The notes beneath the pieces are model-generated. The model did no database searches. It saw only the letters and a list, made by a program, of their open reading frames with translations, and was not told the origin of the DNA. Source: an uncultured virus (IMG/VR IMGVR_UViG_3300037156_000055) (Duplodnaviria > Heunggongvirae > Uroviricota > Caudoviricetes). From it: a stretch of 64,000 bases of DNA. This document shows, one piece after another, positions 1 through 64,000 of this stretch. Positions within the stretch are counted from its first letter, which is position 1, and every line of letters begins with the position of its first letter. The translations under genes were made by a program, and so were the position numbers. The stretch lies in IMG/VR virus record IMGVR_UViG_3300037156_000055; one strand, given 5' to 3'.

Positions 1-366
1 AAGAAACAGACTATGTATACGATCACTGTTGAGGACGATAAGGTATCTCAAGAAGTGATTATCTTCCCGCAGAAAGCACATGATTTCAAAGAGGAAGAAT
101 GGCTAGATCAACCTATCGTAATCTTCGGTAGGTTGGAAGACGATGAGGACGACGAGAATGCAAACCCGAAGTTCATACTTGATAAGTTTCATGCTCTGGC
201 TACAGCACCGATTCGTAGACGTGCCGCCACCGTGGACACTGATAAACAACATACGACCATCAACCGAATCCATCTATCAGAAACCAACTACAAACAAATG
301 ATCGCAGCGGCTAAAGCCCCTGTCACATTTCTATTGCCCAACAGGCAGGAGCTAATCTGTAAATGA
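1..366 (+). CDS. dnaE: C-terminal OB-fold part of a DNA polymerase III alpha-like protein (truncated at window edge)
   Basis: Frame is open from base 1 (KKQTMYTITVEDD..EVIIFP..IVIFGRL..KFILDK), matching the DnaE C-terminal pattern KKG-MAF-TLED-E-V-FP. Confidence 0.6.
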   Translation, partial: KKQTMYTITVEDDKVSQEVIIFPQKAHDFKEEEWLDQPIVIFGRLEDDEDDENANPKFILDKFHALATAPIRRRAATVDTDKQHTTINRIHLSETNYKQMIAAAKAPVTFLLPNRQELICK

Positions 367-638
367 ACTCAGTAGAACAATGGGGAATGGACAAGAGGCC
401 ATTCCTAATTATCTGTAATCATTGCCTGCGTAAATCTAAAGCTGTTCCTTGGGAGAGTGTGGACGGCCGCGAAACTCTCGCTGTCGTCAAAGAGCTAGGC
501 TTCCGCATCAAAGATAATGGCGAAGATGGAGGATGGGTCGTATGCTCATCGTGGTGCCATTGGCGGCACGGAATGAACTCAGGTATTCACAAGTGGCTCA
601 ACATTCTGTTCCACAAAGGTACTGCATTCAAGCAATAA
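363..638 (+). CDS. hypothetical protein with CxxC/CxxxC motifs
   Basis: ATGA overlap with upstream ORF; ends just before a terminator. Confidence 0.6.
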   Translation: MNSVEQWGMDKRPFLIICNHCLRKSKAVPWESVDGRETLAVVKELGFRIKDNGEDGGWVVCSSWCHWRHGMNSGIHKWLNILFHKGTAFKQ

Positions 639-671
639 AAAATTGGCCTCCTGTTTAGGGAGGCCAATTTT
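639..671. terminator. bidirectional intrinsic terminator
   Basis: AAAATTGGCCTCC-N7-GGAGGCCAATTTT perfect inverted repeat between convergent genes. Confidence 0.85.
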
Positions 672-673
672 GT

Positions 674-949
674 TTATGCGGACTTGTCTACTGCTGGTAG
701 CAACGACCTTGCCATACTAAGATGACCGGCTGCTAACAGAGTGACGGCATTGCAAGTCATCAAGATGTATGTAACATCGACGGCGGGCAAATGCGGAAAC
801 ACCTGTGATAGAAAACCATTAGGTAATGCCAAGATCGTCATAGCGACGCTTACCACTAATGTGGCGGCAGAAACCATTGCAGCCTTCGGAGAAAAAGCTG
901 GATGCATAACGATAGGCACAGGAGCATTTGTCATTTCATTAACCTTCAT
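674..949 (-). CDS. small membrane protein, possible holin
   Basis: Two hydrophobic segments; last gene of lysis cluster. Confidence 0.5.
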   Translation of the reverse strand: MKVNEMTNAPVPIVMHPAFSPKAAMVSAATLVVSVAMTILALPNGFLSQVFPHLPAVDVTYILMTCNAVTLLAAGHLSMARSLLPAVDKSA

Positions 950-1593
950 GCGGCTTCATTCAATGTGCGCCTGATAACCGCCCTAGTTAGACCAGTGCGA
1001 TTCTCAAGGTACTGCATGTTCCCGCGCTTGTGATAGATGTAATTACTACGTAGCCATTTGGCTACTTTAGTAGGAACCGGTGTTTTATTGTGTGCGGGTC
1101 TACCTATATTAGACGCGCCAGCAATTCGACGCTGATCCTCAGTGGCTGGCACACCTTTATTCGGCGGTGAAAGTCGCCTGGAATTTTCGCTCATTTTCTG
1201 AATGGTTTCCGGGTAACGTTTCTTCCCAAGCCAGTAACGAGTCGGATTCTTAAGTTTCGCTTGACGCATCTTTTCGCGAGCTTCAGGGCTCTTTGTCGTA
1301 CCTGTATTCCGATCCACAAGAATGCGCGTATTATATTCTGGACTCCGCTTATCAATGTACTTCTGTTCTAGCTCTAACAAAATGATGTTGTCGGGAGTAC
1401 AAGTTTTTAGTATAGAGAATTTGAATGCATCTTCTCCATACTCATTCCATGCTGATTGTAGATGAGCATTGTGCCCGCGATTAGCTCGCAAGGCACTCTT
1501 ATGATCTAACCAACGGCGCTCAAGATTGACTGAACTACCGACGTACTCTTTTCCATTGACCGCGTTCTGGATAGAGTAAACACCGCTAAGCAA
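946..1593 (-). CDS. GIY-YIG homing endonuclease with NUMOD3-like repeats
   Basis: SGVYSI-N-NGKEYVGSS..RRW..H, LQSAWNEYGEDAF, LEQKYID..YN; SPEAREKMRQAK. Confidence 0.92.
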   Translation of the reverse strand: MLSGVYSIQNAVNGKEYVGSSVNLERRWLDHKSALRANRGHNAHLQSAWNEYGEDAFKFSILKTCTPDNIILLELEQKYIDKRSPEYNTRILVDRNTGTTKSPEAREKMRQAKLKNPTRYWLGKKRYPETIQKMSENSRRLSPPNKGVPATEDQRRIAGASNIGRPAHNKTPVPTKVAKWLRSNYIYHKRGNMQYLENRTGLTRAVIRRTLNEAA

Positions 1594-2404
1594 GTTCCTG
1601 GAAGACGGACGGAATATTCAATTGCTTTGAATACTGTTTTTCATAAGCGACTACTACCATACCGTGCGAAGGTTGGACTTTGGCTGACTGCATAATTGCT
1701 TTCATACCAGTTCTCCCGTAGTTATATGCATTCGTACTTACACAGTACCTATTCATCAACGGGGGAGGAATATCTGAACGCTTCGTATCTTGGATCAATG
1801 CATCAGCATACCCAAGTAGCAACTTCATAGTAGTAGCCATATATGGAATAGCCTTAGTTACATCACATGCAAATGCATGTGCAGCATCTACGTCAAGCTT
1901 ACGATCTTCCATGAGGTACTTAAGCTTCAGTTGAGCAATGCCGACATCGAAGCCCTCAGGAAGCTTATCTGGATTGCTCCCCGTGTGGCCGACATATGAG
2001 TAGTTCCCATTCTCACACTTCGGATCGAACAGAGACTCAATCGCTAGGCAAGCCATGATGTACGGCACAGTTAGCGGGCCGGTAGCGGCATCGATAATCG
2101 CCTGGGCAATCTCCCTAGCGTCTGTGATGTCGATCTTGTGAAGGGCCCCGCCTTTGCTCAGGAACGGATAGACCCCATAGGCATTGTAGCTATAGGTCCA
2201 GTTCTTAGCCAGGATGAGGGCTGCGACTTGCTCTACAAGGGTCGATAAAGGTGCCTGGGAGGCCGTAGGAGCGACGATAGGTGCCTGAGTGGGTGAATAT
2301 ACCTTGGGAGGGGTTGGAACGGCCTCAGGGGCCTTATCTGCCACCTTAGAGGCCCGGCCACTTAGCCAGGCCCGTAGCCGCTCGAAGATCGTCAAGTTTG
2401 GCAT
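1586..2404 (-). CDS. lytic transglycosylase (SLT-like) lysis enzyme
   Basis: AIES, GIAQ and AYNYG motifs; Pro/Ala-rich N-terminal linker. Confidence 0.7.
   Translation of the reverse strand: MPNLTIFERLRAWLSGRASKVADKAPEAVPTPPKVYSPTQAPIVAPTASQAPLSTLVEQVAALILAKNWTYSYNAYGVYPFLSKGGALHKIDITDAREIAQAIIDAATGPLTVPYIMACLAIESLFDPKCENGNYSYVGHTGSNPDKLPEGFDVGIAQLKLKYLMEDRKLDVDAAHAFACDVTKAIPYMATTMKLLLGYADALIQDTKRSDIPPPLMNRYCVSTNAYNYGRTGMKAIMQSAKVQPSHGMVVVAYEKQYSKQLNIPSVFQELA
2231..2340 (-). repeat. dispersed ~110-bp phased element inside a CDS
   Basis: ATAAGGCCC..GTT-N14-GGTATATT..ACCTATCGTCGCTC. Confidence 0.75.
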
Positions 2405-2876
2405 ATAACAAGTCTCCTGGGCAGGCCGTTGAAAACTCCGAAGGGTTCTGGCCTAAATGCTGTTTGATTGTTGCTACATCACGATGACCGATAAGGTATT
2501 TGAGGTTAGGAGCTTTAGCTTTAACAGCTTTGATATGAAGTGCAATCAGATTCAAAGCATTCTGAGATACCGGCGTAACAAACGAAGCACCACCCGGATG
2601 ATAATTGCCACCCAGGCAAATTGCGTAGCCCTCTTCATTCATGCCGTACTGCGCTGCTGGCAACTTATCAATGGGGCGTCCAATCTGAACTACCCAACTA
2701 ATTCCTGCGTCTTTAACATACGCATTATATCCGACTGTTACGAAGCCCTGAGATGCAATCTCTTCAACCGCGATCTCTTCAATGTCAAGCGTTGGCTTTG
2801 CAACGCTATGATGGATCACAATGCAAGTGATGAGCTTCGGATCACGATCAGTAAGTTTATCTAGAGGTACATTCAT
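2346..2876 (-). CDS. N-acetylmuramoyl-L-alanine amidase (Amidase_2 type) endolysin
   Basis: IVIHHS, VGYN, GR, ICLGGNY, LIGHRD, TACPG. Confidence 0.9.
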   Translation of the reverse strand: MNVPLDKLTDRDPKLITCIVIHHSVAKPTLDIEEIAVEEIASQGFVTVGYNAYVKDAGISWVVQIGRPIDKLPAAQYGMNEEGYAICLGGNYHPGGASFVTPVSQNALNLIALHIKAVKAKAPNLKYLIGHRDVATIKQHLGQNPSEFSTACPGDLLYAKLDDLRAATGLAKWPGL

Positions 2877-3247
2877 TAGCCGCTCGTTGTCTTAGTATTG
2901 ATAGTTGTAGTTTCTATAATTGATTTGAAGCCCGGTCCTAACGCCCGTTGCATGAAGTCTAGGATTACATCGATCTTGCCCGTGAGAGATGCAATCTGAA
3001 TATCTTTAGCATGGCCTTCAGCTATGAGTACTGCGATACGAGCTTCGTTAACATCACTCTTCTCTTTGATAGCTTCGTACAAGCCTTTCCAAGATTTCGC
3101 TTCGTCCTGCGCGTTAGTGACAATAGTCCTACGGATAGTCACACGGCCAGCGATGAAAGCGCCCACCGTGGTGCCTAAGGCTAGCGCGGCAACTATGAAC
3201 CCTGAAGCTTGATCTATGAATGGTCCGCCGATATGAGATAGGTCCAT
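2876..3247 (-). CDS. holin-like protein (N-terminal TM plus coiled coil)
   Basis: Hydrophobic N-terminus, heptad-like C-terminus, directly upstream of amidase. Confidence 0.5.
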   Translation of the reverse strand: MDLSHIGGPFIDQASGFIVAALALGTTVGAFIAGRVTIRRTIVTNAQDEAKSWKGLYEAIKEKSDVNEARIAVLIAEGHAKDIQIASLTGKIDVILDFMQRALGPGFKSIIETTTINTKTTSG

Positions 3248-3280
3248 GAGAACACCCTAACTTGTGCCCATTTAGGGCGC

Positions 3281-3309
3281 TTGACATGGTTAGTAAAATC
3301 TGTTACTCT
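3281..3309 (+). promoter_or_regulatory. sigma70-type promoter for the lipoprotein gene
   Basis: TTGACA-17 nt-TACTCT with TGn extended -10. Confidence 0.75.
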
Positions 3310-3339
3310 AGCAGGACACTCGCTAATAGAAAGCATCTC

Positions 3340-3735
3340 ATGAACAAAATCGTTAACTTAGGACTTATACTTGCCGGGTTGGCTCTTGCCGCCTGTGGTG
3401 GTGGAAGCGGTAGTACTGCACTTCCTGTGGCCGCGCCAGCGACCGTCGTAGGTACGTCATCTAGCCAGCAACAAACTGCATTCACCATTACAAACGGGGG
3501 AGTCAGCGGGGCACCGGCTACAGTTGCAAACGGCAGCACCACAATTTTTATCCCAAACGTGGCCGATTACACGACGAACTGCCCATTAGCACCGAACAAT
3601 CACTTCACTGTGATTTCGCTGAACATGAATGGGCAAGTCATTGCGCCCGGTACCTACGCCTGCCCTAGTGGACAATCGTTTAACATACAGACGTTTTGGC
3701 AAACAGTACCAACGCCAGCACCATTGCCAAGCTAA
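3340..3735 (+). CDS. lipoprotein moron, antisense to the late operon
   Basis: MNKIVNLGLILAGLALAA-C-GGG signal peptide and lipobox; own promoter; ATG 3340 preferred over 3262. Confidence 0.8.
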   Translation: MNKIVNLGLILAGLALAACGGGSGSTALPVAAPATVVGTSSSQQQTAFTITNGGVSGAPATVANGSTTIFIPNVADYTTNCPLAPNNHFTVISLNMNGQVIAPGTYACPSGQSFNIQTFWQTVPTPAPLPS

Positions 3736-4193
3736 TCCGGGACAACTGTCCCTTTTAATCGAGGGTCCCCAACAGAGAAGTACGCATCTAGATCGCAATT
3801 CTTAAAGTCATCCTGTTTCTTACTCGGGGTGACTTTTGCGTTTGTAGGGTTCTGCGGGTCAGGAGTCACGCCAGCATTGCGGAGGTTCTGCCTCGCAGCC
3901 ATCCTCGCTACTTGATCAGTATCTGGACTCTCGTACTCTGTGTTATCAACTACCGTATGCACGGCAGTATTCGGAATAACATTTGGAATGAAGTTTCCGT
4001 CTACGATAGAACCGAACACATATAATGCTTCGATGATGTCATAACACCATGAAGTATTAAGCGCATCATGAATGAAATCGCCTTGATGAGTTGTCGGTCC
4101 CTTACGGCCAGCGAGTCTTACGTGAGTCGGAGGCGTTATCATCTGACTGAAGATCGGATGGTTTGCTACTACCGATGAATCTAGTAAAATCAT
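3732..4193 (-). CDS. hypothetical protein, tail-fibre associated
   Basis: Directly downstream of fibre gene in operon. Confidence 0.55.
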   Translation of the reverse strand: MILLDSSVVANHPIFSQMITPPTHVRLAGRKGPTTHQGDFIHDALNTSWCYDIIEALYVFGSIVDGNFIPNVIPNTAVHTVVDNTEYESPDTDQVARMAARQNLRNAGVTPDPQNPTNAKVTPSKKQDDFKNCDLDAYFSVGDPRLKGTVVPD

Positions 4194-4196
4194 TTT

Positions 4197-7064
4197 CTAA
4201 TTCCCTGTCCTGACTGCATATGATTCAAAGAATAATTGTGGAGCAGCGTGAACACCAACACCGGGCAACGTCATTGTAAATGTCGTAGCTCCTACGGTTT
4301 GCCCTCCTGCACATCCACCCATAAACTGAACGCCGACAAAACCATACTCAATATCATTTCCTACCCAACCACCACTGGTTAAAGTAAACGACGACGTACC
4401 TGTAGGAGCAGAGTACACCGCAGATGGATTACTACCTACCGCGCAACCCAAGCCGGTAAAGCCTCCGTATAATTTGCATACATATGCCCATGTTCCGCCA
4501 GATGGTAACGCAAGTTGTGTAGCCGATACTGTAAACACGCTCGTGCCAGCAGTAGTCGTGCCATTAACAACGCCTAACGCATAAAGACTGTTATTCGCCG
4601 CGCCGCCGATACCATAGGTAAGAGGAACTGCTGTATCAGCGTTCGCGTAAGGAAGCGCACCTGTAGTTCCGCCAGCAGGCGCTACACTAAGTACACCTCT
4701 GCCAACGCCGTTGTCTTGCACAACGTCGTTAACAGCTACCGATGTATTCGGAAGTGGTAGACGTGATCCAGATTGAACACTATCTACACGTACTTGAGAG
4801 GCTGCGTTAATAACTGTTTGTACGGGGATGCTAATGGCCCCGTGAGCTAATGTCGCAGACGCCTCAGTTAGTGCTGTGCCTGACTTATAGCTTGTCGCCG
4901 TTGCCCCGAGTTCAAACTGTGGATGGAACCACGCACACGTACCATGGATTGTAGAGAACCAGCAAGCAATATAGACTGGACCCGTGAAGGTTGCGGTCCA
5001 TGTTAGTGTTACGAGTTGTTGAACGCCACGATTATTCGGGCAACTCACCGATGCATATACTGCAGCGGGGGTTGCATTGTTTGCAGTTTTGTCTGATAGA
5101 TCGACTATACCTATGAACTGAGTGCCTGTATCATATAGACCAGTCATGCAGCTTAGAGTGTACGTTGTACCAGATATCACTTGGATCGAATCAGTATACG
5201 CGCAGCCTGACGCTACACTTGAGCCACCATGAGAATCAGCGGATAGCTGATTGGCACCTTGGGCACCGTTGATAACTCGGAACCTCGTTGAATCAAGATT
5301 CGAATACGTCCAGTAGTTACTAGCTGTAGCTCCTAGTGGTTGATATACAAAATCCATATCTGAGTCAGATATGAAGTTGACATTCGTAGCCCCAGGAGAT
5401 GTATACGCTCCGGTTTGTTGTATTCCGCAAAGAAAGATCGGTAATGCATTTGTAAATATGCCTGAGTGATCGATCAACTGTATGGCTAACTGCCACACAG
5501 AGTTGTTACCAAGAGGCCCGAAATTCTGACTGATAGGATTCGTATATGTACTACCAGTAATCTGTCCGACTTTTACATAGTTCCCAGGGTTCTGATCCGA
5601 GTCGGGAGTGCCGTCTGGGCGCTCCTTAGCGAGTAACTGAATCTTATCTAACCATTGCACATATGGAACTGACGACGAGATATGCAAGTTGAATTGCATC
5701 GGTTGAGCGAACGTGCCACCGCCATTGTTTGCTGGTGGAGGAACTGTGCAGCCAATGAAGTCTACGCTGAACGTCGTGCCCGCTGGGATCGTCTGCAAAG
5801 TTGGTGATCCAACTTGCAGTGTAGCAGCACCAACTGAGTCAAAGAAACGGATGTTTGATGCTTGCCGCGCGTAGTCAACATAACGCACACCAAGATTATA
5901 CGTGATGAATGTACCATCGCTATTGATGCCGACTGGCAACTGCGGGTAAACAAACTGGTACGTTCCGCTCTGCTTAACAGTAACGGTATTCGCATACATA
6001 ATGTTGTTCGGCAACTGCGCGTTCACATAGACTAGTTCGATTTCGGCAAGCCATTGATTAGGGCTATAACCTAAAGAATCAAGTGTCACTGTTGGCACAA
6101 GGTAGTCGAACGCTGTAGCTCCCGCTTGGCCGTTCTCAGCAGTATCTGTACCATGAGAAATGACTGTAGGAGTTACAAGCCCAGGATTCCCCATGTTAGC
6201 CATGTTGCCAGCACTGAGTACGACGGGATTCGCTGCGGTAGTCTCTAGGTACCGACCATAAGATACGTTGCCTTGAAAATCCACGAACGCAACGTAGATA
6301 TCATATGGAACACCGGATACGAGTCCGTGAACCCACGCAGTATATTGGCCCGTGTTGCTTGGCGAGATTGTTGTCTTGTACGCATAGGTGTGATCGATAT
6401 TAGCTATGTTATCAAGTTGCGATCCTGATGCAGCTACATAGATTCGAAGCTCTGCAAGCCATGGTGCATTTGTAACGAGCGTATTGAATGAGAACTTCGC
6501 GTCGTATGCGCCGCCAGTTGAAATCGAGCCATTAGCACCAACGTATATAAAACCATACGAAGCCGGATAAGGAGCGACCAGTACCGGCGCAGTCGTTAAA
6601 CTTGGATTGCCGAGGAACGATGTTACGTCAAGTGGGTTCGGATTCTGGAAATTTCCCAACGCATTAAATGCACCGTTATGTACGATATCTTGGAATAGTT
6701 TTGAGTAGTCAACTCCTGCGACTGTGCTAAAGTTACTGGTGGCCGAAATCACTGTATAGGATTTTGTGTCGATCACAAAGATCGTACCGCCAGTATGAGT
6801 CGTACTGTTGTTGTAATAGACTGTCCCAACCGGCGGCGCTGCCGCAGGGTTGGGAGCCATCGCAACAGTCACGGCTAATGCGCTGTTCCATACGAACCCG
6901 CTAAGTGCGGGCAATGAACTGTTAACGACAAACGAAGCCCTTGTCGGCGTCGTCAAGCTATCAACTGAATCCAATGTAGCAACTAACGTAGTCGCAGGAA
7001 CTACTGGAGGCTTTGCCAGCACGGGAGGAAGGCGAGGCGCACGAATGCTCGGTGCTGATATCAT
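4197..7064 (-). CDS. tail fibre / receptor-binding protein with FN3-like repeats and a carbohydrate-binding-like module
   Basis: 955 aa, beta-rich; three repeats of WL(AE/DK)I..GL..G..Y; NFISDSD..W..SGTTYTLS..PQFELGATATSY. Confidence 0.7.
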   Translation of the reverse strand: MISAPSIRAPRLPPVLAKPPVVPATTLVATLDSVDSLTTPTRASFVVNSSLPALSGFVWNSALAVTVAMAPNPAAAPPVGTVYYNNSTTHTGGTIFVIDTKSYTVISATSNFSTVAGVDYSKLFQDIVHNGAFNALGNFQNPNPLDVTSFLGNPSLTTAPVLVAPYPASYGFIYVGANGSISTGGAYDAKFSFNTLVTNAPWLAELRIYVAASGSQLDNIANIDHTYAYKTTISPSNTGQYTAWVHGLVSGVPYDIYVAFVDFQGNVSYGRYLETTAANPVVLSAGNMANMGNPGLVTPTVISHGTDTAENGQAGATAFDYLVPTVTLDSLGYSPNQWLAEIELVYVNAQLPNNIMYANTVTVKQSGTYQFVYPQLPVGINSDGTFITYNLGVRYVDYARQASNIRFFDSVGAATLQVGSPTLQTIPAGTTFSVDFIGCTVPPPANNGGGTFAQPMQFNLHISSSVPYVQWLDKIQLLAKERPDGTPDSDQNPGNYVKVGQITGSTYTNPISQNFGPLGNNSVWQLAIQLIDHSGIFTNALPIFLCGIQQTGAYTSPGATNVNFISDSDMDFVYQPLGATASNYWTYSNLDSTRFRVINGAQGANQLSADSHGGSSVASGCAYTDSIQVISGTTYTLSCMTGLYDTGTQFIGIVDLSDKTANNATPAAVYASVSCPNNRGVQQLVTLTWTATFTGPVYIACWFSTIHGTCAWFHPQFELGATATSYKSGTALTEASATLAHGAISIPVQTVINAASQVRVDSVQSGSRLPLPNTSVAVNDVVQDNGVGRGVLSVAPAGGTTGALPYANADTAVPLTYGIGGAANNSLYALGVVNGTTTAGTSVFTVSATQLALPSGGTWAYVCKLYGGFTGLGCAVGSNPSAVYSAPTGTSSFTLTSGGWVGNDIEYGFVGVQFMGGCAGGQTVGATTFTMTLPGVGVHAAPQLFFESYAVRTGN

Positions 7065-7080
7065 ACTTCCTCCAGAACAA

Positions 7081-9120
7081 TTACAATGAGATTACGAACG
7101 GTATGCGTAGGAATGCTATCGCGCCTGAGCTTGATACAGCTAGAAGCGACAGGTAAGCGTAGTTGAATTTTTGGTTGGGCAGCCAAGCCCAAGAACCAGT
7201 GAATGCGGAGCCATATGTTACTCCGTACGTGGTTGTCGATCCGAGATATAATGCTGCTGCAGTTCCATTAGTGATCGTAGCACTAATCGTATTCGCCCCG
7301 GATGGCGTTACGATTGAATTGCTTGCCACAATGATGTTGTTGTAGAGATATGCATTCTCGCTCCCACCCAACGCTGTTCCAGTTGAATGTGTTGCGCTTG
7401 CGGTAAAGCCAGCAGCAACCGTAGCGGCCGGTACTACTGTCCCGTCCCCAAAACCAGCCATGCGTATCGCCATTGGTGATAATGATAAGCTGTTTGGTGA
7501 TTCAGAATAGATGTAATGAAACAATGCTGTGTCGTAAGCTTGAGTTGGATCAAGCGTTACTTGAAATACCCATGGCGATGTCGGACTAACTACAGGGATG
7601 ATTGCATTCCCATATGGGTCTTTGTTTGTAGCACCATTGAGGATTGCACTGACGCCGTTAATCTGTACCTGCGTCATGATATTTGTTCTGCCGCCAATCG
7701 ATTGAGTATTCAACTGAATCGTTTGTACGCTGGCGTTTGTCACACCAGACGGCAATCCCATATTCATGTTCGCAAAGATGTTGGCGCGCGTAAGCTGCAA
7801 ACTCTGTGATGCTATACCAAGACTTACTTGATCCTGCATACCCGTAATAATGTATGGTCCGCTTGTTCCAAGACTGCGTTCTAGGATTGTTACCTTGTCG
7901 CCGACCTGACGATTGAAGTTTGGTAGAACATCACATTGCAATTGCAGTGTAGGCTTACCAAGTAAGTCTAACTTGCTAGCCGTGAATGTATTGAGTACGC
8001 TGATGCCTGTCGCACTTGGCATACCGCGTGTCGCCACCAAGAGATTCGATTGAATGTCATAGGGGTTACGTTGACCGTTATTCTTAACTGAGTCAGGATC
8101 ATACGCTATCGATTTCAATGGTTGGTTTGTATTGCTTACCGCTTCAGCCGTGATGACATTGCTCATCTGCTCTGATGTTAGCGTGTAAGTCAGATTGAAT
8201 AAGTCTCGTTCATCGATCAATGTCTCAGATGGCTGCACTGCATTCTTAGTCTCGTAGAAGTTAATCTGGCCGAATTCGTCAATGCGAATCTGCCAGGCTA
8301 CAAATCGAGGTGCAGTCATACTAGCTATATCTTGAGCGATCTGCCAGACTGTGGAACCACTGCCTCCGACATAAGTCGGAAGTAGGCAGTTCGAGGCTTG
8401 CAGGCTCATCGCCGAAGGGCTCCAGCCAGCATAATCACAGAACAAATGGGTCAACATAAGCTCTGGGGCCATAGACTGAGGAACCCCGTCTATAGAAATG
8501 ACCGCATTGGCCCCTTGCGAGGCGCTGAAGACGATTGTTCCGGTCGCAGGGGTCCAGGTATACCCGCCGACCACAGGGCTGCTAGAAGGGCTCCCAGGGG
8601 CCCCTACGTAGACGTTAACAGGGCTTCCCCCGGTAACTGCCCCGAAGATCGTCGTCCAGTCAGCACTGAAGAAGAAATTGTCGGTAATTTGGGTCATGAA
8701 GTTCTTAGCATCACAGACCCAGGTCTTGAAGTCCCCAGAGGGGTTGGTCAAGTTGTACTTAGCGTCATACCGGATATCAGTCTGGTTCCCATAGAGCGAA
8801 TGCGGGAACGTCGCATAGACCGGAAAGTTAAACTCATGCACAACATCAAAGCCATGTAGGGTCTGACTCACAGCCCCTTGAGTATCAGTCGCAGTTGCTG
8901 TAGTTGCTAAGAACGTACCCTTAGGTACTGCACTGAGCTTGGTACCATCTGTACTGCGTAGACCAAAGTATACGAGATACTTCTTGTTCACACTGCCGAC
9001 AGTTAACGCACTGCCGAATCCCGGTGTTGGTGGTGAGATGAATGTTTCAAGTAAGAAGTGATCGACGCCGTTCTCCAAGAGGAGTTTACCGGCACCACCC
9101 TCTAAGAGAAGGAACGACAT
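7081..9120 (-). CDS. tail hub / baseplate-like protein (C-terminal part)
   Basis: YLVYFGL..VPKGTF, IRIDEFGQINF, NVITAEA, QVGDKVTI..YIITGM hub-type motifs. Confidence 0.65.
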   Translation of the reverse strand: MSFLLLEGGAGKLLLENGVDHFLLETFISPPTPGFGSALTVGSVNKKYLVYFGLRSTDGTKLSAVPKGTFLATTATATDTQGAVSQTLHGFDVVHEFNFPVYATFPHSLYGNQTDIRYDAKYNLTNPSGDFKTWVCDAKNFMTQITDNFFFSADWTTIFGAVTGGSPVNVYVGAPGSPSSSPVVGGYTWTPATGTIVFSASQGANAVISIDGVPQSMAPELMLTHLFCDYAGWSPSAMSLQASNCLLPTYVGGSGSTVWQIAQDIASMTAPRFVAWQIRIDEFGQINFYETKNAVQPSETLIDERDLFNLTYTLTSEQMSNVITAEAVSNTNQPLKSIAYDPDSVKNNGQRNPYDIQSNLLVATRGMPSATGISVLNTFTASKLDLLGKPTLQLQCDVLPNFNRQVGDKVTILERSLGTSGPYIITGMQDQVSLGIASQSLQLTRANIFANMNMGLPSGVTNASVQTIQLNTQSIGGRTNIMTQVQINGVSAILNGATNKDPYGNAIIPVVSPTSPWVFQVTLDPTQAYDTALFHYIYSESPNSLSLSPMAIRMAGFGDGTVVPAATVAAGFTASATHSTGTALGGSENAYLYNNIIVASNSIVTPSGANTISATITNGTAAALYLGSTTTYGVTYGSAFTGSWAWLPNQKFNYAYLSLLAVSSSGAIAFLRIPFVISL

Positions 9121-9130
9121 AGACTACTCC

Positions 9131-9328
9131 TTAGTCTAGATTAGGAAGTTTACCCGTGGCGGCCTCAGTAACTAATGCCGCAGCCGCTTCTACTTCTTCT
9201 TTAATCTGATCTTCAACGGCAGCAATAGCACCACCAAGACGATGAACGTTAGCCATCGCCTCGTTGAGCTTACCACTCCAGTCGTTATGTTGATTCTTGT
9301 ATGTATCGAGTCGTTCTTGTAATGTCAT
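9131..9328 (-). CDS. small coiled-coil protein, possible fibre chaperone
   Basis: 65 aa, follows fibre gene. Confidence 0.6.
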   Translation of the reverse strand: MTLQERLDTYKNQHNDWSGKLNEAMANVHRLGGAIAAVEDQIKEEVEAAAALVTEAATGKLPNLD

Positions 9329-9352
9329 AGTCTGTATCCTTTGTTTAGTTGA

Positions 9353-11704
9353 TTAAAGTTCTGCTGATGCGGTCCAATGAAAGCCGATTCCGTGATTAAC
9401 AGCAATACTGCCAGTGAGGCAGGCGACCATTCCTCCGCTGGTCCCAAAGTTATAGAACGCGGCGGATGACCATGATGCTCCGCCTGTGTAATCATAACCG
9501 GAACCGGCAGCGCCCGTATTTGGGTTCCACATCGTCATTGATGGCATAACACGCATAGATACCGGAAAGGTAATCGGAAAACTAGGGTTATATGCACTAG
9601 AGCTTACTGGAATGTACTGTTGCGCGATGCCATCTGCGCCAATGAAACCAACTGGAGAGCCGATATCATAGCTTTTGCAAAAGTACCGCTGACATAGTGC
9701 GAGTTCTGTACCATATAGACGCTGCTCAAATTGTGTCGCTACTGAGCCTGTTTCAAGTTGAACATTTGTAAACATAATCAGCGCGCCATTAGTAGCTACG
9801 ACAGATGAAGCTCCTGTGGCGCTTAGATAGTTTACGGACGCCCAGGTATTCGCTGTGCCGCTTTGAGTCGTACCGCAAGCCATTGCTAGATTTAACCACA
9901 TGCCCCCCGAGGTACCATAGTTCACCCATGTTCCAGCAGTATCGCCAGGGATAGTTATTGATATTTTAGTCCATGTTGTTACCGCTGGAATACTGTAAGT
10001 AAATGGATATGATCTTGTTTGAGCATAATTTTGGATTGACCCGCCATATGTGCCTATAACACCTGAAGCGTTTAGATAAACATAGAACGAAAGAGTGATA
10101 GCTTTTGCATAAGCTGTACCGAATCCAAACTCTGCAATGTTGTTAGATTCAATCGCTTGTTGCAAGACCCATTTATCTGCTGCCAGCACTGAATACGCTG
10201 ATGACGATGTGAATGATAAAGCATATGTAGACGACGGACCAATTGCCGTCGGAATAATGTTAGCTATTCCTTGCCATGTACCCTTACTCGCTTGCGTAGC
10301 ATTATAGAACCAACGATCAATCGTATAAACACCCAAAGCGGTACCTGACACGAAACTATTCCTCTGGTCGATCCACATCTGCCCATTGATGATCTTATTA
10401 CGCATGAACGAGTACGCCATGCTAACGGTACCTGCTGCAGCAATATTTGCACTAGAGTTGATTGCCCCAGTTACATTCAGTGGTGCAGATGCTGTAAGGA
10501 CTCCGCCGGTTGTGCCGCCGAAGTCGATGCTTGCGTTAGCTGTTGCCCCGCCCCACCAACGATAACCACTTGTTGCGGATCGTTGAGCTACGCTGTCTCC
10601 AGCAATAGCTCCAGCGAACGAAGAGTATGTTCCAGTACCAGCACTTACGATTACGCCTGATGCAAGCGTTAGAGATGTTGGACTGAAGATCGAGTTGCCC
10701 GTGTTGAACGTAAAGCTTGTTGAGCTTTGTACTGTTAGCGATACCTTGAGTGCGCCAGTTTGGATACTGGCTGGATTGAGTACCGCGAACGGTGAAGCTG
10801 CTAAAGATAAAGCTCCTGTACCACCATTAGCAATTGGGAGTACACCTGTTTGGGCACCACCTGCACCAATGTTTAGTGTGCCAGCAGTGATACCTGTGGC
10901 CGGAATGTTCACCGTGCCCGAGAATGTCTTCGTACCGCCGATGGTTTGATTGCTCGATAGATCAACGAAGTTCTGCGTCGTACTACCTGTACCGCCTGAA
11001 GCGATTGCAAGAGCAGTCGAAAGCGTTACCGATGTAAATGATGGTGTTGCAGTGATCGTAATCGCTGGTGTTAGACCACCAGACGATGCCATATTTCCTG
11101 ATGCAGTTACGTTTGTAACTGCGCCAGTTACGAGAGCAGCATTAGGAACACTACCTGCTGTTAGGCCAGCGCCGGAACCTGTGAATGATAGACCCGTAAT
11201 GATACCGGCAGCATTGATCGTCGTCGCGCCTGTGAGGGCACCAACGATTGCAAGAGCGCCATTGATTGTACTAGCACCGTTGGCAATACTTGTAGAACCA
11301 GTAACAAAGTTGCCAGCACTAAGGGTTAGATTGCCTGCGGTTCCTAATGTAGCTGTCTTACCGCCCGCGTTAGCACCAAGGATGACACTGCCTGCAGCCG
11401 CTGCAGTGAACAGTGCGTTCGTACCATCATCGCTGATGACTACTTTGCTAGCGGTACCTAGAGTAGCAGTACCAATTAACAACATCGAAGTCGGCCCGAA
11501 GGTCGAACTACCAGATGTGATTACACCTGATACGTTGATCGTGCCGGTCTGCTGTGATACAGGAGATAGGATTACAGACCCGCCAGCTTTGACAAAGTTC
11601 GCAAGAGAAATCTTGTAGTCAACGCCACCATCTGCGATAACGCCTACGGCTGAACCTGACGGAGTGCCAGCCGTAGTTAATGCGCTAATAGCTGTATCAG
11701 CCAT
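9353..11704 (-). CDS. tail fibre protein
   Basis: Gly/Thr/Ala-rich with LPIANGGTG and QTIGGTKTF repeats; C-terminal RNKIING..IDQR..TIDRW..VQLETGSVATQFE..ELALCQRYF. Confidence 0.85.
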   Translation of the reverse strand: MADTAISALTTAGTPSGSAVGVIADGGVDYKISLANFVKAGGSVILSPVSQQTGTINVSGVITSGSSTFGPTSMLLIGTATLGTASKVVISDDGTNALFTAAAAGSVILGANAGGKTATLGTAGNLTLSAGNFVTGSTSIANGASTINGALAIVGALTGATTINAAGIITGLSFTGSGAGLTAGSVPNAALVTGAVTNVTASGNMASSGGLTPAITITATPSFTSVTLSTALAIASGGTGSTTQNFVDLSSNQTIGGTKTFSGTVNIPATGITAGTLNIGAGGAQTGVLPIANGGTGALSLAASPFAVLNPASIQTGALKVSLTVQSSTSFTFNTGNSIFSPTSLTLASGVIVSAGTGTYSSFAGAIAGDSVAQRSATSGYRWWGGATANASIDFGGTTGGVLTASAPLNVTGAINSSANIAAAGTVSMAYSFMRNKIINGQMWIDQRNSFVSGTALGVYTIDRWFYNATQASKGTWQGIANIIPTAIGPSSTYALSFTSSSAYSVLAADKWVLQQAIESNNIAEFGFGTAYAKAITLSFYVYLNASGVIGTYGGSIQNYAQTRSYPFTYSIPAVTTWTKISITIPGDTAGTWVNYGTSGGMWLNLAMACGTTQSGTANTWASVNYLSATGASSVVATNGALIMFTNVQLETGSVATQFEQRLYGTELALCQRYFCKSYDIGSPVGFIGADGIAQQYIPVSSSAYNPSFPITFPVSMRVMPSMTMWNPNTGAAGSGYDYTGGASWSSAAFYNFGTSGGMVACLTGSIAVNHGIGFHWTASAEL

Positions 11705-11720
11705 GACTTACCTCGATTGC

Positions 11721-11978
11721 CTAATGGAACAGTGAGTATATACCGTTTCCTCTCAGAGGGCTGTAACGGTTGTCAGGTGCAACGATGGTTAAGTCAAGCG
11801 AATCACTTGATGCATCTTGGTTTCGTATGATACGAATATCTGTGATGCAATCAAGCATCAATTGCGCTCCCTGCTGGAGCGTGTTACTTGGGTTCGGATA
11901 CTGCACGACGACTTCAACCATAGGAATCCGATATGGTTGAGCCAGCAGAAATTGCATCTGTGCCGTCTGTGCTATCAT
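11721..11978 (-). CDS. short ORF resembling the N-terminus of a tail hub protein
   Basis: ATGA-coupled to upstream gene; ITDIRIIR..SDSLDLTIVAPDNRYSPL. Confidence 0.55.
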   Translation of the reverse strand: MIAQTAQMQFLLAQPYRIPMVEVVVQYPNPSNTLQQGAQLMLDCITDIRIIRNQDASSDSLDLTIVAPDNRYSPLRGNGIYSLFH

Positions 11979-12850
11979 CCTTGTTGCCAGAGGCCACCGG
12001 ACCATTGGCCGGTATAAGCGGTATTGACAGTAGGAATCTGAGCCGTGTTAGTTAGGCCGTTGACTCCGGTCGTATCAATCCACTGAGGAGAGAATGCTGT
12101 CCAGATATCAGCCATAACGAATGCAGTAGAGCCAGCAGCTAATGCACCGCTTGTTGTCGCTGCATAGAGTCTTGCTCGCCGGAACCATACGTTCGTCGGG
12201 AATGTAAATGGGATCGTGATAGTCGCACCGTTAGTAGCTGTCGTCGCAGAGAAGATTGCGCTTTGCGTACTCTCTCCCCATGGAGTCCACCACGTATACG
12301 TGTAGAATACTTGAGTAGCTGTTGGGATCGATCCGCCTGTGCCAAGTGATGGCGTAGGCGTACCTGGAGTGCTGAGTGTATTGACAACACTAACAGCACC
12401 ATTAGCTGGCCGCACACAAAAGAACACAGCTTTAACTGCTCCGACCTTTTGAGCCGAACCGATTTGATAGTTAAATGATAGCAACTTCAACATTCCGTAA
12501 AAGCCGTTATCGCCTTGATCAATCATTGTACCTAACTGCAGATTGAATGATGCAGCTAACGTCTTGTAATCAGTCTCGCTCATCTCTTGCCATTCAAGGG
12601 CTATAGCCGTAGGAGCATACTCCATAGGGCCAGAGATGATTGTCGGGCCTAACTGAACCGGGAGCGCCGTAGTTGCGTTAGACGACGGGCTCCCGCTAAA
12701 ACTATTATCACCAGGATCGTACGCGTACAAAGTCGGATTCGTGATACAGGTGAACTGCCCACCTGCGTCAGTTGAGAACTTAAATTTTTGAGCAGTCCCT
12801 AACCAATAAGGAGCGTTAAGCCGCGACATAATAGCTCCTATCAACTTCAC
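11975..12850 (-). CDS. distal tail-like protein
   Basis: First structural gene after tape measure; C-terminal YTYTWWTPWGES FN3-like segment. Confidence 0.55.
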   Translation of the reverse strand: MKLIGAIMSRLNAPYWLGTAQKFKFSTDAGGQFTCITNPTLYAYDPGDNSFSGSPSSNATTALPVQLGPTIISGPMEYAPTAIALEWQEMSETDYKTLAASFNLQLGTMIDQGDNGFYGMLKLLSFNYQIGSAQKVGAVKAVFFCVRPANGAVSVVNTLSTPGTPTPSLGTGGSIPTATQVFYTYTWWTPWGESTQSAIFSATTATNGATITIPFTFPTNVWFRRARLYAATTSGALAAGSTAFVMADIWTAFSPQWIDTTGVNGLTNTAQIPTVNTAYTGQWSGGLWQQG

Positions 12851-13565
12851 CAGTTTTTAGATTCACTGATGGATGTATATTTGCGTGTTGTTTAGAGTTG
12901 CATGATTTGCATTGCGGGATTATGTTGTCTTCCCAATTTGAACCACCTAGAGATAGAGGTATCGCATGTCCGACAGTCAACGGCCCATCGCTGCCGCAGT
13001 CTATACATTTGTAGTTATATCGTTCGCAAACGTCGTCCCATTCGTCTAGCTCAAGAACGCCGTCTGCGTTCTTTCTCCTAGATCGATAAGCGTTAACATG
13101 CATCACATGTTGCTCGGGATTCGCTTTACGATATTCCTTATTTCGATCACGTTCGCGCTGACGAAATTCAGTATCTTCTGCATACTTCTTGCGCTGCTGT
13201 GCCTTAAACTTAATTGCTCGTTCAGGTTTAAGTCGCATAGCTGCGTTATTGTTATCAGACCAGCGTTTCCCGTCTTCAGTCCGAAAACGTCTGATGCGCC
13301 CGGTCTCATTTTTGCAAAGGCGGCACATCCATGTCTTATATTTGCCAGCTTGACTTGAGTACTCTTGATAACGTATCTGATGCTTGTCGCATAAAGTGCT
13401 ACTATTAGCGGCAGGCTTCTTCAGCCCTGGATTTTTGCGCCGAGGTTCGTTGACACATTCGCGACAACGCCAATAGCAACTCCCGGTGGCATAGTTATAT
13501 ACACTGAACTTACATTGATGTTTATCACAGAACGAATCACTAGTACTCATCCTCTGTCTAGCCAT
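12816..13565 (-). CDS. HNH homing endonuclease
   Basis: CIDC..LTVGHAIPLSLGGSNWEDNIIPQCKSCN; two N-terminal CDKH..CRxC repeats. Confidence 0.88.
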   Translation of the reverse strand: MARQRMSTSDSFCDKHQCKFSVYNYATGSCYWRCRECVNEPRRKNPGLKKPAANSSTLCDKHQIRYQEYSSQAGKYKTWMCRLCKNETGRIRRFRTEDGKRWSDNNNAAMRLKPERAIKFKAQQRKKYAEDTEFRQRERDRNKEYRKANPEQHVMHVNAYRSRRKNADGVLELDEWDDVCERYNYKCIDCGSDGPLTVGHAIPLSLGGSNWEDNIIPQCKSCNSKQHANIHPSVNLKTGEVDRSYYVAA

Positions 13566-13592
13566 ACTAGTTCTCCGTTCTGTGATTCATTA

Positions 13593-16500
13593 TCAGCTAT
13601 CGGCTTGGAAGCCTCTTGCGACCTGCTGGCTTCGATAAGTCGATACCGTTTGGGCTATTACCTGACCGTCCAAATTAACGGTAGTAGTTAGATTGCCGGT
13701 GCCGCTTGATGGCGGCGCATTGTAGACAGCCGTTGAAGGCGATTGTGCAAACAGCGATGGATACGGAATCGAACTTAACGAACTCGTATCACCATAACCC
13801 GGTGTATAGTATGGACTGAATGTAGCAGAGTTAGAACCCTTACCATATGCACTCACACTAATGATCGGAGCTAGAGCTTGATTCATTGCATTCGCTGCGC
13901 TAGTAATAGCTGTGAATGCATCTGTAGCTTCTGTTTGAATCTGCTGCCAGTTAACTTGCTTCAAGTCGCCAACGTCTAGGTTGCCGTCGTGAAGATTCGT
14001 TAAGCCGCCCTTCTCTTGGAAGTCTCCAAACATCTGCTGAATCGAGCCAGCCTCACTCCCGAAAACGGATGTGAGTTGCGCTTGACTCTTACCTTTGATA
14101 AAGTTCTCGATGTATGCGCCTTGCGATAGCCCGCCAGCCGCAGTACTGATAGCCGAGTCTTCTGCGAAGCTCTGTCCGTTAGCTGCGAACGATCCCTGGA
14201 CGTTAGCACCAAACTGCCCAAAGTCGGCAGTCGCATACTTATCAGGCATCAATGCCGGATTATCTTTGTGCATGAGTGCTGTGCCGATGCCGATTACCGT
14301 TGACGCTATGAGTCCTGCGGGCCCCGCTGCTGCTCCGCCCTTAAGTAGACCGCTTAGGAGGCTTGAAACGCCACCAGCGGCCTCTAAGCCACCGCTAATG
14401 CCACCTGCAGAGATACCGCCAGCAATACCAACAATACTACCGATGCTCTTAGCTACCGTATTCATCATAGCGGTAAGCTTCTTAGTCTCTGTAGTACTAT
14501 CAATAACAGCTTTACCGTTAGTGTCTAATGAAGCTGCAGTCTTATCACTACCGTTACCAGCGACAGTACCGCCCTGTGCGGCGGTTAACATATCCTTGCC
14601 AGCTTGCGACTGCAATTGAGCAGCAGTCATAATGGTTCCAGCAGTAAGCTTATTCAAGTTCGCTGCGTCCATAGTCTTAGTAGCTACATCCTTTGGCGCG
14701 GGGCCGAGGAACGCTTCTGTAACTGTCTTCTTCAGATTGTCTTCGGCGTTCTTTAACGTCGAGCCAATGACGCTCTTTTCGATATCCTGAATGACGCCGG
14801 TAAATAGTGATGCAGGCTTAGCGGCAGTTGTCTTAATCTGCTCCTCTTGAGCAGTCAACGCACGTATCTGTCTGTCAATGTCATCTCGTTGCGCCGTGTA
14901 AACAGCGCCCTGGAGATATGTCTTATCTTGATTGAGTTGGTTGATACGATTCTGAAGCTGGTTCTCTTGGTCACTATAGTTAGGCTTGCGATTCAATGAA
15001 TTGAATATGCTGTTGCCGACTGACGTGCCGACGGTATCTATCGCGCCTGATGCAGCAGTATACAAAGCCTGCTTCTGAAACTCAGTAGCTTTCCTTTGAT
15101 ACTCCGCTTGAGCATAGGTTGTTTGATTGATAGCTAACGCAAGATTTCGCCAATTGTCGATAGCACTTGTATCAGCGCCAATCTTGTTAGCCGCCGCGAT
15201 ATCTGCCGTATACTCTTTGGTTATCGCAGCAGCGCCCTTGATCGCAGCTACTAGAGGCGCATCATACGTAGCGTGAAGCTGTAGGTTTAGCTCTTGGGTA
15301 GCCTGTTCTACCTTTTGTTGTACTGCCGTAAACTCTGCTACGCTCGCCGGAACTGCTTCGACTGTCTTGCGATACTCTTCGAGTGCTACAGTCTGAGCTT
15401 TAGCTTTCTCCGTCATTTCGCCAAAACTGTTTACCTGAGTCTTCAGGCTAGCTTCCATGCTATTGATACTCAACTCAGCATCTTTAACAGCTTGCGTATA
15501 TGCAGCGTATGCTTTAGCCGCATCAGCGGGAGTACGTGCAGACGTTACATCGGTTCCAGCAGCCTTAAAGTCATCCTTCAAATCCTTGAAGGTCGTATTA
15601 AAAGCGTCTGTACCCTGTTGATCCTTGATTTCGTTTCCACGATCAGTCATCTTGTAACGGTCAGCTATCAACGCATCAAGTTGCGGTTGAATAGCATTGA
15701 TGCGATTCTGTAAAGCATCAATTCGATCATGAAGTGCAACGGTAGATGCCTTCTTCATGTCTGGGTCTGCACTTAAAGCAGTTTTGTATCGTTTCTTATC
15801 TGAAGCAAGTTCACCCTGAAGCGAGCCGCGTTCATTACTCAAATTGTCGTATGATTCCTGATCGACGTTCTTCTTAGCTTGTAAGCGATCAGTTAGAGCA
15901 GCTACTGCCGACGCCGTATTTCCATAAATCGAAATACGTTTCTCGTCCGCAGCGATCTGCTCATCGTTTATCTTGCCGATACCTTTGAGTGTATCAGCTA
16001 AGCCATCATACTTGGTTTTGATGTCATTGATGCGAGCGCCCATTTGGGATGCATCGCCCGCTAGACCCCGAGTACTCTGAGGCTTGCTTGCATCTTCGTA
16101 GCTAATTGGGCCACCGTTAGTAATACCGATTTCACCAAGGCGTTTCTCAGCCTCTGCTTGCTGCCTAGCAAACTGATCTAGAAGTGCCTTGATAGTCATA
16201 TCCTGAGCACTGCGCGGAGCATTCTTTGGATCACTATTTGACTCGTAAGTATCTTCTACACCGAAGGCTGCTGTATCACCAGCGAGCTTGCTACGTAAGG
16301 CACCTAGATGCAACAGATTGGTATGAGTTGGTGAAGCCTTTTCAAGTGCTGCTATCTGCCTCTTATCATCCATCACATCAGCGAAGTGCTCGTCACGCGA
16401 TTGATTTGAGTGTGCTTCCCGAGCACCGTGATAACGGTCATTCTTGTTAACGCTGTTACTCTTGCTCATCTCATCAATGGCAAACTTGCCAATTTCGAAT

Positions 16501-18851
16501 GCCGTTAAGGCAATACCTAATACCGGAATCATCTTCAGGAATGCTGTTCCAATTCGAACAGACATTGCCTCACCCGCTGTCGCCAAACCAGCAAATTCAC
16601 CTTCCATGGTTGCTACAGCTATACCCGTCTTGCTTGATAGCTCAAGAGCCGCATTACCCATTACTGATTCGCTTGCAATTACTGATCCAGCCGTCTTCCC
16701 TTCAGTTTCTTGAAGCTCAATCATCTTAAGGATTACAGAATCGATGCTAGCATTATGCTTTGCAGCAAATAATTTTACCGACATGACCATAGCTTCATCA
16801 GCTTCGCCGGTCGTTGCTAACGTATTTAGGACCGTGCGTTGATACGCGGTCAAGTCCATCATCATTGCTTTAGATGATACTGATTGGGTGATAGCTACCT
16901 TACCTGTTGCTATCTCTAATTCGTTGAATGCGCGGATTGCGACGGCGACAACCGTCTTGACAATACTAAATGTACCGAACGCTAGTCCAAGCTGTACGAG
17001 TTCTTTTGCAAGATCGACAACTTCTGTTTTATTAGCAATGAGCCACGGAACAACTTCGTTGTTTCCAACGTTAGCAGCAGCCTGTAAGTACGGAATGAAT
17101 TCCTTACCTACAGTGATACCTACAGCTTCCCAACCAGCCCGAAGTTCTTTCAACTGCTGTTCAGTCGTCTTCATCATCGAATCGAATGATTTATCTAGTG
17201 CTGCATCGGCCATTGCCTTGCGAGCATCATTCGTTGCTTGTTGGACTAACTTGTAATTCCGTAGTAGTGTTAAAACATCTTCTTCATCTTGCTTGCGAAC
17301 ACCAGCACCCATGATAATGGGAACAACCTTGCTCATTTGAGCACCCATCTCTTCGATGAGGTTCTGATTGTTCTTAGCCTCGATACCAATGCTCTTTAGG
17401 CCCTGGATTACCTTACCGTTACCCTCGATACCAGCGAATGCAGCAGCAAGATGACCGGCGACCTCATCGCCACTCGTATTCGTTAAATGCGATACGATTG
17501 CAACTTCGGCACCGATGCGCGCCAAAGTATCATGACCTTTGCCTAAGCCAACTACCATGACGGATGACAGACGAGTCATCCCGTCCATCATTTGTTTTAC
17601 AGCATCGTCAGATTGTCCACCGAGAGTTTGAATACCCCCACCGTAGCGCAGAGCTAGTCCGGTGGCAATATTGTATAGATCGGCAACACGCGATAGAGGC
17701 TCTTGCATCTGACCCATGACTGCAACGCTGTCACGGTAAATCTCTTCCATGTTCATGCCAGAAACTGCATTGAGTTTCATAGCCTGATCGGTAAGAGCTA
17801 GCGCAGGTACGAGTTCGCCTTTAGTGACTTTACCCCAGAGCCCTACTGACTCTTGGACGTGAATGACTTCTTCGCCATAGACACGAGCCATATCAATTGC
17901 AGACTGCTGAGCCTGAGCACTCATAGCAGGTGTGTAGTCTTGCCCCTGCGCCTGATAATACTGGCCCGTGATGTTCTGTTCTTTCTCACTGTGTACCGCG
18001 TCTGTAAGACCTTTGGTTATAGTCCCGACTCCGCCCTCAATGAGGTGCGCGCCTGCAGACCAAAGAGCAAACTGCCCAATCATATGGGTGAACTCGTCAG
18101 CAAAACCCTTAACGTTTGCTATACCCTGCGGAAGGACTAGGTTCATCTGACGATGAGCTTCGACGCCCTTTAGAAGCGCTGGGGTATAACGTTCGAACGT
18201 CGCCGCAGCCTTCTCAGCGGCAAGGTCTTGACTCTTGATTGCGCCATCGGTAGACATAATCGCTTCGCTGAATGCTTTATGAGCTTCTTGCGCTGCTGTA
18301 TTCCGTGCGATCATGTCATTGATTTGAGATTCTTGCGAACCCTGCATCAACGATTGGTTTAGGTTGGCGAACTCTTGCCCGCCGCGATTAGCTTCGCGTT
18401 GCTGTGGACGTGATGCAGATTTAACCTCTGCAGCATTCATCTTATCAATAGCATCCATCATGACTGTCATATCAGCCAAGATTGAATTCTTCGTATTCGA
18501 CCAGCTATTACTTACGCTGTCGGCAGCTTTCTTATTCGCTTCTGCAGCTTGGCTGGCAGCCTTCGATTGGTCGGCGCTAGATTTAGCAAGAGACTGCGCG
18601 AAACTTGCAACCTTCTTCTCGTCTTCAGCATATTGAAGATTGAGTTCTTTCTCTATCTGAATGAGCGACTTCGTTGCCGCTCCAGAAGCTTCCATGCTCC
18701 GATTGAGTTCAGCGAACCCTTCTTGCTTAATCTGGAATACCGGCATTGCCTTAGCAGCAGACTTGATACGGTCTTCGATCTTCGTAATATCTTCATCGAC
18801 TAGCTTCGCGCCAATCGATAACATGTAATCGCGTGGATCGGCCATAATCAA
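13593..18851 (-). CDS. tape measure protein
   Basis: 1752 aa Ala/Gln-rich helical protein after tail chaperones; C-terminal VNLDGQVIA. Confidence 0.92.
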   Translation of the reverse strand: MIMADPRDYMLSIGAKLVDEDITKIEDRIKSAAKAMPVFQIKQEGFAELNRSMEASGAATKSLIQIEKELNLQYAEDEKKVASFAQSLAKSSADQSKAASQAAEANKKAADSVSNSWSNTKNSILADMTVMMDAIDKMNAAEVKSASRPQQREANRGGQEFANLNQSLMQGSQESQINDMIARNTAAQEAHKAFSEAIMSTDGAIKSQDLAAEKAAATFERYTPALLKGVEAHRQMNLVLPQGIANVKGFADEFTHMIGQFALWSAGAHLIEGGVGTITKGLTDAVHSEKEQNITGQYYQAQGQDYTPAMSAQAQQSAIDMARVYGEEVIHVQESVGLWGKVTKGELVPALALTDQAMKLNAVSGMNMEEIYRDSVAVMGQMQEPLSRVADLYNIATGLALRYGGGIQTLGGQSDDAVKQMMDGMTRLSSVMVVGLGKGHDTLARIGAEVAIVSHLTNTSGDEVAGHLAAAFAGIEGNGKVIQGLKSIGIEAKNNQNLIEEMGAQMSKVVPIIMGAGVRKQDEEDVLTLLRNYKLVQQATNDARKAMADAALDKSFDSMMKTTEQQLKELRAGWEAVGITVGKEFIPYLQAAANVGNNEVVPWLIANKTEVVDLAKELVQLGLAFGTFSIVKTVVAVAIRAFNELEIATGKVAITQSVSSKAMMMDLTAYQRTVLNTLATTGEADEAMVMSVKLFAAKHNASIDSVILKMIELQETEGKTAGSVIASESVMGNAALELSSKTGIAVATMEGEFAGLATAGEAMSVRIGTAFLKMIPVLGIALTAFEIGKFAIDEMSKSNSVNKNDRYHGAREAHSNQSRDEHFADVMDDKRQIAALEKASPTHTNLLHLGALRSKLAGDTAAFGVEDTYESNSDPKNAPRSAQDMTIKALLDQFARQQAEAEKRLGEIGITNGGPISYEDASKPQSTRGLAGDASQMGARINDIKTKYDGLADTLKGIGKINDEQIAADEKRISIYGNTASAVAALTDRLQAKKNVDQESYDNLSNERGSLQGELASDKKRYKTALSADPDMKKASTVALHDRIDALQNRINAIQPQLDALIADRYKMTDRGNEIKDQQGTDAFNTTFKDLKDDFKAAGTDVTSARTPADAAKAYAAYTQAVKDAELSINSMEASLKTQVNSFGEMTEKAKAQTVALEEYRKTVEAVPASVAEFTAVQQKVEQATQELNLQLHATYDAPLVAAIKGAAAITKEYTADIAAANKIGADTSAIDNWRNLALAINQTTYAQAEYQRKATEFQKQALYTAASGAIDTVGTSVGNSIFNSLNRKPNYSDQENQLQNRINQLNQDKTYLQGAVYTAQRDDIDRQIRALTAQEEQIKTTAAKPASLFTGVIQDIEKSVIGSTLKNAEDNLKKTVTEAFLGPAPKDVATKTMDAANLNKLTAGTIMTAAQLQSQAGKDMLTAAQGGTVAGNGSDKTAASLDTNGKAVIDSTTETKKLTAMMNTVAKSIGSIVGIAGGISAGGISGGLEAAGGVSSLLSGLLKGGAAAGPAGLIASTVIGIGTALMHKDNPALMPDKYATADFGQFGANVQGSFAANGQSFAEDSAISTAAGGLSQGAYIENFIKGKSQAQLTSVFGSEAGSIQQMFGDFQEKGGLTNLHDGNLDVGDLKQVNWQQIQTEATDAFTAITSAANAMNQALAPIISVSAYGKGSNSATFSPYYTPGYGDTSSLSSIPYPSLFAQSPSTAVYNAPPSSGTGNLTTTVNLDGQVIAQTVSTYRSQQVARGFQADS

Positions 18852-18861
18852 TTCTCCTACT

Positions 18862-19218
18862 CTACTTCTTGTGCTTAGCTTCTTCTGCTTGCTGCTCAGC
18901 TAGGCGTTTACGCCGCGCTGAAGCATCATGTAACCACTCGCCCAATGGTAAGAAATAATCCGTAGGTCGATAGTAATCGAAGTCTCTGGGTTCTTTAGAG
19001 CGATAGTCAATCAGATCAGTTGTCCGAGGCCAGTCTTTCTTATCAAAGCTGTTCAGATTTTCTAGCTGATATCGACGTTGAATTGCATAGAACGCAGTAT
19101 CAACGATTATTGCAGAAGCTTCCATGAGTAGGTATTCAAAGCCCTCGATGCCGCCGCCATATTCTTTAGTGATTAAGTCAGCTTTAGCAACTAACTCATC
19201 AAGGCTTAGCTCAAAGGG
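18862..19218 (-). CDS. tail assembly chaperone, -1 frameshift extension (gpT-like)
   Basis: -1 frame is open from the slippery site (PFELSLDELVAKADLITKEYGGGIEGFEYLL) into the MEASAII ORF. Confidence 0.8.
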   Translation of the reverse strand, partial: PFELSLDELVAKADLITKEYGGGIEGFEYLLMEASAIIVDTAFYAIQRRYQLENLNSFDKKDWPRTTDLIDYRSKEPRDFDYYRPTDYFLPLGEWLHDASARRKRLAEQQAEEAKHKK

Positions 19219-19898
19219 ATATTTTTCTCTTGACGCACCTCTTCAGCAATGCGGTCTGATAGCATATCAATCGTTCCAGGAGATAACATCTCTTCGACTT
19301 CTTCTGGAGTATCGAACACTAGCTTATGCTTACCGGGATTTGCGTCATCCGGTTCAAGGATAGATTGCTGAATGAGGTTTAAGCGGTAGACATCATATGC
19401 TACTTTATTCGCCTGCGTGTCAGTCTGTATGTCTACGCACTTGGCCGCGAGTTCTTCAAGGCTGTTCTCTTTCATAGCCTCGATGTTCTCTTCTACCAGC
19501 CGCTCGAAGATCGGAGTGAACTTGGCGACCCAAGCCTCTTCCTCTTCTTTGGTAGCTCCCTCGGCTAGAGGCTCACAGTCCATCTCACGGATCGTTTCAG
19601 CCCGAATGGCTGTACGATCAGAAGCTACGATGAACTTCGCGCACTTATCAAGACCAACATCTTCGAACTCTTTGAGCCACTTATCATACTGGCTTGGTTC
19701 GCCTTCGGCCTTAACTTCTTTGAAGCTAGCGGTCGTTTTCTTGAACTGATCGATCATTGCGTTACGCAATACACGTTCACGAAGACTCGTAAGACACTGA
19801 TAGAGTACTTCAATCTCTTGACTGCCATCCCGAGACTTCAGAGAGATAGTAACTAACGGACGACCAAGCTGCGAGAGCTTGTCTTTTACTGATGCCAT
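19206..19898 (-). CDS. tail assembly chaperone (gpG-like)
   Basis: Between tail tube and tape measure; ends in a slippery heptamer. Confidence 0.8.
   Translation of the reverse strand: MASVKDKLSQLGRPLVTISLKSRDGSQEIEVLYQCLTSLRERVLRNAMIDQFKKTTASFKEVKAEGEPSQYDKWLKEFEDVGLDKCAKFIVASDRTAIRAETIREMDCEPLAEGATKEEEEAWVAKFTPIFERLVEENIEAMKENSLEELAAKCVDIQTDTQANKVAYDVYRLNLIQQSILEPDDANPGKHKLVFDTPEEVEEMLSPGTIDMLSDRIAEEVRQEKNIPLS
19212..19218 (-). other. programmed -1 ribosomal frameshift site C CCT TTG
   Basis: X XXY YYZ heptamer in frame, one codon before the stop (ATC CCT TTG AGC TAA). Confidence 0.8.
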
Positions 19899-19901
19899 AT
19901 C

Positions 19902-20414
19902 TTAGTCCAATTCTTTTTCCATGGATTCAACGCCGTCAGCATATGTTGCCGAGTAGTTAGCCATAAATTCTGATAGCTGCTTTGATTGCAGCTTGTAAAC
20001 GTTTCCGAGGGTCGTTAGGAGCGGCTTAGCATGTTCTACCTGAACCAACATTGGGATGTAGGCTCCAAGGGTTTCATACAAGCGATCCAATGCGCCTTCG
20101 ACAATGAGCGAACGCATCTCAGCGGTAGCGACTTCATCTTTAGTAACACCAGTTGAAATGATGTAACGAGGAAGCCACTTGCGTTGAACTAGGTTACGCT
20201 GCTCGTAGAGATGATTCCGTGCCCGCTTAAATTTCTCGTCGTGCTTGTCAAAAATCTCTTGATCGAACTGAGGGTTGTTATTCTTGCGCTTTGACAGCGG
20301 GTACTCTTCATTAAGAGTTTGGACAACCGGGCGAAGAATCTGATTACCGGCAGCGAAGAACGCTTCCTTAATAGCCTCACGATGCTTAGCCTGTTGATCT
20401 GCAATGATACTCAT
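19902..20414 (-). CDS. hypothetical protein
   Basis: 170 aa ORF in tail operon. Confidence 0.7.
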   Translation of the reverse strand: MSIIADQQAKHREAIKEAFFAAGNQILRPVVQTLNEEYPLSKRKNNNPQFDQEIFDKHDEKFKRARNHLYEQRNLVQRKWLPRYIISTGVTKDEVATAEMRSLIVEGALDRLYETLGAYIPMLVQVEHAKPLLTTLGNVYKLQSKQLSEFMANYSATYADGVESMEKELD

Positions 20415-20429
20415 TCAAATTCCGATTCT

Positions 20430-20470
20430 AAAAAGAAAAGGGCCTATACCACATACGCAGCATAGGCCCC
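20430..20470 (-). terminator. intrinsic terminator after major tail gene
   Basis: GGGCCTAT...ATAGGCCC stem followed by TTTTCTTTTT on minus strand. Confidence 0.7.
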
Positions 20471-20494
20471 CTCAAAAGCAATGTCAGTTGTAAA

Positions 20495-22366
20495 CTACGT
20501 GGTCGCCGAGATAACGATAGAACCGGCTAAATCTTTGCCCGAGTACTTCTGGGTTAGCTCACTCGAACTCGTACCAGACTCAGCTTGCGTCCCGAACACT
20601 GGCTGTGCGCCTGTGTACGTCATGATTACCTTAGCATTCGTGATCGGATGCTTGATAGAGATTACGAACGGCGAAGCATTCGTATTCTGGTAACGCGCAA
20701 TGTAGTCCATCGTGTAGATGTCACCAGCAGTACCGTTGCCGGTTGCGCCAGCAGAGAACTGTTCAATGATAGAGTTATCAACTGGGATAACGTCTAGCGA
20801 ATACCCGATGTCAGGAACACCGGCAGTACCATAAATGACTTCATCTTCTCCTGCGCCTTGAACTTGCTTACGCGGGACTGTTACGTCAATGGTTGCTGTC
20901 TGAACCCGAGGAACACCAAAGGCACCGATAGTCACTGGCGTTAGACGACCAGGGATACCAGCTACGTCAACTGTGTCAAGCGTAGTCGTGCCGATTGTCT
21001 TCGGCGACGAAGATGTATCGTAAGACGAGAACAGTACATGCCATACATCACCAAGAGCGGCAACATCTCCAGCTACGATAAACCCGTTAAGCGGATTATA
21101 AACGCAACGTCCAGATGTTGGAGCAAGAGCGATAGTAATACCAGTCGTTGCATGGATATGAGTCGTGGTGAACGATAGAGTAGAACCAGTGATAGCGGTT
21201 ACAACACAGTTCTCAACAACTGCCGTCGCGGCACCAACATCAACGATGATCGTGGAACCAACGGTGATTTCTGGCCCAAGATAGTTGCCTACGCCTGTGA
21301 CAGTCGCTTGGACAAGTGCTTGAGCACCTGCAGTACCAAGAGATGCGTTAGTAACCTTGTAATCTTGATTCTCGCGATAACGGACATACGAACCGGCAGA
21401 ATACGAAACACCACCGATAGTCTGTGCTAACGCCGAGATACGTGCAATCTTGAGCATGTTAGCGCGGCCAGAACTATAGAGTGAGTTCGGTGGCTGACCA
21501 GATGCAGGAGGATTGACGCGAACCGGAATCTCAGCGCCTGCTGTTGCAGAGTTGAGTGCCCCGAAGAATGTCGAACTAACAGGGATCGAGTTATTCGTTA
21601 CGTCGCCTGCAAGAACTATATAGTTCTTGCTAACAGGATAGCCGTTAGCATAAACTAACTGCGGCCCCATAACGTCCCAGGATTCCATCGTTGTGCCGGT
21701 GCTTTTCGCAGCGACATTAAGTTTGGCGACCAAACCGTCGATAGCAGCCCAGAAGGCGTAAACGTTGCCCTTAGGATCAGCGATGATGCGCGTGTAGTCG
21801 AACTGAGCATTCGCAAGATCGAAGTAGTTCCACGTAACTGTTTGACCACCGACTAGGAACTGCCAACCAGCGGCATGGGTCTTACCGAACGTACAAGTGA
21901 ATGTACCGGCTGAAGCTGCAGTCGTTAGAACTGTTTCAGCTTGGGCAGTATTGGGTTCACAAGTAATGCTAACACCAGCACCACCGATACCGATTGATGC
22001 GGCAGTGACGCCGCCAGCAATCGTAATAACTGCTGAACCAACGGTAGCTGCAGTCGTAGCATACCCGCCACGTTTCTTAGCGGTTAGAAGCTCAAGAAGT
22101 TTGACTGATGTTGCTTGACGATTGAACTTACCGTGGAACTCACCAAGGTTTACAACGCCACCAACAATACCGTTGGTACCGACTTCGATAACTGGATCAA
22201 CCTTAGTTGCGTTATCGATGTCAACTGATTCAAGACGCGATACGCCAGTAAGCGGAGATGTGGTTGTTAGTGAAAGCTGAAGATTAGAACGATCATCAAT
22301 GAGGGTATAAGTTAGCCGACCTTGACGATCTGTCACCGGGCCGTGGGTAGGCGCATTCGTTGCCAT
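20495..22366 (-). CDS. major tail (tube) protein with inserted decoration domains
   Basis: 623 aa; upstream of chaperone and tape measure; followed by terminator. Confidence 0.65.
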   Translation of the reverse strand: MATNAPTHGPVTDRQGRLTYTLIDDRSNLQLSLTTTSPLTGVSRLESVDIDNATKVDPVIEVGTNGIVGGVVNLGEFHGKFNRQATSVKLLELLTAKKRGGYATTAATVGSAVITIAGGVTAASIGIGGAGVSITCEPNTAQAETVLTTAASAGTFTCTFGKTHAAGWQFLVGGQTVTWNYFDLANAQFDYTRIIADPKGNVYAFWAAIDGLVAKLNVAAKSTGTTMESWDVMGPQLVYANGYPVSKNYIVLAGDVTNNSIPVSSTFFGALNSATAGAEIPVRVNPPASGQPPNSLYSSGRANMLKIARISALAQTIGGVSYSAGSYVRYRENQDYKVTNASLGTAGAQALVQATVTGVGNYLGPEITVGSTIIVDVGAATAVVENCVVTAITGSTLSFTTTHIHATTGITIALAPTSGRCVYNPLNGFIVAGDVAALGDVWHVLFSSYDTSSSPKTIGTTTLDTVDVAGIPGRLTPVTIGAFGVPRVQTATIDVTVPRKQVQGAGEDEVIYGTAGVPDIGYSLDVIPVDNSIIEQFSAGATGNGTAGDIYTMDYIARYQNTNASPFVISIKHPITNAKVIMTYTGAQPVFGTQAESGTSSSELTQKYSGKDLAGSIVISATT

Positions 22367-22390
22367 TTTGTGTGGCTCCTATAGAAAAAG

Positions 22391-22966
22391 TTAAAAAGAA
22401 GCCGCCATAGGCTCCACAGAATAATGGACATTCTTGCCTTGCTTGGAATTGCAAGACTGACATTGAGCAACTATGTTGCTAATGTAATCACTGCCACCTA
22501 AACACCACGGTACGAGATGGCCCACGGTCAATTTCTTTGCTAACTTGCAATCGAAACATTTGTAGTCTTGCGCGATCTTAACGGCTATCCACTCATCATC
22601 GGTATGCGATCCAGTGGCTGCGAGTTTTATATCTCTACGAAGACGGTACTCTGCCGAAACTTTTTCGGGGAATTTCTTGCGCCAGCGTTCTCGCTTTGCA
22701 TTACTCTTATCAGGGTTGGCCCTTTGCCATTCTAAATTTTTCCTGATTAGTTCATCTCGATTATCAGCGTAATAAACTTTACCAGCAACAGATTTTTGCT
22801 GTTTAGATTTCTCTGTACTATGCCTTGCAACAGATTTAGCCCGAGATAACTCTACGTCTTGATGATAACGTCTTTTGGCCGCAGCGTTAAAGCATGGAAT
22901 ACATCGTTTGCCAACCTGCTTTATCTCTCCGCACTTTACGCACGGATACGGAGCGTTATGATTCAA
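22391..22966 (-). CDS. HNH homing endonuclease
   Basis: GSHTDDEW..CFDC..LTVGHLVPWCLGGSDYISNIVAQCQSCN. Confidence 0.88.
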   Translation of the reverse strand: MNHNAPYPCVKCGEIKQVGKRCIPCFNAAAKRRYHQDVELSRAKSVARHSTEKSKQQKSVAGKVYYADNRDELIRKNLEWQRANPDKSNAKRERWRKKFPEKVSAEYRLRRDIKLAATGSHTDDEWIAVKIAQDYKCFDCKLAKKLTVGHLVPWCLGGSDYISNIVAQCQSCNSKQGKNVHYSVEPMAASF

Positions 22967-22989
22967 TGTCAGGTTCTCCTAAATAGTAG

Positions 22990-23610
22990 CTAAGCCTCGC
23001 GCACGATGGCTCTAATAGCTGGAATCAAAGTTTCTTCTACGATGTACTCAAGATCAACGCCACGGAACATGCCAAGCGCAGGGATAGTCTTAGTCATTGT
23101 CTCAAAACGATGACCAGGAGCAGGGACTAACTTTGCGTGTTCTGTCTTGCCATTCACCGGATGAATGTAAAACGTACCGCTAATGCCGCCTTCCCAGCAC
23201 TCCCAAAATGGAAATGAGGAAGTGAAACGATCACCGTTGATGTTCGTCCATGAATACTGTGACGACGTATTTAGGTTAGCGATGTTCCCTACGCCGACAG
23301 TAAGATTGTCAATCATTTGAAAATTCGCAAGAATCTCTTGCTGCAAATACAGGCCATCTGGCTTCTCAAACCGGAGGCGATGGTCGCCATCGTCGGTCTG
23401 CCCTGGGCCACCGACGCTAGGAAGGCCCTCAGGGTTGCCCTCACCCTGCATCATTATGTTATACTCGTCCTGGGGGCTAGGAGCCCGTAGAGAGGCTTCT
23501 GAGGCCATTTCTGACCCTATCTGGAAGACCTTGGCCGGAAGCTCCGTGCGAAGCTTGGCAAAGAGGCCCTTGAGGCGCTTGGAACCGCCCGTGTCCTCGA
23601 TGTTAGCCAC
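22990..23610 (-). CDS. neck / tail completion protein
   Basis: Position between head and tail genes. Confidence 0.5.
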   Translation of the reverse strand: MANIEDTGGSKRLKGLFAKLRTELPAKVFQIGSEMASEASLRAPSPQDEYNIMMQGEGNPEGLPSVGGPGQTDDGDHRLRFEKPDGLYLQQEILANFQMIDNLTVGVGNIANLNTSSQYSWTNINGDRFTSSFPFWECWEGGISGTFYIHPVNGKTEHAKLVPAPGHRFETMTKTIPALGMFRGVDLEYIVEETLIPAIRAIVREA

Positions 23611-24245
23611 TAAACCCCGTCCGCTGTAGCGATAGCCACCCGGAAGTCAAACTCCACGTTGAAGTCTCGTCTATCGATTACAAGCGCGTCTTTGTAGGTT
23701 GGACGCCTTGGCATCACTGGATTCTTAATCTCAGCATAACCAACTTGGGGAAACATATTGTTTACCCTCGGCTGTGTGCTATCTACAATCGGGAATGAAA
23801 ACGTTCTACCGACAGCATTCCATACTGCGGTTTGCAGAATCATAATCGCTAAACGATTGGTACTTTGCGTAAGATTGGAATCAGTAGATTGATTCACTAC
23901 TGGAACACATTGGAAAAGAACCTTATGCCATTCCCAATTAGCTCCATCTCCTGCGCCTGTTGTTTTAGGAGGGGGTGCCCCGCCAGTCGTATCTAATCCA
24001 TAGCCAACGACTGGAACACGCTTGAATAAACCATCAGCATCAGTATCCATATCGAGGATACCCATACCCTTACCATCATTTACGTAAGTGCTATCTTTGC
24101 TAAGCTGAAGATCAGTATTCAGCCCCGCGAGGGCTGATGCAGCATCGTAAGGAATCTTGATACTCTGGTAGATCATCTGCCAAAGCGATGAATTGAGATT
24201 TTGATAGCTACCATATATGTTTGGCAGCACACCGAATACAGCCAT
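23610..24245 (-). CDS. putative tail terminator / neck protein
   Basis: Position; coupled ORFs. Confidence 0.45.
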   Translation of the reverse strand: MAVFGVLPNIYGSYQNLNSSLWQMIYQSIKIPYDAASALAGLNTDLQLSKDSTYVNDGKGMGILDMDTDADGLFKRVPVVGYGLDTTGGAPPPKTTGAGDGANWEWHKVLFQCVPVVNQSTDSNLTQSTNRLAIMILQTAVWNAVGRTFSFPIVDSTQPRVNNMFPQVGYAEIKNPVMPRRPTYKDALVIDRRDFNVEFDFRVAIATADGV

Positions 24246-24246
24246 C

Positions 24247-24642
24247 TTATTGCCTCGCTTGTAATTTAACGTGGCAAGTGATTTTGTTAACGCCGGTGTC
24301 TACAGATACAACTTCGAATGATCCGCGCTCGCCTCCGACTTGCACGGAATATGCTTGCCGGAATGTTTCTTCGTACTCAGGGTGGACTTCGAGTGTTCCC
24401 TTACGACGAATGACGGAATTGAAAAGCTCGGGATCAGCAACGTCGCTCGTAAGAGCAAAGATACCTGCACCTGAAATTACTGTATCTGTGCTTGGATCAA
24501 GATGCTCGGATTGAGAATCTAATGGGGCAGCGGACGGATCGAACGGTGGCTGTACTTGAATGCGAGCTAGAAACCTGCGACCACTACCTGATCTGATATC
24601 GTTGAATAATTTGAGAATTTCTCGTTTGTTGTTAATTCTCAT
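24247..24642 (-). CDS. putative head closure protein
   Basis: 131 aa beta-rich ORF in neck cluster. Confidence 0.45.
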   Translation of the reverse strand: MRINNKREILKLFNDIRSGSGRRFLARIQVQPPFDPSAAPLDSQSEHLDPSTDTVISGAGIFALTSDVADPELFNSVIRRKGTLEVHPEYEETFRQAYSVQVGGERGSFEVVSVDTGVNKITCHVKLQARQ

Positions 24643-24654
24643 TAGACAACCTCG

Positions 24655-24963
24655 CTAGATCAATGCTTGGGTAATCGGTATCGTCGCGATAGTCGTCTTA
24701 GTCACAACGCCGCTAGCGTATGAAATAACTGCTTCGATTTTGTAAGTACCACCGACTGGGAACATTCCAACAACCGTAGTTAGTGTTAGCAAATTACTAA
24801 CGACTGACGTAGGTGCATACGAGACTGCTGTATTGAGTGGCCCTGTGACGACTACAACTAATGTTGTATAGCCACTTGGAACCCACGGAGTGATGCCGTC
24901 AGCTTGAACTAATGTAATCGGAATGGTATCGCCCTGCGTACCACTTTGCAACGGTATTGCCAT
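24655..24963 (-). CDS. BppU-N-like small structural protein
   Basis: QGDTIPITL..DG..GTYKIEAVISY. Confidence 0.5.
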   Translation of the reverse strand: MAIPLQSGTQGDTIPITLVQADGITPWVPSGYTTLVVVVTGPLNTAVSYAPTSVVSNLLTLTTVVGMFPVGGTYKIEAVISYASGVVTKTTIATIPITQALI

Positions 24964-24972
24964 CGTTACTTC

Positions 24973-25545
24973 CTAACTCAGTTCAAGCGTCATTGGGTAG
25001 TTAGTATTCACGATAAGCGTGAGCGGGTAAACTTGGCCCGTTGTCAACGTCATCGAATAACTTTGGGATACCATCAACGTCAGCGGCATAGACGTGCTAA
25101 CCGCTAGCGTTGTCGGATATACAGTACTGACCATCAATGTTATCGGATATGATGCAGTGGTTAACGTCCCAGCCTTCGAGCCAGTCCAATTTCCAATGAA
25201 CGATCCGACCGCACTAAAGAACTTCCGAATACTCTTGCCGATGCTTCCACTTGGAGTGAAAGAAGCAACGAGAGACTTACCTATACTCTTATTCAAGACG
25301 CCTGTTGGCGTCATACTAGCTATCAACGCCTTAAGCGTTGATTTATTCAAGACGCCTGTTGGCGTCATACTAGCTACAAGCGTTTTGCTTGTCGATTTAG
25401 TGAGAGTACCTGATGGAGTAATCGAAGCGACCATTACATGATTAGTTTGTAACTTGATAGCACCGCTTGGTGTAAGCGAAGCTGTGAACGACATATTGTA
25501 GATCGTACCGCTACTACTAGGTTTCAATAATAGTAGTAGCGACAT
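24973..25545 (-). CDS. Ser/Thr-rich repeat structural protein
   Basis: 18-aa repeats (ASxTPxGxLxK) and 10-aa YPxTLxV repeats. Confidence 0.7.
   Translation of the reverse strand: MSLLLLLKPSSSGTIYNMSFTASLTPSGAIKLQTNHVMVASITPSGTLTKSTSKTLVASMTPTGVLNKSTLKALIASMTPTGVLNKSIGKSLVASFTPSGSIGKSIRKFFSAVGSFIGNWTGSKAGTLTTASYPITLMVSTVYPTTLAVSTSMPLTLMVSQSYSMTLTTGQVYPLTLIVNTNYPMTLELS
25289..25376. repeat. 34-bp perfect direct repeat, 54-bp period, intragenic
   Basis: TTATTCAAGACGCCTGTTGGCGTCATACTAGCTA at 25289-25322 and 25343-25376. Confidence 0.9.
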
Positions 25546-25564
25546 AGCCTACCGCCTCAAAGAG

Positions 25565-27178
25565 TTATCGTTGCAATATGCAATCAAATAATTCGACCGC
25601 ACTATGCCTCTGTGTTAGTAACAATCCCATCTTGATGGACGGTGTTGTAGGATCAATATAACTCGTCATTGCCATCTTCTGGCCGACGAGGGCCGCAGCG
25701 GCTGGTGAGAACCGTAATTGCGTCCAGGTATTGAGATTACGCGTGTACGCATTGAAGCGATAATATACATTGCTTCCGTTCAACTGAATGTAATACTCTA
25801 AACCATTGTTCGAAACAGCGTCATAAGCTCCGCTTGTACCAGTCGTAAACGTTGGCGTAATAGACCCATACGTTACGGCTGATGCCCACGAACCTGTAGC
25901 TGCTCCCGCAATATCAAATACATCAAGTGTGTTAGTAGCACCACCACGAAAAGCGAATAACTGAGAATACCTAAAGTTTCGGCTTGCATCGGCGAGGTAT
26001 AACGAGCTTGCCACCCCAGAGGGCTGAAACGTCATTCCGCCTGCACCCATCGCCGTACCACGTACTGCATAGGTTGTAGTTGTCCATGAATCCGCTGCTG
26101 CAGCACCGATAGCAACCCAACAATAAGTAAATGTTGTTGTTGATGCACCAGACCACATTAGGATTTCATTCGCATTTTCAATTACGAACGTCGCGCCGGA
26201 TGAGGGTGTGGTTGTCCACGTAGGTACAGTATATACTGGGCTCGCTCCAGCAGTATGCGAAGTGATCTTTCGACGTTGACCAACAGAAAGAGGTGTTGTC
26301 GCGTCTGTCACGATCCGAATCTGAAAGTTGCGAAACTCGTTTGCAAGAACCTGAAAATCCGAACCTGCTCCCGAAGCCGCTCCAGTGATTGACGTGGCAG
26401 CGGTACCTGTCGAGGTAATATTACCGAAGAAGCCCTGCCCAGGTAATTTATCCGACGGGACATAGAGTTCATCCATGACCATAAGATTTGATTCTACCGT
26501 TGGAGCTACCAAGTTCGTTGTACTAAGGCTTGCAACGATTGTATTGAGGGCTTGATCGTAAGCCTTCCAATAACCAGCAGCGACTACACCGGCACTCAGC
26601 ATGTAAAGCCGACCGCCATAGATTTCGTAAGCCGCACCGACTAATGCTGTACCTACCGGAGCAACGCCTGTTGAGTTACCATTGGCGTCAACACCGTAGA
26701 CCGAACAAACGGGAGTTGTACCAGAACTATTAGCAAAGATGATACACTCGAACGTTGTTCCGCCACCTGCGACATTATTGATGATCCGCATTTTGTAGCC
26801 GCGACCATCGCCGCGACCCGCAAGCTGGTTAACACCAACTGCTGCTGCAAGAGCAGACAGCGTATATTGATTTCCAGATACTGCGGAAAGTGTTCCGCGA
26901 GGACCGTGAGAAGGCGCAAATACTGCGTTAGCACCGGCACCGAATGTACCAGCTAAAGCAGGGTTGATAAACGTACTCTGCCAGCCATTATTCTTTACGT
27001 GATGAGAATTGACAATCGCAGCCGACTGTAATTGGAAGACTTCGGGATGACGATCTTCGGTATTCCGCATGTCAAAGGCCATAGCCCCTGCAGTTACCGT
27101 AGCGGCAGGACCTACAGCGAGAGGACGGAAATCTGGCTTATGAAGTACATCATGAAAATTAGTTGTTAATGCTGGCAT
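25565..27178 (-). CDS. virion structural protein (head/neck appendage-like)
   Basis: 537 aa beta-rich; QIRIV..GQRRKITSHT motif. Confidence 0.6.
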   Translation of the reverse strand: MPALTTNFHDVLHKPDFRPLAVGPAATVTAGAMAFDMRNTEDRHPEVFQLQSAAIVNSHHVKNNGWQSTFINPALAGTFGAGANAVFAPSHGPRGTLSAVSGNQYTLSALAAAVGVNQLAGRGDGRGYKMRIINNVAGGGTTFECIIFANSSGTTPVCSVYGVDANGNSTGVAPVGTALVGAAYEIYGGRLYMLSAGVVAAGYWKAYDQALNTIVASLSTTNLVAPTVESNLMVMDELYVPSDKLPGQGFFGNITSTGTAATSITGAASGAGSDFQVLANEFRNFQIRIVTDATTPLSVGQRRKITSHTAGASPVYTVPTWTTTPSSGATFVIENANEILMWSGASTTTFTYCWVAIGAAAADSWTTTTYAVRGTAMGAGGMTFQPSGVASSLYLADASRNFRYSQLFAFRGGATNTLDVFDIAGAATGSWASAVTYGSITPTFTTGTSGAYDAVSNNGLEYYIQLNGSNVYYRFNAYTRNLNTWTQLRFSPAAAALVGQKMAMTSYIDPTTPSIKMGLLLTQRHSAVELFDCILQR

Positions 27179-27657
27179 TAGGTCATGTTCCTCAACACGG
27201 TGTTAGAATGTGACATCAATGCCGCGTCATAAAGCAATGATTGTTTTACGTCAAAGCCTGCAAGCTGCTGCATATTGGTAACAGTGCTAACAGTGGTAAC
27301 GGTACCAACTGTAGTAATAGTGGCAAGAGTCAATGCTGCTGCAATATTATCGACAGTAACGCGCAAACGCGCGGTTGTTGGATCGAGCCATAATGGATTC
27401 GTCTGAATCGTCAGTAACTCAATAAGTGCTGCGCTTATATCTTCTAATGTGACTAGGCCACGAACTCGTAACGCAAGATCAGCAATAGCTGGTGCTAAAG
27501 AATTAACAGCCGCGCCAAGTGAAGCTGGATCGAGAGGATCAACGAGTGTAACACCTTGGCGTTCTACAACCTTGCCATCTGATGTTCGTGTAACTTCGCG
27601 TGTGTCAACTATCTTTCCACTTGAATCAGGATTAAGTTGTACGAATCCGTCAGCCAT
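27178..27657 (-). CDS. virion structural protein
   Basis: Likely start MADGFVQLNPDSSGK; ITTVGTVTTV repeats. Confidence 0.6.
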   Translation of the reverse strand: MADGFVQLNPDSSGKIVDTREVTRTSDGKVVERQGVTLVDPLDPASLGAAVNSLAPAIADLALRVRGLVTLEDISAALIELLTIQTNPLWLDPTTARLRVTVDNIAAALTLATITTVGTVTTVSTVTNMQQLAGFDVKQSLLYDAALMSHSNTVLRNMT

Positions 27658-27658
27658 A

Positions 27659-28228
27659 CTAGCCTCCAGGCGTACAAGTAAATGTATAAGTCGGAACGAA
27701 CGAATCACCGTTGTTAACAGTTACGATTGCGAACGTCTTGTGATCTAACATAGTGCCGCCAGATGAGGCTGTGAACAATCCCCACTCGCGAAGAATGAAT
27801 GTGCCCGCAAAAGGCAATGTAGCCGTTGTGCGATATTGACCGGCGGAAGGATTACTCTGTGTACCAGCTACGCGAGCGTTGCCAGTCGGAGTACCTAATA
27901 CGGTATCTGCAATTGTCTCAGCGGTTGCGTTAGTACCAAGATCATGAAAGTTTGCAAGCTTAAGGGTTGCAGTAGCATTCGTCCAGTCTGCAGCGAGCAA
28001 TGTCGTGCCCGCTGTAGTGACTAAGCCCGAACCTGTATCGATGATGTTCTTGAGCTTACCATCGCCGTCGTAATGTTCGATTACGAGGCGCGAACTGAAT
28101 ACTTGATTAGCAAAGATTTCTGCGGACCCGTTATCCGGTGTCCATAGTACGCGACCCATGCCAAAGGGAAGATGGAGTGACTTCATATCTATTCCCCTTG
28201 AAGGATGCGTAACAATTTCGCAAGCCAT
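27659..28228 (-). CDS. virion structural protein
   Basis: LVTTAG..GT..AETIADT.L..ILREWGLF..MLDH..VNNGDS, a pattern common in phage structural proteins. Confidence 0.65.
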   Translation of the reverse strand: MACEIVTHPSRGIDMKSLHLPFGMGRVLWTPDNGSAEIFANQVFSSRLVIEHYDGDGKLKNIIDTGSGLVTTAGTTLLAADWTNATATLKLANFHDLGTNATAETIADTVLGTPTGNARVAGTQSNPSAGQYRTTATLPFAGTFILREWGLFTASSGGTMLDHKTFAIVTVNNGDSFVPTYTFTCTPGG

Positions 28229-28295
28229 TGCGGCTTAGCGCGAATTACCTTGAAAGTAAAATGACCTGTCGGGCGAACCTCGCCTTGAACATCCA

Positions 28296-28589
28296 TTACG
28301 CAAACTCAGTGATATTTGCTTGGCCGTTTACTGATGCCCAAATACCATTGACTACTCCGACAAAATCTGTCGGGCATGTGTATGATCCACCAGAGGCCGC
28401 GAGAGCAGCAGTGTAAAGTGCTGTAGTCGGTATAACTGAGCCAAGAGAAATATAGAGAATCGCAGTGCTAGCATTTACGATTGAAAAACCTTTGCGATCC
28501 CGATTCAAAGGCAGTAATACTACTGCTGTTGCAGATGACGGCACTGAGGTTAGGTTAGCTACTGTTGCGTTAGCATCTAAAACTGCCAT
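28296..28589 (-). CDS. small virion structural protein
   Basis: N.DRKGFSIVN.S..LYISLG. Confidence 0.6.
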   Translation of the reverse strand: MAVLDANATVANLTSVPSSATAVVLLPLNRDRKGFSIVNASTAILYISLGSVIPTTALYTAALAASGGSYTCPTDFVGVVNGIWASVNGQANITEFA

Positions 28590-28627
28590 GTGAAACTCCT
28601 AGTCGCACATGGCGACAGAACTAAAAT

Positions 28628-29707
28628 CTAATACCAAGCTTGATAGCCCATACCGTAGAATCTGCCAACTAACAGGTTATAAACAGGTAAAGTGCCTGAG
28701 GAATCGAAAAATGCAGCATACGTATCACGTACTGTTGGAATCGTAGCCGTCTTAATATATGCGTTTGCCATCGATCTAATTTCCGTGAAATCTGCAGATG
28801 ACAAAGTACTAAGACCATCGATAACGCGACCAGGAGCAGTATCAATGCTGAAGTCCTGCGTCTTATATGCTCTAGCTAGATCAGCTTTTTCCCGAGTCAT
28901 TGCCCGGTTTAATACTTTAAGCGCGATAGCCATGACGAGCGAACGTAAGCCATTGTTATTCAACGAACCATTTACGATTTGAACGTTGTTATCATTCGCT
29001 GTTCCAAACCCATTGATGTTGAAACTCGCCAGCATATCAATTGCTGTGGCTAACGCCGACGCGAGTTGAGAATTCGAATAACGCACTTCCGTATAACTAA
29101 TCGTTACAGCATCAGTCGTAAGCGGGGCAGTCGCAAACAAGATTTGACCTCTGCCTGCCGACACAGCATAATCCGTGTTATAGATCAAGTCTAGGTTGTT
29201 CTTGATTACCTGGACGCTATAATCTAATATGATCGGTGGAGTTGTATCAGGAATATCCGCTACACTGAACTGAGTTGTGACACCATCAGGCGTAAGTAGA
29301 CCGATGCCTGCGCCCGTATCAATATTTACATTAGTACTTGCTGATGCTGATTGTCCGTAGTCACCGATGTAATGCCGAAAATCTAAGATCATCCCAGTTA
29401 TCTGGGCATCATACAACCGTTGCTTGTAATATTGCGGCGAAGGTTGAGATATATCAAACGGGTCGTAATACGCAAGAGTTACATTGCCAACCACCGGAAT
29501 CGCTATGGTTGGTGCTGCACGATAAAGACGTAAGAACGTCCCGGCTGCATCATAAATGTTCGATGGTGACGCAAATGGTGAACCAGTTAGCGTCGTCCAT
29601 GGCCCGAGTTTATTCTGACGATTCGGATTACCGACTGTAGGATCAGAATATTGGACACTATAGCTAACCGCGCTTGGATAAGCGGGCAGACTGAATAAGT
29701 TTCCCAT
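28628..29707 (-). CDS. head-tail adaptor-like protein
   Basis: After capsid genes; internal DG.T..F..DY.V..G.I.F..AP domain. Confidence 0.55.
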   Translation of the reverse strand: MGNLFSLPAYPSAVSYSVQYSDPTVGNPNRQNKLGPWTTLTGSPFASPSNIYDAAGTFLRLYRAAPTIAIPVVGNVTLAYYDPFDISQPSPQYYKQRLYDAQITGMILDFRHYIGDYGQSASASTNVNIDTGAGIGLLTPDGVTTQFSVADIPDTTPPIILDYSVQVIKNNLDLIYNTDYAVSAGRGQILFATAPLTTDAVTISYTEVRYSNSQLASALATAIDMLASFNINGFGTANDNNVQIVNGSLNNNGLRSLVMAIALKVLNRAMTREKADLARAYKTQDFSIDTAPGRVIDGLSTLSSADFTEIRSMANAYIKTATIPTVRDTYAAFFDSSGTLPVYNLLVGRFYGMGYQAWY

Positions 29708-29727
29708 CTCTGACCCTCAATCGTTAG

Positions 29728-30285
29728 TTACTTAGGCTTATCGACCTTAGGCTTCTCTGTCTTCTCCCGCGCGATATCAGCAGCAGCACGAAGGCGCTCT
29801 GTATCAATCGATGGATTCTGAAGGTTAGCCGGAATCGGAATATTGCGAGATTCGTGATCCGCGAGAGCGATTGCAGAAAGCTGTAATATTGGATATGAAG
29901 TCTCTAGTACTTCTTCGGCACTCATCTCTGTTTCACCAAGAAGTTCAATCTGATTAGTACGCTTTAGATGATTCAGTATATTGCGTACTTCTTCGTTTGC
30001 GCGGCGGCGAAGGAGCATTTCATTTGCATGATCTTGCTCAACTTGACGCTTAACGGCATCAGGAAGTTTCTCATCAGCTTCATTCAAAGGCTCATAGTCT
30101 TCGTTGACTAGAACGATATGTACGATGTGACCGGCGACGAGTTCCTGAATTGGAAACGGTTTAGCCCCGGCTTCGGGGTGTGTTACATGCCGCTGCACTA
30201 AGCGCGGCGACATATCAGCATGGTCGATACCAGGAATGAACTTCATCGAACCCGTGATATGCTTAAAACTTATTTTTTTATTCAT
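29728..30285 (-). CDS. hypothetical protein
   Basis: 185 aa ORF downstream of capsid gene. Confidence 0.65.
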   Translation of the reverse strand: MNKKISFKHITGSMKFIPGIDHADMSPRLVQRHVTHPEAGAKPFPIQELVAGHIVHIVLVNEDYEPLNEADEKLPDAVKRQVEQDHANEMLLRRRANEEVRNILNHLKRTNQIELLGETEMSAEEVLETSYPILQLSAIALADHESRNIPIPANLQNPSIDTERLRAAADIAREKTEKPKVDKPK

Positions 30286-30311
30286 TAGTTGCTTTCTAAA
30301 ACAATACAGAC

Positions 30312-30338
30312 GAGAGGCCGCGTTTTAAGCGGCCTCTC
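30312..30338 (-). terminator. stem-loop downstream of capsid gene (probable terminator or stabiliser)
   Basis: GAGAGGCCGC-N7-GCGGCCTCTC; U-tract weak. Confidence 0.55.
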
Positions 30339-30365
30339 ATATCCGTATATCAGTTAACCTAGAAC

Positions 30366-31517
30366 CTAGGCTAGTTTGCCAACTTGGAAGTTGCGGAGTT
30401 GCGGATCGGCCTGAGCCAACGCAATCGAACGCGCTTCATAACGCTTGGCAAGCTGACGCTGACCGCCCGTTAGCGCATCTTCTTCCGAGACAGATGCTTC
30501 CAGTTGATCCCAACCCATAACGGCTGGTTGATCGGTAGCTACCATGAAGTAGCCCTGTGGGAAGAGGTTAATCGGTTGAACCCAAAGATTCATACCGAAC
30601 CAAGACATATTCTGTCCGTTCTCCGTGAAGCCCATATCTGCAGCTTCAGCCCATTTGGTCGGAGGAATTGCGTTCGCAGCCTGCGCGTTACCAGGGGTGC
30701 CCGAAATCGCGGCGACAATTGACGCCTGATTCCAATACGCTTCCCACGGCTTGCCCGTGATCGGGATGAACAGACTCTTCGCCATACGATTCTGGAGAAT
30801 AGAAAGCGAACGAATCGCCCGGAACACGTTACGAGTCAAACCACCTTCAACTGTTACGTTGAGGATGTTGGTTGTCTCAACCGAACCCGGATCAACAAAG
30901 TTGTCGAGTAGGTAAGGTGAACGACCAACATACGGTGTTGACGCAAAGTACGCAGCAAGACTCACAGCAATCGTTTGATTGACTGGCTGGCTGAGAAGTG
31001 TATTGATGATGAACTGTTGCTTAGCAACAGCCATATCATTTGCAATACGCTTTAGAGCCTGTTCTTTTTCGCCGAACTTACCAATGTTGAAGCTTGCGTT
31101 AACAAGATTCGGAACCAGAATCTCTTCCGAGAAGTACTGGAATGGCGTGACTTGCACACCAGACTGTAGTGTCTGGAACTTGACCATCGGAGGTCCACCG
31201 GCGAGATGCCCGACGTTAATACGAACGGGGTAATCTTGACGGTACTTGTAAACTGGAACTTCGCCGATTTGCAACGGAACGAACTCTGCGAAGTGATCAC
31301 CAAGCGAATGGAACGCACGAACATTGAGGTCGATGTAGGTCGCTTCAGCCTGCATAATCGTTACTGCGCCCTGATAGGCCGCATTCTCTTCAGAGTTTGC
31401 CATCTGCTCAGCAGACTTAGCACGATCTTTAGTAGGAACCGAATGATACTTCTCAAGTTTTGAGATAGCATCTTCCTGATATGATTGATTGGCGGAAAGC
31501 CCGAAATATTCGCCCAT
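30366..31517 (-). CDS. major capsid protein
   Basis: 383 aa; order portal-protease-decoration-capsid, followed by stem-loop. Confidence 0.75.
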   Translation of the reverse strand: MGEYFGLSANQSYQEDAISKLEKYHSVPTKDRAKSAEQMANSEENAAYQGAVTIMQAEATYIDLNVRAFHSLGDHFAEFVPLQIGEVPVYKYRQDYPVRINVGHLAGGPPMVKFQTLQSGVQVTPFQYFSEEILVPNLVNASFNIGKFGEKEQALKRIANDMAVAKQQFIINTLLSQPVNQTIAVSLAAYFASTPYVGRSPYLLDNFVDPGSVETTNILNVTVEGGLTRNVFRAIRSLSILQNRMAKSLFIPITGKPWEAYWNQASIVAAISGTPGNAQAANAIPPTKWAEAADMGFTENGQNMSWFGMNLWVQPINLFPQGYFMVATDQPAVMGWDQLEASVSEEDALTGGQRQLAKRYEARSIALAQADPQLRNFQVGKLA

Positions 31518-32023
31518 TATAGCACCATTACCCGAATAGCTTGTGTGCCGTTAACCATGGCGTTACCTAGAAGCTTAGCGCGTGTGATCGAACCACCAGT
31601 ACCAGTTGTCACGAACTGACCGTTCAAGATACCCAAAAGGGAATCAGGAGCGGTATTACCTGAAACTGCACCGGCTACGATTGAAGCACCAAACGATGTC
31701 GTAGAGAGAATATCCCCAGGACCCGTGTGCCAAATAGCGCAAGGGGTACCGATTTTGGTTGTAAGGTCTAGAATGCCAGAAACGGTATTGAAGAACGATG
31801 CGCCTGTGGCGTTAACATCGTAATACAGAACACCGAGTTCGCGATCTAGAGCAACGGTAACGCTACCGTTAGTTACTCGGCCGTAGGGGGTATCGCCCAC
31901 ACCGACGACTGTAAGATCAGTCGTGTCGCGTGTGATGAGAGTACCAGCTACTGCTGCGGCTCCTAGAACGAAGACTTGCGAAAGTTTACGCTCATGGAAA
32001 CCATAATCTGGTTTGACAGCCAT
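31517..32023 (-). CDS. head decoration protein
   Basis: 168 aa Gly/Thr-rich ORF between scaffold and capsid genes. Confidence 0.6.
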   Translation of the reverse strand: MAVKPDYGFHERKLSQVFVLGAAAVAGTLITRDTTDLTVVGVGDTPYGRVTNGSVTVALDRELGVLYYDVNATGASFFNTVSGILDLTTKIGTPCAIWHTGPGDILSTTSFGASIVAGAVSGNTAPDSLLGILNGQFVTTGTGGSITRAKLLGNAMVNGTQAIRVMVL

Positions 32024-32097
32024 TATGAATTCTCCAAAATGAAAAAGACCGCTAAGTGCAGTCCTATCAACTAGATGAGGATGGTTTTAAGAGCGAG

Positions 32098-33651
32098 CTA
32101 TGCGTACAACGCGGCTTGGGCCGAATTAGCAATCAACTTAACAGACGCACCACTAAGAGCGCGAAGCCCTGCGTGTTCATCTGTTAGTGTCAACGAAGCT
32201 GTCTCATCAGTTGCAGATTTCCCGCCAGCTTTAAGCCGACGTTCTAGCGAAGCGTTCTCTTCTTTAAGGAGGCGATTCTTAAATTGATCTTCGTTCTCTG
32301 CGGCCAGAGCAACGATTAGTACAGCCTTCTCAGTATCGGCGACGGCAAAGCCTTCAACCTTAACGAGTTCAGCTAGACGAGTATTAGCAACTACAATGGC
32401 AGCAGCTTCATCAGCAGCATCTTTGAGTGCTTTGTTCTCAGCTTTGAGATTTGCAATCTCAGTATCTTTAAGAGCGATTGCATCGTCCTTAAGACCTACG
32501 TTTGTACCGAGAGTCGCTTTCTCTTCTTGAGCAACGCGAATCTGTTCTTTCAGTTCGGCGATTGAGCGATCAAGTGGGTCCTTGATAGCGGCAATCTCTT
32601 CTGCTGTGATAGCCATAGAGTAATCCCCCGTGAGTTGTTGGTGTGCTGTCCGCACACGTTGAAGTGCTGCAGAATGGACCGCCTGTGGGTACGGGCGTTT
32701 ACCATCCTTGTCAGGGCCAATCCCAGCGAGGGCGGCTTTGATCAATCCCTTGTGGGGGATTCCACTATAGTGATGCTTGTTAGATTCATATAGTGGTAAT
32801 TCTCGTTTACGAATAGATGGTGCAGTGCCAGCGAGTTCTTCGCCGCCTTGAACAACAGCAAATGCGCCATCGTCTAGACCATTCGTATCGTCGTTACTAA
32901 GAGACATCGGCTGCGTCTTACTATAAGACTCGTCTAAGGCCGATGAATCATCGTAGGTATCATTAGGTGCTGGCTTAGCAGCTAGTACATCCACAGTGTT
33001 ATCCTTACTTGCTGCCATATCGAAGACTTGAGCAGTCGTATCAGCAGGAGAGCCAGTCATTGCAACGCCGCGAACGCGCCGTGGAATGCAAGCCTCAACC
33101 ACTTTGAATCCGTCATGGAGTTGCCCGCGTCGGATTCCCATACTCAGTGCCTCTTCAGCACTATAGACTTTCTGATCTTTGATATTCGTAGAGTTGGGTT
33201 TCAGCATAACGATAAACTTACTCTTCGAGCGATCACAATTGATTTCAACACTCTGACTAGAGTAGTCACCATCTTTGCCAAAATCATCCGGTGTTATGCC
33301 ATGCTCTTCAAGTAACCGGCGATCAAGCTGATTTAGAACATCTACACCAACACCAGGAATGTACTTCTCTTTAGTTGTTACGCCGACTACGATGCTTTTG
33401 CGACCTTGACCGACTGTGTGATCGAGATTTACGATCTTACCACGGAAGGTTAAGTTCTCATCATCGCCGGTTGCATACAACCTCGAAATATCTTCTTCAA
33501 ACCAAGTTGCATCGTTACCGTTCTTAACCGGCCAGAAAGACATCGCTCGTCCAACCGTATACACAAATTCTGTGTTAGATACGGGAACGGATAACGATGA
33601 CTTCCCACTCGGAGTTGGAACAGAAAGAATGGCTACTTCATCTTCATACAT
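32098..33651 (-). CDS. prohead protease-scaffold fusion
   Basis: N-terminal NGN..F, VNLDH, SQSVE, GVA..SPAD protease-like motifs; C-terminal coiled coil. Confidence 0.7.
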   Translation of the reverse strand: MYEDEVAILSVPTPSGKSSLSVPVSNTEFVYTVGRAMSFWPVKNGNDATWFEEDISRLYATGDDENLTFRGKIVNLDHTVGQGRKSIVVGVTTKEKYIPGVGVDVLNQLDRRLLEEHGITPDDFGKDGDYSSQSVEINCDRSKSKFIVMLKPNSTNIKDQKVYSAEEALSMGIRRGQLHDGFKVVEACIPRRVRGVAMTGSPADTTAQVFDMAASKDNTVDVLAAKPAPNDTYDDSSALDESYSKTQPMSLSNDDTNGLDDGAFAVVQGGEELAGTAPSIRKRELPLYESNKHHYSGIPHKGLIKAALAGIGPDKDGKRPYPQAVHSAALQRVRTAHQQLTGDYSMAITAEEIAAIKDPLDRSIAELKEQIRVAQEEKATLGTNVGLKDDAIALKDTEIANLKAENKALKDAADEAAAIVVANTRLAELVKVEGFAVADTEKAVLIVALAAENEDQFKNRLLKEENASLERRLKAGGKSATDETASLTLTDEHAGLRALSGASVKLIANSAQAALYA

Positions 33652-33663
33652 AGTCCACTCTTT

Positions 33664-35295
33664 CTACTTCCCGGTGCCGGGGCGAGGCTGACTGCGTGTT
33701 GCAGGATTCATAGGTTTACCACTATTGTTTGGCGCTCCAGGGTCTTGGTCTGGATCACCATGAGCAACATCGAAGAGAGGCATAAGTACATCTTGGTACT
33801 CCTTCTCTTCTTGCTTGCGTAATAGCTCTGTATCAAAGTCTCGCGACTTACCTTCGAGCAGTGAACGATTTGAAATCGCACCGCGATCCCATTTACCGTT
33901 CAACTCGTCCTGAACTTGCTTATCATCTTTAAGACAGTCGGTATCGAATTCAACTAACACTTCTGCTTTGTCTCCACCAGTCTTACGATTGGTGTAGCCT
34001 TCGCGCATATGCGGCATCAGTTTATCTAATAGCTGTTCGATTACATCAAGTCGTGCAACGTGAATGTCTTCGCGAAATGGCTTGAGGGAAAGCGATGCTG
34101 AAGCGAAGTCCCCTGCCATTGATGTAAAGACGCCCGGCACACCCATAACGTATTCAATCTGCTTATTGAACTCGGTATACTTAGCACCATCGAGGTTCTT
34201 AGGATCGGGATAAACATATCGAATGTTGACTGTTGGGTCAACGAATGCCATCATAGCGAACTCTGGCCGTACAAATGCAGCCGCGAGCTTCTGCAGTGCA
34301 ATCTGATCTGGAGGAGAGTAATTATCTCCCTCTAGTTTCGGATCACCGATACTTACTAATGCAATGACGTTCTTAATCAGCCAAGCTGTAGAGAAGTCAC
34401 CGCTCATAAGCATCTTCGTAGTCTGCAGAGCATCGAATGCCGCAGATAACGGAACACCACCGATGGTATGTTCTAAGAATCCACGGTGAGAAAATAGCGA
34501 CAAGTCGTTTTCTACAAGCGCGAATTCTTCTTCCTTAAGCGGAATCTCTTCGTTCCTCATGATGTATGGAATCCAATAAGACGGCAAGTTCGCTTTTAGG
34601 AACTTGTACTCTGGACTCTTATTCACCGACCCGTTTTGCATGATCGATACCCAACGAGCTTCTGGTCTAACAAACACATGCGTTTTTGTTAGGAAGCGCC
34701 GGACGATGATGCTGCGCGGATCGAGGAGACATACACCTTGAATGGGGCGCTGAGCGCCCCAATACACAACATTACGGCCAACAGTCCAATAATACTTGAA
34801 CAGATGACCGAGTAGTTGACGAATCTTGAGTCGCTTAAATTCCTTCGTGAAGAAATCCTTAGCCGTCGGCAATCCAAGAAGTGTCATCTCGCGTGTGGCG
34901 AAATTCTTCTTCACTTTGATCGTGCGGTAGACAATGAAGTTGTCTTCTGCATACTGCATCGACAAATTCATGATACCAGCTACGTCGCGAGGCTTATTGA
35001 GTTCGCTGATTGGATTACGCTTAGAAAAACGGTCGTTATACACGCCCGGTGTATTTACAATCGTTTCAGCATAATCTGCGTATTCAGTATCGATGTCGCG
35101 GGGCTGAATGAACATAGACATTAAATCGCGCTGTTGAGCGTTACTCAATTTGCCAGATGACTGCTCAACGTCCATAAGACCGTCGAACAATGGCATCGTA
35201 AGACCGCCTGCGCGTTCATACTTCTTCGTTAGTTCTTCTACGGCCGCTTTCGTGAATGGGTGCCCGTTTGGATCGACAAGACCGTTCATAGGCAC
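33664..35295 (-). CDS. portal protein
   Basis: 543 aa directly after terminase; LLDPRSI, MGVP, ISNRSLLE. Confidence 0.8.
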   Translation of the reverse strand: MPMNGLVDPNGHPFTKAAVEELTKKYERAGGLTMPLFDGLMDVEQSSGKLSNAQQRDLMSMFIQPRDIDTEYADYAETIVNTPGVYNDRFSKRNPISELNKPRDVAGIMNLSMQYAEDNFIVYRTIKVKKNFATREMTLLGLPTAKDFFTKEFKRLKIRQLLGHLFKYYWTVGRNVVYWGAQRPIQGVCLLDPRSIIVRRFLTKTHVFVRPEARWVSIMQNGSVNKSPEYKFLKANLPSYWIPYIMRNEEIPLKEEEFALVENDLSLFSHRGFLEHTIGGVPLSAAFDALQTTKMLMSGDFSTAWLIKNVIALVSIGDPKLEGDNYSPPDQIALQKLAAAFVRPEFAMMAFVDPTVNIRYVYPDPKNLDGAKYTEFNKQIEYVMGVPGVFTSMAGDFASASLSLKPFREDIHVARLDVIEQLLDKLMPHMREGYTNRKTGGDKAEVLVEFDTDCLKDDKQVQDELNGKWDRGAISNRSLLEGKSRDFDTELLRKQEEKEYQDVLMPLFDVAHGDPDQDPGAPNNSGKPMNPATRSQPRPGTGK

Positions 35296-35300
35296 CCTTT

Positions 35301-37187
35301 CTAATAGAGTCGCGCAGAAACTACGTGATGCGTTTCAACTGGAACCTCTTCAGCTTGTGAACCCCACACCATTGGTGCGTCAGTTCTCTTTTGCTTAGGA
35401 GCTAGTGCTTTATACGCAATGTTCGCAGCCCAGTTGGCGTAGATCACTGAATATGCGCCGTCATCATGAACGGGGCGTGTAAATGTATAATTACCCTTGG
35501 AATCGGTAATCGGTTTCCCTTCGCGATCTTTCTTGCGATCGATCTTCGGGAATTGACCAAGAGCTTCACGAATGTTATCAAGAATTTCGCCCTTGCTTGA
35601 CTTCTCATTGTAATACTCGGCGTCAGCAGTAGACATTGCTGTTCTAACTGTGCCGTTATCGAAACGAGCTTTCATATCAAGATGAAATGCGTTCTTGAGT
35701 TCAATCTCACTACTGATAGTTGAATCAACACGCGGGCCGAAAAGGCCAGATATCATAGTCTCGTCACTGGGACGAGTTAATACGACCTTTGCGCGACCCT
35801 GAAGTACATCTGGATGATCCCACGGATACATTGGTATGCATTCAGTAGAAACACCGTCAATGATCTGAGTCTTCTTCGTACAAGCTTCCGCAACTTGATA
35901 TCCGAGTGTACCACTCTTATCGAGTACAAAGTAATCGATGCTAGGATACTTGTTCTTTATCTTGTGCATGTGCCCAGCGATTTCTTCTGGACTTTGCTTT
36001 TCCCACTTGTAAACTGCGTGAAGATTTCGAACTTCATTGCCCGGCAAGCTCATAACAGCTATCTGTGTAGCGTCACTACCCATGCCAGCAGGATCGACTC
36101 CAGCAACGAATACCATTGAACTCTTATCCGGCGCTTTATCTAGCACCGGAACTTCAGCCGATTGACTCTCCATAATCTTATCAGTACGATACCAATTCGC
36201 GGACGACTTAATCCACTCGTTATAGTACGTCATACGCATCTCATCGCTGAGAATGCCTGTTACCTTATCCCTGCCTGTTTCCAATTGATGTAGGATTACG
36301 GCTAATGCGGCCGGGAAAGATTTTTTCGTATCTTCCGGTTCATCGGGATTAACTGGTCGCTGACTATTGATTACGTCATCGATAGTGATATCGAGGATGG
36401 CATAACCAGGGCGACCAAGTTTGATATAACGTGCGATGTCCATCAAAACAGAGTAGGCAAAGCAATCTTGATACCATGAAGTGGTAAGATGGATAAGCTT
36501 TGCGGGCTGCTCGCCCTTTTGGACGTTCAGGAATGGAACAACGTGTGATACATAGAGTTCACGCGGAAACAGATAGAACTCATCGAGTACAAGTACCGTT
36601 GCACGTTTACCGCGCAACGTCGAACCATCTCCAGCAGGCAACGCTTCAATTGAACTACCATTGATGAAAGTCATAATGACTTCATGGCCGCGTTTGATGT
36701 TGTCTTCCGGAATGTCTGCTTCGAGCTTGTAGATTAGCGCATCGATCTGAGAATTCGTTTTAATGATCTGCGCGCAGTAATCGTAGAGCGTCTTCGATTG
36801 CCTAAAGGAAGGCGCGATAATCTTTGCTGCTTGAAACGGGAACCTCAAGCTGTACGATACGAGCCAACGCGCAAGCGTATAGGATTTCGCCGAACCGCGA
36901 GCCGCTTGAATCCAAACGACCGTGTTGTTTTCGCATGTGCGAGTTATCGAACCCTGAAAGTCGTAAAGCGGTTCGAATGTACCTTCTTGCCAGTTCTGCC
37001 AATTGTTGCTTTCAGGAAAGAAGAATTCGTCAGCAAAGAATACGTCGCGCTTGATGTGTTCACACATCTGCTCGATAGTAGGTACATCTGCTGCGCTAAC
37101 CCAACTTTGTGGGATGATTGCTAAATCAGCTTTTCTCTGGGTTGAAAGAAAGGATTGCGGTTCTGAAATCGTGTTCATCTGCAACAT
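35301..37187 (-). CDS. terL: terminase large subunit
   Basis: Walker A AARGSAKS, LRGKRATVLVLDE Walker B, GVDPA and HDD nuclease motifs. Confidence 0.93.
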   Translation of the reverse strand: MLQMNTISEPQSFLSTQRKADLAIIPQSWVSAADVPTIEQMCEHIKRDVFFADEFFFPESNNWQNWQEGTFEPLYDFQGSITRTCENNTVVWIQAARGSAKSYTLARWLVSYSLRFPFQAAKIIAPSFRQSKTLYDYCAQIIKTNSQIDALIYKLEADIPEDNIKRGHEVIMTFINGSSIEALPAGDGSTLRGKRATVLVLDEFYLFPRELYVSHVVPFLNVQKGEQPAKLIHLTTSWYQDCFAYSVLMDIARYIKLGRPGYAILDITIDDVINSQRPVNPDEPEDTKKSFPAALAVILHQLETGRDKVTGILSDEMRMTYYNEWIKSSANWYRTDKIMESQSAEVPVLDKAPDKSSMVFVAGVDPAGMGSDATQIAVMSLPGNEVRNLHAVYKWEKQSPEEIAGHMHKIKNKYPSIDYFVLDKSGTLGYQVAEACTKKTQIIDGVSTECIPMYPWDHPDVLQGRAKVVLTRPSDETMISGLFGPRVDSTISSEIELKNAFHLDMKARFDNGTVRTAMSTADAEYYNEKSSKGEILDNIREALGQFPKIDRKKDREGKPITDSKGNYTFTRPVHDDGAYSVIYANWAANIAYKALAPKQKRTDAPMVWGSQAEEVPVETHHVVSARLY

Positions 37188-38010
37188 CTGCCGTCTTATC
37201 GAACGTTACATCAACAACATCAAGCAGCTTCACGCGAATGCGTTCAACAATGTTTGCCATGACTGTCGCTTCACGCCGATGAAACGCTTCTTGCCGTTCA
37301 GGCGACATCTTGCGAAGAGTATTCGCATAGCCGCAAATCAGTTGAGAAACTGAATCGCTACCGAGTAAGTTTGACGCACGACGCTGCTTGACTGTTAAAG
37401 CCAAGCTACTCATGCTATCGCCATATCTTGTATTTGCCGCAGCAAGACTTTTGTTTATGAACTGCAGTTTTTCGTTATCAGGATTTCTACTATCACGAAG
37501 TTGATCTAGCTCATCGTAAAATTCTGCAATCATAACTTCGTCACGGGCAGCAGTCATGCAAATCATGCGCGCCGCAGGATCGCGTTCGCACATGCTCCAT
37601 AACTCGTCCATACGAGCGTCGATCTTGGTTTGCTTCTCTGTATCTTTAGCAAGCTTCTCTTCGTTAGTAGGAGGAGGCAATTTCTGTATGTTAGCTGGTG
37701 CAGCAGCTTGTAATCTCGCAATGTCTACTTTAGACGGAGAATACGTCGGCGCACCCATGCTGAACTTTGGAAACTTCTTTGCGTAGAGCTTGGTATCCCA
37801 AACTCTGCCGCCAGACATTCGATGTGCTTTAAGATGAGGAGAAAGCGAACGACCTTGCCAACCACAAATCGTAGTCGATCCGCGTTCTTTAACTTGACAC
37901 GGCGAACAAAGAATAATCGTTGATGAGCCAGAATCCGGGAATGTCGTTGTAGCTTCGACCTTCTTGGGTCGCCCCACAGGTCGTTTGGTGGCCGTCTGGG
38001 ACTTTGCCAA
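37126..38010 (-). CDS. putative terminase small subunit
   Basis: Overlaps terL start; helical and basic N-terminus (GRPKK). Confidence 0.45.
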   Translation of the reverse strand: MAKSQTATKRPVGRPKKVEATTTFPDSGSSTIILCSPCQVKERGSTTICGWQGRSLSPHLKAHRMSGGRVWDTKLYAKKFPKFSMGAPTYSPSKVDIARLQAAAPANIQKLPPPTNEEKLAKDTEKQTKIDARMDELWSMCERDPAARMICMTAARDEVMIAEFYDELDQLRDSRNPDNEKLQFINKSLAAANTRYGDSMSSLALTVKQRRASNLLGSDSVSQLICGYANTLRKMSPERQEAFHRREATVMANIVERIRVKLLDVVDVTFDKTADVADEHDFRTAILSFNPEKS

Positions 38011-38190
38011 TGGACGATCCAGTTCCCCACCATGGTTGATATGGATTCGTCATAGGAACCCAAGTCGGCGGAATATACGTTGGCCCGATATAGGGAACGT
38101 AAGCAGGCCGATTCAGCGGCTTACTAGCGCCGCATGATCGACATAAAGCAACAGTCTCTTCTTCAACCCAGTTAGGTTGTGAACAGCACA

Positions 38191-38478
38191 TTATAGATTC
38201 AATCGACTTACTTGATCCGGCGTTAGCCGTAGATCAGCGGTCGTCGGAGGTTCGTGACCAGGATTGATCTCGCTGCCGTCATTCTTGACTAGCTTCGGTG
38301 CATCTGAGAACTTGCCCCAACCGCGTGTGGGTGTAGCATCAGGACTTAGATTGACCTGCGTGATTATAATTTTCTGTGTGCCGCCGCAGTCGCAGTAACC
38401 GCGCTCTGCATCGGCATAATCGCATTTGCGCTCAACAACTGTGTTGCATGAGTCGCATCGTAAATCGTAGGTACTCAT
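38191..38478 (-). CDS. FmdB-like zinc-ribbon protein
   Basis: MSTYDLRCDSC...CDCGG..KII. Confidence 0.7.
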   Translation of the reverse strand: MSTYDLRCDSCNTVVERKCDYADAERGYCDCGGTQKIIITQVNLSPDATPTRGWGKFSDAPKLVKNDGSEINPGHEPPTTADLRLTPDQVSRLNL

Positions 38479-38494
38479 TTTCAATTTCCAATGC

Positions 38495-38535
38495 AAAAGA
38501 AATGAGCGCAGAGCATCTTTTAGATGATGCGCTCA
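38495..38535 (-). terminator. intrinsic terminator
   Basis: TGAGCGCA...TGCGCTCA stem followed by TTTCTTTT on minus strand. Confidence 0.55.
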
Positions 38536-38585
38536 CTATGATTCATGAAAAGCCCATAGCTAACTGAGTTAGCAGGGCGACATGA

Positions 38586-39305
38586 TTAAACTGCGCGTTC
38601 GACCGATACCGCAACGATTGCGGCATACGTGGCATCGAGATTCTGCGCCGTTACCATAACATGCGTAACGGTTGCAGCATCTGTGCGCTGTGGGTTATTC
38701 TGATTGTAAATCTTCGACGCAACCGCAGGTGCAGACGAAACAACCGAAGCGGGAACAGTCCACGTACCAGCATTGGTAGCAACGAATGTTGCACCGTTGT
38801 TATACGAAACAAGCATCGAACCAGTTAGACCAGTTGTACCCGAAACAGTTGCGGCAGCACCGTTGGTCGGCGACGGCGTAGCCCATGTCGCTGTAAGAAT
38901 TGCACCAGTCGAAGAAGCCGAGAACGGAAGCGTATTAGCAGCGGTACCAACAACGTTAGCAGTAAAGGTTACTGTACCAACGCCCGAAGTAATCGCACCA
39001 AGACCCTTGATCGATGGGAACGTATTCAAATATGCCGCGAGGTTCGTCGCGAGCAGCGTAAGGGTCGAATCGCCAACTACTGACGGATATGAGAATGCTA
39101 CGCCAGCACAAACGCCGATAACAGAACTACCGACGCCGCCAACACCTGTCATCGTTAGGACATCAGTACCAGCGGTACCGCCTGTACCGACATAGGTCGC
39201 TGCGATCTGAACTTCTTGTGATTCGGCCGGGTTGGTCAAAGGAACGATTACTGAACGAAAACCAGCATTGGGAACAGTCAGTAGAAGAGGGGTTGTATCC
39301 AACAT
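38586..39305 (-). CDS. structural protein with a tail-sheath-like subdomain
   Basis: GDS.....ATNLAAYLN....GTVTFTA...GTAAN. Confidence 0.5.
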   Translation of the reverse strand: MLDTTPLLLTVPNAGFRSVIVPLTNPAESQEVQIAATYVGTGGTAGTDVLTMTGVGGVGSSVIGVCAGVAFSYPSVVGDSTLTLLATNLAAYLNTFPSIKGLGAITSGVGTVTFTANVVGTAANTLPFSASSTGAILTATWATPSPTNGAAATVSGTTGLTGSMLVSYNNGATFVATNAGTWTVPASVVSSAPAVASKIYNQNNPQRTDAATVTHVMVTAQNLDATYAAIVAVSVERAV

Positions 39306-39332
39306 AGTATTATGCCTTTCGCGTTATCGCGC

Positions 39333-39599
39333 TCAAGGCGCGTTGGAAGCATCGAGTGTCGCTTTAATGCGATTGTCAATTTCAGTTGCTCTAAACTCGA
39401 AGCCAACACTATTAGCAATCGAACAAGGACCGAGATTAGTTTCTACAACGTCGCTGCCGATTACAATGTACGATACGATTTGATCAGATTGAATTCGGTA
39501 AGCGCGGAGATTGAAGGCCCGAGGTCCTTCGATGGTATACATCCGTAATTGAGGCGGCGTGGCCGGATCAGTCGGAGTTTTAATATCGTAGACGCTCAT
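39333..39599 (-). CDS. hypothetical protein
   Basis: GAGG RBS; operon orientation. Confidence 0.6.
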   Translation of the reverse strand: MSVYDIKTPTDPATPPQLRMYTIEGPRAFNLRAYRIQSDQIVSYIVIGSDVVETNLGPCSIANSVGFEFRATEIDNRIKATLDASNAP

Positions 39600-39713
39600 A
39601 TCTTAACCTCAGTAGCCTTGACAGTTTTGTGAAGTGACTTCCAATGTTCGGTCATCTTCTCTCGAAGAACGATGCTATAGCATTCAATGCAGAATGCAAC
39701 TGCTACCGGCTTC

Positions 39714-40001
39714 TCATCCATGTAACACGGATTCGAATTGCGTGAAGAAGCCTTCTACCCCAGTATTCAGGTCGGCCGTAATTTCAGGCGCAGAACTCTT
39801 TAGGAATCCAAGCAGCGGGCCTTCAGCCATACGAAGCTCCATTGAGCTACGGGGGAAATTCTTATTTACGATTGCAATCGCTTGAGTGACAATAGCAGCG
39901 TCAGTACTTTCGATGAAAGCAAAGATTTTTGGCTTATCAGCTTCAAGAATTGCATACCCGGCTTTTTCAAGCGCAGATAAGAATTGATCTGATAAGTTCA
40001 T
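39714..40001 (-). CDS. hypothetical protein
   Basis: TAATG-coupled to upstream ORF. Confidence 0.6.
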   Translation of the reverse strand: MNLSDQFLSALEKAGYAILEADKPKIFAFIESTDAAIVTQAIAIVNKNFPRSSMELRMAEGPLLGFLKSSAPEITADLNTGVEGFFTQFESVLHG

Positions 40002-40225
40002 TACATCTTCGCTACAGTGACAGAAATACTGCCGACCTGAATTGTTCCAGTCGCGCCAAGTGCATAGGCTTCAAGTGCCGCAGTCGCCGATTTGTAATCA
40101 AAGTGAACTGGATTACCAGGGACTTGATTGATTGTAAGCGATTCATTTCCAACGCGAATTGATAACGATTTAGAAAGCCATGCGCCTAACGCAGCAATAA
40201 TGATCTGCATTGAATTGATTTTCAT
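40001..40225 (-). CDS. small hydrophobic protein
   Basis: AAGGA RBS; hydrophobic N-terminus. Confidence 0.6.
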   Translation of the reverse strand: MKINSMQIIIAALGAWLSKSLSIRVGNESLTINQVPGNPVHFDYKSATAALEAYALGATGTIQVGSISVTVAKM

Positions 40226-40314
40226 TTTCTTGATCCTTAAAATTTTGAGAGCCGGAGCGTGGACGAAACATTACCGGCGGCTATTGGTCTATCCCGACCC
40301 GCCGACTACACAAG

Positions 40315-40644
40315 TTATGAAGCTGCAGGTACGTCCCGAATGACGACACTTGCTGGCGCGTAAGCTGGCTTAACCGCATTGCGAATATTCTCGATTAGCG
40401 TTAGCACTTGCTTCGCGAATTCTTTAACGGCCGGATCGGCCTCAAGCTTATCGATATCCGAAATCAACATACTTACGTCGCTGATAACTGCCAATGTAGA
40501 ATCTGGCTTGACGAAGTTTGTGTCGGAAAGTACCGCAAGCACTTTATCGATTGCTTCTGTAACGTTCGGAGGAACTACACCAGAAGCTTTAGCAATTGCT
40601 TCGAGAGTCTTGAGTTCACCGAGGAGAGATAGTAGTTCTTGCAT
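40315..40644 (-). CDS. hypothetical amphipathic helical protein
   Basis: 109 aa ORF in operon orientation. Confidence 0.6.
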   Translation of the reverse strand: MQELLSLLGELKTLEAIAKASGVVPPNVTEAIDKVLAVLSDTNFVKPDSTLAVISDVSMLISDIDKLEADPAVKEFAKQVLTLIENIRNAVKPAYAPASVVIRDVPAAS

Positions 40645-41081
40645 TTGTTTTAACCTATCGTTAGCGTTAGCGTTTGGCCGACTTGGTAATCGCCAAGCTC
40701 AGCTAGCGGCACATGACGATTAAATCGCTGGCCGTCAGATATGTATCGGAAAGTAATTGTGCCGTGAGTATCACTCGGACTCGATAACGGCAAAGCTTGA
40801 CCGGCAGGGAACGTAGCGTTCAACATCTCGCCGTGAATACTTAAAACTTGAATCTTCTCTTCGAATGCCATTCTGGAATCCTTATGCTGAGTCTGCAAAT
40901 GCGAATAACTCGCTTTTGCTCAACACGTTGAATCCTGACGCAATAGCCACCAGCAACTAACGTGTTATAGAAATGCTGACTGATGATCGCCGAGACTGAT
41001 CCAGCCTCTAGGCGATATGGACTGACAGCAAGTAATGCCGCCAGGAGGTAAGCCACCATAGCAGCCTCCTCGGAGAATAAA

Positions 41082-41309
41082 CTATCTATACGAGTCCGAC
41101 GGCCTTGCTGACCTATTCTGAAATTCAGTCGTCCATCGTTGCTTATTAGCTTTCATGAATCGATCTGTCGAAAGAGTATAGGTCCGAGGTTTAGGTGAAG
41201 TTAAATCACCATTGGCGAACTTCTCTCGGAAGGTCGCCATGTTCTTAGCGTCCTTCTCGGCCTTAGTGGGCTTGATGAGTCCCATCATGGCAGCTTCATC
41301 GTTGATCAC
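41082..41309 (-). CDS. hypothetical protein
   Basis: First ORF of the long leftward block. Confidence 0.5.
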   Translation of the reverse strand: MINDEAAMMGLIKPTKAEKDAKNMATFREKFANGDLTSPKPRTYTLSTDRFMKANKQRWTTEFQNRSARPSDSYR

Positions 41310-41610
41310 TTATCAGTATCTCGCTTTCAAGCGGCTGGAGGGTAAACTACCCCTTGGCATATGTATAGCTTGTCCCAGGGTCAGGAAGTAAAGGCCGTAT
41401 GGCTAGCTTTACCCCTTTATTTTTAATTTGGGGTATGATCCATGAGGGAATCTATCCTATTCCCCTGCGTCCATTCTATTAGTTACTTTGAGGGTGCTAG
41501 GCCGTAAGAGCCTCGCGCCCGCATTATTTTCTTACTTATTATTCTCTCTATGTCGTACTTACTGTACTCCATAGAGTATATATCTATATATATCATTCCT
41601 TATATGCACC

Positions 41611-41640
41611 AAAAATAAAAAGGCCCTCAAAGGGCCCTTT
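41611..41640 (-). terminator. intrinsic terminator
   Basis: GGCCCT-TTG-AGGGCC followed by TTTTTATTTTT on minus strand, at end of 41627..41980. Confidence 0.65.
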
Positions 41641-43955
41641 TGATGTCTTCTATTGCACTCTCATAGGCCGCGAAAGCGTCCCACCATTCCATCTCTTCGA
41701 GGTGCCTTAGTGATGCCATCCACCACCCCAGAATGTACTTCGCTGGCATCCCCTTCCACCATCCGACTCGGCAGTAACACTCTCTTGCGGGCTGGCATTC
41801 CCAACCCTCGGAATCGACCGTGAGTAAGACTTCGCCAACGGCGGGGGTGAACGACTTTGCCCAAGCGCGGAACTGGCTCTCTTGATCCTTGGTTTGGACG
41901 CAGGTCGGATGCCCCGCTACCCGGCCGCGTTGATAGCTTCCAGGGGGCGTAAACCCACCCATCTTTGGTAAGCGACTCACCGCTAGCCACCACCACCAGC
42001 TTTCGGCGCAGGGTACTCTACAGGCCGATTATTCTTCCAGAAGTAGACCTCTTGTATGGTTCTACCCACCCCAGACCAGCAGGGAGCCTTCAGCGGCCTG
42101 CTAGACCCCTCTACGGGCATTGTAGGAACCTCTCCAGTGAAGCAAATGTTGTGCTCAGCCCGGTACGCTTGAAGATCAGGAACGTAGTCGCACATCTGGC
42201 ACTCGCCGGGCGCATGAAGGATCGCTAAGTCCCAATGAGGATGCTTACCTAGAGTGATCAGGATATCTTCATAGTCTTGGGGCAGGCGCTTATCGTAGAA
42301 CACGTAGAGCTTCCTCGATGTCAGCTATCTGCAAACCAGCAAGCATAACTTGTTCTTCCGCTTGATTAACAACTTGAATCCACAAACATTGTTCACCTGG
42401 GCGTCGGCGACTTGGTCTTATGTAGAGTCGGGCAGTGTTACCATTATCGCTAGGCACACATGCTAAGAACGGTGTGCCATCGTCATACTCTCCGTTAGTC
42501 ATCAGTCACACTCCAACATGAGTTCGATAATTGCATCGTCTGCAATCTTGAGTAGTTCGTCGTAGTAGCCGCATTCGTCGCGGGCACCGTTAACGAAATT
42601 AAACTCGATAGCTTGCTTAACAGCATTGTATCGATCACGCAATGCGTAAGCAGTTGCTATTTCAACCATGTTGCCTTCTCATCTGGATGAATTACATTCC
42701 ATTGTGCTGCGTCATCAATTAGGTCTAAAGATTCTTCATCGTAATGGATATATGTTGGATGTGCCCGCAATATGCGATTACGTGCCTTACACACACCGCA
42801 ATGCACTACCGATGTAGCAGTTTCACTGCGGAACACATGCGCTAATGGGGTGATTAGCACATTTGGATCGAAATCGAGTTCTAAAGTCCCTCGTTCAAGT
42901 GTTTCCATTAGTAATTCGGATGCTTTGCAGTGAAAATGCTTTCAGCAATGCATTGTCCGATGTCGTAATGCTTGTTCATGAGCTTGTCAGCTTCGGCGCG
43001 AAGATTCGTAGCTTGACGTTCTAACTCGATCATTTCTTTATTCGGTGTGACCGGGATGGTTGCAATCCCGCCCTTGAAGCAGACGTTGTGACGAACGACA
43101 TCTGAACTATAGCGAGTTACCATGGTGTGTATACTCCGTCTTTGAATTGTCCAAGTGATTGTGTTACATAGAAAGCGTGGCCGGGATATTTCATTGTTAG
43201 ATCGCAGGCTCTGTCAAACGCCATATTGATATTTGGAATTCTCTTACCAATGACTTCATGCGACCATGATCGCACTTCCCAGAATGTACGTCGGGTCTTA
43301 GGCATCTGCATACTCTCTGTCAATGCGGGTAAGTCCATTTGTGTGTGAGCGGTCTGCCGCGAGACGTTGTTCGAGTCGCGCCAGCAAGACGAGCCCTTGA
43401 CGGATACGGCCAATCTCCGCTAGTTCTAAGAAACCAACGTCTACGTAGTTATTCGGATTGTTGTGCTTGACTACAAAGTCGATATGTTCGATGAGGTCTT
43501 CAGTTGTCATACGCGGCCACTAGCGAACACATAACCTCCTAGCTTTTCATAGTCTTCATTACTAAGAAACACTTTCGCAGCGCCTTTGAAGTAGACTACA
43601 ATCTCTTTCATGTTTGAGCCTTAAGGCGAGTCATGCGGCAGACCAAATCGATGTCTAATCGATCAGTAAGTTCATCTAGCAATTTATCGTATGCGACTTG
43701 ATCGTATCCATCGAGAATCTTGTACTCTTCGTCCGTAACGTCAACGAGGATGCTCGTTATAAGTTCTAGGTGTACCTTCATTCGCGGGCACCTGAGAGTG
43801 GGGTGCTTGCTCTCCCGTATGCTCTATTGAATAGTGCAGCTAGATGGAATAGGTCGGATGTATCTGCGCCGACACTAACTGCCTCACATCCGTCTGTTGC
43901 GAAGATGTCGATTACGTTATCTAGGATTTGAATTGTGATATTGTTACCGCTCATA
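41627..43955 (-). other. cluster of about 10 small coupled hypothetical ORFs (e.g. 41627-41980, 41983-42303, 42290-42502, 42657-42908, 42908-43123)
   Basis: Short ORFs with overlapping start/stop codons on minus strand. Confidence 0.6.
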
Positions 43956-44062
43956 GTGCGATAGCTTTCACGATAACTATGAGTCAAGGGGCGAGTCCTC
44001 TCTCGTGCAAGCACTCAAACAAAGAAAAGAATCTAGTTCTTTCAAACGAGTGCTGCTCAATC

Positions 44063-44091
44063 AGATTAACAGATTCGATTACATAAGTCAA
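44063..44091 (-). promoter_or_regulatory. sigma70-type leftward promoter
   Basis: TTGACT-17 nt-TAATCT with TGn extension on minus strand. Confidence 0.6.
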
Positions 44092-44779
44092 TAGCTTATT
44101 CGTAGTAAGCTTGCGAACGTGCCCTGCGTCTGAAATTCTTTGTTCGAGCGGTTCTCGCAAGAGGGTTCGCGAGTTTTTCCCCGCTTCCCCAAATTTTTAT
44201 TCGCGATGCATGTGATATAGCCGACATCGATAGATAACTATTTGGTTATATATTATCTTTTTCTTTTGGGGCTCAGAGCGTGTGACCATGTGGTGCCGCA
44301 GGAGTTAAAAAGTGACATGTAACCCTTGGAAACCCACCCCCGTATGGGTCCCGTGGCCCTCCTATTCACGAGGGAATGAGCACGATTAGCTAGCCCAGGA
44401 GATTGGCAAGTATGTATGTACGTGCCGGATGTATCTTTGCGTTGTCATTCGATGCGTCCGATTATGCAACTCAACGGACTAAACGCGCATGAAGTGAAAC
44501 GTATAACTAAACGGTTATGTATTGAGTTAACAATGGTAGGGTGCACGTTGTTACTTGCCGCGAGGTTAGCTATCAACAACTCGTAACCTAAGCACGAACC
44601 GAGTTACAATTAGACAAAACATAATTCAACCTAATTACTAATTCAATTAACTTCTAATTCAATTCAATTGCCTGTATTTGCTTACAGGCTAAGGATTATC
44701 TAATTAACAAGGTATGTCCCTGCGTCTTAGTGTTCTATTTGTCTGTATGTCCTTGGGATAGTCGGCTATGGCCCGGCAT

Positions 44780-44890
44780 CCTCAAATGCGTTTTAAGGGC
44801 TATTCCAGCCCTTCTGAGCGGCGATAGGGGTGGGCAGAGTATTATCTATGCAGGCAGGTTCGTTCCGTTCGTCCTGGGCGATTTAAGCAC
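44780..44890 (-). repeat. dispersed ~110-bp phased element
   Basis: CCCAGGACG..TAGATAATAC-N10-CCTATCGCCGCTCAGAAGGGC. Confidence 0.7.
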
Positions 44891-44912
44891 GAGAAAAAGC
44901 AAGTAAGAGGAC

Positions 44913-44943
44913 AAAATAAAGGAGCACCCTTGCGGGTGCTCCT
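44913..44943 (-). terminator. intrinsic terminator of the 3-gene leftward operon
   Basis: AGGAGCACCC-GCAA-GGGTGCTCCT followed by TTATTTT. Confidence 0.85.
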
Positions 44944-44964
44944 GTGGTATGTGAACCGAGGTTC

Positions 44965-45168
44965 CTAACTAACGTCTCGCCATTCGATTCGACCGACGTT
45001 CAAAGCATCTACGTTCGCGGTTTTCTTGAAGTACCGTTGCGCGAAAGCTTCCGCATCCTTGCGCATTGTGAACGAACGAAGGTCGCCGGTAGGCAGCATT
45101 ACCAAGAATCCGTCTTGGTCCCATTCGATTATTACCTTGCCTTGATTGAGTACGTTCGGTTTCGTCAT
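44965..45168 (-). CDS. hypothetical protein
   Basis: Last of three coupled ORFs. Confidence 0.65.
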   Translation of the reverse strand: MTKPNVLNQGKVIIEWDQDGFLVMLPTGDLRSFTMRKDAEAFAQRYFKKTANVDALNVGRIEWRDVS

Positions 45169-45169
45169 C

Positions 45170-45382
45170 TTACTTGCTGCCTTTCAGAGCGTTATCGATA
45201 GCATGATAGCTAACGGTTCTCGTCCGGTTCCCATAGCCGGGCGCGCCTAGACTTCTCACGGCCTTCTCTTGGTGTTTGGCGCAGTAAAAATTCTTAATCG
45301 TGATCACTCCGGCCCTTACTTCCTGGTAGCCCGTAGCAAGCTTTTTGCAGGAAGCGTATTGTTCGCAGGTTTGGTTTGTCAT
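45170..45382 (-). CDS. hypothetical Cys/His protein
   Basis: C-x5-C ... CAKH. Confidence 0.65.
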   Translation of the reverse strand: MTNQTCEQYASCKKLATGYQEVRAGVITIKNFYCAKHQEKAVRSLGAPGYGNRTRTVSYHAIDNALKGSK

Positions 45383-45383
45383 T

Positions 45384-45728
45384 TTACTTGTTGCCTTTCA
45401 GTAGGTGCGCGTTCATAACTTCTTCCAGAGATGCGAACATTTTGAGGGGTTCGCGTAAGTAAGCTTCCACAGGCGATTCATTCCGGTCGATAGCAGCAAA
45501 CCATTCTGCCTTGCCAGCATCGTAGGTTTTCGCGATTATCCTGCGTTCGGCTGAAGGAAGCGCGAAAAATTCGTTTAGGTATGCAGGACGAGAATCATGG
45601 GTACGTTTGCGGCATGAAACTACCGCGCGGCATGTTCCATGATTAAATCGCGAAGTGAAGTTTTCGTATCCACAATTTTTGCATTGGCCTACTTTTTTGC
45701 CAGAGAACCGGGAGGGGTAGTTTTTCAC
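45384..45728 (-). CDS. hypothetical zinc-binding protein
   Basis: GTG start with AGGAAAGG RBS; CKNC..C..C. Confidence 0.65.
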   Translation of the reverse strand: MKNYPSRFSGKKVGQCKNCGYENFTSRFNHGTCRAVVSCRKRTHDSRPAYLNEFFALPSAERRIIAKTYDAGKAEWFAAIDRNESPVEAYLREPLKMFASLEEVMNAHLLKGNK

Positions 45729-45774
45729 TTGATAACCTTTCCTAAGTAGGTGTTTGTTTCCTTGGTACGCGTGA

Positions 45775-45804
45775 AGCGTACCAAAACCGACTTAGCAAAA
45801 TCAA
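45775..45804 (-). promoter_or_regulatory. leftward promoter overlapped by an inverted repeat
   Basis: TTGATT-18 nt-TACGCT with TGn; TTGGTACGC-N5-GCGTACCAA at 45762-45784. Confidence 0.5.
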
Positions 45805-45829
45805 GCATTTAGGCTATTCTTTACAATCG

Positions 45830-45930
45830 ACAGAAAGGGCCCTAGAAGGGCCTAGAACGCGTCTTAATTGCTATGGGGTACTCTTACCCTCGGACCCCTG
45901 CTATCGTCGAACCTAGCGAAATTTAAGCAT
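45830..45930 (+). repeat. dispersed ~110-bp phased element
   Basis: AAGGGCCTAGAACG..GGGTA-CTCT-TACCC..CTATCGTCG. Confidence 0.7.
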
Positions 45931-46065
45931 TTGACGAATTATCTTTTGTGTGCTACGGGCGCGCGTTCCTTACGGCGCGAGAAAGTGAAAACGGGCCGGA
46001 TTATTAGTAAGTACGCAGGGTGAAACTATGTAAAGGCGACTTAACAAACATAGGCAAAATAACTA

Positions 46066-46094
46066 TTGCAATTCGGCACGTATAGGCGCATCAT
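46066..46094 (+). promoter_or_regulatory. rightward promoter with GC-rich discriminator
   Basis: TTGCAA-17 nt-CATCAT followed by GCGGGGG. Confidence 0.45.
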
Positions 46095-46140
46095 GCGGGG
46101 GTCGGTCGCGGCCAGACAAGCCGGGGGCACGACAAAGAAC

Positions 46141-46159
46141 GAACCTTGAAAATTGAATA
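46141..46159 (+). promoter_or_regulatory. rrn-type boxA antitermination element
   Basis: GAACCTTGAAAATTGAATA, matching the boxA form known from cyanobacterial/Firmicutes rRNA operons; preceded by a small hairpin. Confidence 0.7.
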
Positions 46160-46935
46160 TGAAACTACTAGCGCAGGAAATAGTTTAGCGCGTGCTATGT
46201 GAATAGTACGAACGAAAACCCCTCTCGTTATGGCAGAAGTCTAAAGCTCGCAAAGCTTGGCGGTTTAGGAGATGACCGGAAATTACTTGGTTCGCCAGGG
46301 AAATTCGGTACCCCAAAAATTGCTAGACAACATGGCCTAGAGAAAACTTCCAAAGGCATGAAGGCTAGAACCCTTCAATTCATCCTAGGGGATATAAGTG
46401 GGGATACGTTCGGAGGGCAAACATAGATTAGACACGAGGCAGTAAAACGTCATCGAAACACATTCCTGGTGTTCTGGTACGGATCATATTCTATAAAGCA
46501 GAATCCAAAAATGACGAGAGGGCCAAACGCCTTCTCTCGCGGTCGGAAATGTGGTATCCAATCCAATCTAATCAGCGGAACGGATGGGCATTCTCCTCGG
46601 GGGCCAAAAGAGAAAGCTAAGGCGCGAACGTAGGACCGGCGGACAGGTTCTTAGTCTAAAAGTGATTTTGCAAAAATTGTCTAGAGCTTAAAACGCTAGG
46701 GAGGACCGTATTACGCTGGCCCCTAGTATGAAGTTTAGGTGAGGACGGAAAGCTAGATTCCAGTAAGGCATATGCGGTATCATCCGGCCCCTATAAAACG
46801 TCACAGTCTACCAGACAAGTAGATGACGAACGGGCAAAGAATCGAATGATACAAGGCAGGTTTACGAAGCGGATAGGCTAGGCCAGAACAAAGAGAACTA
46901 AGGGGAGAGGGTAGCGCAAACTACCCTCTCCCTTC
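46160..46935 (+). ncRNA. large structured non-coding RNA (GOLLD/ROOL size class, family unassigned)
   Basis: No credible ORF; many nested helices (46191-98/46203-10 with GUGA loop, 46323-30/46677-84, 46405-12/46625-32, 46448-53/46511-16, 46777-83/46846-52); 12-bp closing hairpin 46903-46932. Confidence 0.7.
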
Positions 46936-46951
46936 TCTTAGTAAGAGTTTA

Positions 46952-47126
46952 AACGCAGGGGTTAATCATAAAAGGCGAAGGTCCGAAGGGCTAACGGTAA
47001 ACGGGGCGGGGGACGGGGGACACCTAAAAATGTCCTACCTAGGCAGGGAATGTAAGGAAGTAAAGCATTCGACCGCGTTAGCTAACTAGTAAACTTGATT
47101 AACTTAAAAATTCGTCACCCTGTGTT
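46952..47126 (+). ncRNA. second structured RNA domain, about 175 nt
   Basis: Nested stems 46952-60/47118-26, 46961-68/47096-103, 46990-96/47076-82. Confidence 0.5.
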
Positions 47127-47165
47127 CTTAGTAAGTTTAGAAAAGGGTTTGAGAAAGAGGGTCCT

Positions 47166-47318
47166 ATGAATTGCAATATTTGCGGCCACCGCGCAGAATA
47201 TCAGGATGACAAAAATGGAGAAGTTATTTGTGCCCCTTGCCTGGGACCGTTCCCGGCTAATCATTACTCCTTGATAGATGAACCGGAAGAAGAATGGGAC
47301 GAAGAGTTTAATGTATAA
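47166..47318 (+). CDS. 50-aa zinc-finger microprotein with acidic tail
   Basis: GAGG RBS; MNCNIC...ICAPC...DEPEEEWDEEF. Confidence 0.65.
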   Translation: MNCNICGHRAEYQDDKNGEVICAPCLGPFPANHYSLIDEPEEEWDEEFNV

Positions 47319-47400
47319 CTTCTTCTGCGGCCAAGGACACTACTCTGGTGCAGGGTTACATACATGCCCAACCTGCGGTCTACAGAAAGGGAAACCATAA
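47311..47400 (+). CDS. 29-aa zinc-ribbon microprotein
   Basis: MYNFFCGQGH...CPTCG; overlaps upstream stop. Confidence 0.55.
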   Translation: MYNFFCGQGHYSGAGLHTCPTCGLQKGKP

Positions 47401-47402
47401 AT

Positions 47403-47507
47403 ATGGGACCGGGAAAACCAATCCGTTGTCTCACCTGCAATTCTCCGAAGTATTTTGACGTTAAGAAGGGGAAGCTTTGCTGCCCCGTTTGCGAAGGGAA
47501 ACCATAA
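47403..47507 (+). CDS. 34-aa zinc-ribbon microprotein
   Basis: CLTC...CPVC. Confidence 0.6.
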   Translation: MGPGKPIRCLTCNSPKYFDVKKGKLCCPVCEGKP

Positions 47508-47593
47508 TGCTAAAGCTTCGTATGCAAAAATGGTGTTACCGTTCAATCATGGCCTATGAAGTGAAAGGTTCGCGGATTATTCGTCACACCTAA
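47507..47593 (+). CDS. 28-aa basic microprotein
   Basis: TAATG coupling to previous ORF. Confidence 0.45.
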   Translation: MLKLRMQKWCYRSIMAYEVKGSRIIRHT

Positions 47594-47865
47594 CCCTTCT
47601 CTCTCGAACCATCCTCTAAGCTTACTAACAACGTAGGAGTTATGAACCTGCGTCTACCCATTGGCGGTAGGTGTTTACCGCCCGGTCAAAACGGGGTAGG
47701 ACCGCGTAACTATCCCCTTCATTTTTGCAGGTTTGCCGGAGAGGTGCTACGTTGTGACACTAGCACTAAGCGGACACTAAAAAGGGGCGGACCCCTTACC
47801 TGCCTTTTACATACCTAAACAAAAGCCGGAATCCGGCTTTACACCCAATAGCAAGGAGCAAAATC

Positions 47866-48096
47866 ATGGCGAATTTCTGCACCCATGGGAATGACTCTTA
47901 CTCTTACGATACCTGTATACGTACCGTTGACGATAACGGCCGTATTATCCAAAACGTAACGAAGTATTCTAAGACGACAAGCAAACACCAGAACGAAGCT
48001 TTCCGGTATGATAGCAAGCTTTCACCTTCGCGCGTTGACGACGTTCCTAGAGGGGCGACCGCACAGGACCTTCGCACCTTGGCGCAGGAGGGTTAG
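47866..48096 (+). CDS. hypothetical early protein
   Basis: AAGGAG RBS; YSKTTSKHQ motif. Confidence 0.75.
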   Translation: MANFCTHGNDSYSYDTCIRTVDDNGRIIQNVTKYSKTTSKHQNEAFRYDSKLSPSRVDDVPRGATAQDLRTLAQEG

Positions 48097-48099
48097 GTT

Positions 48100-48594
48100 A
48101 TGCTCGATACTTTTACGCGCGCGTACATTGATTGTGCGTTATGGTCTACCACGCCCTTCGGAACCTGTTTCTGCGAACATTCCTTAGAGAATCATGCAGG
48201 ATTCTCTTATGATACTTCCACAGGCGGAGAATGTTCCGCCTGTGATTGTACCGAATATCAGGAGGGGGACGTATCCTTTCAGACCCTTAATTACGAAGAG
48301 GAGGACATTTCACCTGATACCCTCGCGCGTATAGCGGAGGATTGTCGGACATTCCAGGAAGAGAACCAAGGTTCTCTTTTGTACCTATACGGTACCATCG
48401 GCATGAATTACGATGCAGCATCGGCTGGACATGATTTTTGGTTAACGCGTAACGGACATGGTGCAGGATTTTGGGACCGCTATTATGGGAAGGATAAACG
48501 CATCCTGTCCGCCTTCAAGGCGTTGACGGAATCATGCCAGCATCATACATTCGACCTATACCTAGGGGATGACGGAAAGGTTTGGGGGTCATAA
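48100..48594 (+). CDS. conserved phage early protein of unknown function
   Basis: AYIDCALWS and AGHDFWLTRNGHGAGFWDR motifs. Confidence 0.75.
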   Translation: MLDTFTRAYIDCALWSTTPFGTCFCEHSLENHAGFSYDTSTGGECSACDCTEYQEGDVSFQTLNYEEEDISPDTLARIAEDCRTFQEENQGSLLYLYGTIGMNYDAASAGHDFWLTRNGHGAGFWDRYYGKDKRILSAFKALTESCQHHTFDLYLGDDGKVWGS

Positions 48595-51233
48595 TGCCCA
48601 AACATTCGGCAGCATACCTTGCCCTTCCAATTCACCAAAGGTTAGTATTTGCGGCAACCCAGTACGATGCGAAGTTATCGGCTAAGGATGGTAACGTATA
48701 CCGTCTTGGTATCATCCTACGGGCCCTGCAGGCTATAGAGGACCATGACCCAGAGTACCGCCTATCATGCTGCGCGCATCATACGTTATTCGATAACTTC
48801 TCAGACAGGTTGCTTTCAGCATTTGAGAAGGAATTGGGATACAAGGTTAGTTATGGCCGGGGGTTTACTGATACCGCCCGGCGTCCCCTCACTTGCTCGA
48901 AAGAGGTTCTGTAATGAGTAAGATTCGCACCCTCATTTTCGAGGGGTTAGACTACAAGGTTGACGCATATGGTTGCATGATTGGCGAACATAAATTCGGC
49001 CATTTGCCCCTCCATGCTATCAGAGATTACGATACCTCTATAATTGCTAGTGATTGTTTCGGCGACGTTAGCGAATGGGGTTCCTACTGGTGGAAGGTTC
49101 CGAAGGTATATCATCATTCCCATACGCCGGACGCATACCAATACTATTACGAAACCTCGGATGGTTTCGTTTATGAGGTTTCGGCTAAGGAATGGGATGC
49201 AGAATGGGATGCGTACTGTAATGCGGCCAACGAACAAGAGGAACGTGATAACGCGATACTAGATGCCCAACAAACAATAGAGGAATTGGAAGAGGAAGAA
49301 AAAGGTCCCTGTGATTCCTGCAACAAGTCTTTCGTATCATTCGGTGGAATGTCGGCCGTAATTCACGAACAGGGATGCCCCCGCGAACACGCATTGAAGG
49401 ATGCGCGCACACACCTCGAACGTTTAGAGGATTACTAAAAATGGAATATACCCTTCCGCCAATTACCGATAGGCAAGCAGTAAACGTGGCCCGTAACACC
49501 TTGCACGAATTACTCTATGCTTCAGACATTGGGCCTACCGACAAGGTGCTACGTTCCTTGCACGAACGCGCGCAACCCAAGGAATCCGACATTCGTTCGG
49601 CTATTAAGGTCCTCGAACGTTTGCATGAGAAAATGCTAACGGAAGGAGTAGACTAAATGCGATACCGCACCCATGCCGACATGTCCTTCGTGAAGGATGC
49701 CCAAGGGTACACTACGCCGCAGGTTCGTAATCGCAAATACCGGGGGACCTATGTGTCCCCCGTTTCATTCGTTGACGTTTCATTCGAGGACGGTATACGT
49801 TACCCAATTACTGTGAGGGTTTTCTAATGCGCGGTACTGACATTATCTATTACACATACGAAGCGGACTCTCACTGTATCGCCTGCACGGTTGACAGGTT
49901 CGGTCCCGCCGATTCTCAATTCGTTGCGCCCCCGCACGGTTACGGTTATATCGAAACCCTGTCGGATGGATCGACCATTGAGTTAGACGAAAATATGGTT
50001 CGTATGAATTCGCGGGATGACGAAGGGAATTCTGTTCATCCTGCCTTCGCCTCGGATGAAGGACCGGACTATGCTAGTACCCTTTGCGGAACCTGCCAAC
50101 GAGTAATGTGTTTGTCATGCGGGACTACACAGGGCGAGGATACCGTGCCCGGCAATGGCAAAAACCGCATCGTAGAACAATGTTGGAATTGTCATACCTC
50201 CTTCAAAGACGAAGAGGAGGAAGAGGAAACCTTCTGTCCGCTATGTGAGGATGAAAAGTATAACGACGACGCATTTTGCAACGGAGGATACTGTCTCGCG
50301 CAGGATGATAAGCCGGATCATCCTCATACCTCGGGAACGTACTACGAAACCACATGCGAAGCTTGCGTGAATCACGCAAAGGCGAATTGGTCTACACATA
50401 AGGAGTAACACCTTGCCCGGACACAAAACCGCCCAATGGAAAAAGAGGATGAAGCCCAATACCCTCCCAGGGAGGGAAGGGAAAATGTCCGCTCGGTTCT
50501 ACGGTTGGGCGTATGAGGATTACAGTACGCACTATTGGCGGGGGTTGCAGGAAGTCCGCAACAAAAGCAACCGCTACAAAAACATCGACCACACTACTAT
50601 ACGCAAGTATGAGGAGGGTTAGCTAATGGGAGAGTTCATCGACCTTACCCCCGAGAGTCTTAAGACGCCGGAGGGTGCGGAGAAGGTTCGCAAGGCTATG
50701 GAATTGTGGCATGATTGGCAGGCGCGCGTCGCAAATGATTCGGCAGCATTCATACGCGCATTAGCAGGGAGAGACTAGTGGGTTACTATGGCGGAGAGTT
50801 AGTCTCGGGACGTTGTGAAGATTTTCCCTGTTGCGGACATACCGACGGCGACCCATGTCCGCAACCTTATGAGGTTCGCGGTACACTTGAGTACGCCTTA
50901 CACAAGGCTGAACAAGAATGGTATGCGGAGAACGCACGGGCTGAACGTCGTGCGATATACGACAACGCACCTTCTACTTGTGAGGAGTATTTCACGGAGC
51001 ATACCGAGGCGGAGGTTCTGAACTATCGCCTATATACTGGCGACGTTCAGCCGGGGTTCGAGGAAGCATACGAAACATACGAAGGACCGATGACATACGC
51101 AAAGCTTGTCTCGTTCCTGGTAGAGAATCACCGGGCGGACATATACTGCGATAAATGCCAAGAATGTATAGCAGAAGCAGCAGACAACGAAGCAGAATGG
51201 GAACGCGAACGCTACGAAAGGGATAACTACTAA
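48594..51233 (+). other. run of small acidic or Cys-rich early ORFs (48594-48914, 48914-49438, 49441-49656, 49827-50408, 50413-50622, 50778-51233)
   Basis: TAATG couplings, GGAG RBSs, Asp/Glu/Cys-rich products. Confidence 0.7.
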
Positions 51234-51901
51234 TGAAAACTGTAACGGTAGACTTGTATACCTACGCTGAATTGCCTACGGACAAAGCTAAAGAGAAGGC
51301 GCGCGAATGGTACCAAGAAGGTAACGATAACTCCGATGAATTGCTTGAATGGTTCGATAATGACCTACCCAATTATGGGTTCTGCGACATTGACAGAGAC
51401 AACATTACCTTTAACCTAAATTCATGCCAAGGTGACGGGTTCTCCTTCACGGGTAGCGTTTACATTGAGGACCTTCGCAAAGCATACGACGAAAAGCTTG
51501 TCGGAGATATTCAAGAACTGACAGCATACCCGGCGTTGTTCGCCGCGCATGACAAAATCAAGGCGCTAGGGTTCGACGTTGAAAGCATCCTCCTTAGTCG
51601 TAACAGGAACTACCATTACGTTCACAAGTATACCGTTGACGTTGACGTAGAATTTTATTGGTTCGCTAACGAGAACGAGGAGGACGTATCCGTTAATGAA
51701 GGCGTACAGGTTGCCGCAGGTGCGTTCGAGGACGCTATGACGGAAGTATTCCATGCGGTATGCGACCGATTCGAGGAAGCCGGATACGCTGATATTGATT
51801 ATCGCAATTCCGAGGAATGTATTGCGGACGCTATGGAAGCTAATGACTACCTGTTTACTGCGGACGGCAAACGTGCGTCCCGCATTATCGAAGAGGGATA
51901 A
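51233..51901 (+). CDS. acidic conserved phage protein
   Basis: LYTYAEL..KAKEKAREW, QGDGFSF, EANDYLFTADG motifs. Confidence 0.75.
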   Translation: MKTVTVDLYTYAELPTDKAKEKAREWYQEGNDNSDELLEWFDNDLPNYGFCDIDRDNITFNLNSCQGDGFSFTGSVYIEDLRKAYDEKLVGDIQELTAYPALFAAHDKIKALGFDVESILLSRNRNYHYVHKYTVDVDVEFYWFANENEEDVSVNEGVQVAAGAFEDAMTEVFHAVCDRFEEAGYADIDYRNSEECIADAMEANDYLFTADGKRASRIIEEG

Positions 51902-52376
51902 CTAACTAATGGCATACCTGCTAACAGTACTTGAACCCGGCAAGAAAGTACGCAAGCTTTGGGCCGGTAAAGGCGACCTTACCACTAAACGGATTTATGC
52001 AGTACAATACCCGGACGATAAACGCACCTACCTCGAAGAATGGTGCGTCGAATTGAACCGAGACAATCCTGGGTATGATTTTGCCATTAAGCATATTACC
52101 GGAGGCGAAAGCATTTATGGCTAAACCGCGCATGTCATTCGAGGAAGCTTGCCGTAGGTACGTTCACCGTTTCACTATGGACTACGTTCCCTCGTGGTCA
52201 CAAAGTACCGTCAACGCTACGGGCAAATACTACGCACCTCAATACCGGAGCGATGCAGAATGGTATCAGAACACCGTTTTCCCTCCGCATAGCATACTCA
52301 AGAATGACTGTTATTCCTCGGGCCAAACGTGGCCCCTTGGCCAATGGTTGACCGCGCCATACAAGAAAGAAGCGTA

Positions 52377-52805
52377 ATGGACTTTAGCAATTCGGATGAC
52401 ACCATTGACTCGCGTAGCGTTATCGAACGTATTACCGATTTAGAGGACGATATATATAACGTCCTACACCCAGGGGACGACGACGTTAGCGTTGACGAAA
52501 GTACCCTTGACGCTAATTCCCTTGCCGAATTGGAAGAACTGAAGGAAGAACTAGCTATCCTTAAAGCATTAGCCGATGAAGCATCGGACTACGCTTCGGA
52601 TTGGACATACGGAGAAACCTTAATCCGTGATAGCTACTTCGAGGACTACGCACAACAGTTAGCCGAGGATTGTTGTAACGTTGACTTCTCTAAGCTAACG
52701 TGGCCGCTAACCTGCATTGATTGGAAGCAGGCAGCGAAGGAACTGAAGTACGACTATGCCTCCGTTGACTATGACGGAGTTACATATTGGATTAGGAGTT
52801 GCTAA
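52377..52805 (+). CDS. ArdA-like antirestriction (DNA-mimic) protein
   Basis: Very acidic; FEDYAQQLAED..IDWKQAAKELKYDY resembles the ArdA C-terminal motif. Confidence 0.55.
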   Translation: MDFSNSDDTIDSRSVIERITDLEDDIYNVLHPGDDDVSVDESTLDANSLAELEELKEELAILKALADEASDYASDWTYGETLIRDSYFEDYAQQLAEDCCNVDFSKLTWPLTCIDWKQAAKELKYDYASVDYDGVTYWIRSC

Positions 52806-53315
52806 TGCTGCGTCTTAATATGGGTGGCCGCAAATGTCTTTAGCGGACCACGACCAGGAGACAATGCAGAAAGATTACGAATGGAACTTCTGGCGTCAAG
52901 TAGACACAGAGGAAGCACAACGGTTAGTAGACGAGAGTAACGACCTTTCGTATCTCGATGAAGAACACGACTTGCTAGACATAGCGTTAGGGACAAAGCA
53001 TGAGTAAGACGGGACCGATGACTTGGACCTATCGCGGGGTAGACGTATACCGGGCAGAACCTAACTCTTCGGGTATTCGTTGGTATGCCCGTACCAATAC
53101 CGGGTGGACTGTAGGCCCTACTTTGCGGGCCGATACCAAGGACGGTATGAAAGCACTAATCAGAGAGGCAATAGCTAATGCTAACTAAGACTGTTCAAGT
53201 GAAACGCTACAAGCTTACACGCTATCGGCACCTGTCTAATGAGACAGGTGCCTATGTTAGTTACTACCTGGAAGTTCCTTGGTATCCCGGTGTTCGTTAG
53301 TAAGGTTGTGAACGT

Positions 53316-53768
53316 ATGAATTACATTATTCTTGGCCTTTTTGATACACTAGAAGGGTGCAGTCTATACTGGTCTAATGACAATGGATGGGTAGACCGTG
53401 ATTCCGCTACTGTGTTTTCTCAGTTAGAACGTGATACGTTCGACCTTCCCCTTGAAGCTATAGGTTGGATGAAAGGTTGTGAACGTATGACTACTCTTGA
53501 GTTAGTGGAGGCATACGAGTATGCTGAACGTCGGCAAACGGATCATTATTACTACTGCTCAGACCAAAGGGATGAAGTAGGGTGTGATACCTGCGCCCGT
53601 AATAGTGACGAGGTTTACGCGGCCCGGAAAGCTATGAATGCTTCACCGGCCGCTAAGGAACTATACAATAGTGAAGAACGCAGGGCATACCGTCGCGCCG
53701 ATGCCCTAGCTTCTTCTCCCTACCACATTCACGACAACGATGCTGCATATGAAAGTGAGAATAGCTAA
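53316..53768 (+). CDS. hypothetical protein with probable internal start at 53487
   Basis: Duplicated 18-nt initiation cassette. Confidence 0.6.
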   Translation: MNYIILGLFDTLEGCSLYWSNDNGWVDRDSATVFSQLERDTFDLPLEAIGWMKGCERMTTLELVEAYEYAERRQTDHYYYCSDQRDEVGCDTCARNSDEVYAARKAMNASPAAKELYNSEERRAYRRADALASSPYHIHDNDAAYESENS

Positions 53769-54133
53769 TGCAAATTTCTGTAGTCATTACTGTCACCGGG
53801 GAAATGCTCGGTGCTGCTATGTGTTCCGCCGTTGAAGGTGGATCGACATACTGGTGCAGTGACATTCTCATACCGGAAGAAATTGCAGACAAGTATACCC
53901 ATTGGTACTACGACGAGAAGTTTTGGGAAGAGGAAACCTGCGGCTTTGACGTAACGGATGCCGAAGAAGGTAAGATTATCACTGTTACTCGTACCGCTAT
54001 TGCTAAGGGCGTGAAAATCATGGCAGAGAAGTACCCGGATCATTTCAATGACATGGTTAAGATGGAAGGGGATGCTAATACCGGGGACGTGTTACTTCAA
54101 TGCATGACGTTTGGGGAGGTTGTATACGGATGA
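53768..54133 (+). CDS. conserved acidic phage protein
   Basis: AVEGGSTYW..DANTGDVLLQC..FGEVVYG. Confidence 0.7.
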   Translation: MQISVVITVTGEMLGAAMCSAVEGGSTYWCSDILIPEEIADKYTHWYYDEKFWEEETCGFDVTDAEEGKIITVTRTAIAKGVKIMAEKYPDHFNDMVKMEGDANTGDVLLQCMTFGEVVYG

Positions 54134-55258
54134 AAGTCTATACTGTAATTGAACTTATCGAAGCTTCATACTCACCTATTAGCCTACGTGTTTTTCGTGA
54201 TAAATATAAAGCTCGCGAATTGTTTTATGCTTGCATGAAAGAGAATGATGCGCCCGAGGAAATTGGCGACCTTGCAGGTGCCAATGTTTGCTGCAGCACT
54301 ATATTCTTCGCCTATACCGATGACTACTCAGTGTCACTTATCGAAAGTGAACTGGACGATGGCTAGGCGTTCGCAACATACACTTACACATGGGCCTTGG
54401 TGTCCGTTCTATGAAGGCCCGATGAACCTTGACTGGTGGCGGGCGTACTACACTAGTAGAGGACGCAGCGACATTACTAACTATAAACCAAAGGAGCAAT
54501 TATCGTTATGTCTATAAAAGTCAACGGACACAAGACTGACGCTTGTATCCTTGCGTATGGTAATGTATCGGACGGCTTCGGTTTCATCGGGCCGTTCGCA
54601 ACCCCTAACGAAGCTATAGAATACGCGCAGGACTCTCGTCTAGATAAGGATGGATCATGGCATACGGTACCGCTAGATAAGCCGGTGTATGATGAAGCGA
54701 GTTGAAGTTGCTATCTGTACTATACTTATCATAGCCGGATTCCTCATACTCGCTATATTTCTACCTACTGCGCCACAATGAAAGGCCGAGAACATGGAAA
54801 CGAGTAACCACTACTACGCTGAAAGCGAAGGCATCTTATACGCTGATACTCCTTGGGGTCGCATCTGCGTAGGATTCAACGAGTCTGAGGCTATCGAAGG
54901 ACAGTTAATCACGCCTATCGTTAACGGGCCCGATCAACGCTTCTTATTTACAATCTATAATTGCGTCGGCAGCGAGGATGAGGAAGTTTTGATTAACGCA
55001 GCAGAGGAAGGCTATCAGCAGTACCTTGCAGAGAGGGCATTACTGTGACGTTATACTGTAACGATTGCGGGGAAGGATTCATCCCGCCCGGCGATCCTGA
55101 CCTGTACCAAATGACGAGTAGCTGCATCTGTCCTAGTTGTCTGCATGAAGCAGGCGACTGTATTCGTAGCTATAATGCTTGCGAGTTCTGCCGGGCTAAG
55201 CATAAGGACCATGACGAGAAAGTATTCTACTGCTGGTTCTGCCAGCATAAGGAGGACT

Positions 55259-56290
55259 ATGAAAGTAGCTAAAGACCCCGATGCATACGACGAAGAGACT
55301 GAGGGCTTCGGGGTTAAGTCTGAGCCCGTCATTACTGACGAGTTAGTAGCTGAAATTAAAGCGGCGCTAGACAATCCGAGTAACATACCCTATACTAACA
55401 AAGCTCCTCAGGAGCAGAAAGAAACCCCTATGGCTGAAAAAGTTAAGATCGACAACAGTAAGATTCGAGAACTGGACCCCCGCATCCTTAAGGTGCAACA
55501 GGGCTTCAATGCCCGTGACTATTCCACTAAAAGTAATATCGCTCATGTTAATGACCTCGCTGCCTCTATCAAAGAGGTTGGGGTACTTGAGTCCTTGGTT
55601 ATCCGTTATGAGCCTAAGACGGGTGAGTATTTCGTAGTCGGCGGCGAATCACGCCTTCGTGCTACGTTGCAAGCTATCAAGGATGGCGCACCTATTAAGA
55701 CGGTGCCGGTAACCTTCGAAAAGAAAGGTACTAACACCGAGGACCGCCTTGCAGAGCAGATGCTCCGCAACGAAGGCAAGCAATTCGAGATTCTGGAACA
55801 GGCACATATCTTCCAACAGCTTGCGAAGTTCGGTTGGAAGGATCAAGAGATTGCTAAGAAAACCGGCAAGACGGGACCGTTCGTTGGTTCAGTCCTCAAG
55901 CTTGCAGCAGCACCAGCTAAACTCAAGAAGCTAATTAGCGACGGTCAAGTTAGTGCTACCCTTGCCATTGATATTCTTCGCGGGCAAGAGTTTGACTTCG
56001 AGAAAGCATATGCAGCCCTCTCCGATGCTATCGCTACGGCGGCGGCAACCGGCAAGAATAAAGCAACCGCAAAGCATGTTGATCCCAAAGCGAAGAAAGC
56101 TAAAGCTGAAACGGGCACACCTCTTCACTTCCAACGCACTATCGTTAAGACGTTCATCGACGTACTCGCAGAGATTGCAGCCGATACCTCGCTTACCCGT
56201 GGTATCCGCAGCAAGTGCAAAGACGTACTTGAGAACGCAGACGTAGACGCTAAGGAATGGCTCAAAGAGAACGAAGAGGGCGAAAGATGA
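55259..56290 (+). CDS. ParB-like protein (ParB N-terminal domain plus HTH)
   Basis: GFNAR..LAASIKEVGVLESLVI..VVGGESRLRA; WKDQEIAKKTGKT HTH; GGAGG RBS at 55251; alternative start 55430. Confidence 0.85.
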   Translation: MKVAKDPDAYDEETEGFGVKSEPVITDELVAEIKAALDNPSNIPYTNKAPQEQKETPMAEKVKIDNSKIRELDPRILKVQQGFNARDYSTKSNIAHVNDLAASIKEVGVLESLVIRYEPKTGEYFVVGGESRLRATLQAIKDGAPIKTVPVTFEKKGTNTEDRLAEQMLRNEGKQFEILEQAHIFQQLAKFGWKDQEIAKKTGKTGPFVGSVLKLAAAPAKLKKLISDGQVSATLAIDILRGQEFDFEKAYAALSDAIATAAATGKNKATAKHVDPKAKKAKAETGTPLHFQRTIVKTFIDVLAEIAADTSLTRGIRSKCKDVLENADVDAKEWLKENEEGER

Positions 56291-56496
56291 ATAACCAACC
56301 GTCGATTGCAAGCGAGGTCTTTAAGGGCCTCTTCCTATTCTTCATCATGCTACCTGTTTGCCTATTCACCTTCATTGCCATACTCGGAGCTATATTCAAC
56401 TGCCCCGCCTGCTATGGAGGATAAGTGATATCTTATTGCATCCGTTGTGGCGACGAAAAGAACTCGCCCCACCGGCACCCAATACTGCTGGCATTG

Positions 56497-56616
56497 CTTA
56501 AAGGGCAAATAAGGCCCTAGGACGAGTTCGTGCCCCTCCGGGGGTACAATTCCCTATCCCACTACCTAACGTCGCTCACAGAGGCCAGGAATGGCCTTTC
56601 TGGGCATCCTAGAGAG
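56497..56616 (+). repeat. dispersed ~110-bp phased element (reference copy)
   Basis: Aligns without gaps to the reverse complement of 61635-61740 and largely to that of 2231-2340. Confidence 0.8.
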
Positions 56617-57570
56617 AATTGAAATGAAGAACTTTGATTCATGGTTGACTCACGATCCTGCGTCTGATTTTGAACTGCCCGAATTTCCTTTCGGGACGGT
56701 TGCATATATCACGCACGACGATTACCTGCCAGCGATGAAAACTGGAACAAAAGTTATCATTCTTCGTATCTCTGAAAACGATATGTATGACTATGAAATA
56801 GCACTGATAAATCTAGATGGGGATTGTGAAACAACTTTTGTTCGCTATGGCGACATAAACGTTCCTGATCCGCGTATCGACTACACCTGTTCAGGTTGTA
56901 GTAACTATCCATGTTGTTGTGAGGACTTCAATGAGTAAGGCAACCCAACGAAACGAGGAATGTAATGAAAGTTAGTGTCACGTTTAATGTTAGTGATTAC
57001 GAACGGTATCAGCTTGCATACTATAATCACCGCCAAGAATTTAGTCGTTCCGATTGGAACGCTAACCCGCGCAAAGCAACACGCGCTGAAATTGTCGATG
57101 CTATTGAAAGTGCTTGGGACAACGAAGGCTTAGTTATTGGTGATGAGTGTCCTAATTTCAATGATGACGGAACGACCGACCCGTTAAGGAGTGGAGACAA
57201 TGAGGAGGATGGTGAATGAGTAAGGCTGCATCTATATTTTTTGGGCTTGTTAGTTGGTTCTTGCAAGGCCGCAAAGTGCCGCGCTTGCACTATACTGAGA
57301 CATTAGTGAACCAGATCAATGCTGCGTGGTTCTCTGGCGAGAGCGGGCCACGAAGCACAGACTTCCCGCAATCACCATCTAAAGCTGCAATACGCAGGGT
57401 TCTTCTTCTAGCAGAAAGGTTACAATGACTGACAAGCTCAATGAAGAATTGCGGGCAGACCTCAAGAAGCTCCCTGAAGTAGAACTAGAACATGACGCAG
57501 GTAACGTACACATAGACTTGGATATTAAACCTGCTACCGAGTCAATCCAAGTGAAAGCGACTATCAAGCT

Positions 57571-58347
57571 ATGAACTTTGAAGAATACCTCGACTTCCTA
57601 ACGGAGTCGAATATGAGCATCCACACCATTAACGACTACCGCAGTACATACAAGCGGTTCTTTGCTCATGGTAGTATGAATGAAGGACACATTCGTTCAT
57701 TCCTAATGATTGCTAAGAGTGCAACTACTAAGCGCAAGTACATCGTTCAGTTGAAGAGTCTGTGCAACTTCTTCAACACCAAGATTGACTGGAAGAAAAT
57801 CCCCTCACCCAAAGTTAGACAAGAAGCTCCTCTCACGCTTACAGAACAGCATGAACGTCGAATCTATGACTACATGGAATACCGGGATCACAAGAGTGCG
57901 AAGATGTTCTCGTTTCTCTTAGAGACTGGCCTGCGTATCTCTGAATTAGAAGGACTCGGCCCCGATCACTACAAGAAGGTAGAGACTGCGGCGGGCAAGT
58001 TCTACCACGCTCTAAAGATCGACACAAGTATGGATACCCATAGTATCAATGGCCGGTGGGTGCCATTGTCAGTCACCGCCCGGCACATCATCGAGGAATT
58101 CGGGCTACCATTCAACATCGACCGACGCAGGTTCAACGATCTACTTATCTCAGCACGTACATCACTCAAGTTGCCTGACTACAAAATCCATTCACTACGC
58201 AAAACTTTTATGTCTCGCTGCCTCAAACGCAAGATGGACGTAGTAACGATTGCCAACATAATGGGACATAAGCAAGTAAACACGATGTTGGTATATGCTG
58301 ATAGAGAACTCGAAACGGTCTGTGACGCCTTCAACGAGGCAGCATAA
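57571..58347 (+). CDS. tyrosine recombinase / integrase
   Basis: LETGLRISE (R), HSLR (H-x-x-R), MGH, MLVY (Y). Confidence 0.92.
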   Translation: MNFEEYLDFLTESNMSIHTINDYRSTYKRFFAHGSMNEGHIRSFLMIAKSATTKRKYIVQLKSLCNFFNTKIDWKKIPSPKVRQEAPLTLTEQHERRIYDYMEYRDHKSAKMFSFLLETGLRISELEGLGPDHYKKVETAAGKFYHALKIDTSMDTHSINGRWVPLSVTARHIIEEFGLPFNIDRRRFNDLLISARTSLKLPDYKIHSLRKTFMSRCLKRKMDVVTIANIMGHKQVNTMLVYADRELETVCDAFNEAA

Positions 58348-59373
58348 AATAAATGTCATATAACAAATTAGGCCAACCTCAAAACGAGCATTGTTCCTTA
58401 TGTGAGGTAGTAAAATGAAGGCGTTGTCGTGCCCCGAGTGCCATAAGATATATGGCCCCTCCGTTACCGAGTGCCGCATGTGCAACTATTTCGCTGACGC
58501 ACGCAAGCAGAAGCACGATGATGGATTCTTCACAATGAAACTTCACCGATCAGATGCGGAGGCCGTTCAGCGTGCGCTCTATCTCATGCGCGAGAAGCCG
58601 GTTTGGGAGCGAGCGTCGTCGGTCGTTGAGGGCTGGCTCGGGATAGAATCCACATTCGAGCGGATCATCCACGCGGCCAAATGCGCGTTCGAGGTTAAAG
58701 CGTGAAAGAACGATACGATTACAATGCCATACAGTTGGCATACTGAAAGGAAATAATCATGGCGAGGATCAGCCTCTACTCTCAGTACTGCGCCGAACAG
58801 CGGCAACGTAAAATCACCAATGCCCAACGCGCAGGCAATGTCTTCTGGACCTTAGGAGCTATGCTTACAGGTCAGATCAAATCAGGACACGGTGACGGTG
58901 GCTTTGGTGGCCTTCATAACCCAATGAGCTACAGCACCTTCCTCTTCATATTCGTCATCGCTCCGATCCTGATTTTCATTACATTAGTATTGCACTAAGT
59001 GTTTGGAAGTCTTTACAATGAGTGGTTGAATGCAGACAGGGGAACTTAAGTAGATGAACTAACTTGCCAAAATGCCGGTAAAAGGAATTGCTGGCATTGC
59101 GAATGACCTCGTTATGAGGACGTTCTTCTTAGGCTATTCGCCTAGAGGTTGGTCTGCTTTGGTGGATTTTTCTGTAGATCAAGTATGTCTTTACAAATTA
59201 CTGCACGTTCGGATATTTGACTTCCTTGCCGTCAATCGCAAACCGGGGGCAATCATTTATTGGGAGCCCATTGAACTTGATCCGCGTGAGGCGTGGATAC
59301 CTGAGGACCCAATGGAAGTCGAACTCACGGAACTGCGAGTATTACGCCTCGCACGAATAGCATGAAGCAAAAT

Positions 59374-59411
59374 GAGCCGCCCTTTAGCAGGCGGCTTTCA
59401 TTTCTTTTTTT
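59374..59411 (+). terminator. intrinsic terminator
   Basis: AGCCGCC-N8-GGCGGCT followed by T-rich tract. Confidence 0.7.
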
Positions 59412-59681
59412 GAAAGTAAGTAACACATAATGCGTCCACTTATACTAGGCGATGAAGATCGCGCCGACCTGCTATTTGCAGTCAGGCGCTATCAGGAATG
59501 GAATGATGACGAGAACTTCGGTAAGATTGTAGACGAAGTTGAACGCATTGCTGAGAAACATGCGGCTGCACAACATAGGCAAACGTCAACGCATGGACTA
59601 GGTGCATGTACGTGCGTTAAGTTCGGGGCCGCTGGAAATGGCCTTTGGGATTCTAGTGGTTGCGGAGTACACGGAGACTAA

Positions 59682-60071
59682 ATGGAGATAGGATCGAAAC
59701 ATTTACGCGGGTTTGACTATGCAAGGCTAGGATCACAACGATCAGACTTCCCTGCAACACGTAAATGTGTGGGGGCAGCTTATGTTGATGGCCCGCGAAT
59801 TATTATTGCATCCAACATGCTAAAGACGGCCCCAATAGCAAAGCGTTACGGCAGCATTTACGAACGCATCCATGCGGAGATGAATTGCCTCCAAGGGATC
59901 GATGATCCCTCTGGCGGCGAACTCTATGTATACCGAGAAACGGCTAATGGAAATACCGCTATGGCTCGCCCATGTGAATTCTGCATGAAGCTACTAATAG
60001 AACGTGGTTGTCGCCACGTATATTTCACTACCAACACAGGGTACGAATACCTTGACACACGGAGTCTCTAA
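59682..60071 (+). CDS. cytidine/dCMP deaminase-family protein
   Basis: HAE and PCEFC zinc motifs. Confidence 0.85.
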   Translation: MEIGSKHLRGFDYARLGSQRSDFPATRKCVGAAYVDGPRIIIASNMLKTAPIAKRYGSIYERIHAEMNCLQGIDDPSGGELYVYRETANGNTAMARPCEFCMKLLIERGCRHVYFTTNTGYEYLDTRSL

Positions 60072-61634
60072 TGTTTGAAGGTTTGTTTAGCGATGAGCAA
60101 CTTGATAAGGTTCTCAAGGCAGTACACAACGAGATTGATCCAGTTCCGCTAGAAGATCACCGGCGCTACATCAAGCACCTATTCACGACGGCCGAACCAA
60201 ACTCATATGAAGAAATGATGATGTCGGCCATACTTGAAAACTACAACAAAGCTTTGAAAGACGCAGGGATACAATGAAGACTCTATCCGTAGCGACTAAG
60301 ATTCGCTGCTACACATTCTCTCTAGTAAATCACAAACTTCATCTTACCTATGTGGAGAACAAATGACTCTGCAGCGATACACAATCAACCATGACGAAGA
60401 ATACCCTGATAACAACGGAGAACACGTTCGCTGGAAAGATTTTGAAGAACAACAAGAAGTCTTTGCGGCAGTAATCAACGTTATCAACCAATTCGCAAAC
60501 GGGGAAGCGGCAGTAGACGTAGACGAAGAAGAACAATCCGAAGTGGCCCGTGTATTTCAGTTAGCTATTATAAACGTGCAACAAGCGCAAGATCGTCTAG
60601 CATCTAAACGGATGCTAGAGAAAGTGATGGAGATTCGTGAGTCCAAAGATCGGTGATTGCCCATGCGGGCATCACGCTAGTAATCACCAATGGCGCAGGG
60701 TAGGAGATACAACGTATTGTCCATGTACCAAATGCAATTGCTCGAACTTTAAGAAAGTATAAAATGAAACTGATTACAGGATTCCTAGTTGGTGGAAATC
60801 GCATTACAGCTAAAGTGTTGTGCCGCATATGCTTGTCACAACAGAATACACAGTGGGACTACATTGTTAAGAATAGCGAACATCGTCGTTGTTCTTGTTG
60901 CGGGAAACAGGTTATATAGCCAAAATCCCAAAAATACTTTCCCCGGGAGAAGGGGTTAGTCGATTACAGCCAATACACCAAACTTTTTCCTGGAGAAATT
61001 TTATGCCATCAGATGATACAACCGTCAGTCTCCTATCAGGCGGCGGTGGTACTGCAGCCGGAGCATTAGAGTGCTGCTTGGAGGATACGTACAATGAATC
61101 AAAGCAGGTATGAGCGACAAGCAGAAGCTTGCGCTTTACCTAACTACGGTCCACCCACTCATCTCTTTGTGATCCGATGGGATGATACCAATCCATCTAA
61201 CCCGGTCAACCAAGAACCGGGTCACATCGAACCAAGCTATCATCATGACGCCTATTGGGGTGAGGCGGGCTGTAACGAGCCCAGGTGCCCTAAGTACCGA
61301 GGACACAATGAATCAAGCTAAGCTAGACCCAGGTCATCCTGATAACTGCAAGACGAAGAATCACGTATGGTCTTCCGTCCCAGATGTACCCGGTAGCTAT
61401 TACGTGTACTGCCTGAGGTGTGAACTTGGCGGGGCTGTAGACATTGACGGCCCCAGGGAACCCTATAACCCCTGTGAGGACTTCCATATGGTCGGCGACT
61501 ACCTCGTAGGACCTCGATAATGACCCCTGACTGGGATAAGATCGTCAAAGAGGCTGACGAAGGCAGCATCCAGATGAGGAAGCTCCTCACAGCGGTGTTC
61601 GGGCCACCTAGTGAAACAGTGCAGGTAAAGTATG

Positions 61635-61750
61635 CCCTCTACGATGCCCAGAATGCTCCTTCTAAGCCTCCAGGAGCCACGATAGGTACCTCAGGGGTAT
61701 AATGTACCATAAATGCTACCTTAACTCGTCCTAGGGCTCTAAAGTAGCAT
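61635..61750 (-). repeat. dispersed ~110-bp phased element
   Basis: Shares GCCCTAGGACGAGTT, GGTACA and TTCTGGGCATC at identical spacing with the 56.5-kb copy. Confidence 0.8.
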
Positions 61751-61845
61751 ATTTGATACGTTATATCGACTAGTGCCAGTATTCTATCGGAATAAGACTC
61801 CGATAACTCCGTGTCAGATAAACACCACAGTTTTCTGACATCCTT

Positions 61846-61875
61846 GCCGGGATAGCTCAGTTGGCAGAGTGCCTG
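61846..61875 (+). pseudogene. tRNA 5'-half-like fragment
   Basis: GCCGGGA-TAGCTCAGTTGGCAGAG with no T-arm or 3' acceptor strand. Confidence 0.5.
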
Positions 61876-61916
61876 CGGTGAATAAACCCCTAATCTCCGC
61901 ATATCATGCGGACAAT

Positions 61917-61943
61917 AAAAAAAGAGCCCTCTTTCGAGGGCTC
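61917..61943 (-). terminator. intrinsic terminator for leftward genes at the right end
   Basis: GAGCCCTC-GAAA-GAGGGCTC-TTTTTTT on minus strand. Confidence 0.85.
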
Positions 61944-61985
61944 CCTAAAGTATAATAACGATCAGGCATATTATACTTTAACCAT

Positions 61986-62058
61986 GCCGATGTAGCTCAG
62001 TGGTACGAGCGTCTGTCTTGTAAACAGAGGGCCGTGAGTTCGATTCTCACCTTCGGCT
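61986..62058 (+). tRNA. tRNA-Thr(UGU)
   Basis: Acceptor GCCGATG/CTTCGGC (one mismatch), D-arm GCTC/GAGC, anticodon arm TCTGT-CTTGTAA-ACAGA, T-arm GTGAG-TTCGATT-CTCAC; no encoded CCA. Confidence 0.9.
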
Positions 62059-62080
62059 TACTAATTTTCTACTTTATCCA

Positions 62081-63990
62081 CTACTTGTCTGCCCACTCCC
62101 ATCCACCTAGGTGGTAGTCGGCAACCGTCTTGCCGTATTCATTCATCACATAGACATTACCGTATAAGATCGGTTCACTTGCCAGCGTGAAGTCTTGGTT
62201 CTGAAATTCTAGGGCGATGATGTCGCCTTTCTGTTGTCCATCAGTAGGTTGGCGGTCCCCGCCCCATTCACTACATGCGATAACAGTATTAGCTTGGAAC
62301 ACGACCTCTTGGCCGTGGATAGTTTTGTGTCGTATCGTAAACATATTTGCTTCTTCTTCTGTTAGTTGTTTAGTTGTTAATTGTTGTTGAAGTCTAGATC
62401 GAAGATATGCTCGATGGCATTCGTCAGGGCTAGGTAGATGCGGTACCTCTCGTATCCCGAACCTGATGCAATGATATCACCTTTGAGATACTTTGTAATG
62501 TGATCCGCTACGGCTTCACGCTTTGCTTTGTGCTGTAGACCTTCGAGTACGCTTGGCTTATGCCACTCGTCTTCCTCTGAATGATACATAGGTTCACCCA
62601 TAGATTCTTTGAGTGCCTCAATATCAATGTCGCGAACATCGTTGATGAAAAATTTCTTACCTTGATAGCCATGGTTGCGTTTATCAATCCGCATATCTGG
62701 ATTGTCTATCTTGTTACGCTGCGTCGTAAATTCTTCTGCGGCCACGATACATTGACTATCACTCAGCGGCCACCAAGCATTATGGACGGTACAAGTAGCC
62801 CGGCCGTAATCAGCTACACACTTATCCATCTACAACTTCTACTTGAATCTTCGCAGCCATTGGTGAGAACCCAGGCTTCACTGGCTTGTTAGGTACATGA
62901 AAGCGTTTGGCTTTATCTTTGCTAACATGACTGTCGTGTGGGGCCCGAACCTTACCGCTCTTAGCGTGAGGTTCACTCTTAGCTTTCTTCTTGTTAGCTT
63001 GTTTGACTTTCTCAATTGCCATTAGTAGTACTCACAGTTCCCACAGTTATCTCCCCAATAGATATGTAGTTTCCATTTGCTGCGTAGGTTGTATAGGTGT
63101 TGACGTAGCCGCAGATGCCACGGCTTCTTCTTGCACGGTCCGATGTCAGGTAACGCATACATACGGCCAGCCGGGGCCGTAAATGAACCGTTGCCCACTA
63201 CGTCATACAGTGCAGCGATAGCATCGCTATCAGGGTAAGGAGTACGAGGTTGCGCGGCTACAGATGCGCTAACCTCACGTAACAACTTTTTAGTTAACGC
63301 AGGACCACGATTGAATGCTACTGGCTCTGTGTGATCCTTCAGCGGGATAGCTGCACCAGCTTCATCACTCCATACCAGGCATGTGGGACGAGGGTAGCCG
63401 TTGCATGAGTACGCATGTCCTGGTTCCATAACGCAATGTTTATTGTTAGGCCACGGCAGATCGCCGGGGGTAGCATAGTTCATACAGCCTTACTCTTCTT
63501 ATTACAGGGCTTACACAGCCCGCGATAATGAATGGTCTTCTGTCGGCCAAACTCGATGTCGCAACCACAGCCGCTTCCATCGATATATTTCTTGCAGTCC
63601 TCGCAATGGAATACATAGCAAGGGAATACCTCTGGGCCTATAGCTGCTACCTTAACGATCTTGCGGCGCTTAACGATTTTCTTTTTAGGGGGCATGACTA
63701 CCTAACTCAAACTTGCGTATCGTGTTAGCGGCAGACAGGTAACGCAGTACCTGCTGCCAGTTGTAGAATCGAATGCCGAGTACTTCTTTGTTATAGTCAG
63801 TGTCAAAGATGAGTGCTTGCGTATTACTCTTACTACCGATAGCCTCAAGCTGCCGTGGCGAATCATCTAAGTGATAATGCAGGTCAAGACGATTGCAGTC
63901 TTCTTCTTTATCATGAGAGAAGATAGCCTCTTGAATGTGCTGATAGATACCCTTCTTCTCAAGCCACGCAATGGTGTGCTTGTGAATCAC
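62081..63990 (-). other. cluster of small leftward hypothetical ORFs (62081-62344, 62377-62829, 62822-63022, 63022-63483, 63480-63695, 63685-63990)
   Basis: Coupled starts and stops; terminator at 61917-61943. Confidence 0.65.
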
Positions 63991-64000
63991 TTCGGGCCGT

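Follow-up and report, generated by a model that had tools for sequence, protein, structure and literature searches.

The DNA analysed here, called the window in what follows, is a stretch of 64,000 nucleotides from the genome of an uncultured tailed phage. Long open reading frames (ORFs) lie on its minus strand up to ~42.3 kb, the terminase (35301-37187) among them, and the same strand then has small ORFs as far as 45728. On the plus strand ORFs begin at 47166, and those farther to the right include ParB, a tyrosine recombinase and a dCMP deaminase. The two gene sets are separated by a divergent intergenic region of 1437 nt (45729-47165). Its left bound is the first leftward ORF (45384..45728, minus strand), and on its right stands the first credible rightward ORF (47166..47318, plus strand; RBS GAGGG, codon score 0.325), which would encode a 50-aa zinc-ribbon protein whose matches to Lar and zinc-ribbon families are weak and fall below the Pfam cut-offs. 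Since the minus-strand ORFs end at 45728 and the plus-strand ORFs begin at 47166, the leader region that is the subject of this report lies inside the divergent intergenic region. It comprises, from left to right, a putative promoter, a small hairpin, a boxA word, an ORF-poor and purine-rich body (46160..46776, plus strand), a 3' hairpin domain and a terminal hairpin; these are followed by a 190-nt segment (46946..47135, plus strand) between 10-nt direct repeats (TCTTAGTAAG at 46936-45 and 47126-35).

GenBank holds no near relative of this phage: a blastn search of 45800-47200 against GenBank phages gave no match, and the capsid protein had none in the databases searched. The terminase shares 24-36% identity with those of Bacillus and other phages over part of its length, its relatives carry PF03237, and the closest of them stand at 87-76% identity at the protein level. 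The same DNA was found at an identity of at least 99% in peat-metagenome contigs from two studies (runs X2 and X3).

Over 46100-46945 the plus strand contains 32% A and 27% G, and its purine skew resembles that of the sense strand of early genes. Neither iterons nor repeats were seen within 46066-46945, no DGR or repeat was found that links the region to the rest of the window, and the only tRNA in the window is that for Thr. The idea that the body could serve as a sponge or a repeat array was considered and rejected on motif counts, which are at shuffle level; GGA, AGGA and all 5-7-mers in the region showed no enrichment over shuffles.

boxA and its genomic contexts

The leader is centered on the 19-mer GAACCTTGAAAATTGAATA (46141..46159, plus strand), which is composed of boxA (GAACCTTGAAAA) and a conserved 7-nt extension, TTGAATA. 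This word is a genuine boxA. The antitermination module of rRNA (rrn) operons consists of a boxB hairpin, boxA and a complex of NusB-S10, NusA, NusG and SuhB. In cyanobacteria, the boxA of the 16S-23S spacer (ITS), as given in PMC8461337, is GAACCTTGAAAA, so the first 12 bases of our 19-mer are identical to it. In B. subtilis, according to a recent paper, the rrn leaders carry a small 5' hairpin followed directly by the boxA-like AUGAUCUUUGAAA, which binds NusB, and in the rrn complex Rho is blocked and intrinsic termination is interfered with (PMC13753749, 2026). By our own count GAACCTTGAAAATTGAATA agrees at 9/11 positions with the B. subtilis boxA consensus given in that paper.

The exact 19-mer was found in 37 viral contigs and at a minimum of 122 bacterial genome loci; in a collection of 596 Gb, both strands included, chance alone would give a 19-mer ~4 occurrences by our own estimate. 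As a control, three other 17-19-mers from the region were searched in IMG/VR, and each gave one match, all of them chance matches. About 22 of the 37 viral contigs belong to a single family, in which a TTGATA-17-TATAAT promoter and hairpins stand directly before the word, and the flanks of the others are unrelated. According to record titles, the genomes that carry the 19-mer among the matches listed are mostly Clostridia, and Cyanobacteria, Patescibacteria, Chloroflexota and others are also represented. A scan of the window for GAACCTTGAAAATTGAATA returned a single copy, and a second (spacer) boxA is absent.

The sequence downstream of the 19-mer was scanned with Rfam, on the same strand, at 40 of the genome loci (which number at least 122) and at 19 of the viral loci. 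16S rRNA follows at two genome loci, 46 and 87 nt on (L161, L149), and 23S rRNA at another, at a distance of 50 nt (L087). Arrays of 5-8 tRNA genes lie downstream at four loci (L053, L106, L108, L114), one tRNA at L136, a CRISPR array at L060 and pemK RNA at five (L051, L055, L061, L083, L130), and at the remaining 26 of the 40 there is no known feature. Among the viral loci scanned, five tRNAs follow the word at one (L038), pemK RNA at one (L026) and a group I intron at three (L009, L011, L028). Where the flank was long enough to judge, in 83 distinct boxA loci, the distance from the word to the first ORF of at least 70 aa has a median of 292 nt, and only eight of these loci have 900 nt or more before such an ORF, or none at all. 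Therefore boxA alone is no marker of noncoding RNA, and a leader of 1 kb is unusual.

Upstream of boxA, and ending 8 nt before the word, a leader hairpin (46101..46133, plus strand) occupies a boxB-like position. Its inner stem is CGGC/GCCG and its loop CAGACAA (46109-23). The hairpin folds at -14.9 kcal/mol (z -1.49, with 17/200 shuffles as good), which is weak if taken alone, and the inner stem shows pair probabilities of 0.65-0.78. A comparison of 128 distinct boxA loci shows more structure in the 45-nt stretch before the word than in the 45-nt stretch after it (mean z -1.51 vs -0.74, Wilcoxon p 9e-5). An earlier, sequence-only reading of this DNA had proposed an rRNA-operon-like leader with a small CGGC-CAGACAA-GCCG hairpin, and this part of it is well supported: the hairpin is present and is followed by boxA as in rrn leaders, the boxA is exact, and the same 19-mer precedes 16S and 23S rRNA in bacterial genomes.

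The promoter that was proposed together with this leader, TTGCAA-17-CATCAT, fares less well. Its letters and spacing are in place (46066..46094, plus strand; TTGCAA at 46066-71 and CATCAT at 46089-94), but it does not rise above chance, with 8/12 consensus positions matched by our own count and with no listing in a promoter scan that returned 7 sites in total vs 6.5 +/- 2.6 in shuffles. We regard it as a weak, putative promoter. The scan also showed no promoter-like site on the plus strand from the leader hairpin to the ORF at 47166. No RNA dataset that contains this DNA was found, and one RNA run (X6) that was compared with the region gave a 34-nt unlike match only.

Comparison with known systems places the leader close to the bacterial rrn module, as its boxA equals the cyanobacterial spacer word and the same 19-mer, in three genomes, precedes 16S rRNA by 46-87 nt or 23S rRNA by 50 nt. 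It also resembles the B. subtilis rrn leader in the small hairpin just 5' of boxA (PMC13753749), and as in the rrn module untranslated sequence comes after the word. The differences from the rrn module are the phage setting, the lack of rRNA or tRNA behind the word, and the lack of a leader-trailer helix and of a spacer boxA. With boxA-headed non-rRNA operons, namely the CRISPR array at L060, the tRNA arrays and the pemK leaders of Clostridia mobile elements, the leader has the same exact 19-mer in common, and by analogy the shared logic is presumed to be the protection of ribosome-free transcription. Unlike these operons, our locus has no repeats, tRNAs or pemK motif, and the sequence after boxA belongs to no known family. 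With a lambda-type nut site (boxA, boxB and N protein) the locus shares its place at the head of a phage early operon and a boxA beside a hairpin to which a factor might bind; however, in the present leader the hairpin comes before boxA and not after it, the boxA is the full host rrn word, and ~1 kb of noncoding sequence follows. No Pfam match to an N-like protein appeared in the 24 ORFs scanned.

The body, its hairpins and its relatives

ORFs, codon scores and protein searches reveal no supported gene over 46160-46945, and no ORF longer than 75 aa was found between 46066 and 46945. The ~770 nt without a credible ORF described in the sequence-only reading are thus matched by ~780 nt after boxA that hold no supported gene.

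The same reading had seen in this stretch a large, ornate RNA filled by nested complementary segments. All motifs that it listed are found at their positions, among them the complementary pairs CTAGACAA/TTGTCTAG (46323-30/46677-84), TACGTTCG/CGAACGTA (46405-12/46625-32), GATTAGA/TCTAATC (46426 and 46567) and CGTCAT/ATGACG (46448 and 46511), all on the plus strand. The segments are real, but their number is not above chance. The body contains 6 complementary 8-mers vs 3.1 +/- 2.3 in shuffles, of which 45/300 reach 6, and 18 complementary 7-mers vs 13.8, with 70/300 shuffles reaching 18; the two 8-bp long-range helices show pair probabilities of only 0.16 and 0.29.

Folding energy gives the same picture. 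The body (46160-46895) has an MFE of -201.0 vs -199.8 +/- 7.5 kcal/mol in 60 dinucleotide shuffles, a z of -0.15 (-0.67 on the minus strand), so that it folds no better than shuffled sequence. With 20 shuffles for each strand, the whole region has a z of -2.32 (plus) and -1.76 (minus). The plus-strand value is due to the 3' end, because in sliding 200-nt windows z remains ~0 from 45800 to 46899, falls to -4.3 at 46750-46949, and is strong (-4.3, -3.8) only where the 3' hairpins are included. The ensemble is diffuse, with a mean pair distance (ensemble diversity) of 190 over the 841 nt. A leader-trailer helix around the RNA was not seen, pairing between the 5' and 3' ends being no better than in shuffles. 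None of 4227 Rfam models, GOLLD and ROOL included, matched at the gathering score, and a scan of 1.5 kb with lax filters and E up to 10 yielded four rows, all at chance level. A large and elaborately folded RNA is not supported for the body, whose folding energy agrees with one of the outcomes that the earlier reading had itself named as refuting.

Several local hairpins rise above the shuffles. The GUGA hairpin (46191..46210, plus strand) has 8 bp formed by CGTGCTAT/ATAGTACG (46191-98/46203-10) and folds at -10 kcal/mol (z -2.31, 6/200 shuffles as good) with pair probabilities of ~0.8. The 3' hairpin domain (46777..46852, plus strand), enclosed by GTATCAT/ATGATAC at 46777-83/46846-52, has a z of -2.31 with 2/200 shuffles as good (folded as 46772-46857). 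Its apical helix, TCTAC-CAGACAA-GTAGA (46807-23, plus strand), exposes a second CAGACAA loop. This 7-mer occurs at eight sites in the window and forms a hairpin loop at just two, those of the leader and the 3' domain, which confirms the shared loop reported earlier; there are 16 hairpins with 7-nt loops in the region, and the p value for any shared loop is ~0.01 by our own estimate. The closing 12-bp hairpin likewise exists. This terminal hairpin (46897..46942) has a GC-rich core of 12-13 bp extended by CUAAG/CUUAG and folds at -29.0 kcal/mol on the plus strand (z -6.2, 0/200 shuffles as good) and at -29.8 kcal/mol on the minus strand (z -5.8), where a scan lists it as terminator-like. On the plus strand its tail is TTCTCTTAG, and the stretch UUCUCUUAG is interrupted and pairs with the upstream CUAAG in the fold. 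The terminal hairpin could be a terminator, an attenuator, or a processing or stabilising hairpin.

The only relative found is a 320-nt contig from a third peat study (run X5), which overlaps 46640-46885 (246 nt) with 22 substitutions and 6 indels. The hairpin domain, 46771-46852, takes all 19 substitutions listed and every one of the 6 indels; to the left of this domain 131 nt are nearly identical, and the 82 nt that come next are ~30% different. In the X5 variant the helices are rebuilt, TCTAC/GTAGA being replaced by ACCCT/AGGGT and GCCC/GGGC by CCCA/TGGG, and the fold energy over the 246 nt is similar (-59.1 kcal/mol for X5 vs -60.4 for the window). With random letters at the same positions, a 5-bp apical helix arose in 197/3000 trials, an equal or better energy in 879/3000, and both together in 129/3000; with random positions, 373/2000 fold as well. 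Although the helix change appears compensatory, with these controls it may be read as no more than a hint of selection on the hairpin.

Past 46885 the X5 contig continues with 52 unaligned letters and then matches 47126-47147. Because TCTTAGTAAG stands at both 46936-45 and 47126-35, the contig apparently carries a diverged copy of the terminal hairpin, ~50 nt in length, and is missing the 190 nt between the repeats. The body in X5 would in that case lie ~190 nt closer to the first ORF and directly before it, and a body adjoining the first ORF is more in keeping with a leader than with a gene of its own.

Searches anchored on neighbouring proteins extended the comparison to other genomes. With the terminase as anchor, IMG/VR yielded no match either to the protein alone or to an alignment of 27 sequences, and in genome contigs the alignment gave 13 pattern matches, 0 of which were confirmed. 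Six metagenome loci obtained with the terminase alignment (L002-L007) hold nothing like 45700-47200 by blastn and nhmmer in their upstream flanks of 3.2-7.1 kb, a length that may be too short for the syntenic spot. The neighbouring 164-aa protein has 7374 matches, with the best relative at 55%, and is useless as an anchor because its family is huge.

Proposed antitermination and rival explanations

We consider it probable, though only just, that this locus is an rrn-type Nus-factor antitermination leader that heads either a long early RNA that is not translated or a 5' leader. The stretch would be the untranslated head of a rightward and probably early transcription unit, where 'early' is judged from gene layout alone. 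Transcription would start near 46100, behind the weak promoter, and the small hairpin would form before the exact host-type boxA is exposed. boxA would most likely load host NusB-S10, which together with NusA, NusG and accessory factors could build an rrn-type antitermination complex. The converted polymerase is expected to be Rho-resistant and less affected by hairpin terminators, and since such a complex resists both, it could pass through ~0.8-1.0 kb in which the RNA is purine-rich and free of ribosomes, and go on across a series of very small ORFs. The terminal hairpin may stop part of the transcripts and thereby produce a discrete ~840-nt RNA, or it may act as a processing or stabilising site before the first ORF. 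As the hairpin at 46897-46942 is strong, it could also end the transcript before the genes, and these would then need another promoter.

Four other explanations deserve attention, ranked from a new RNA class through filler sequence and an R-loop or origin to a decayed gene. The first of these holds that the locus encodes a discrete, structured noncoding RNA of ~840 nt that belongs to a new class, is made under rrn-type antitermination and is ended by the terminal hairpin. We regard it as unlikely. boxA does head RNA-only operons elsewhere (rRNA, tRNA arrays, one CRISPR array), the region is ORF-free, two hairpins carry identical 7-nt loops, the GNRA hairpin, the 3' domain and the terminal hairpin are all present, and X5 forms its apical helix from other letters. 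However, the body stands at z -0.15 with local windows at ~0, its complementary segments are at chance level with long-range helices at 0.16 and 0.29, and an ensemble diversity of 190 for 841 nt comes with neither a leader-trailer helix nor an Rfam match. Homologues are missing from GenBank phages, from the IMG/VR patterns and from the loci of the six relatives, and the compensatory case in X5 is weak when 197/3000 nulls produce a 5-bp helix and 879/3000 fold as well. Within this explanation, the two CAGACAA-loop hairpins, one in the leader and one at the 3' end, might both be bound by one and the same protein, of phage or host, an idea that we find doubtful. The RNA might also be one case of a wider and so far undescribed phage habit in which an rrn-style boxA precedes RNA-only early products, and this too seems improbable to us.

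Ranked below it, and with a rather small chance of being correct, is the explanation that a captured rrn-type leader, hairpin and boxA, drives the early genes and is followed by what is mostly a spacer with no function, filler that drifts or is mosaic and has a few incidental hairpins. Such an origin would suit a body that is like shuffles in both fold and k-mer content, the mosaic appearance of X5, in which nearly identical sequence (131 nt) gives way to ~30% difference (82 nt) and then to an indel, and the loci of the relatives, which share nothing with the body. On the other side, phage genomes are compact and ~0.8 kb at the head of an operon would be costly, the purine skew is like that of the early-gene sense strand, and the 3' domain and the terminal hairpin are well formed.

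The role of the stretch could also lie at the level of DNA or an R-loop, with a purine-rich, untranslated transcript that activates or primes an origin of replication within the divergent region, or with a packaging or regulatory site. The transcript would be rich in G and A, the cumulative GC skew has its minimum at ~42-44 kb, and a neighbouring ORF-poor stretch (43960-44945) contains AT-rich short repeats and folds with a z of -4.76. Nevertheless, 46066-46945 is without iterons or repeats, and the skew switch does not locate an origin because gene direction switches at the same place, and we hold this role to be quite improbable.

Coding by the body is unlikely, and the specific proposal that frame 2 (46184-46633) is a read-through gene or a recent pseudogene we consider very improbable. 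This frame is open save for one TAG, a single stop in 150 codons vs ~8 expected by our own estimate, and it is the best-scoring frame in windows 46230-46500, with a codon score over 46184-46423 of 0.077 vs -0.28 in the other frames. Yet it has neither an RBS nor an ATG as a start signal, and its second half scores -0.063, where real early genes score 0.367 +/- 0.104. Searches of Pfam and PHROG with frame 2, at E up to 1, were empty; its sole match among 5.8 billion proteins is the window's own 75-aa call, and among 1.84 billion representatives there is that call and a weak 29-residue match (E 3.6e-4). As Thr is the only tRNA, there is no suppressor for its stop. Finally, membership as a divergent form in GOLLD or ROOL, the large ornate RNAs of Rfam (cryo-EM paper PMC12286853), which the sequence-only reading had offered, is effectively refuted. 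The locus has in common with them a large ORF-free stretch in a phage and a similar size range, but it gives no covariance-model match at the gathering score or at E up to 10, no thermodynamic signal in the fold and no homologue family.

If the preferred reading, an rrn-type antitermination leader at the head of a long untranslated RNA, is true, the phage would borrow the rRNA antitermination signal of its host at the start of infection, without a lambda-N-like partner, and so drive the polymerase across a long stretch free of ribosomes. Early transcription in phages would then join rRNA, CRISPR arrays and a few cellular genes as a process under the control of Nus factors or boxA. In the parts of the literature consulted, accounts of boxA concern rRNA operons, suhB, CRISPR arrays and lambda, and such phage leaders were not found there, although their absence from print is unproven. 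As a separate observation, one exact 19-nt boxA is common to Clostridia, Cyanobacteria, Chloroflexota and Patescibacteria and to a minimum of 37 viral contigs, and it stands at the head of tRNA arrays, pemK-RNA leaders and intron-bearing loci. The word thus provides a simple handle for the detection of untranslated operons in phages and mobile elements.

RNAs encoded behind the boxA word

The exact 19-nt boxA word of window position 46141–46159 (+), a putative rrn-type antitermination signal, also precedes known RNAs elsewhere. Arrays of five to eight tRNA genes lie behind it in four cyanobacterial genomes (loci L053, L106, L108, and L114) and in one viral contig (L038), and thus boxA-headed tRNA arrays are found in cells and phages alike. 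In a phage family represented by L009, L011, L028, and some 20 IMG/VR loci like them, a consensus promoter is followed by two small hairpins, then by the boxA 19-mer, and finally by a group I intron, which is positioned 86–656 nt downstream of the boxA word and was detected with Rfam in the three numbered loci. The third RNA is the pemK RNA motif (RF02913), located approximately 20–290 nt downstream of the 19-mer and on the same strand in five Clostridia loci (L051, L055, L061, L083, and L130) and in the viral contig L026. Transcription of these pemK leaders probably proceeds under Nus-factor antitermination.

From the ORF-poor body to the rightward gene cluster

Behind boxA in the window, a 150-codon frame at 46184–46633 (+) is broken by a single TAG only, and protein database searches returned no relatives of it. 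Either the frame arose by chance, on a strand poor in T, or it is the remains of a gene that has decayed. Further downstream, a 10-nt direct repeat, TCTTAGTAAG, at 46936–46945 and 47126–47135 flanks a 190-nt segment that in the sequence alignment is apparently missing from the X5 relative, a 320-nt peat-metagenome contig; the difference has the look of an insertion or deletion bounded by short repeats, and it lies immediately before the first early ORF. The rightward cluster begins at 47166–47507 (+) with several tiny ORFs in succession, which encode cysteine pairs and are zinc-ribbon-like; the first of them matches the Lar restriction-alleviation and TFIIB zinc-ribbon families weakly, with scores below threshold. 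At 48100–48594 (+) lies the ORF of a cysteine-rich protein of 164 aa with no Pfam domain; its family is uncharacterised and very large, with 7374 members at E ≤ 0.001.

A second ORF-poor stretch

Another ORF-poor stretch of approximately 1 kb is present at 43931–44965, to the left of three small leftward genes. Its minus strand folds far better than shuffled sequences (z −4.76, 20 shuffles), and an Rfam search of the stretch gave no match at E up to 5. Inside it are short AT-rich AATTCAATT-like repeats near 44600–44680 and a clean terminator on the minus strand at 44943–44920. It may serve as an origin or in regulation, or it may encode a further RNA.

Follow-up and report, generated by a model that had tools for sequence, protein, structure and literature searches.

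Coding sequences that are looped out of a folded RNA are known from domain IV of group II introns and from the peripheral loops of group I introns, and RNase III stems are tied to the translation of small early genes at T7 gene 1.1/1.2 and in the lambda N leader. ORF-bearing intervening sequences (IVSs) are known from rRNA, where the helix-45 23S IVS of Coxiella burnetii, as described in the accessible part of PMC4990558, measures 428 nt and possesses a 28-bp terminal stem with a sense ORF in its loop. According to the same source, RNase III cuts this stem in its middle and excision removes the SD region, while one ORF of this kind that has been studied is apparently untranslated. RNase III of B. 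subtilis is furthermore reported to cut long-range duplexes (10.1101/2023.03.12.532304).

The window analysed here, i.e., the whole stretch of 64,000 nt, derives from a peat-bog phage and represents most of one tailed phage genome. It contains a cassette of four micro-ORFs enclosed by a long-range stem, which we interpret as a gene-bearing insert occupying one of the loops of a large structured RNA. This RNA would head the phage early transcript, measure roughly 1.7 kb and be antiterminated through boxA, while the insert would probably be cut out by RNase III; we assign a probability of roughly 0.45 to this interpretation.

In contrast to group I and group II introns, the locus has no intron core, no interrupted gene (no split gene was found at the cassette flanks) and no reverse transcriptase or homing nuclease in its loop, where a Pfam search returned no such domain. 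The RNase III sites of T7 and lambda are local hairpins, whereas the loop of the cassette spans 430 nt. The cassette appears to work like an ORF-bearing 23S rRNA IVS: both consist of an insert of about 430 to 530 nt with a long terminal stem, a sense coding sequence in the loop and an SD sequence at the stem, and in both cases the larger folded RNA could stay together in two pieces. Judged against the accessible description of these elements, it is nevertheless not one of them, since its host RNA is not an rRNA, shows no match to any Rfam family and is located in a phage. In addition, the loop carries four coupled, apparently intact micro-ORFs rather than a single S23p four-helix-bundle ORF (no match of that type was found among the four in Pfam, PHROG or NCBIfam), the stem comprises 45 pairs rather than 28, and cleavage is here proposed by analogy.

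The phage RNAs GOLLD and ROOL, as presented in the accessible parts of PMC12286853 and PMC5737381, are large, multi-junction phage RNAs with structured 5' and 3' parts around a variable, cargo-bearing linker, an organisation that is predicted with modest support for the present RNA as well. They differ in that their cargo consists of tRNAs rather than protein genes, and in size, with an average of 581 nt for ROOL and more than 800 nt for GOLLD compared to about 1.3 kb for the present RNA without its loop. Furthermore, GOLLD and ROOL usually adjoin tRNA islands, whereas the phage region is not located at such an island and has no match to their Rfam models. With the leader of an rRNA operon the locus shares two features, a boxA of rrn type that precedes a long stretch of untranslated RNA and a long-range duplex around an internal segment, as these leaders are described in the accessible parts of PMC8632103 and PMC8461337; it differs from them in that the bracketed piece is an mRNA, with the structured RNA being placed outside the stalk, and in that boxA lies about 950 nt upstream of the stalk.

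The nearest positional analogue is represented by the Pleft RNAs of mycobacteriophages L5, D29 and StarStuff, which are likewise non-coding RNAs heading an early transcript, ahead of small early genes, and which have likewise lost segments via recombination between short repeats (PMC5712189). They differ in being about 500 nt in length, with no stem-closed ORF cassette being described in the accessible part of that article, and an INPHARED blastn search returned no sequence similarity of the region to them. Literature listings, drawn mostly from open journals, revealed no phage RNA in which a stem encloses an operon of micro-genes. It is possible, though doubtful, that the locus represents a stable RNA of about 1.3 kb that belongs to a class of its own and exceeds ROOL and most GOLLD RNAs in size, with rRNA-operon-like expression (boxA and an RNase III stalk) and with an excisable, exchangeable operon of zinc micro-proteins as its intervening sequence. 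If this were true, one very early transcript would give rise to a two-piece structured RNA and to a burst of a tiny four-gene message; phages would thereby borrow the rRNA expression route and obtain a large RNA and micro-proteins from a single transcript, and one more large RNA class would be added to those described.

The ORF-poor stretch and its long-range stem

Profile matches identify a terminase at positions 35301-37187 of the window and, elsewhere in it, a tail fibre, a ParB-like protein and a tyrosine recombinase (57571), while the sole tRNA of the window, a tRNA-Thr at 61986-62058, is located 14 kb from the cassette. Positions 61842-61875, 140 nt ahead of this tRNA, resemble the 5' half of a tRNA and are followed by a terminator-like hairpin near 61919-61946. 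Genes for GIY-YIG/NUMOD3 and HNH endonucleases are present at 946-1593 and 12816-13565. A 57-nt inverted repeat (74%; 56563-56619 and 61632-61688) flanks 5 kb including the recombinase; this repeat resembles 45830-45860, overlaps coding sequence and scored 46 in a 6-kb scan performed without matched control.

The cassette region is located between a block of small genes on the minus strand, which ends near 45808, and a block on the plus strand, which starts at 47866. From 45729 to 48099 (2,371 nt) no ORF of at least 80 aa is present on either strand; among 80 phage loci with the same neighbouring gene, the largest gap free of such ORFs measures 1,367 nt. The gene at 48100 encodes a protein of 164 aa, the homologues of which sit in the terminal repeats of Caulobacter phages, and this fits an early region. 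On the minus strand, a 27-nt repeat (89%; 45161-45187 and 45375-45401) is found at the junctions of adjacent small genes, where it forms a shared translation-start region comparable to the 14-mer of the cassette described below. A putative family of CCCTGYGT-type repeats was borderline, with 32 matches against 22.6 expected, and was dropped.

The first-pass annotation of this DNA had proposed two complementary arms, beginning at 47124 and ending at 47632, and both arms were located at these positions. They also display the G-U pairs and the approximately five mismatches that had been attributed to them, as the 38-bp core contains two G-U pairs, five mismatches and one bulged base. The proposed length of ~38 bp, by contrast, is an underestimate, because the full duplex pairs 47111-47162 (left arm) with 47593-47646 (right arm) and comprises 45 pairs, i.e., 40 Watson-Crick and five G-U pairs, with an energy of -53.9 kcal/mol and an uninterrupted run of 14 bp. 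When 47100-47660 was folded (z -2.3, equalled by 1 of 100 shuffles), the arms paired with each other in the MFE structure as well as in the centroid structure. No inverted repeat in 44000-51000 is longer than the one they form as 47119-47161 and 47595-47637 (77%). The whole window was also scanned for complementarity, with a helix-aware score, arms 100-2500 nt apart and 30 block-shuffled windows as a control; the stem reached a score of 57, while the runner-up scored 39.5 and the maxima of the shuffled windows ranged from 32.5 to 40. The cassette stem is non-random.

The helix-aware score superseded two earlier scans that were unsuitable, one being based on unconstrained duplex energy and the other on a score that was too lenient. 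In the former, the site ranked 8th of 1,049 windows, a result that would be in line with chance complementarity, although this measure rewards long bulged duplexes. None of the 30 shuffled windows came within 17 points of the stem in the helix-aware scan, and the arms coincide closely with the limits of the ORF chain: as had been annotated, the first SD-like stretch (SD1, 47155-61) lies within the left arm and the last stop codon (47591-93) directly adjoins the right arm. Chance complementarity is thus close to refuted.

The arms could instead represent an inverted repeat at the DNA level, either as the ends of an invertible or mobile cassette or as two facing copies of a start-site repeat, in which case pairing of the RNA would be incidental. 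Three of the core mismatches are A.C, i.e., G-U on the minus strand, so that the core wobbles favour neither strand and do not settle which strand is relevant; moreover, the phage encodes the above-mentioned tyrosine recombinase, and at locus L137 start-site sequences repeated on both strands mimic long-range stems. However, the outer extension of the stem contributes three G-U pairs that exist on the plus strand only, and the arms fit the ORF chain exactly. Furthermore, no target-site duplication was seen by eye, the frame reached from the right arm on the minus strand extends over no more than 14 codons, and no strand-changing joint is present in the low-depth contigs of runs X2 and X3 that cross the arms, although such contigs cannot prove absence. 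An origin at the DNA level is therefore considered very unlikely. The start-site repeat of L137 measures 22-28 nt, ends in ATG and recurs on both strands across positions 4128-10325 of that locus.

Several minor features are associated with the arms. An identical 9-mer is present at 47110-47118, where the left arm starts, and at 47579-47587, shortly before the right arm. A 23-nt inverted repeat formed by 45401-45423 and 47635-47657 scored 39.5, which is inside the range of the shuffled maxima. The left arm could also pair elsewhere through its 5' half, as 46004-46023 and 47115-47134 are complementary at 18 of 20 positions, and the strength of this alternative is similar to that of the cassette pairing (-26.1 versus -27.6 kcal/mol). 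It would enclose a domain of 1.1 kb in competition with the cassette stem, and would be relevant only if transcription begins further upstream.

Four micro-ORFs within the loop

The four tightly packed micro-ORFs that had been annotated initially (50, 29, 34 and 28 aa) were all found on the plus strand, where they fill the loop from one end to the other, neighbouring ORFs being either overlapping or separated by 2 nt, and the three sets of paired Cys/His motifs assigned to them correspond to three zinc-type motifs counted in the loop. A tiling of the loop by ATG-initiated ORFs was possible in 8 of 20,000 dinucleotide shuffles, while a tiling that also included at least two zinc-type motifs was obtained in none of the 20,000. 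Such Cys/His motifs are not specific to the cassette, as at least two are present in 7 of 35 other plus-strand ORFs examined. A codon-usage score failed to tell real short ORFs from spurious ones.

ORF1 (47166-47318; 50 aa) possesses a zinc-ribbon-like CxxC-x17-CxxC motif and an acidic tail. It is a called gene in a public protein collection, in which ORF2 and ORF3 are not called, and in the ESM Atlas it is found in unnamed clusters only. Matches below the cut-off were obtained for ORF1 to phrog_15572 (E 0.005) and to the Pfam families Lar_restr_allev (E 0.011) and Zn_Ribbon_TF (E 0.015), and no short homologue was present among its four matches. ORF2 (47311-47400; 29 aa), with a CxxxH...CxxC motif, overlaps the stop codon of ORF1 by 8 nt. 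ORF3 (47403-47507; 34 aa) carries a CxxC-x13-CxxC motif and shows 7 of 17 identities to ORF1, while ORF4 (47507-47593; 28 aa), the start of which overlaps the ORF3 stop, is basic and without a zinc motif. ORF2, ORF3 and ORF4 begin at internal ATGs of longer, mechanically derived ORFs, and no family match was found for them in Pfam, PHROG or NCBIfam.

The identical sequence at the end of two ORFs that had been pointed out previously is a 14-mer with exactly two copies in the window (47387 and 47494); a repeat of that length arose in 6 of 5,000 shuffles. Each copy supplies the SD sequence and the stop codon that precede the next start codon, i.e., that of ORF3 or ORF4, and ORF3 is therefore a 107-nt unit between direct repeats.

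The further suggestion that the stem gates translation is not supported by folding, as SD1 is predicted to be mostly paired both before the right arm is present (unpaired probability 0.25) and after (0.15). A ‘translation timer’, in which SD1 would be free until the right arm is made, was not supported either, because SD1 is already predicted to be paired before that point. The unpaired probability of AUG1, according to the folding calculation, rises from 0.06 to 0.70 once the right arm exists.

Predicted nested helices and relatives of the putative larger RNA

Folds of 45950-47870 or 46600-47870 predict helices on the plus strand between sequences upstream of the cassette and sequences downstream of it. 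From the outermost inwards these are 46662-71/47858-67, which was seen in only one of the two folds, 46733-41/47812-20, 46853-61/47798-806, 46866-76/47710-20 and 46953-59/47647-53, the next helix inwards being the cassette stem. Six nested helices are thus predicted, the cassette stem lying innermost, and the unit would be a structured RNA of larger extent that carries an insert, not a message with a single isolated stem. All six helices stay at a pair probability of 0.82-1.0 when the cassette loop is forced open, and 48% of the bases predicted to be unpaired are A. The gain from pairing of the two flanks (-23.8 kcal/mol) was equalled by 5 of 100 shuffled and by none of 47 natural 200-mers. 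In a colinear-chain test, 4 of 150 and 9 of 150 shuffles, and 0 of 77 and 3 of 77 natural segments, were as good, with the best chains sharing only one or two helices with the fold. Support for the five predicted outer helices is modest (p about 0.03-0.06), the tests being post hoc and marginal. The minus strand folds nearly as well as the plus strand (-399.0 versus -404.9), and its pairing gain is larger (-34.2, a value without shuffle control); the plus strand is favoured because of the ORFs, boxA, the A-rich loops and the three extra G-U pairs in the outer stem.

The 5' part of the putative non-coding RNA (46160-46660, plus strand) contains no ORF of at least 80 aa and is purine/A-rich, and its local folding is no better than that of shuffles, as is the case for all 150-nt windows starting at 46000-46700 (z -0.8 to +1.1). 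Values of z -1.72 and -1.26 were obtained for 46650-47120 and 47630-47870, respectively. The subsequent segment (46662-46959) supplies the 5' strands of the five outer helices, between which are located a variable peripheral hairpin (46777-46852), predicted by the fold and altered in a relative discussed below, and a strong hairpin (46888-46942) with a 13-bp core (46902-14/46921-33) and a window z of -4.6. The latter was also flagged as terminator-like on the minus strand. Direct repeats of 10 nt (46936 and 47126) flank an optional module (46946-47125), for which the folds predict a domain closed by 46960-68/47096-104. The 3' non-coding segment (47647-47867) bears the partner strands of the five helices, together with three predicted local hairpins and a predicted terminal hairpin (47822-40). 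A 58-aa ORF across this segment (47642-47818) has a poor SD spacing and the worst codon score of the plus-strand ORFs tested. Rfam cmscan searches of four overlapping stretches (43000-50000; E up to 5 or 10) returned no rRNA, intron, GOLLD/ROOL or other match near the gathering score.

These data also bear on two explanations that dispense with part of the proposed arrangement. In the first, a restricted version of the first-pass interpretation, the upstream region would consist of individual hairpins strung along an extended antiterminated leader, and the stem would act by itself as an RNase III or translation-control element of the early message, with no large RNA spanning the cassette. The cassette stem is indeed much better supported than the outer helices, most of the leader folds locally no better than chance, and an optional module between direct repeats suggests modules in a string; in addition, the early leader of Cluster A mycobacteriophages is described as yielding abundant processed non-coding RNAs (PMC5712189). 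This explanation nevertheless leaves unaccounted for the 220 non-coding, hairpin-rich bases that follow the right arm, as well as the colinear pairing predicted between them and the upstream segment, and the gating it may invoke is not borne out by the state of SD1, which is paired before and after stem closure; we regard it as unlikely.

In the second explanation, the stem would merely insulate the cargo so that the core can fold, and the ORFs would be read from the intact large RNA. The same structural evidence applies here as for an excised insert, AUG1 is more open after stem closure, and the 5' and 3' regions of GOLLD and ROOL are described as surrounding a variable linker, sometimes with tRNAs (PMC12286853). 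On the other hand, SD1 remains paired in the closed form, and a duplex of 45 pairs far exceeds the needs of insulation and resembles the long-range duplexes that RNase III cuts, which makes an uncut linker quite unlikely. The preferred reading, i.e., an insert excised from a large structured RNA, treats this 45-pair long-range stem as a plausible substrate of RNase III, by analogy with such duplexes.

Comparative evidence for the structure is provided by one diverged contig of 320 nt (contig 17 of run X5; depth 3.5). It matches 46640-46885 with 22 other letters and six gaps, continues with 52 other letters that replace 46886-47125, and then matches 47126-47147 exactly. The contig ends after these 22 of 22 matched left-arm letters, before the cassette, and they form the short side of the joint. 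The differences comprise 19 listed substitutions and six indels, all in 46771-46852, while three of the 22 have no listed place; neither 46640-46770 nor 46853-46885, where four of the predicted long-range helices have their 5' strands, contains a listed difference. The changes were read by eye against the predicted pairs: the C.A mismatch at 46784/46845 becomes C-G, and the U-A pair at 46780 becomes C-G via an inserted G. The middle helix loses two outer pairs and gains an inner A-U pair by two-sided changes (46792 and 46831), both strands of the inner stem differ in such a way that four pairs can still form, two pairs turn into an internal loop, and the pair 46777/46852 is lost. Such changes would be consistent with the behaviour of a peripheral hairpin in a structured RNA, as judged from a single low-depth contig, the joint of which may stem from other organisms or repeats. 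Its spacing suggests that the relative is devoid of the 46946-47125 module, and the 5' strand of helix 46953-59 is absent from it as well, unless it lies within the 52 unseen letters.

Four of seven listed sequencing runs contain at least half of the words of 45800-48600; all are peat metagenomes, and three come from two studies. Runs X2 and X3, which belong to other studies, show no listed difference from the window where covered and thus provide no covariation, while run X6 covers the downstream gene only. The contigs compared were all of DNA, and positions left uncovered in X5 and X6 carry no weight.

Related phages exist, as 27 terminases with 44-87% identity over near full length were found among 37 matches; a terminase alignment identified two relatives in JGI and none in IMG/VR or GTDB, and single-protein scans for relatives returned one marginal locus or none. 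At the nucleotide level, an INPHARED blastn search with the 2.3-kb non-coding region gave no match, and two shorter pieces gave only chance matches of 19-30 nt, while a PLSDB search with the non-coding region was likewise without a match. Exact patterns in IMG/VR (boxA, 37 loci; core 16-mer, 62; left-arm 18-mer, 15) revealed no similarity past the seed, and the left-arm 22-mer had no match in JGI metagenomes. The 38 GTDB loci with the boxA 20-mer showed no further similarity (in five whole genomes boxA alone was matched), and the 80 IMG/VR loci with the neighbouring gene showed none to the non-coding region. A whole-record comparison of 50 loci yielded two short matches, of which the 18-nt one, at L240, lies within coding DNA and was dismissed as chance. 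The related loci L196 and L197 neither reach nor resemble the cassette region. The INPHARED, PLSDB, IMG/VR, JGI and GTDB searches thus yielded no full-length homologue of the region from which covariation in the formal sense or an exchanged cassette could be read. L196 contains a 1.5-kb ORF-poor stretch of its own (922-2400) with 31-nt tandem repeats, which has no Rfam match and is not homologous to the present one.

boxA and the proposed expression of the locus

An rRNA-type boxA motif is located at 46141-46159 on the plus strand, with GAACCTTGAAAA at 46141 being the sole exact match in the window. The rrn spacer boxA of Thermoleptolyngbya, a cyanobacterium, as given in the accessible part of PMC8461337, has the same sequence as the 12-mer at 46141-46152. 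A 20-mer around boxA is present at 38 GTDB loci, nine of which run out within 120 nt downstream. It lies 44 nt ahead of a 23S gene at one of 20 GTDB loci scanned by Rfam (L232) and precedes tRNA arrays at two of the 38 (L205 and L206), while a boxA 19-mer is found ahead of a 13-tRNA array in a phage locus (L031). We read the boxA at 46141 as a real antitermination signal, which would bind Nus factors in the manner described in PMC8632103. The antiterminated transcript envisaged in the first-pass annotation is plausible in light of the 12-mer identity and of the position of the 20-mer ahead of a 23S gene and tRNA arrays elsewhere. A weak candidate promoter, recognised by eye at 46066-46094 on the plus strand (8 of 12 sigma-70 matches; 17-nt spacer), would direct a start near 46101; it is below the threshold of the promoter scan and absent from the list of that scan.

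Taken as a gene-carrying insert in a large structured early RNA, the locus may be expressed as follows. Host RNA polymerase would start near 46100, pass the rRNA-type boxA and be carried by a Nus antitermination complex through about 1.06 kb of untranslated RNA. The segments flanking the cassette would then pair by the five predicted nested helices, with the 45-pair stem sealing the four ORFs as a separate domain. By analogy, RNase III would cut within the stem and free a four-gene message of roughly 450-500 nt, while a two-piece RNA of about 1.3 kb would remain, joined by the outer helices as might be expected from the same analogy. The micro-ORFs, which are laid out as a coupled chain, would be translated into small zinc-binding early proteins, the role of which, judged from their position and weak matches, would most likely be in host takeover or counter-defence. 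As to the job of the large RNA, our guess is that of a stable, abundant decoy or scaffold.

The same boxA was encountered in two further contexts. At 6 of 20 genome loci (L202, L211, L216, L218, L222 and L234) and at the viral locus L019 it is located shortly 5' of Rfam pemK motif RNAs, which hints that the leaders with this motif may be Nus-antiterminated. Among 20 viral loci scanned, 8 (L002, L004, L013, L016, L021, L022, L025 and L026) have a group I intron downstream of a promoter and this boxA.
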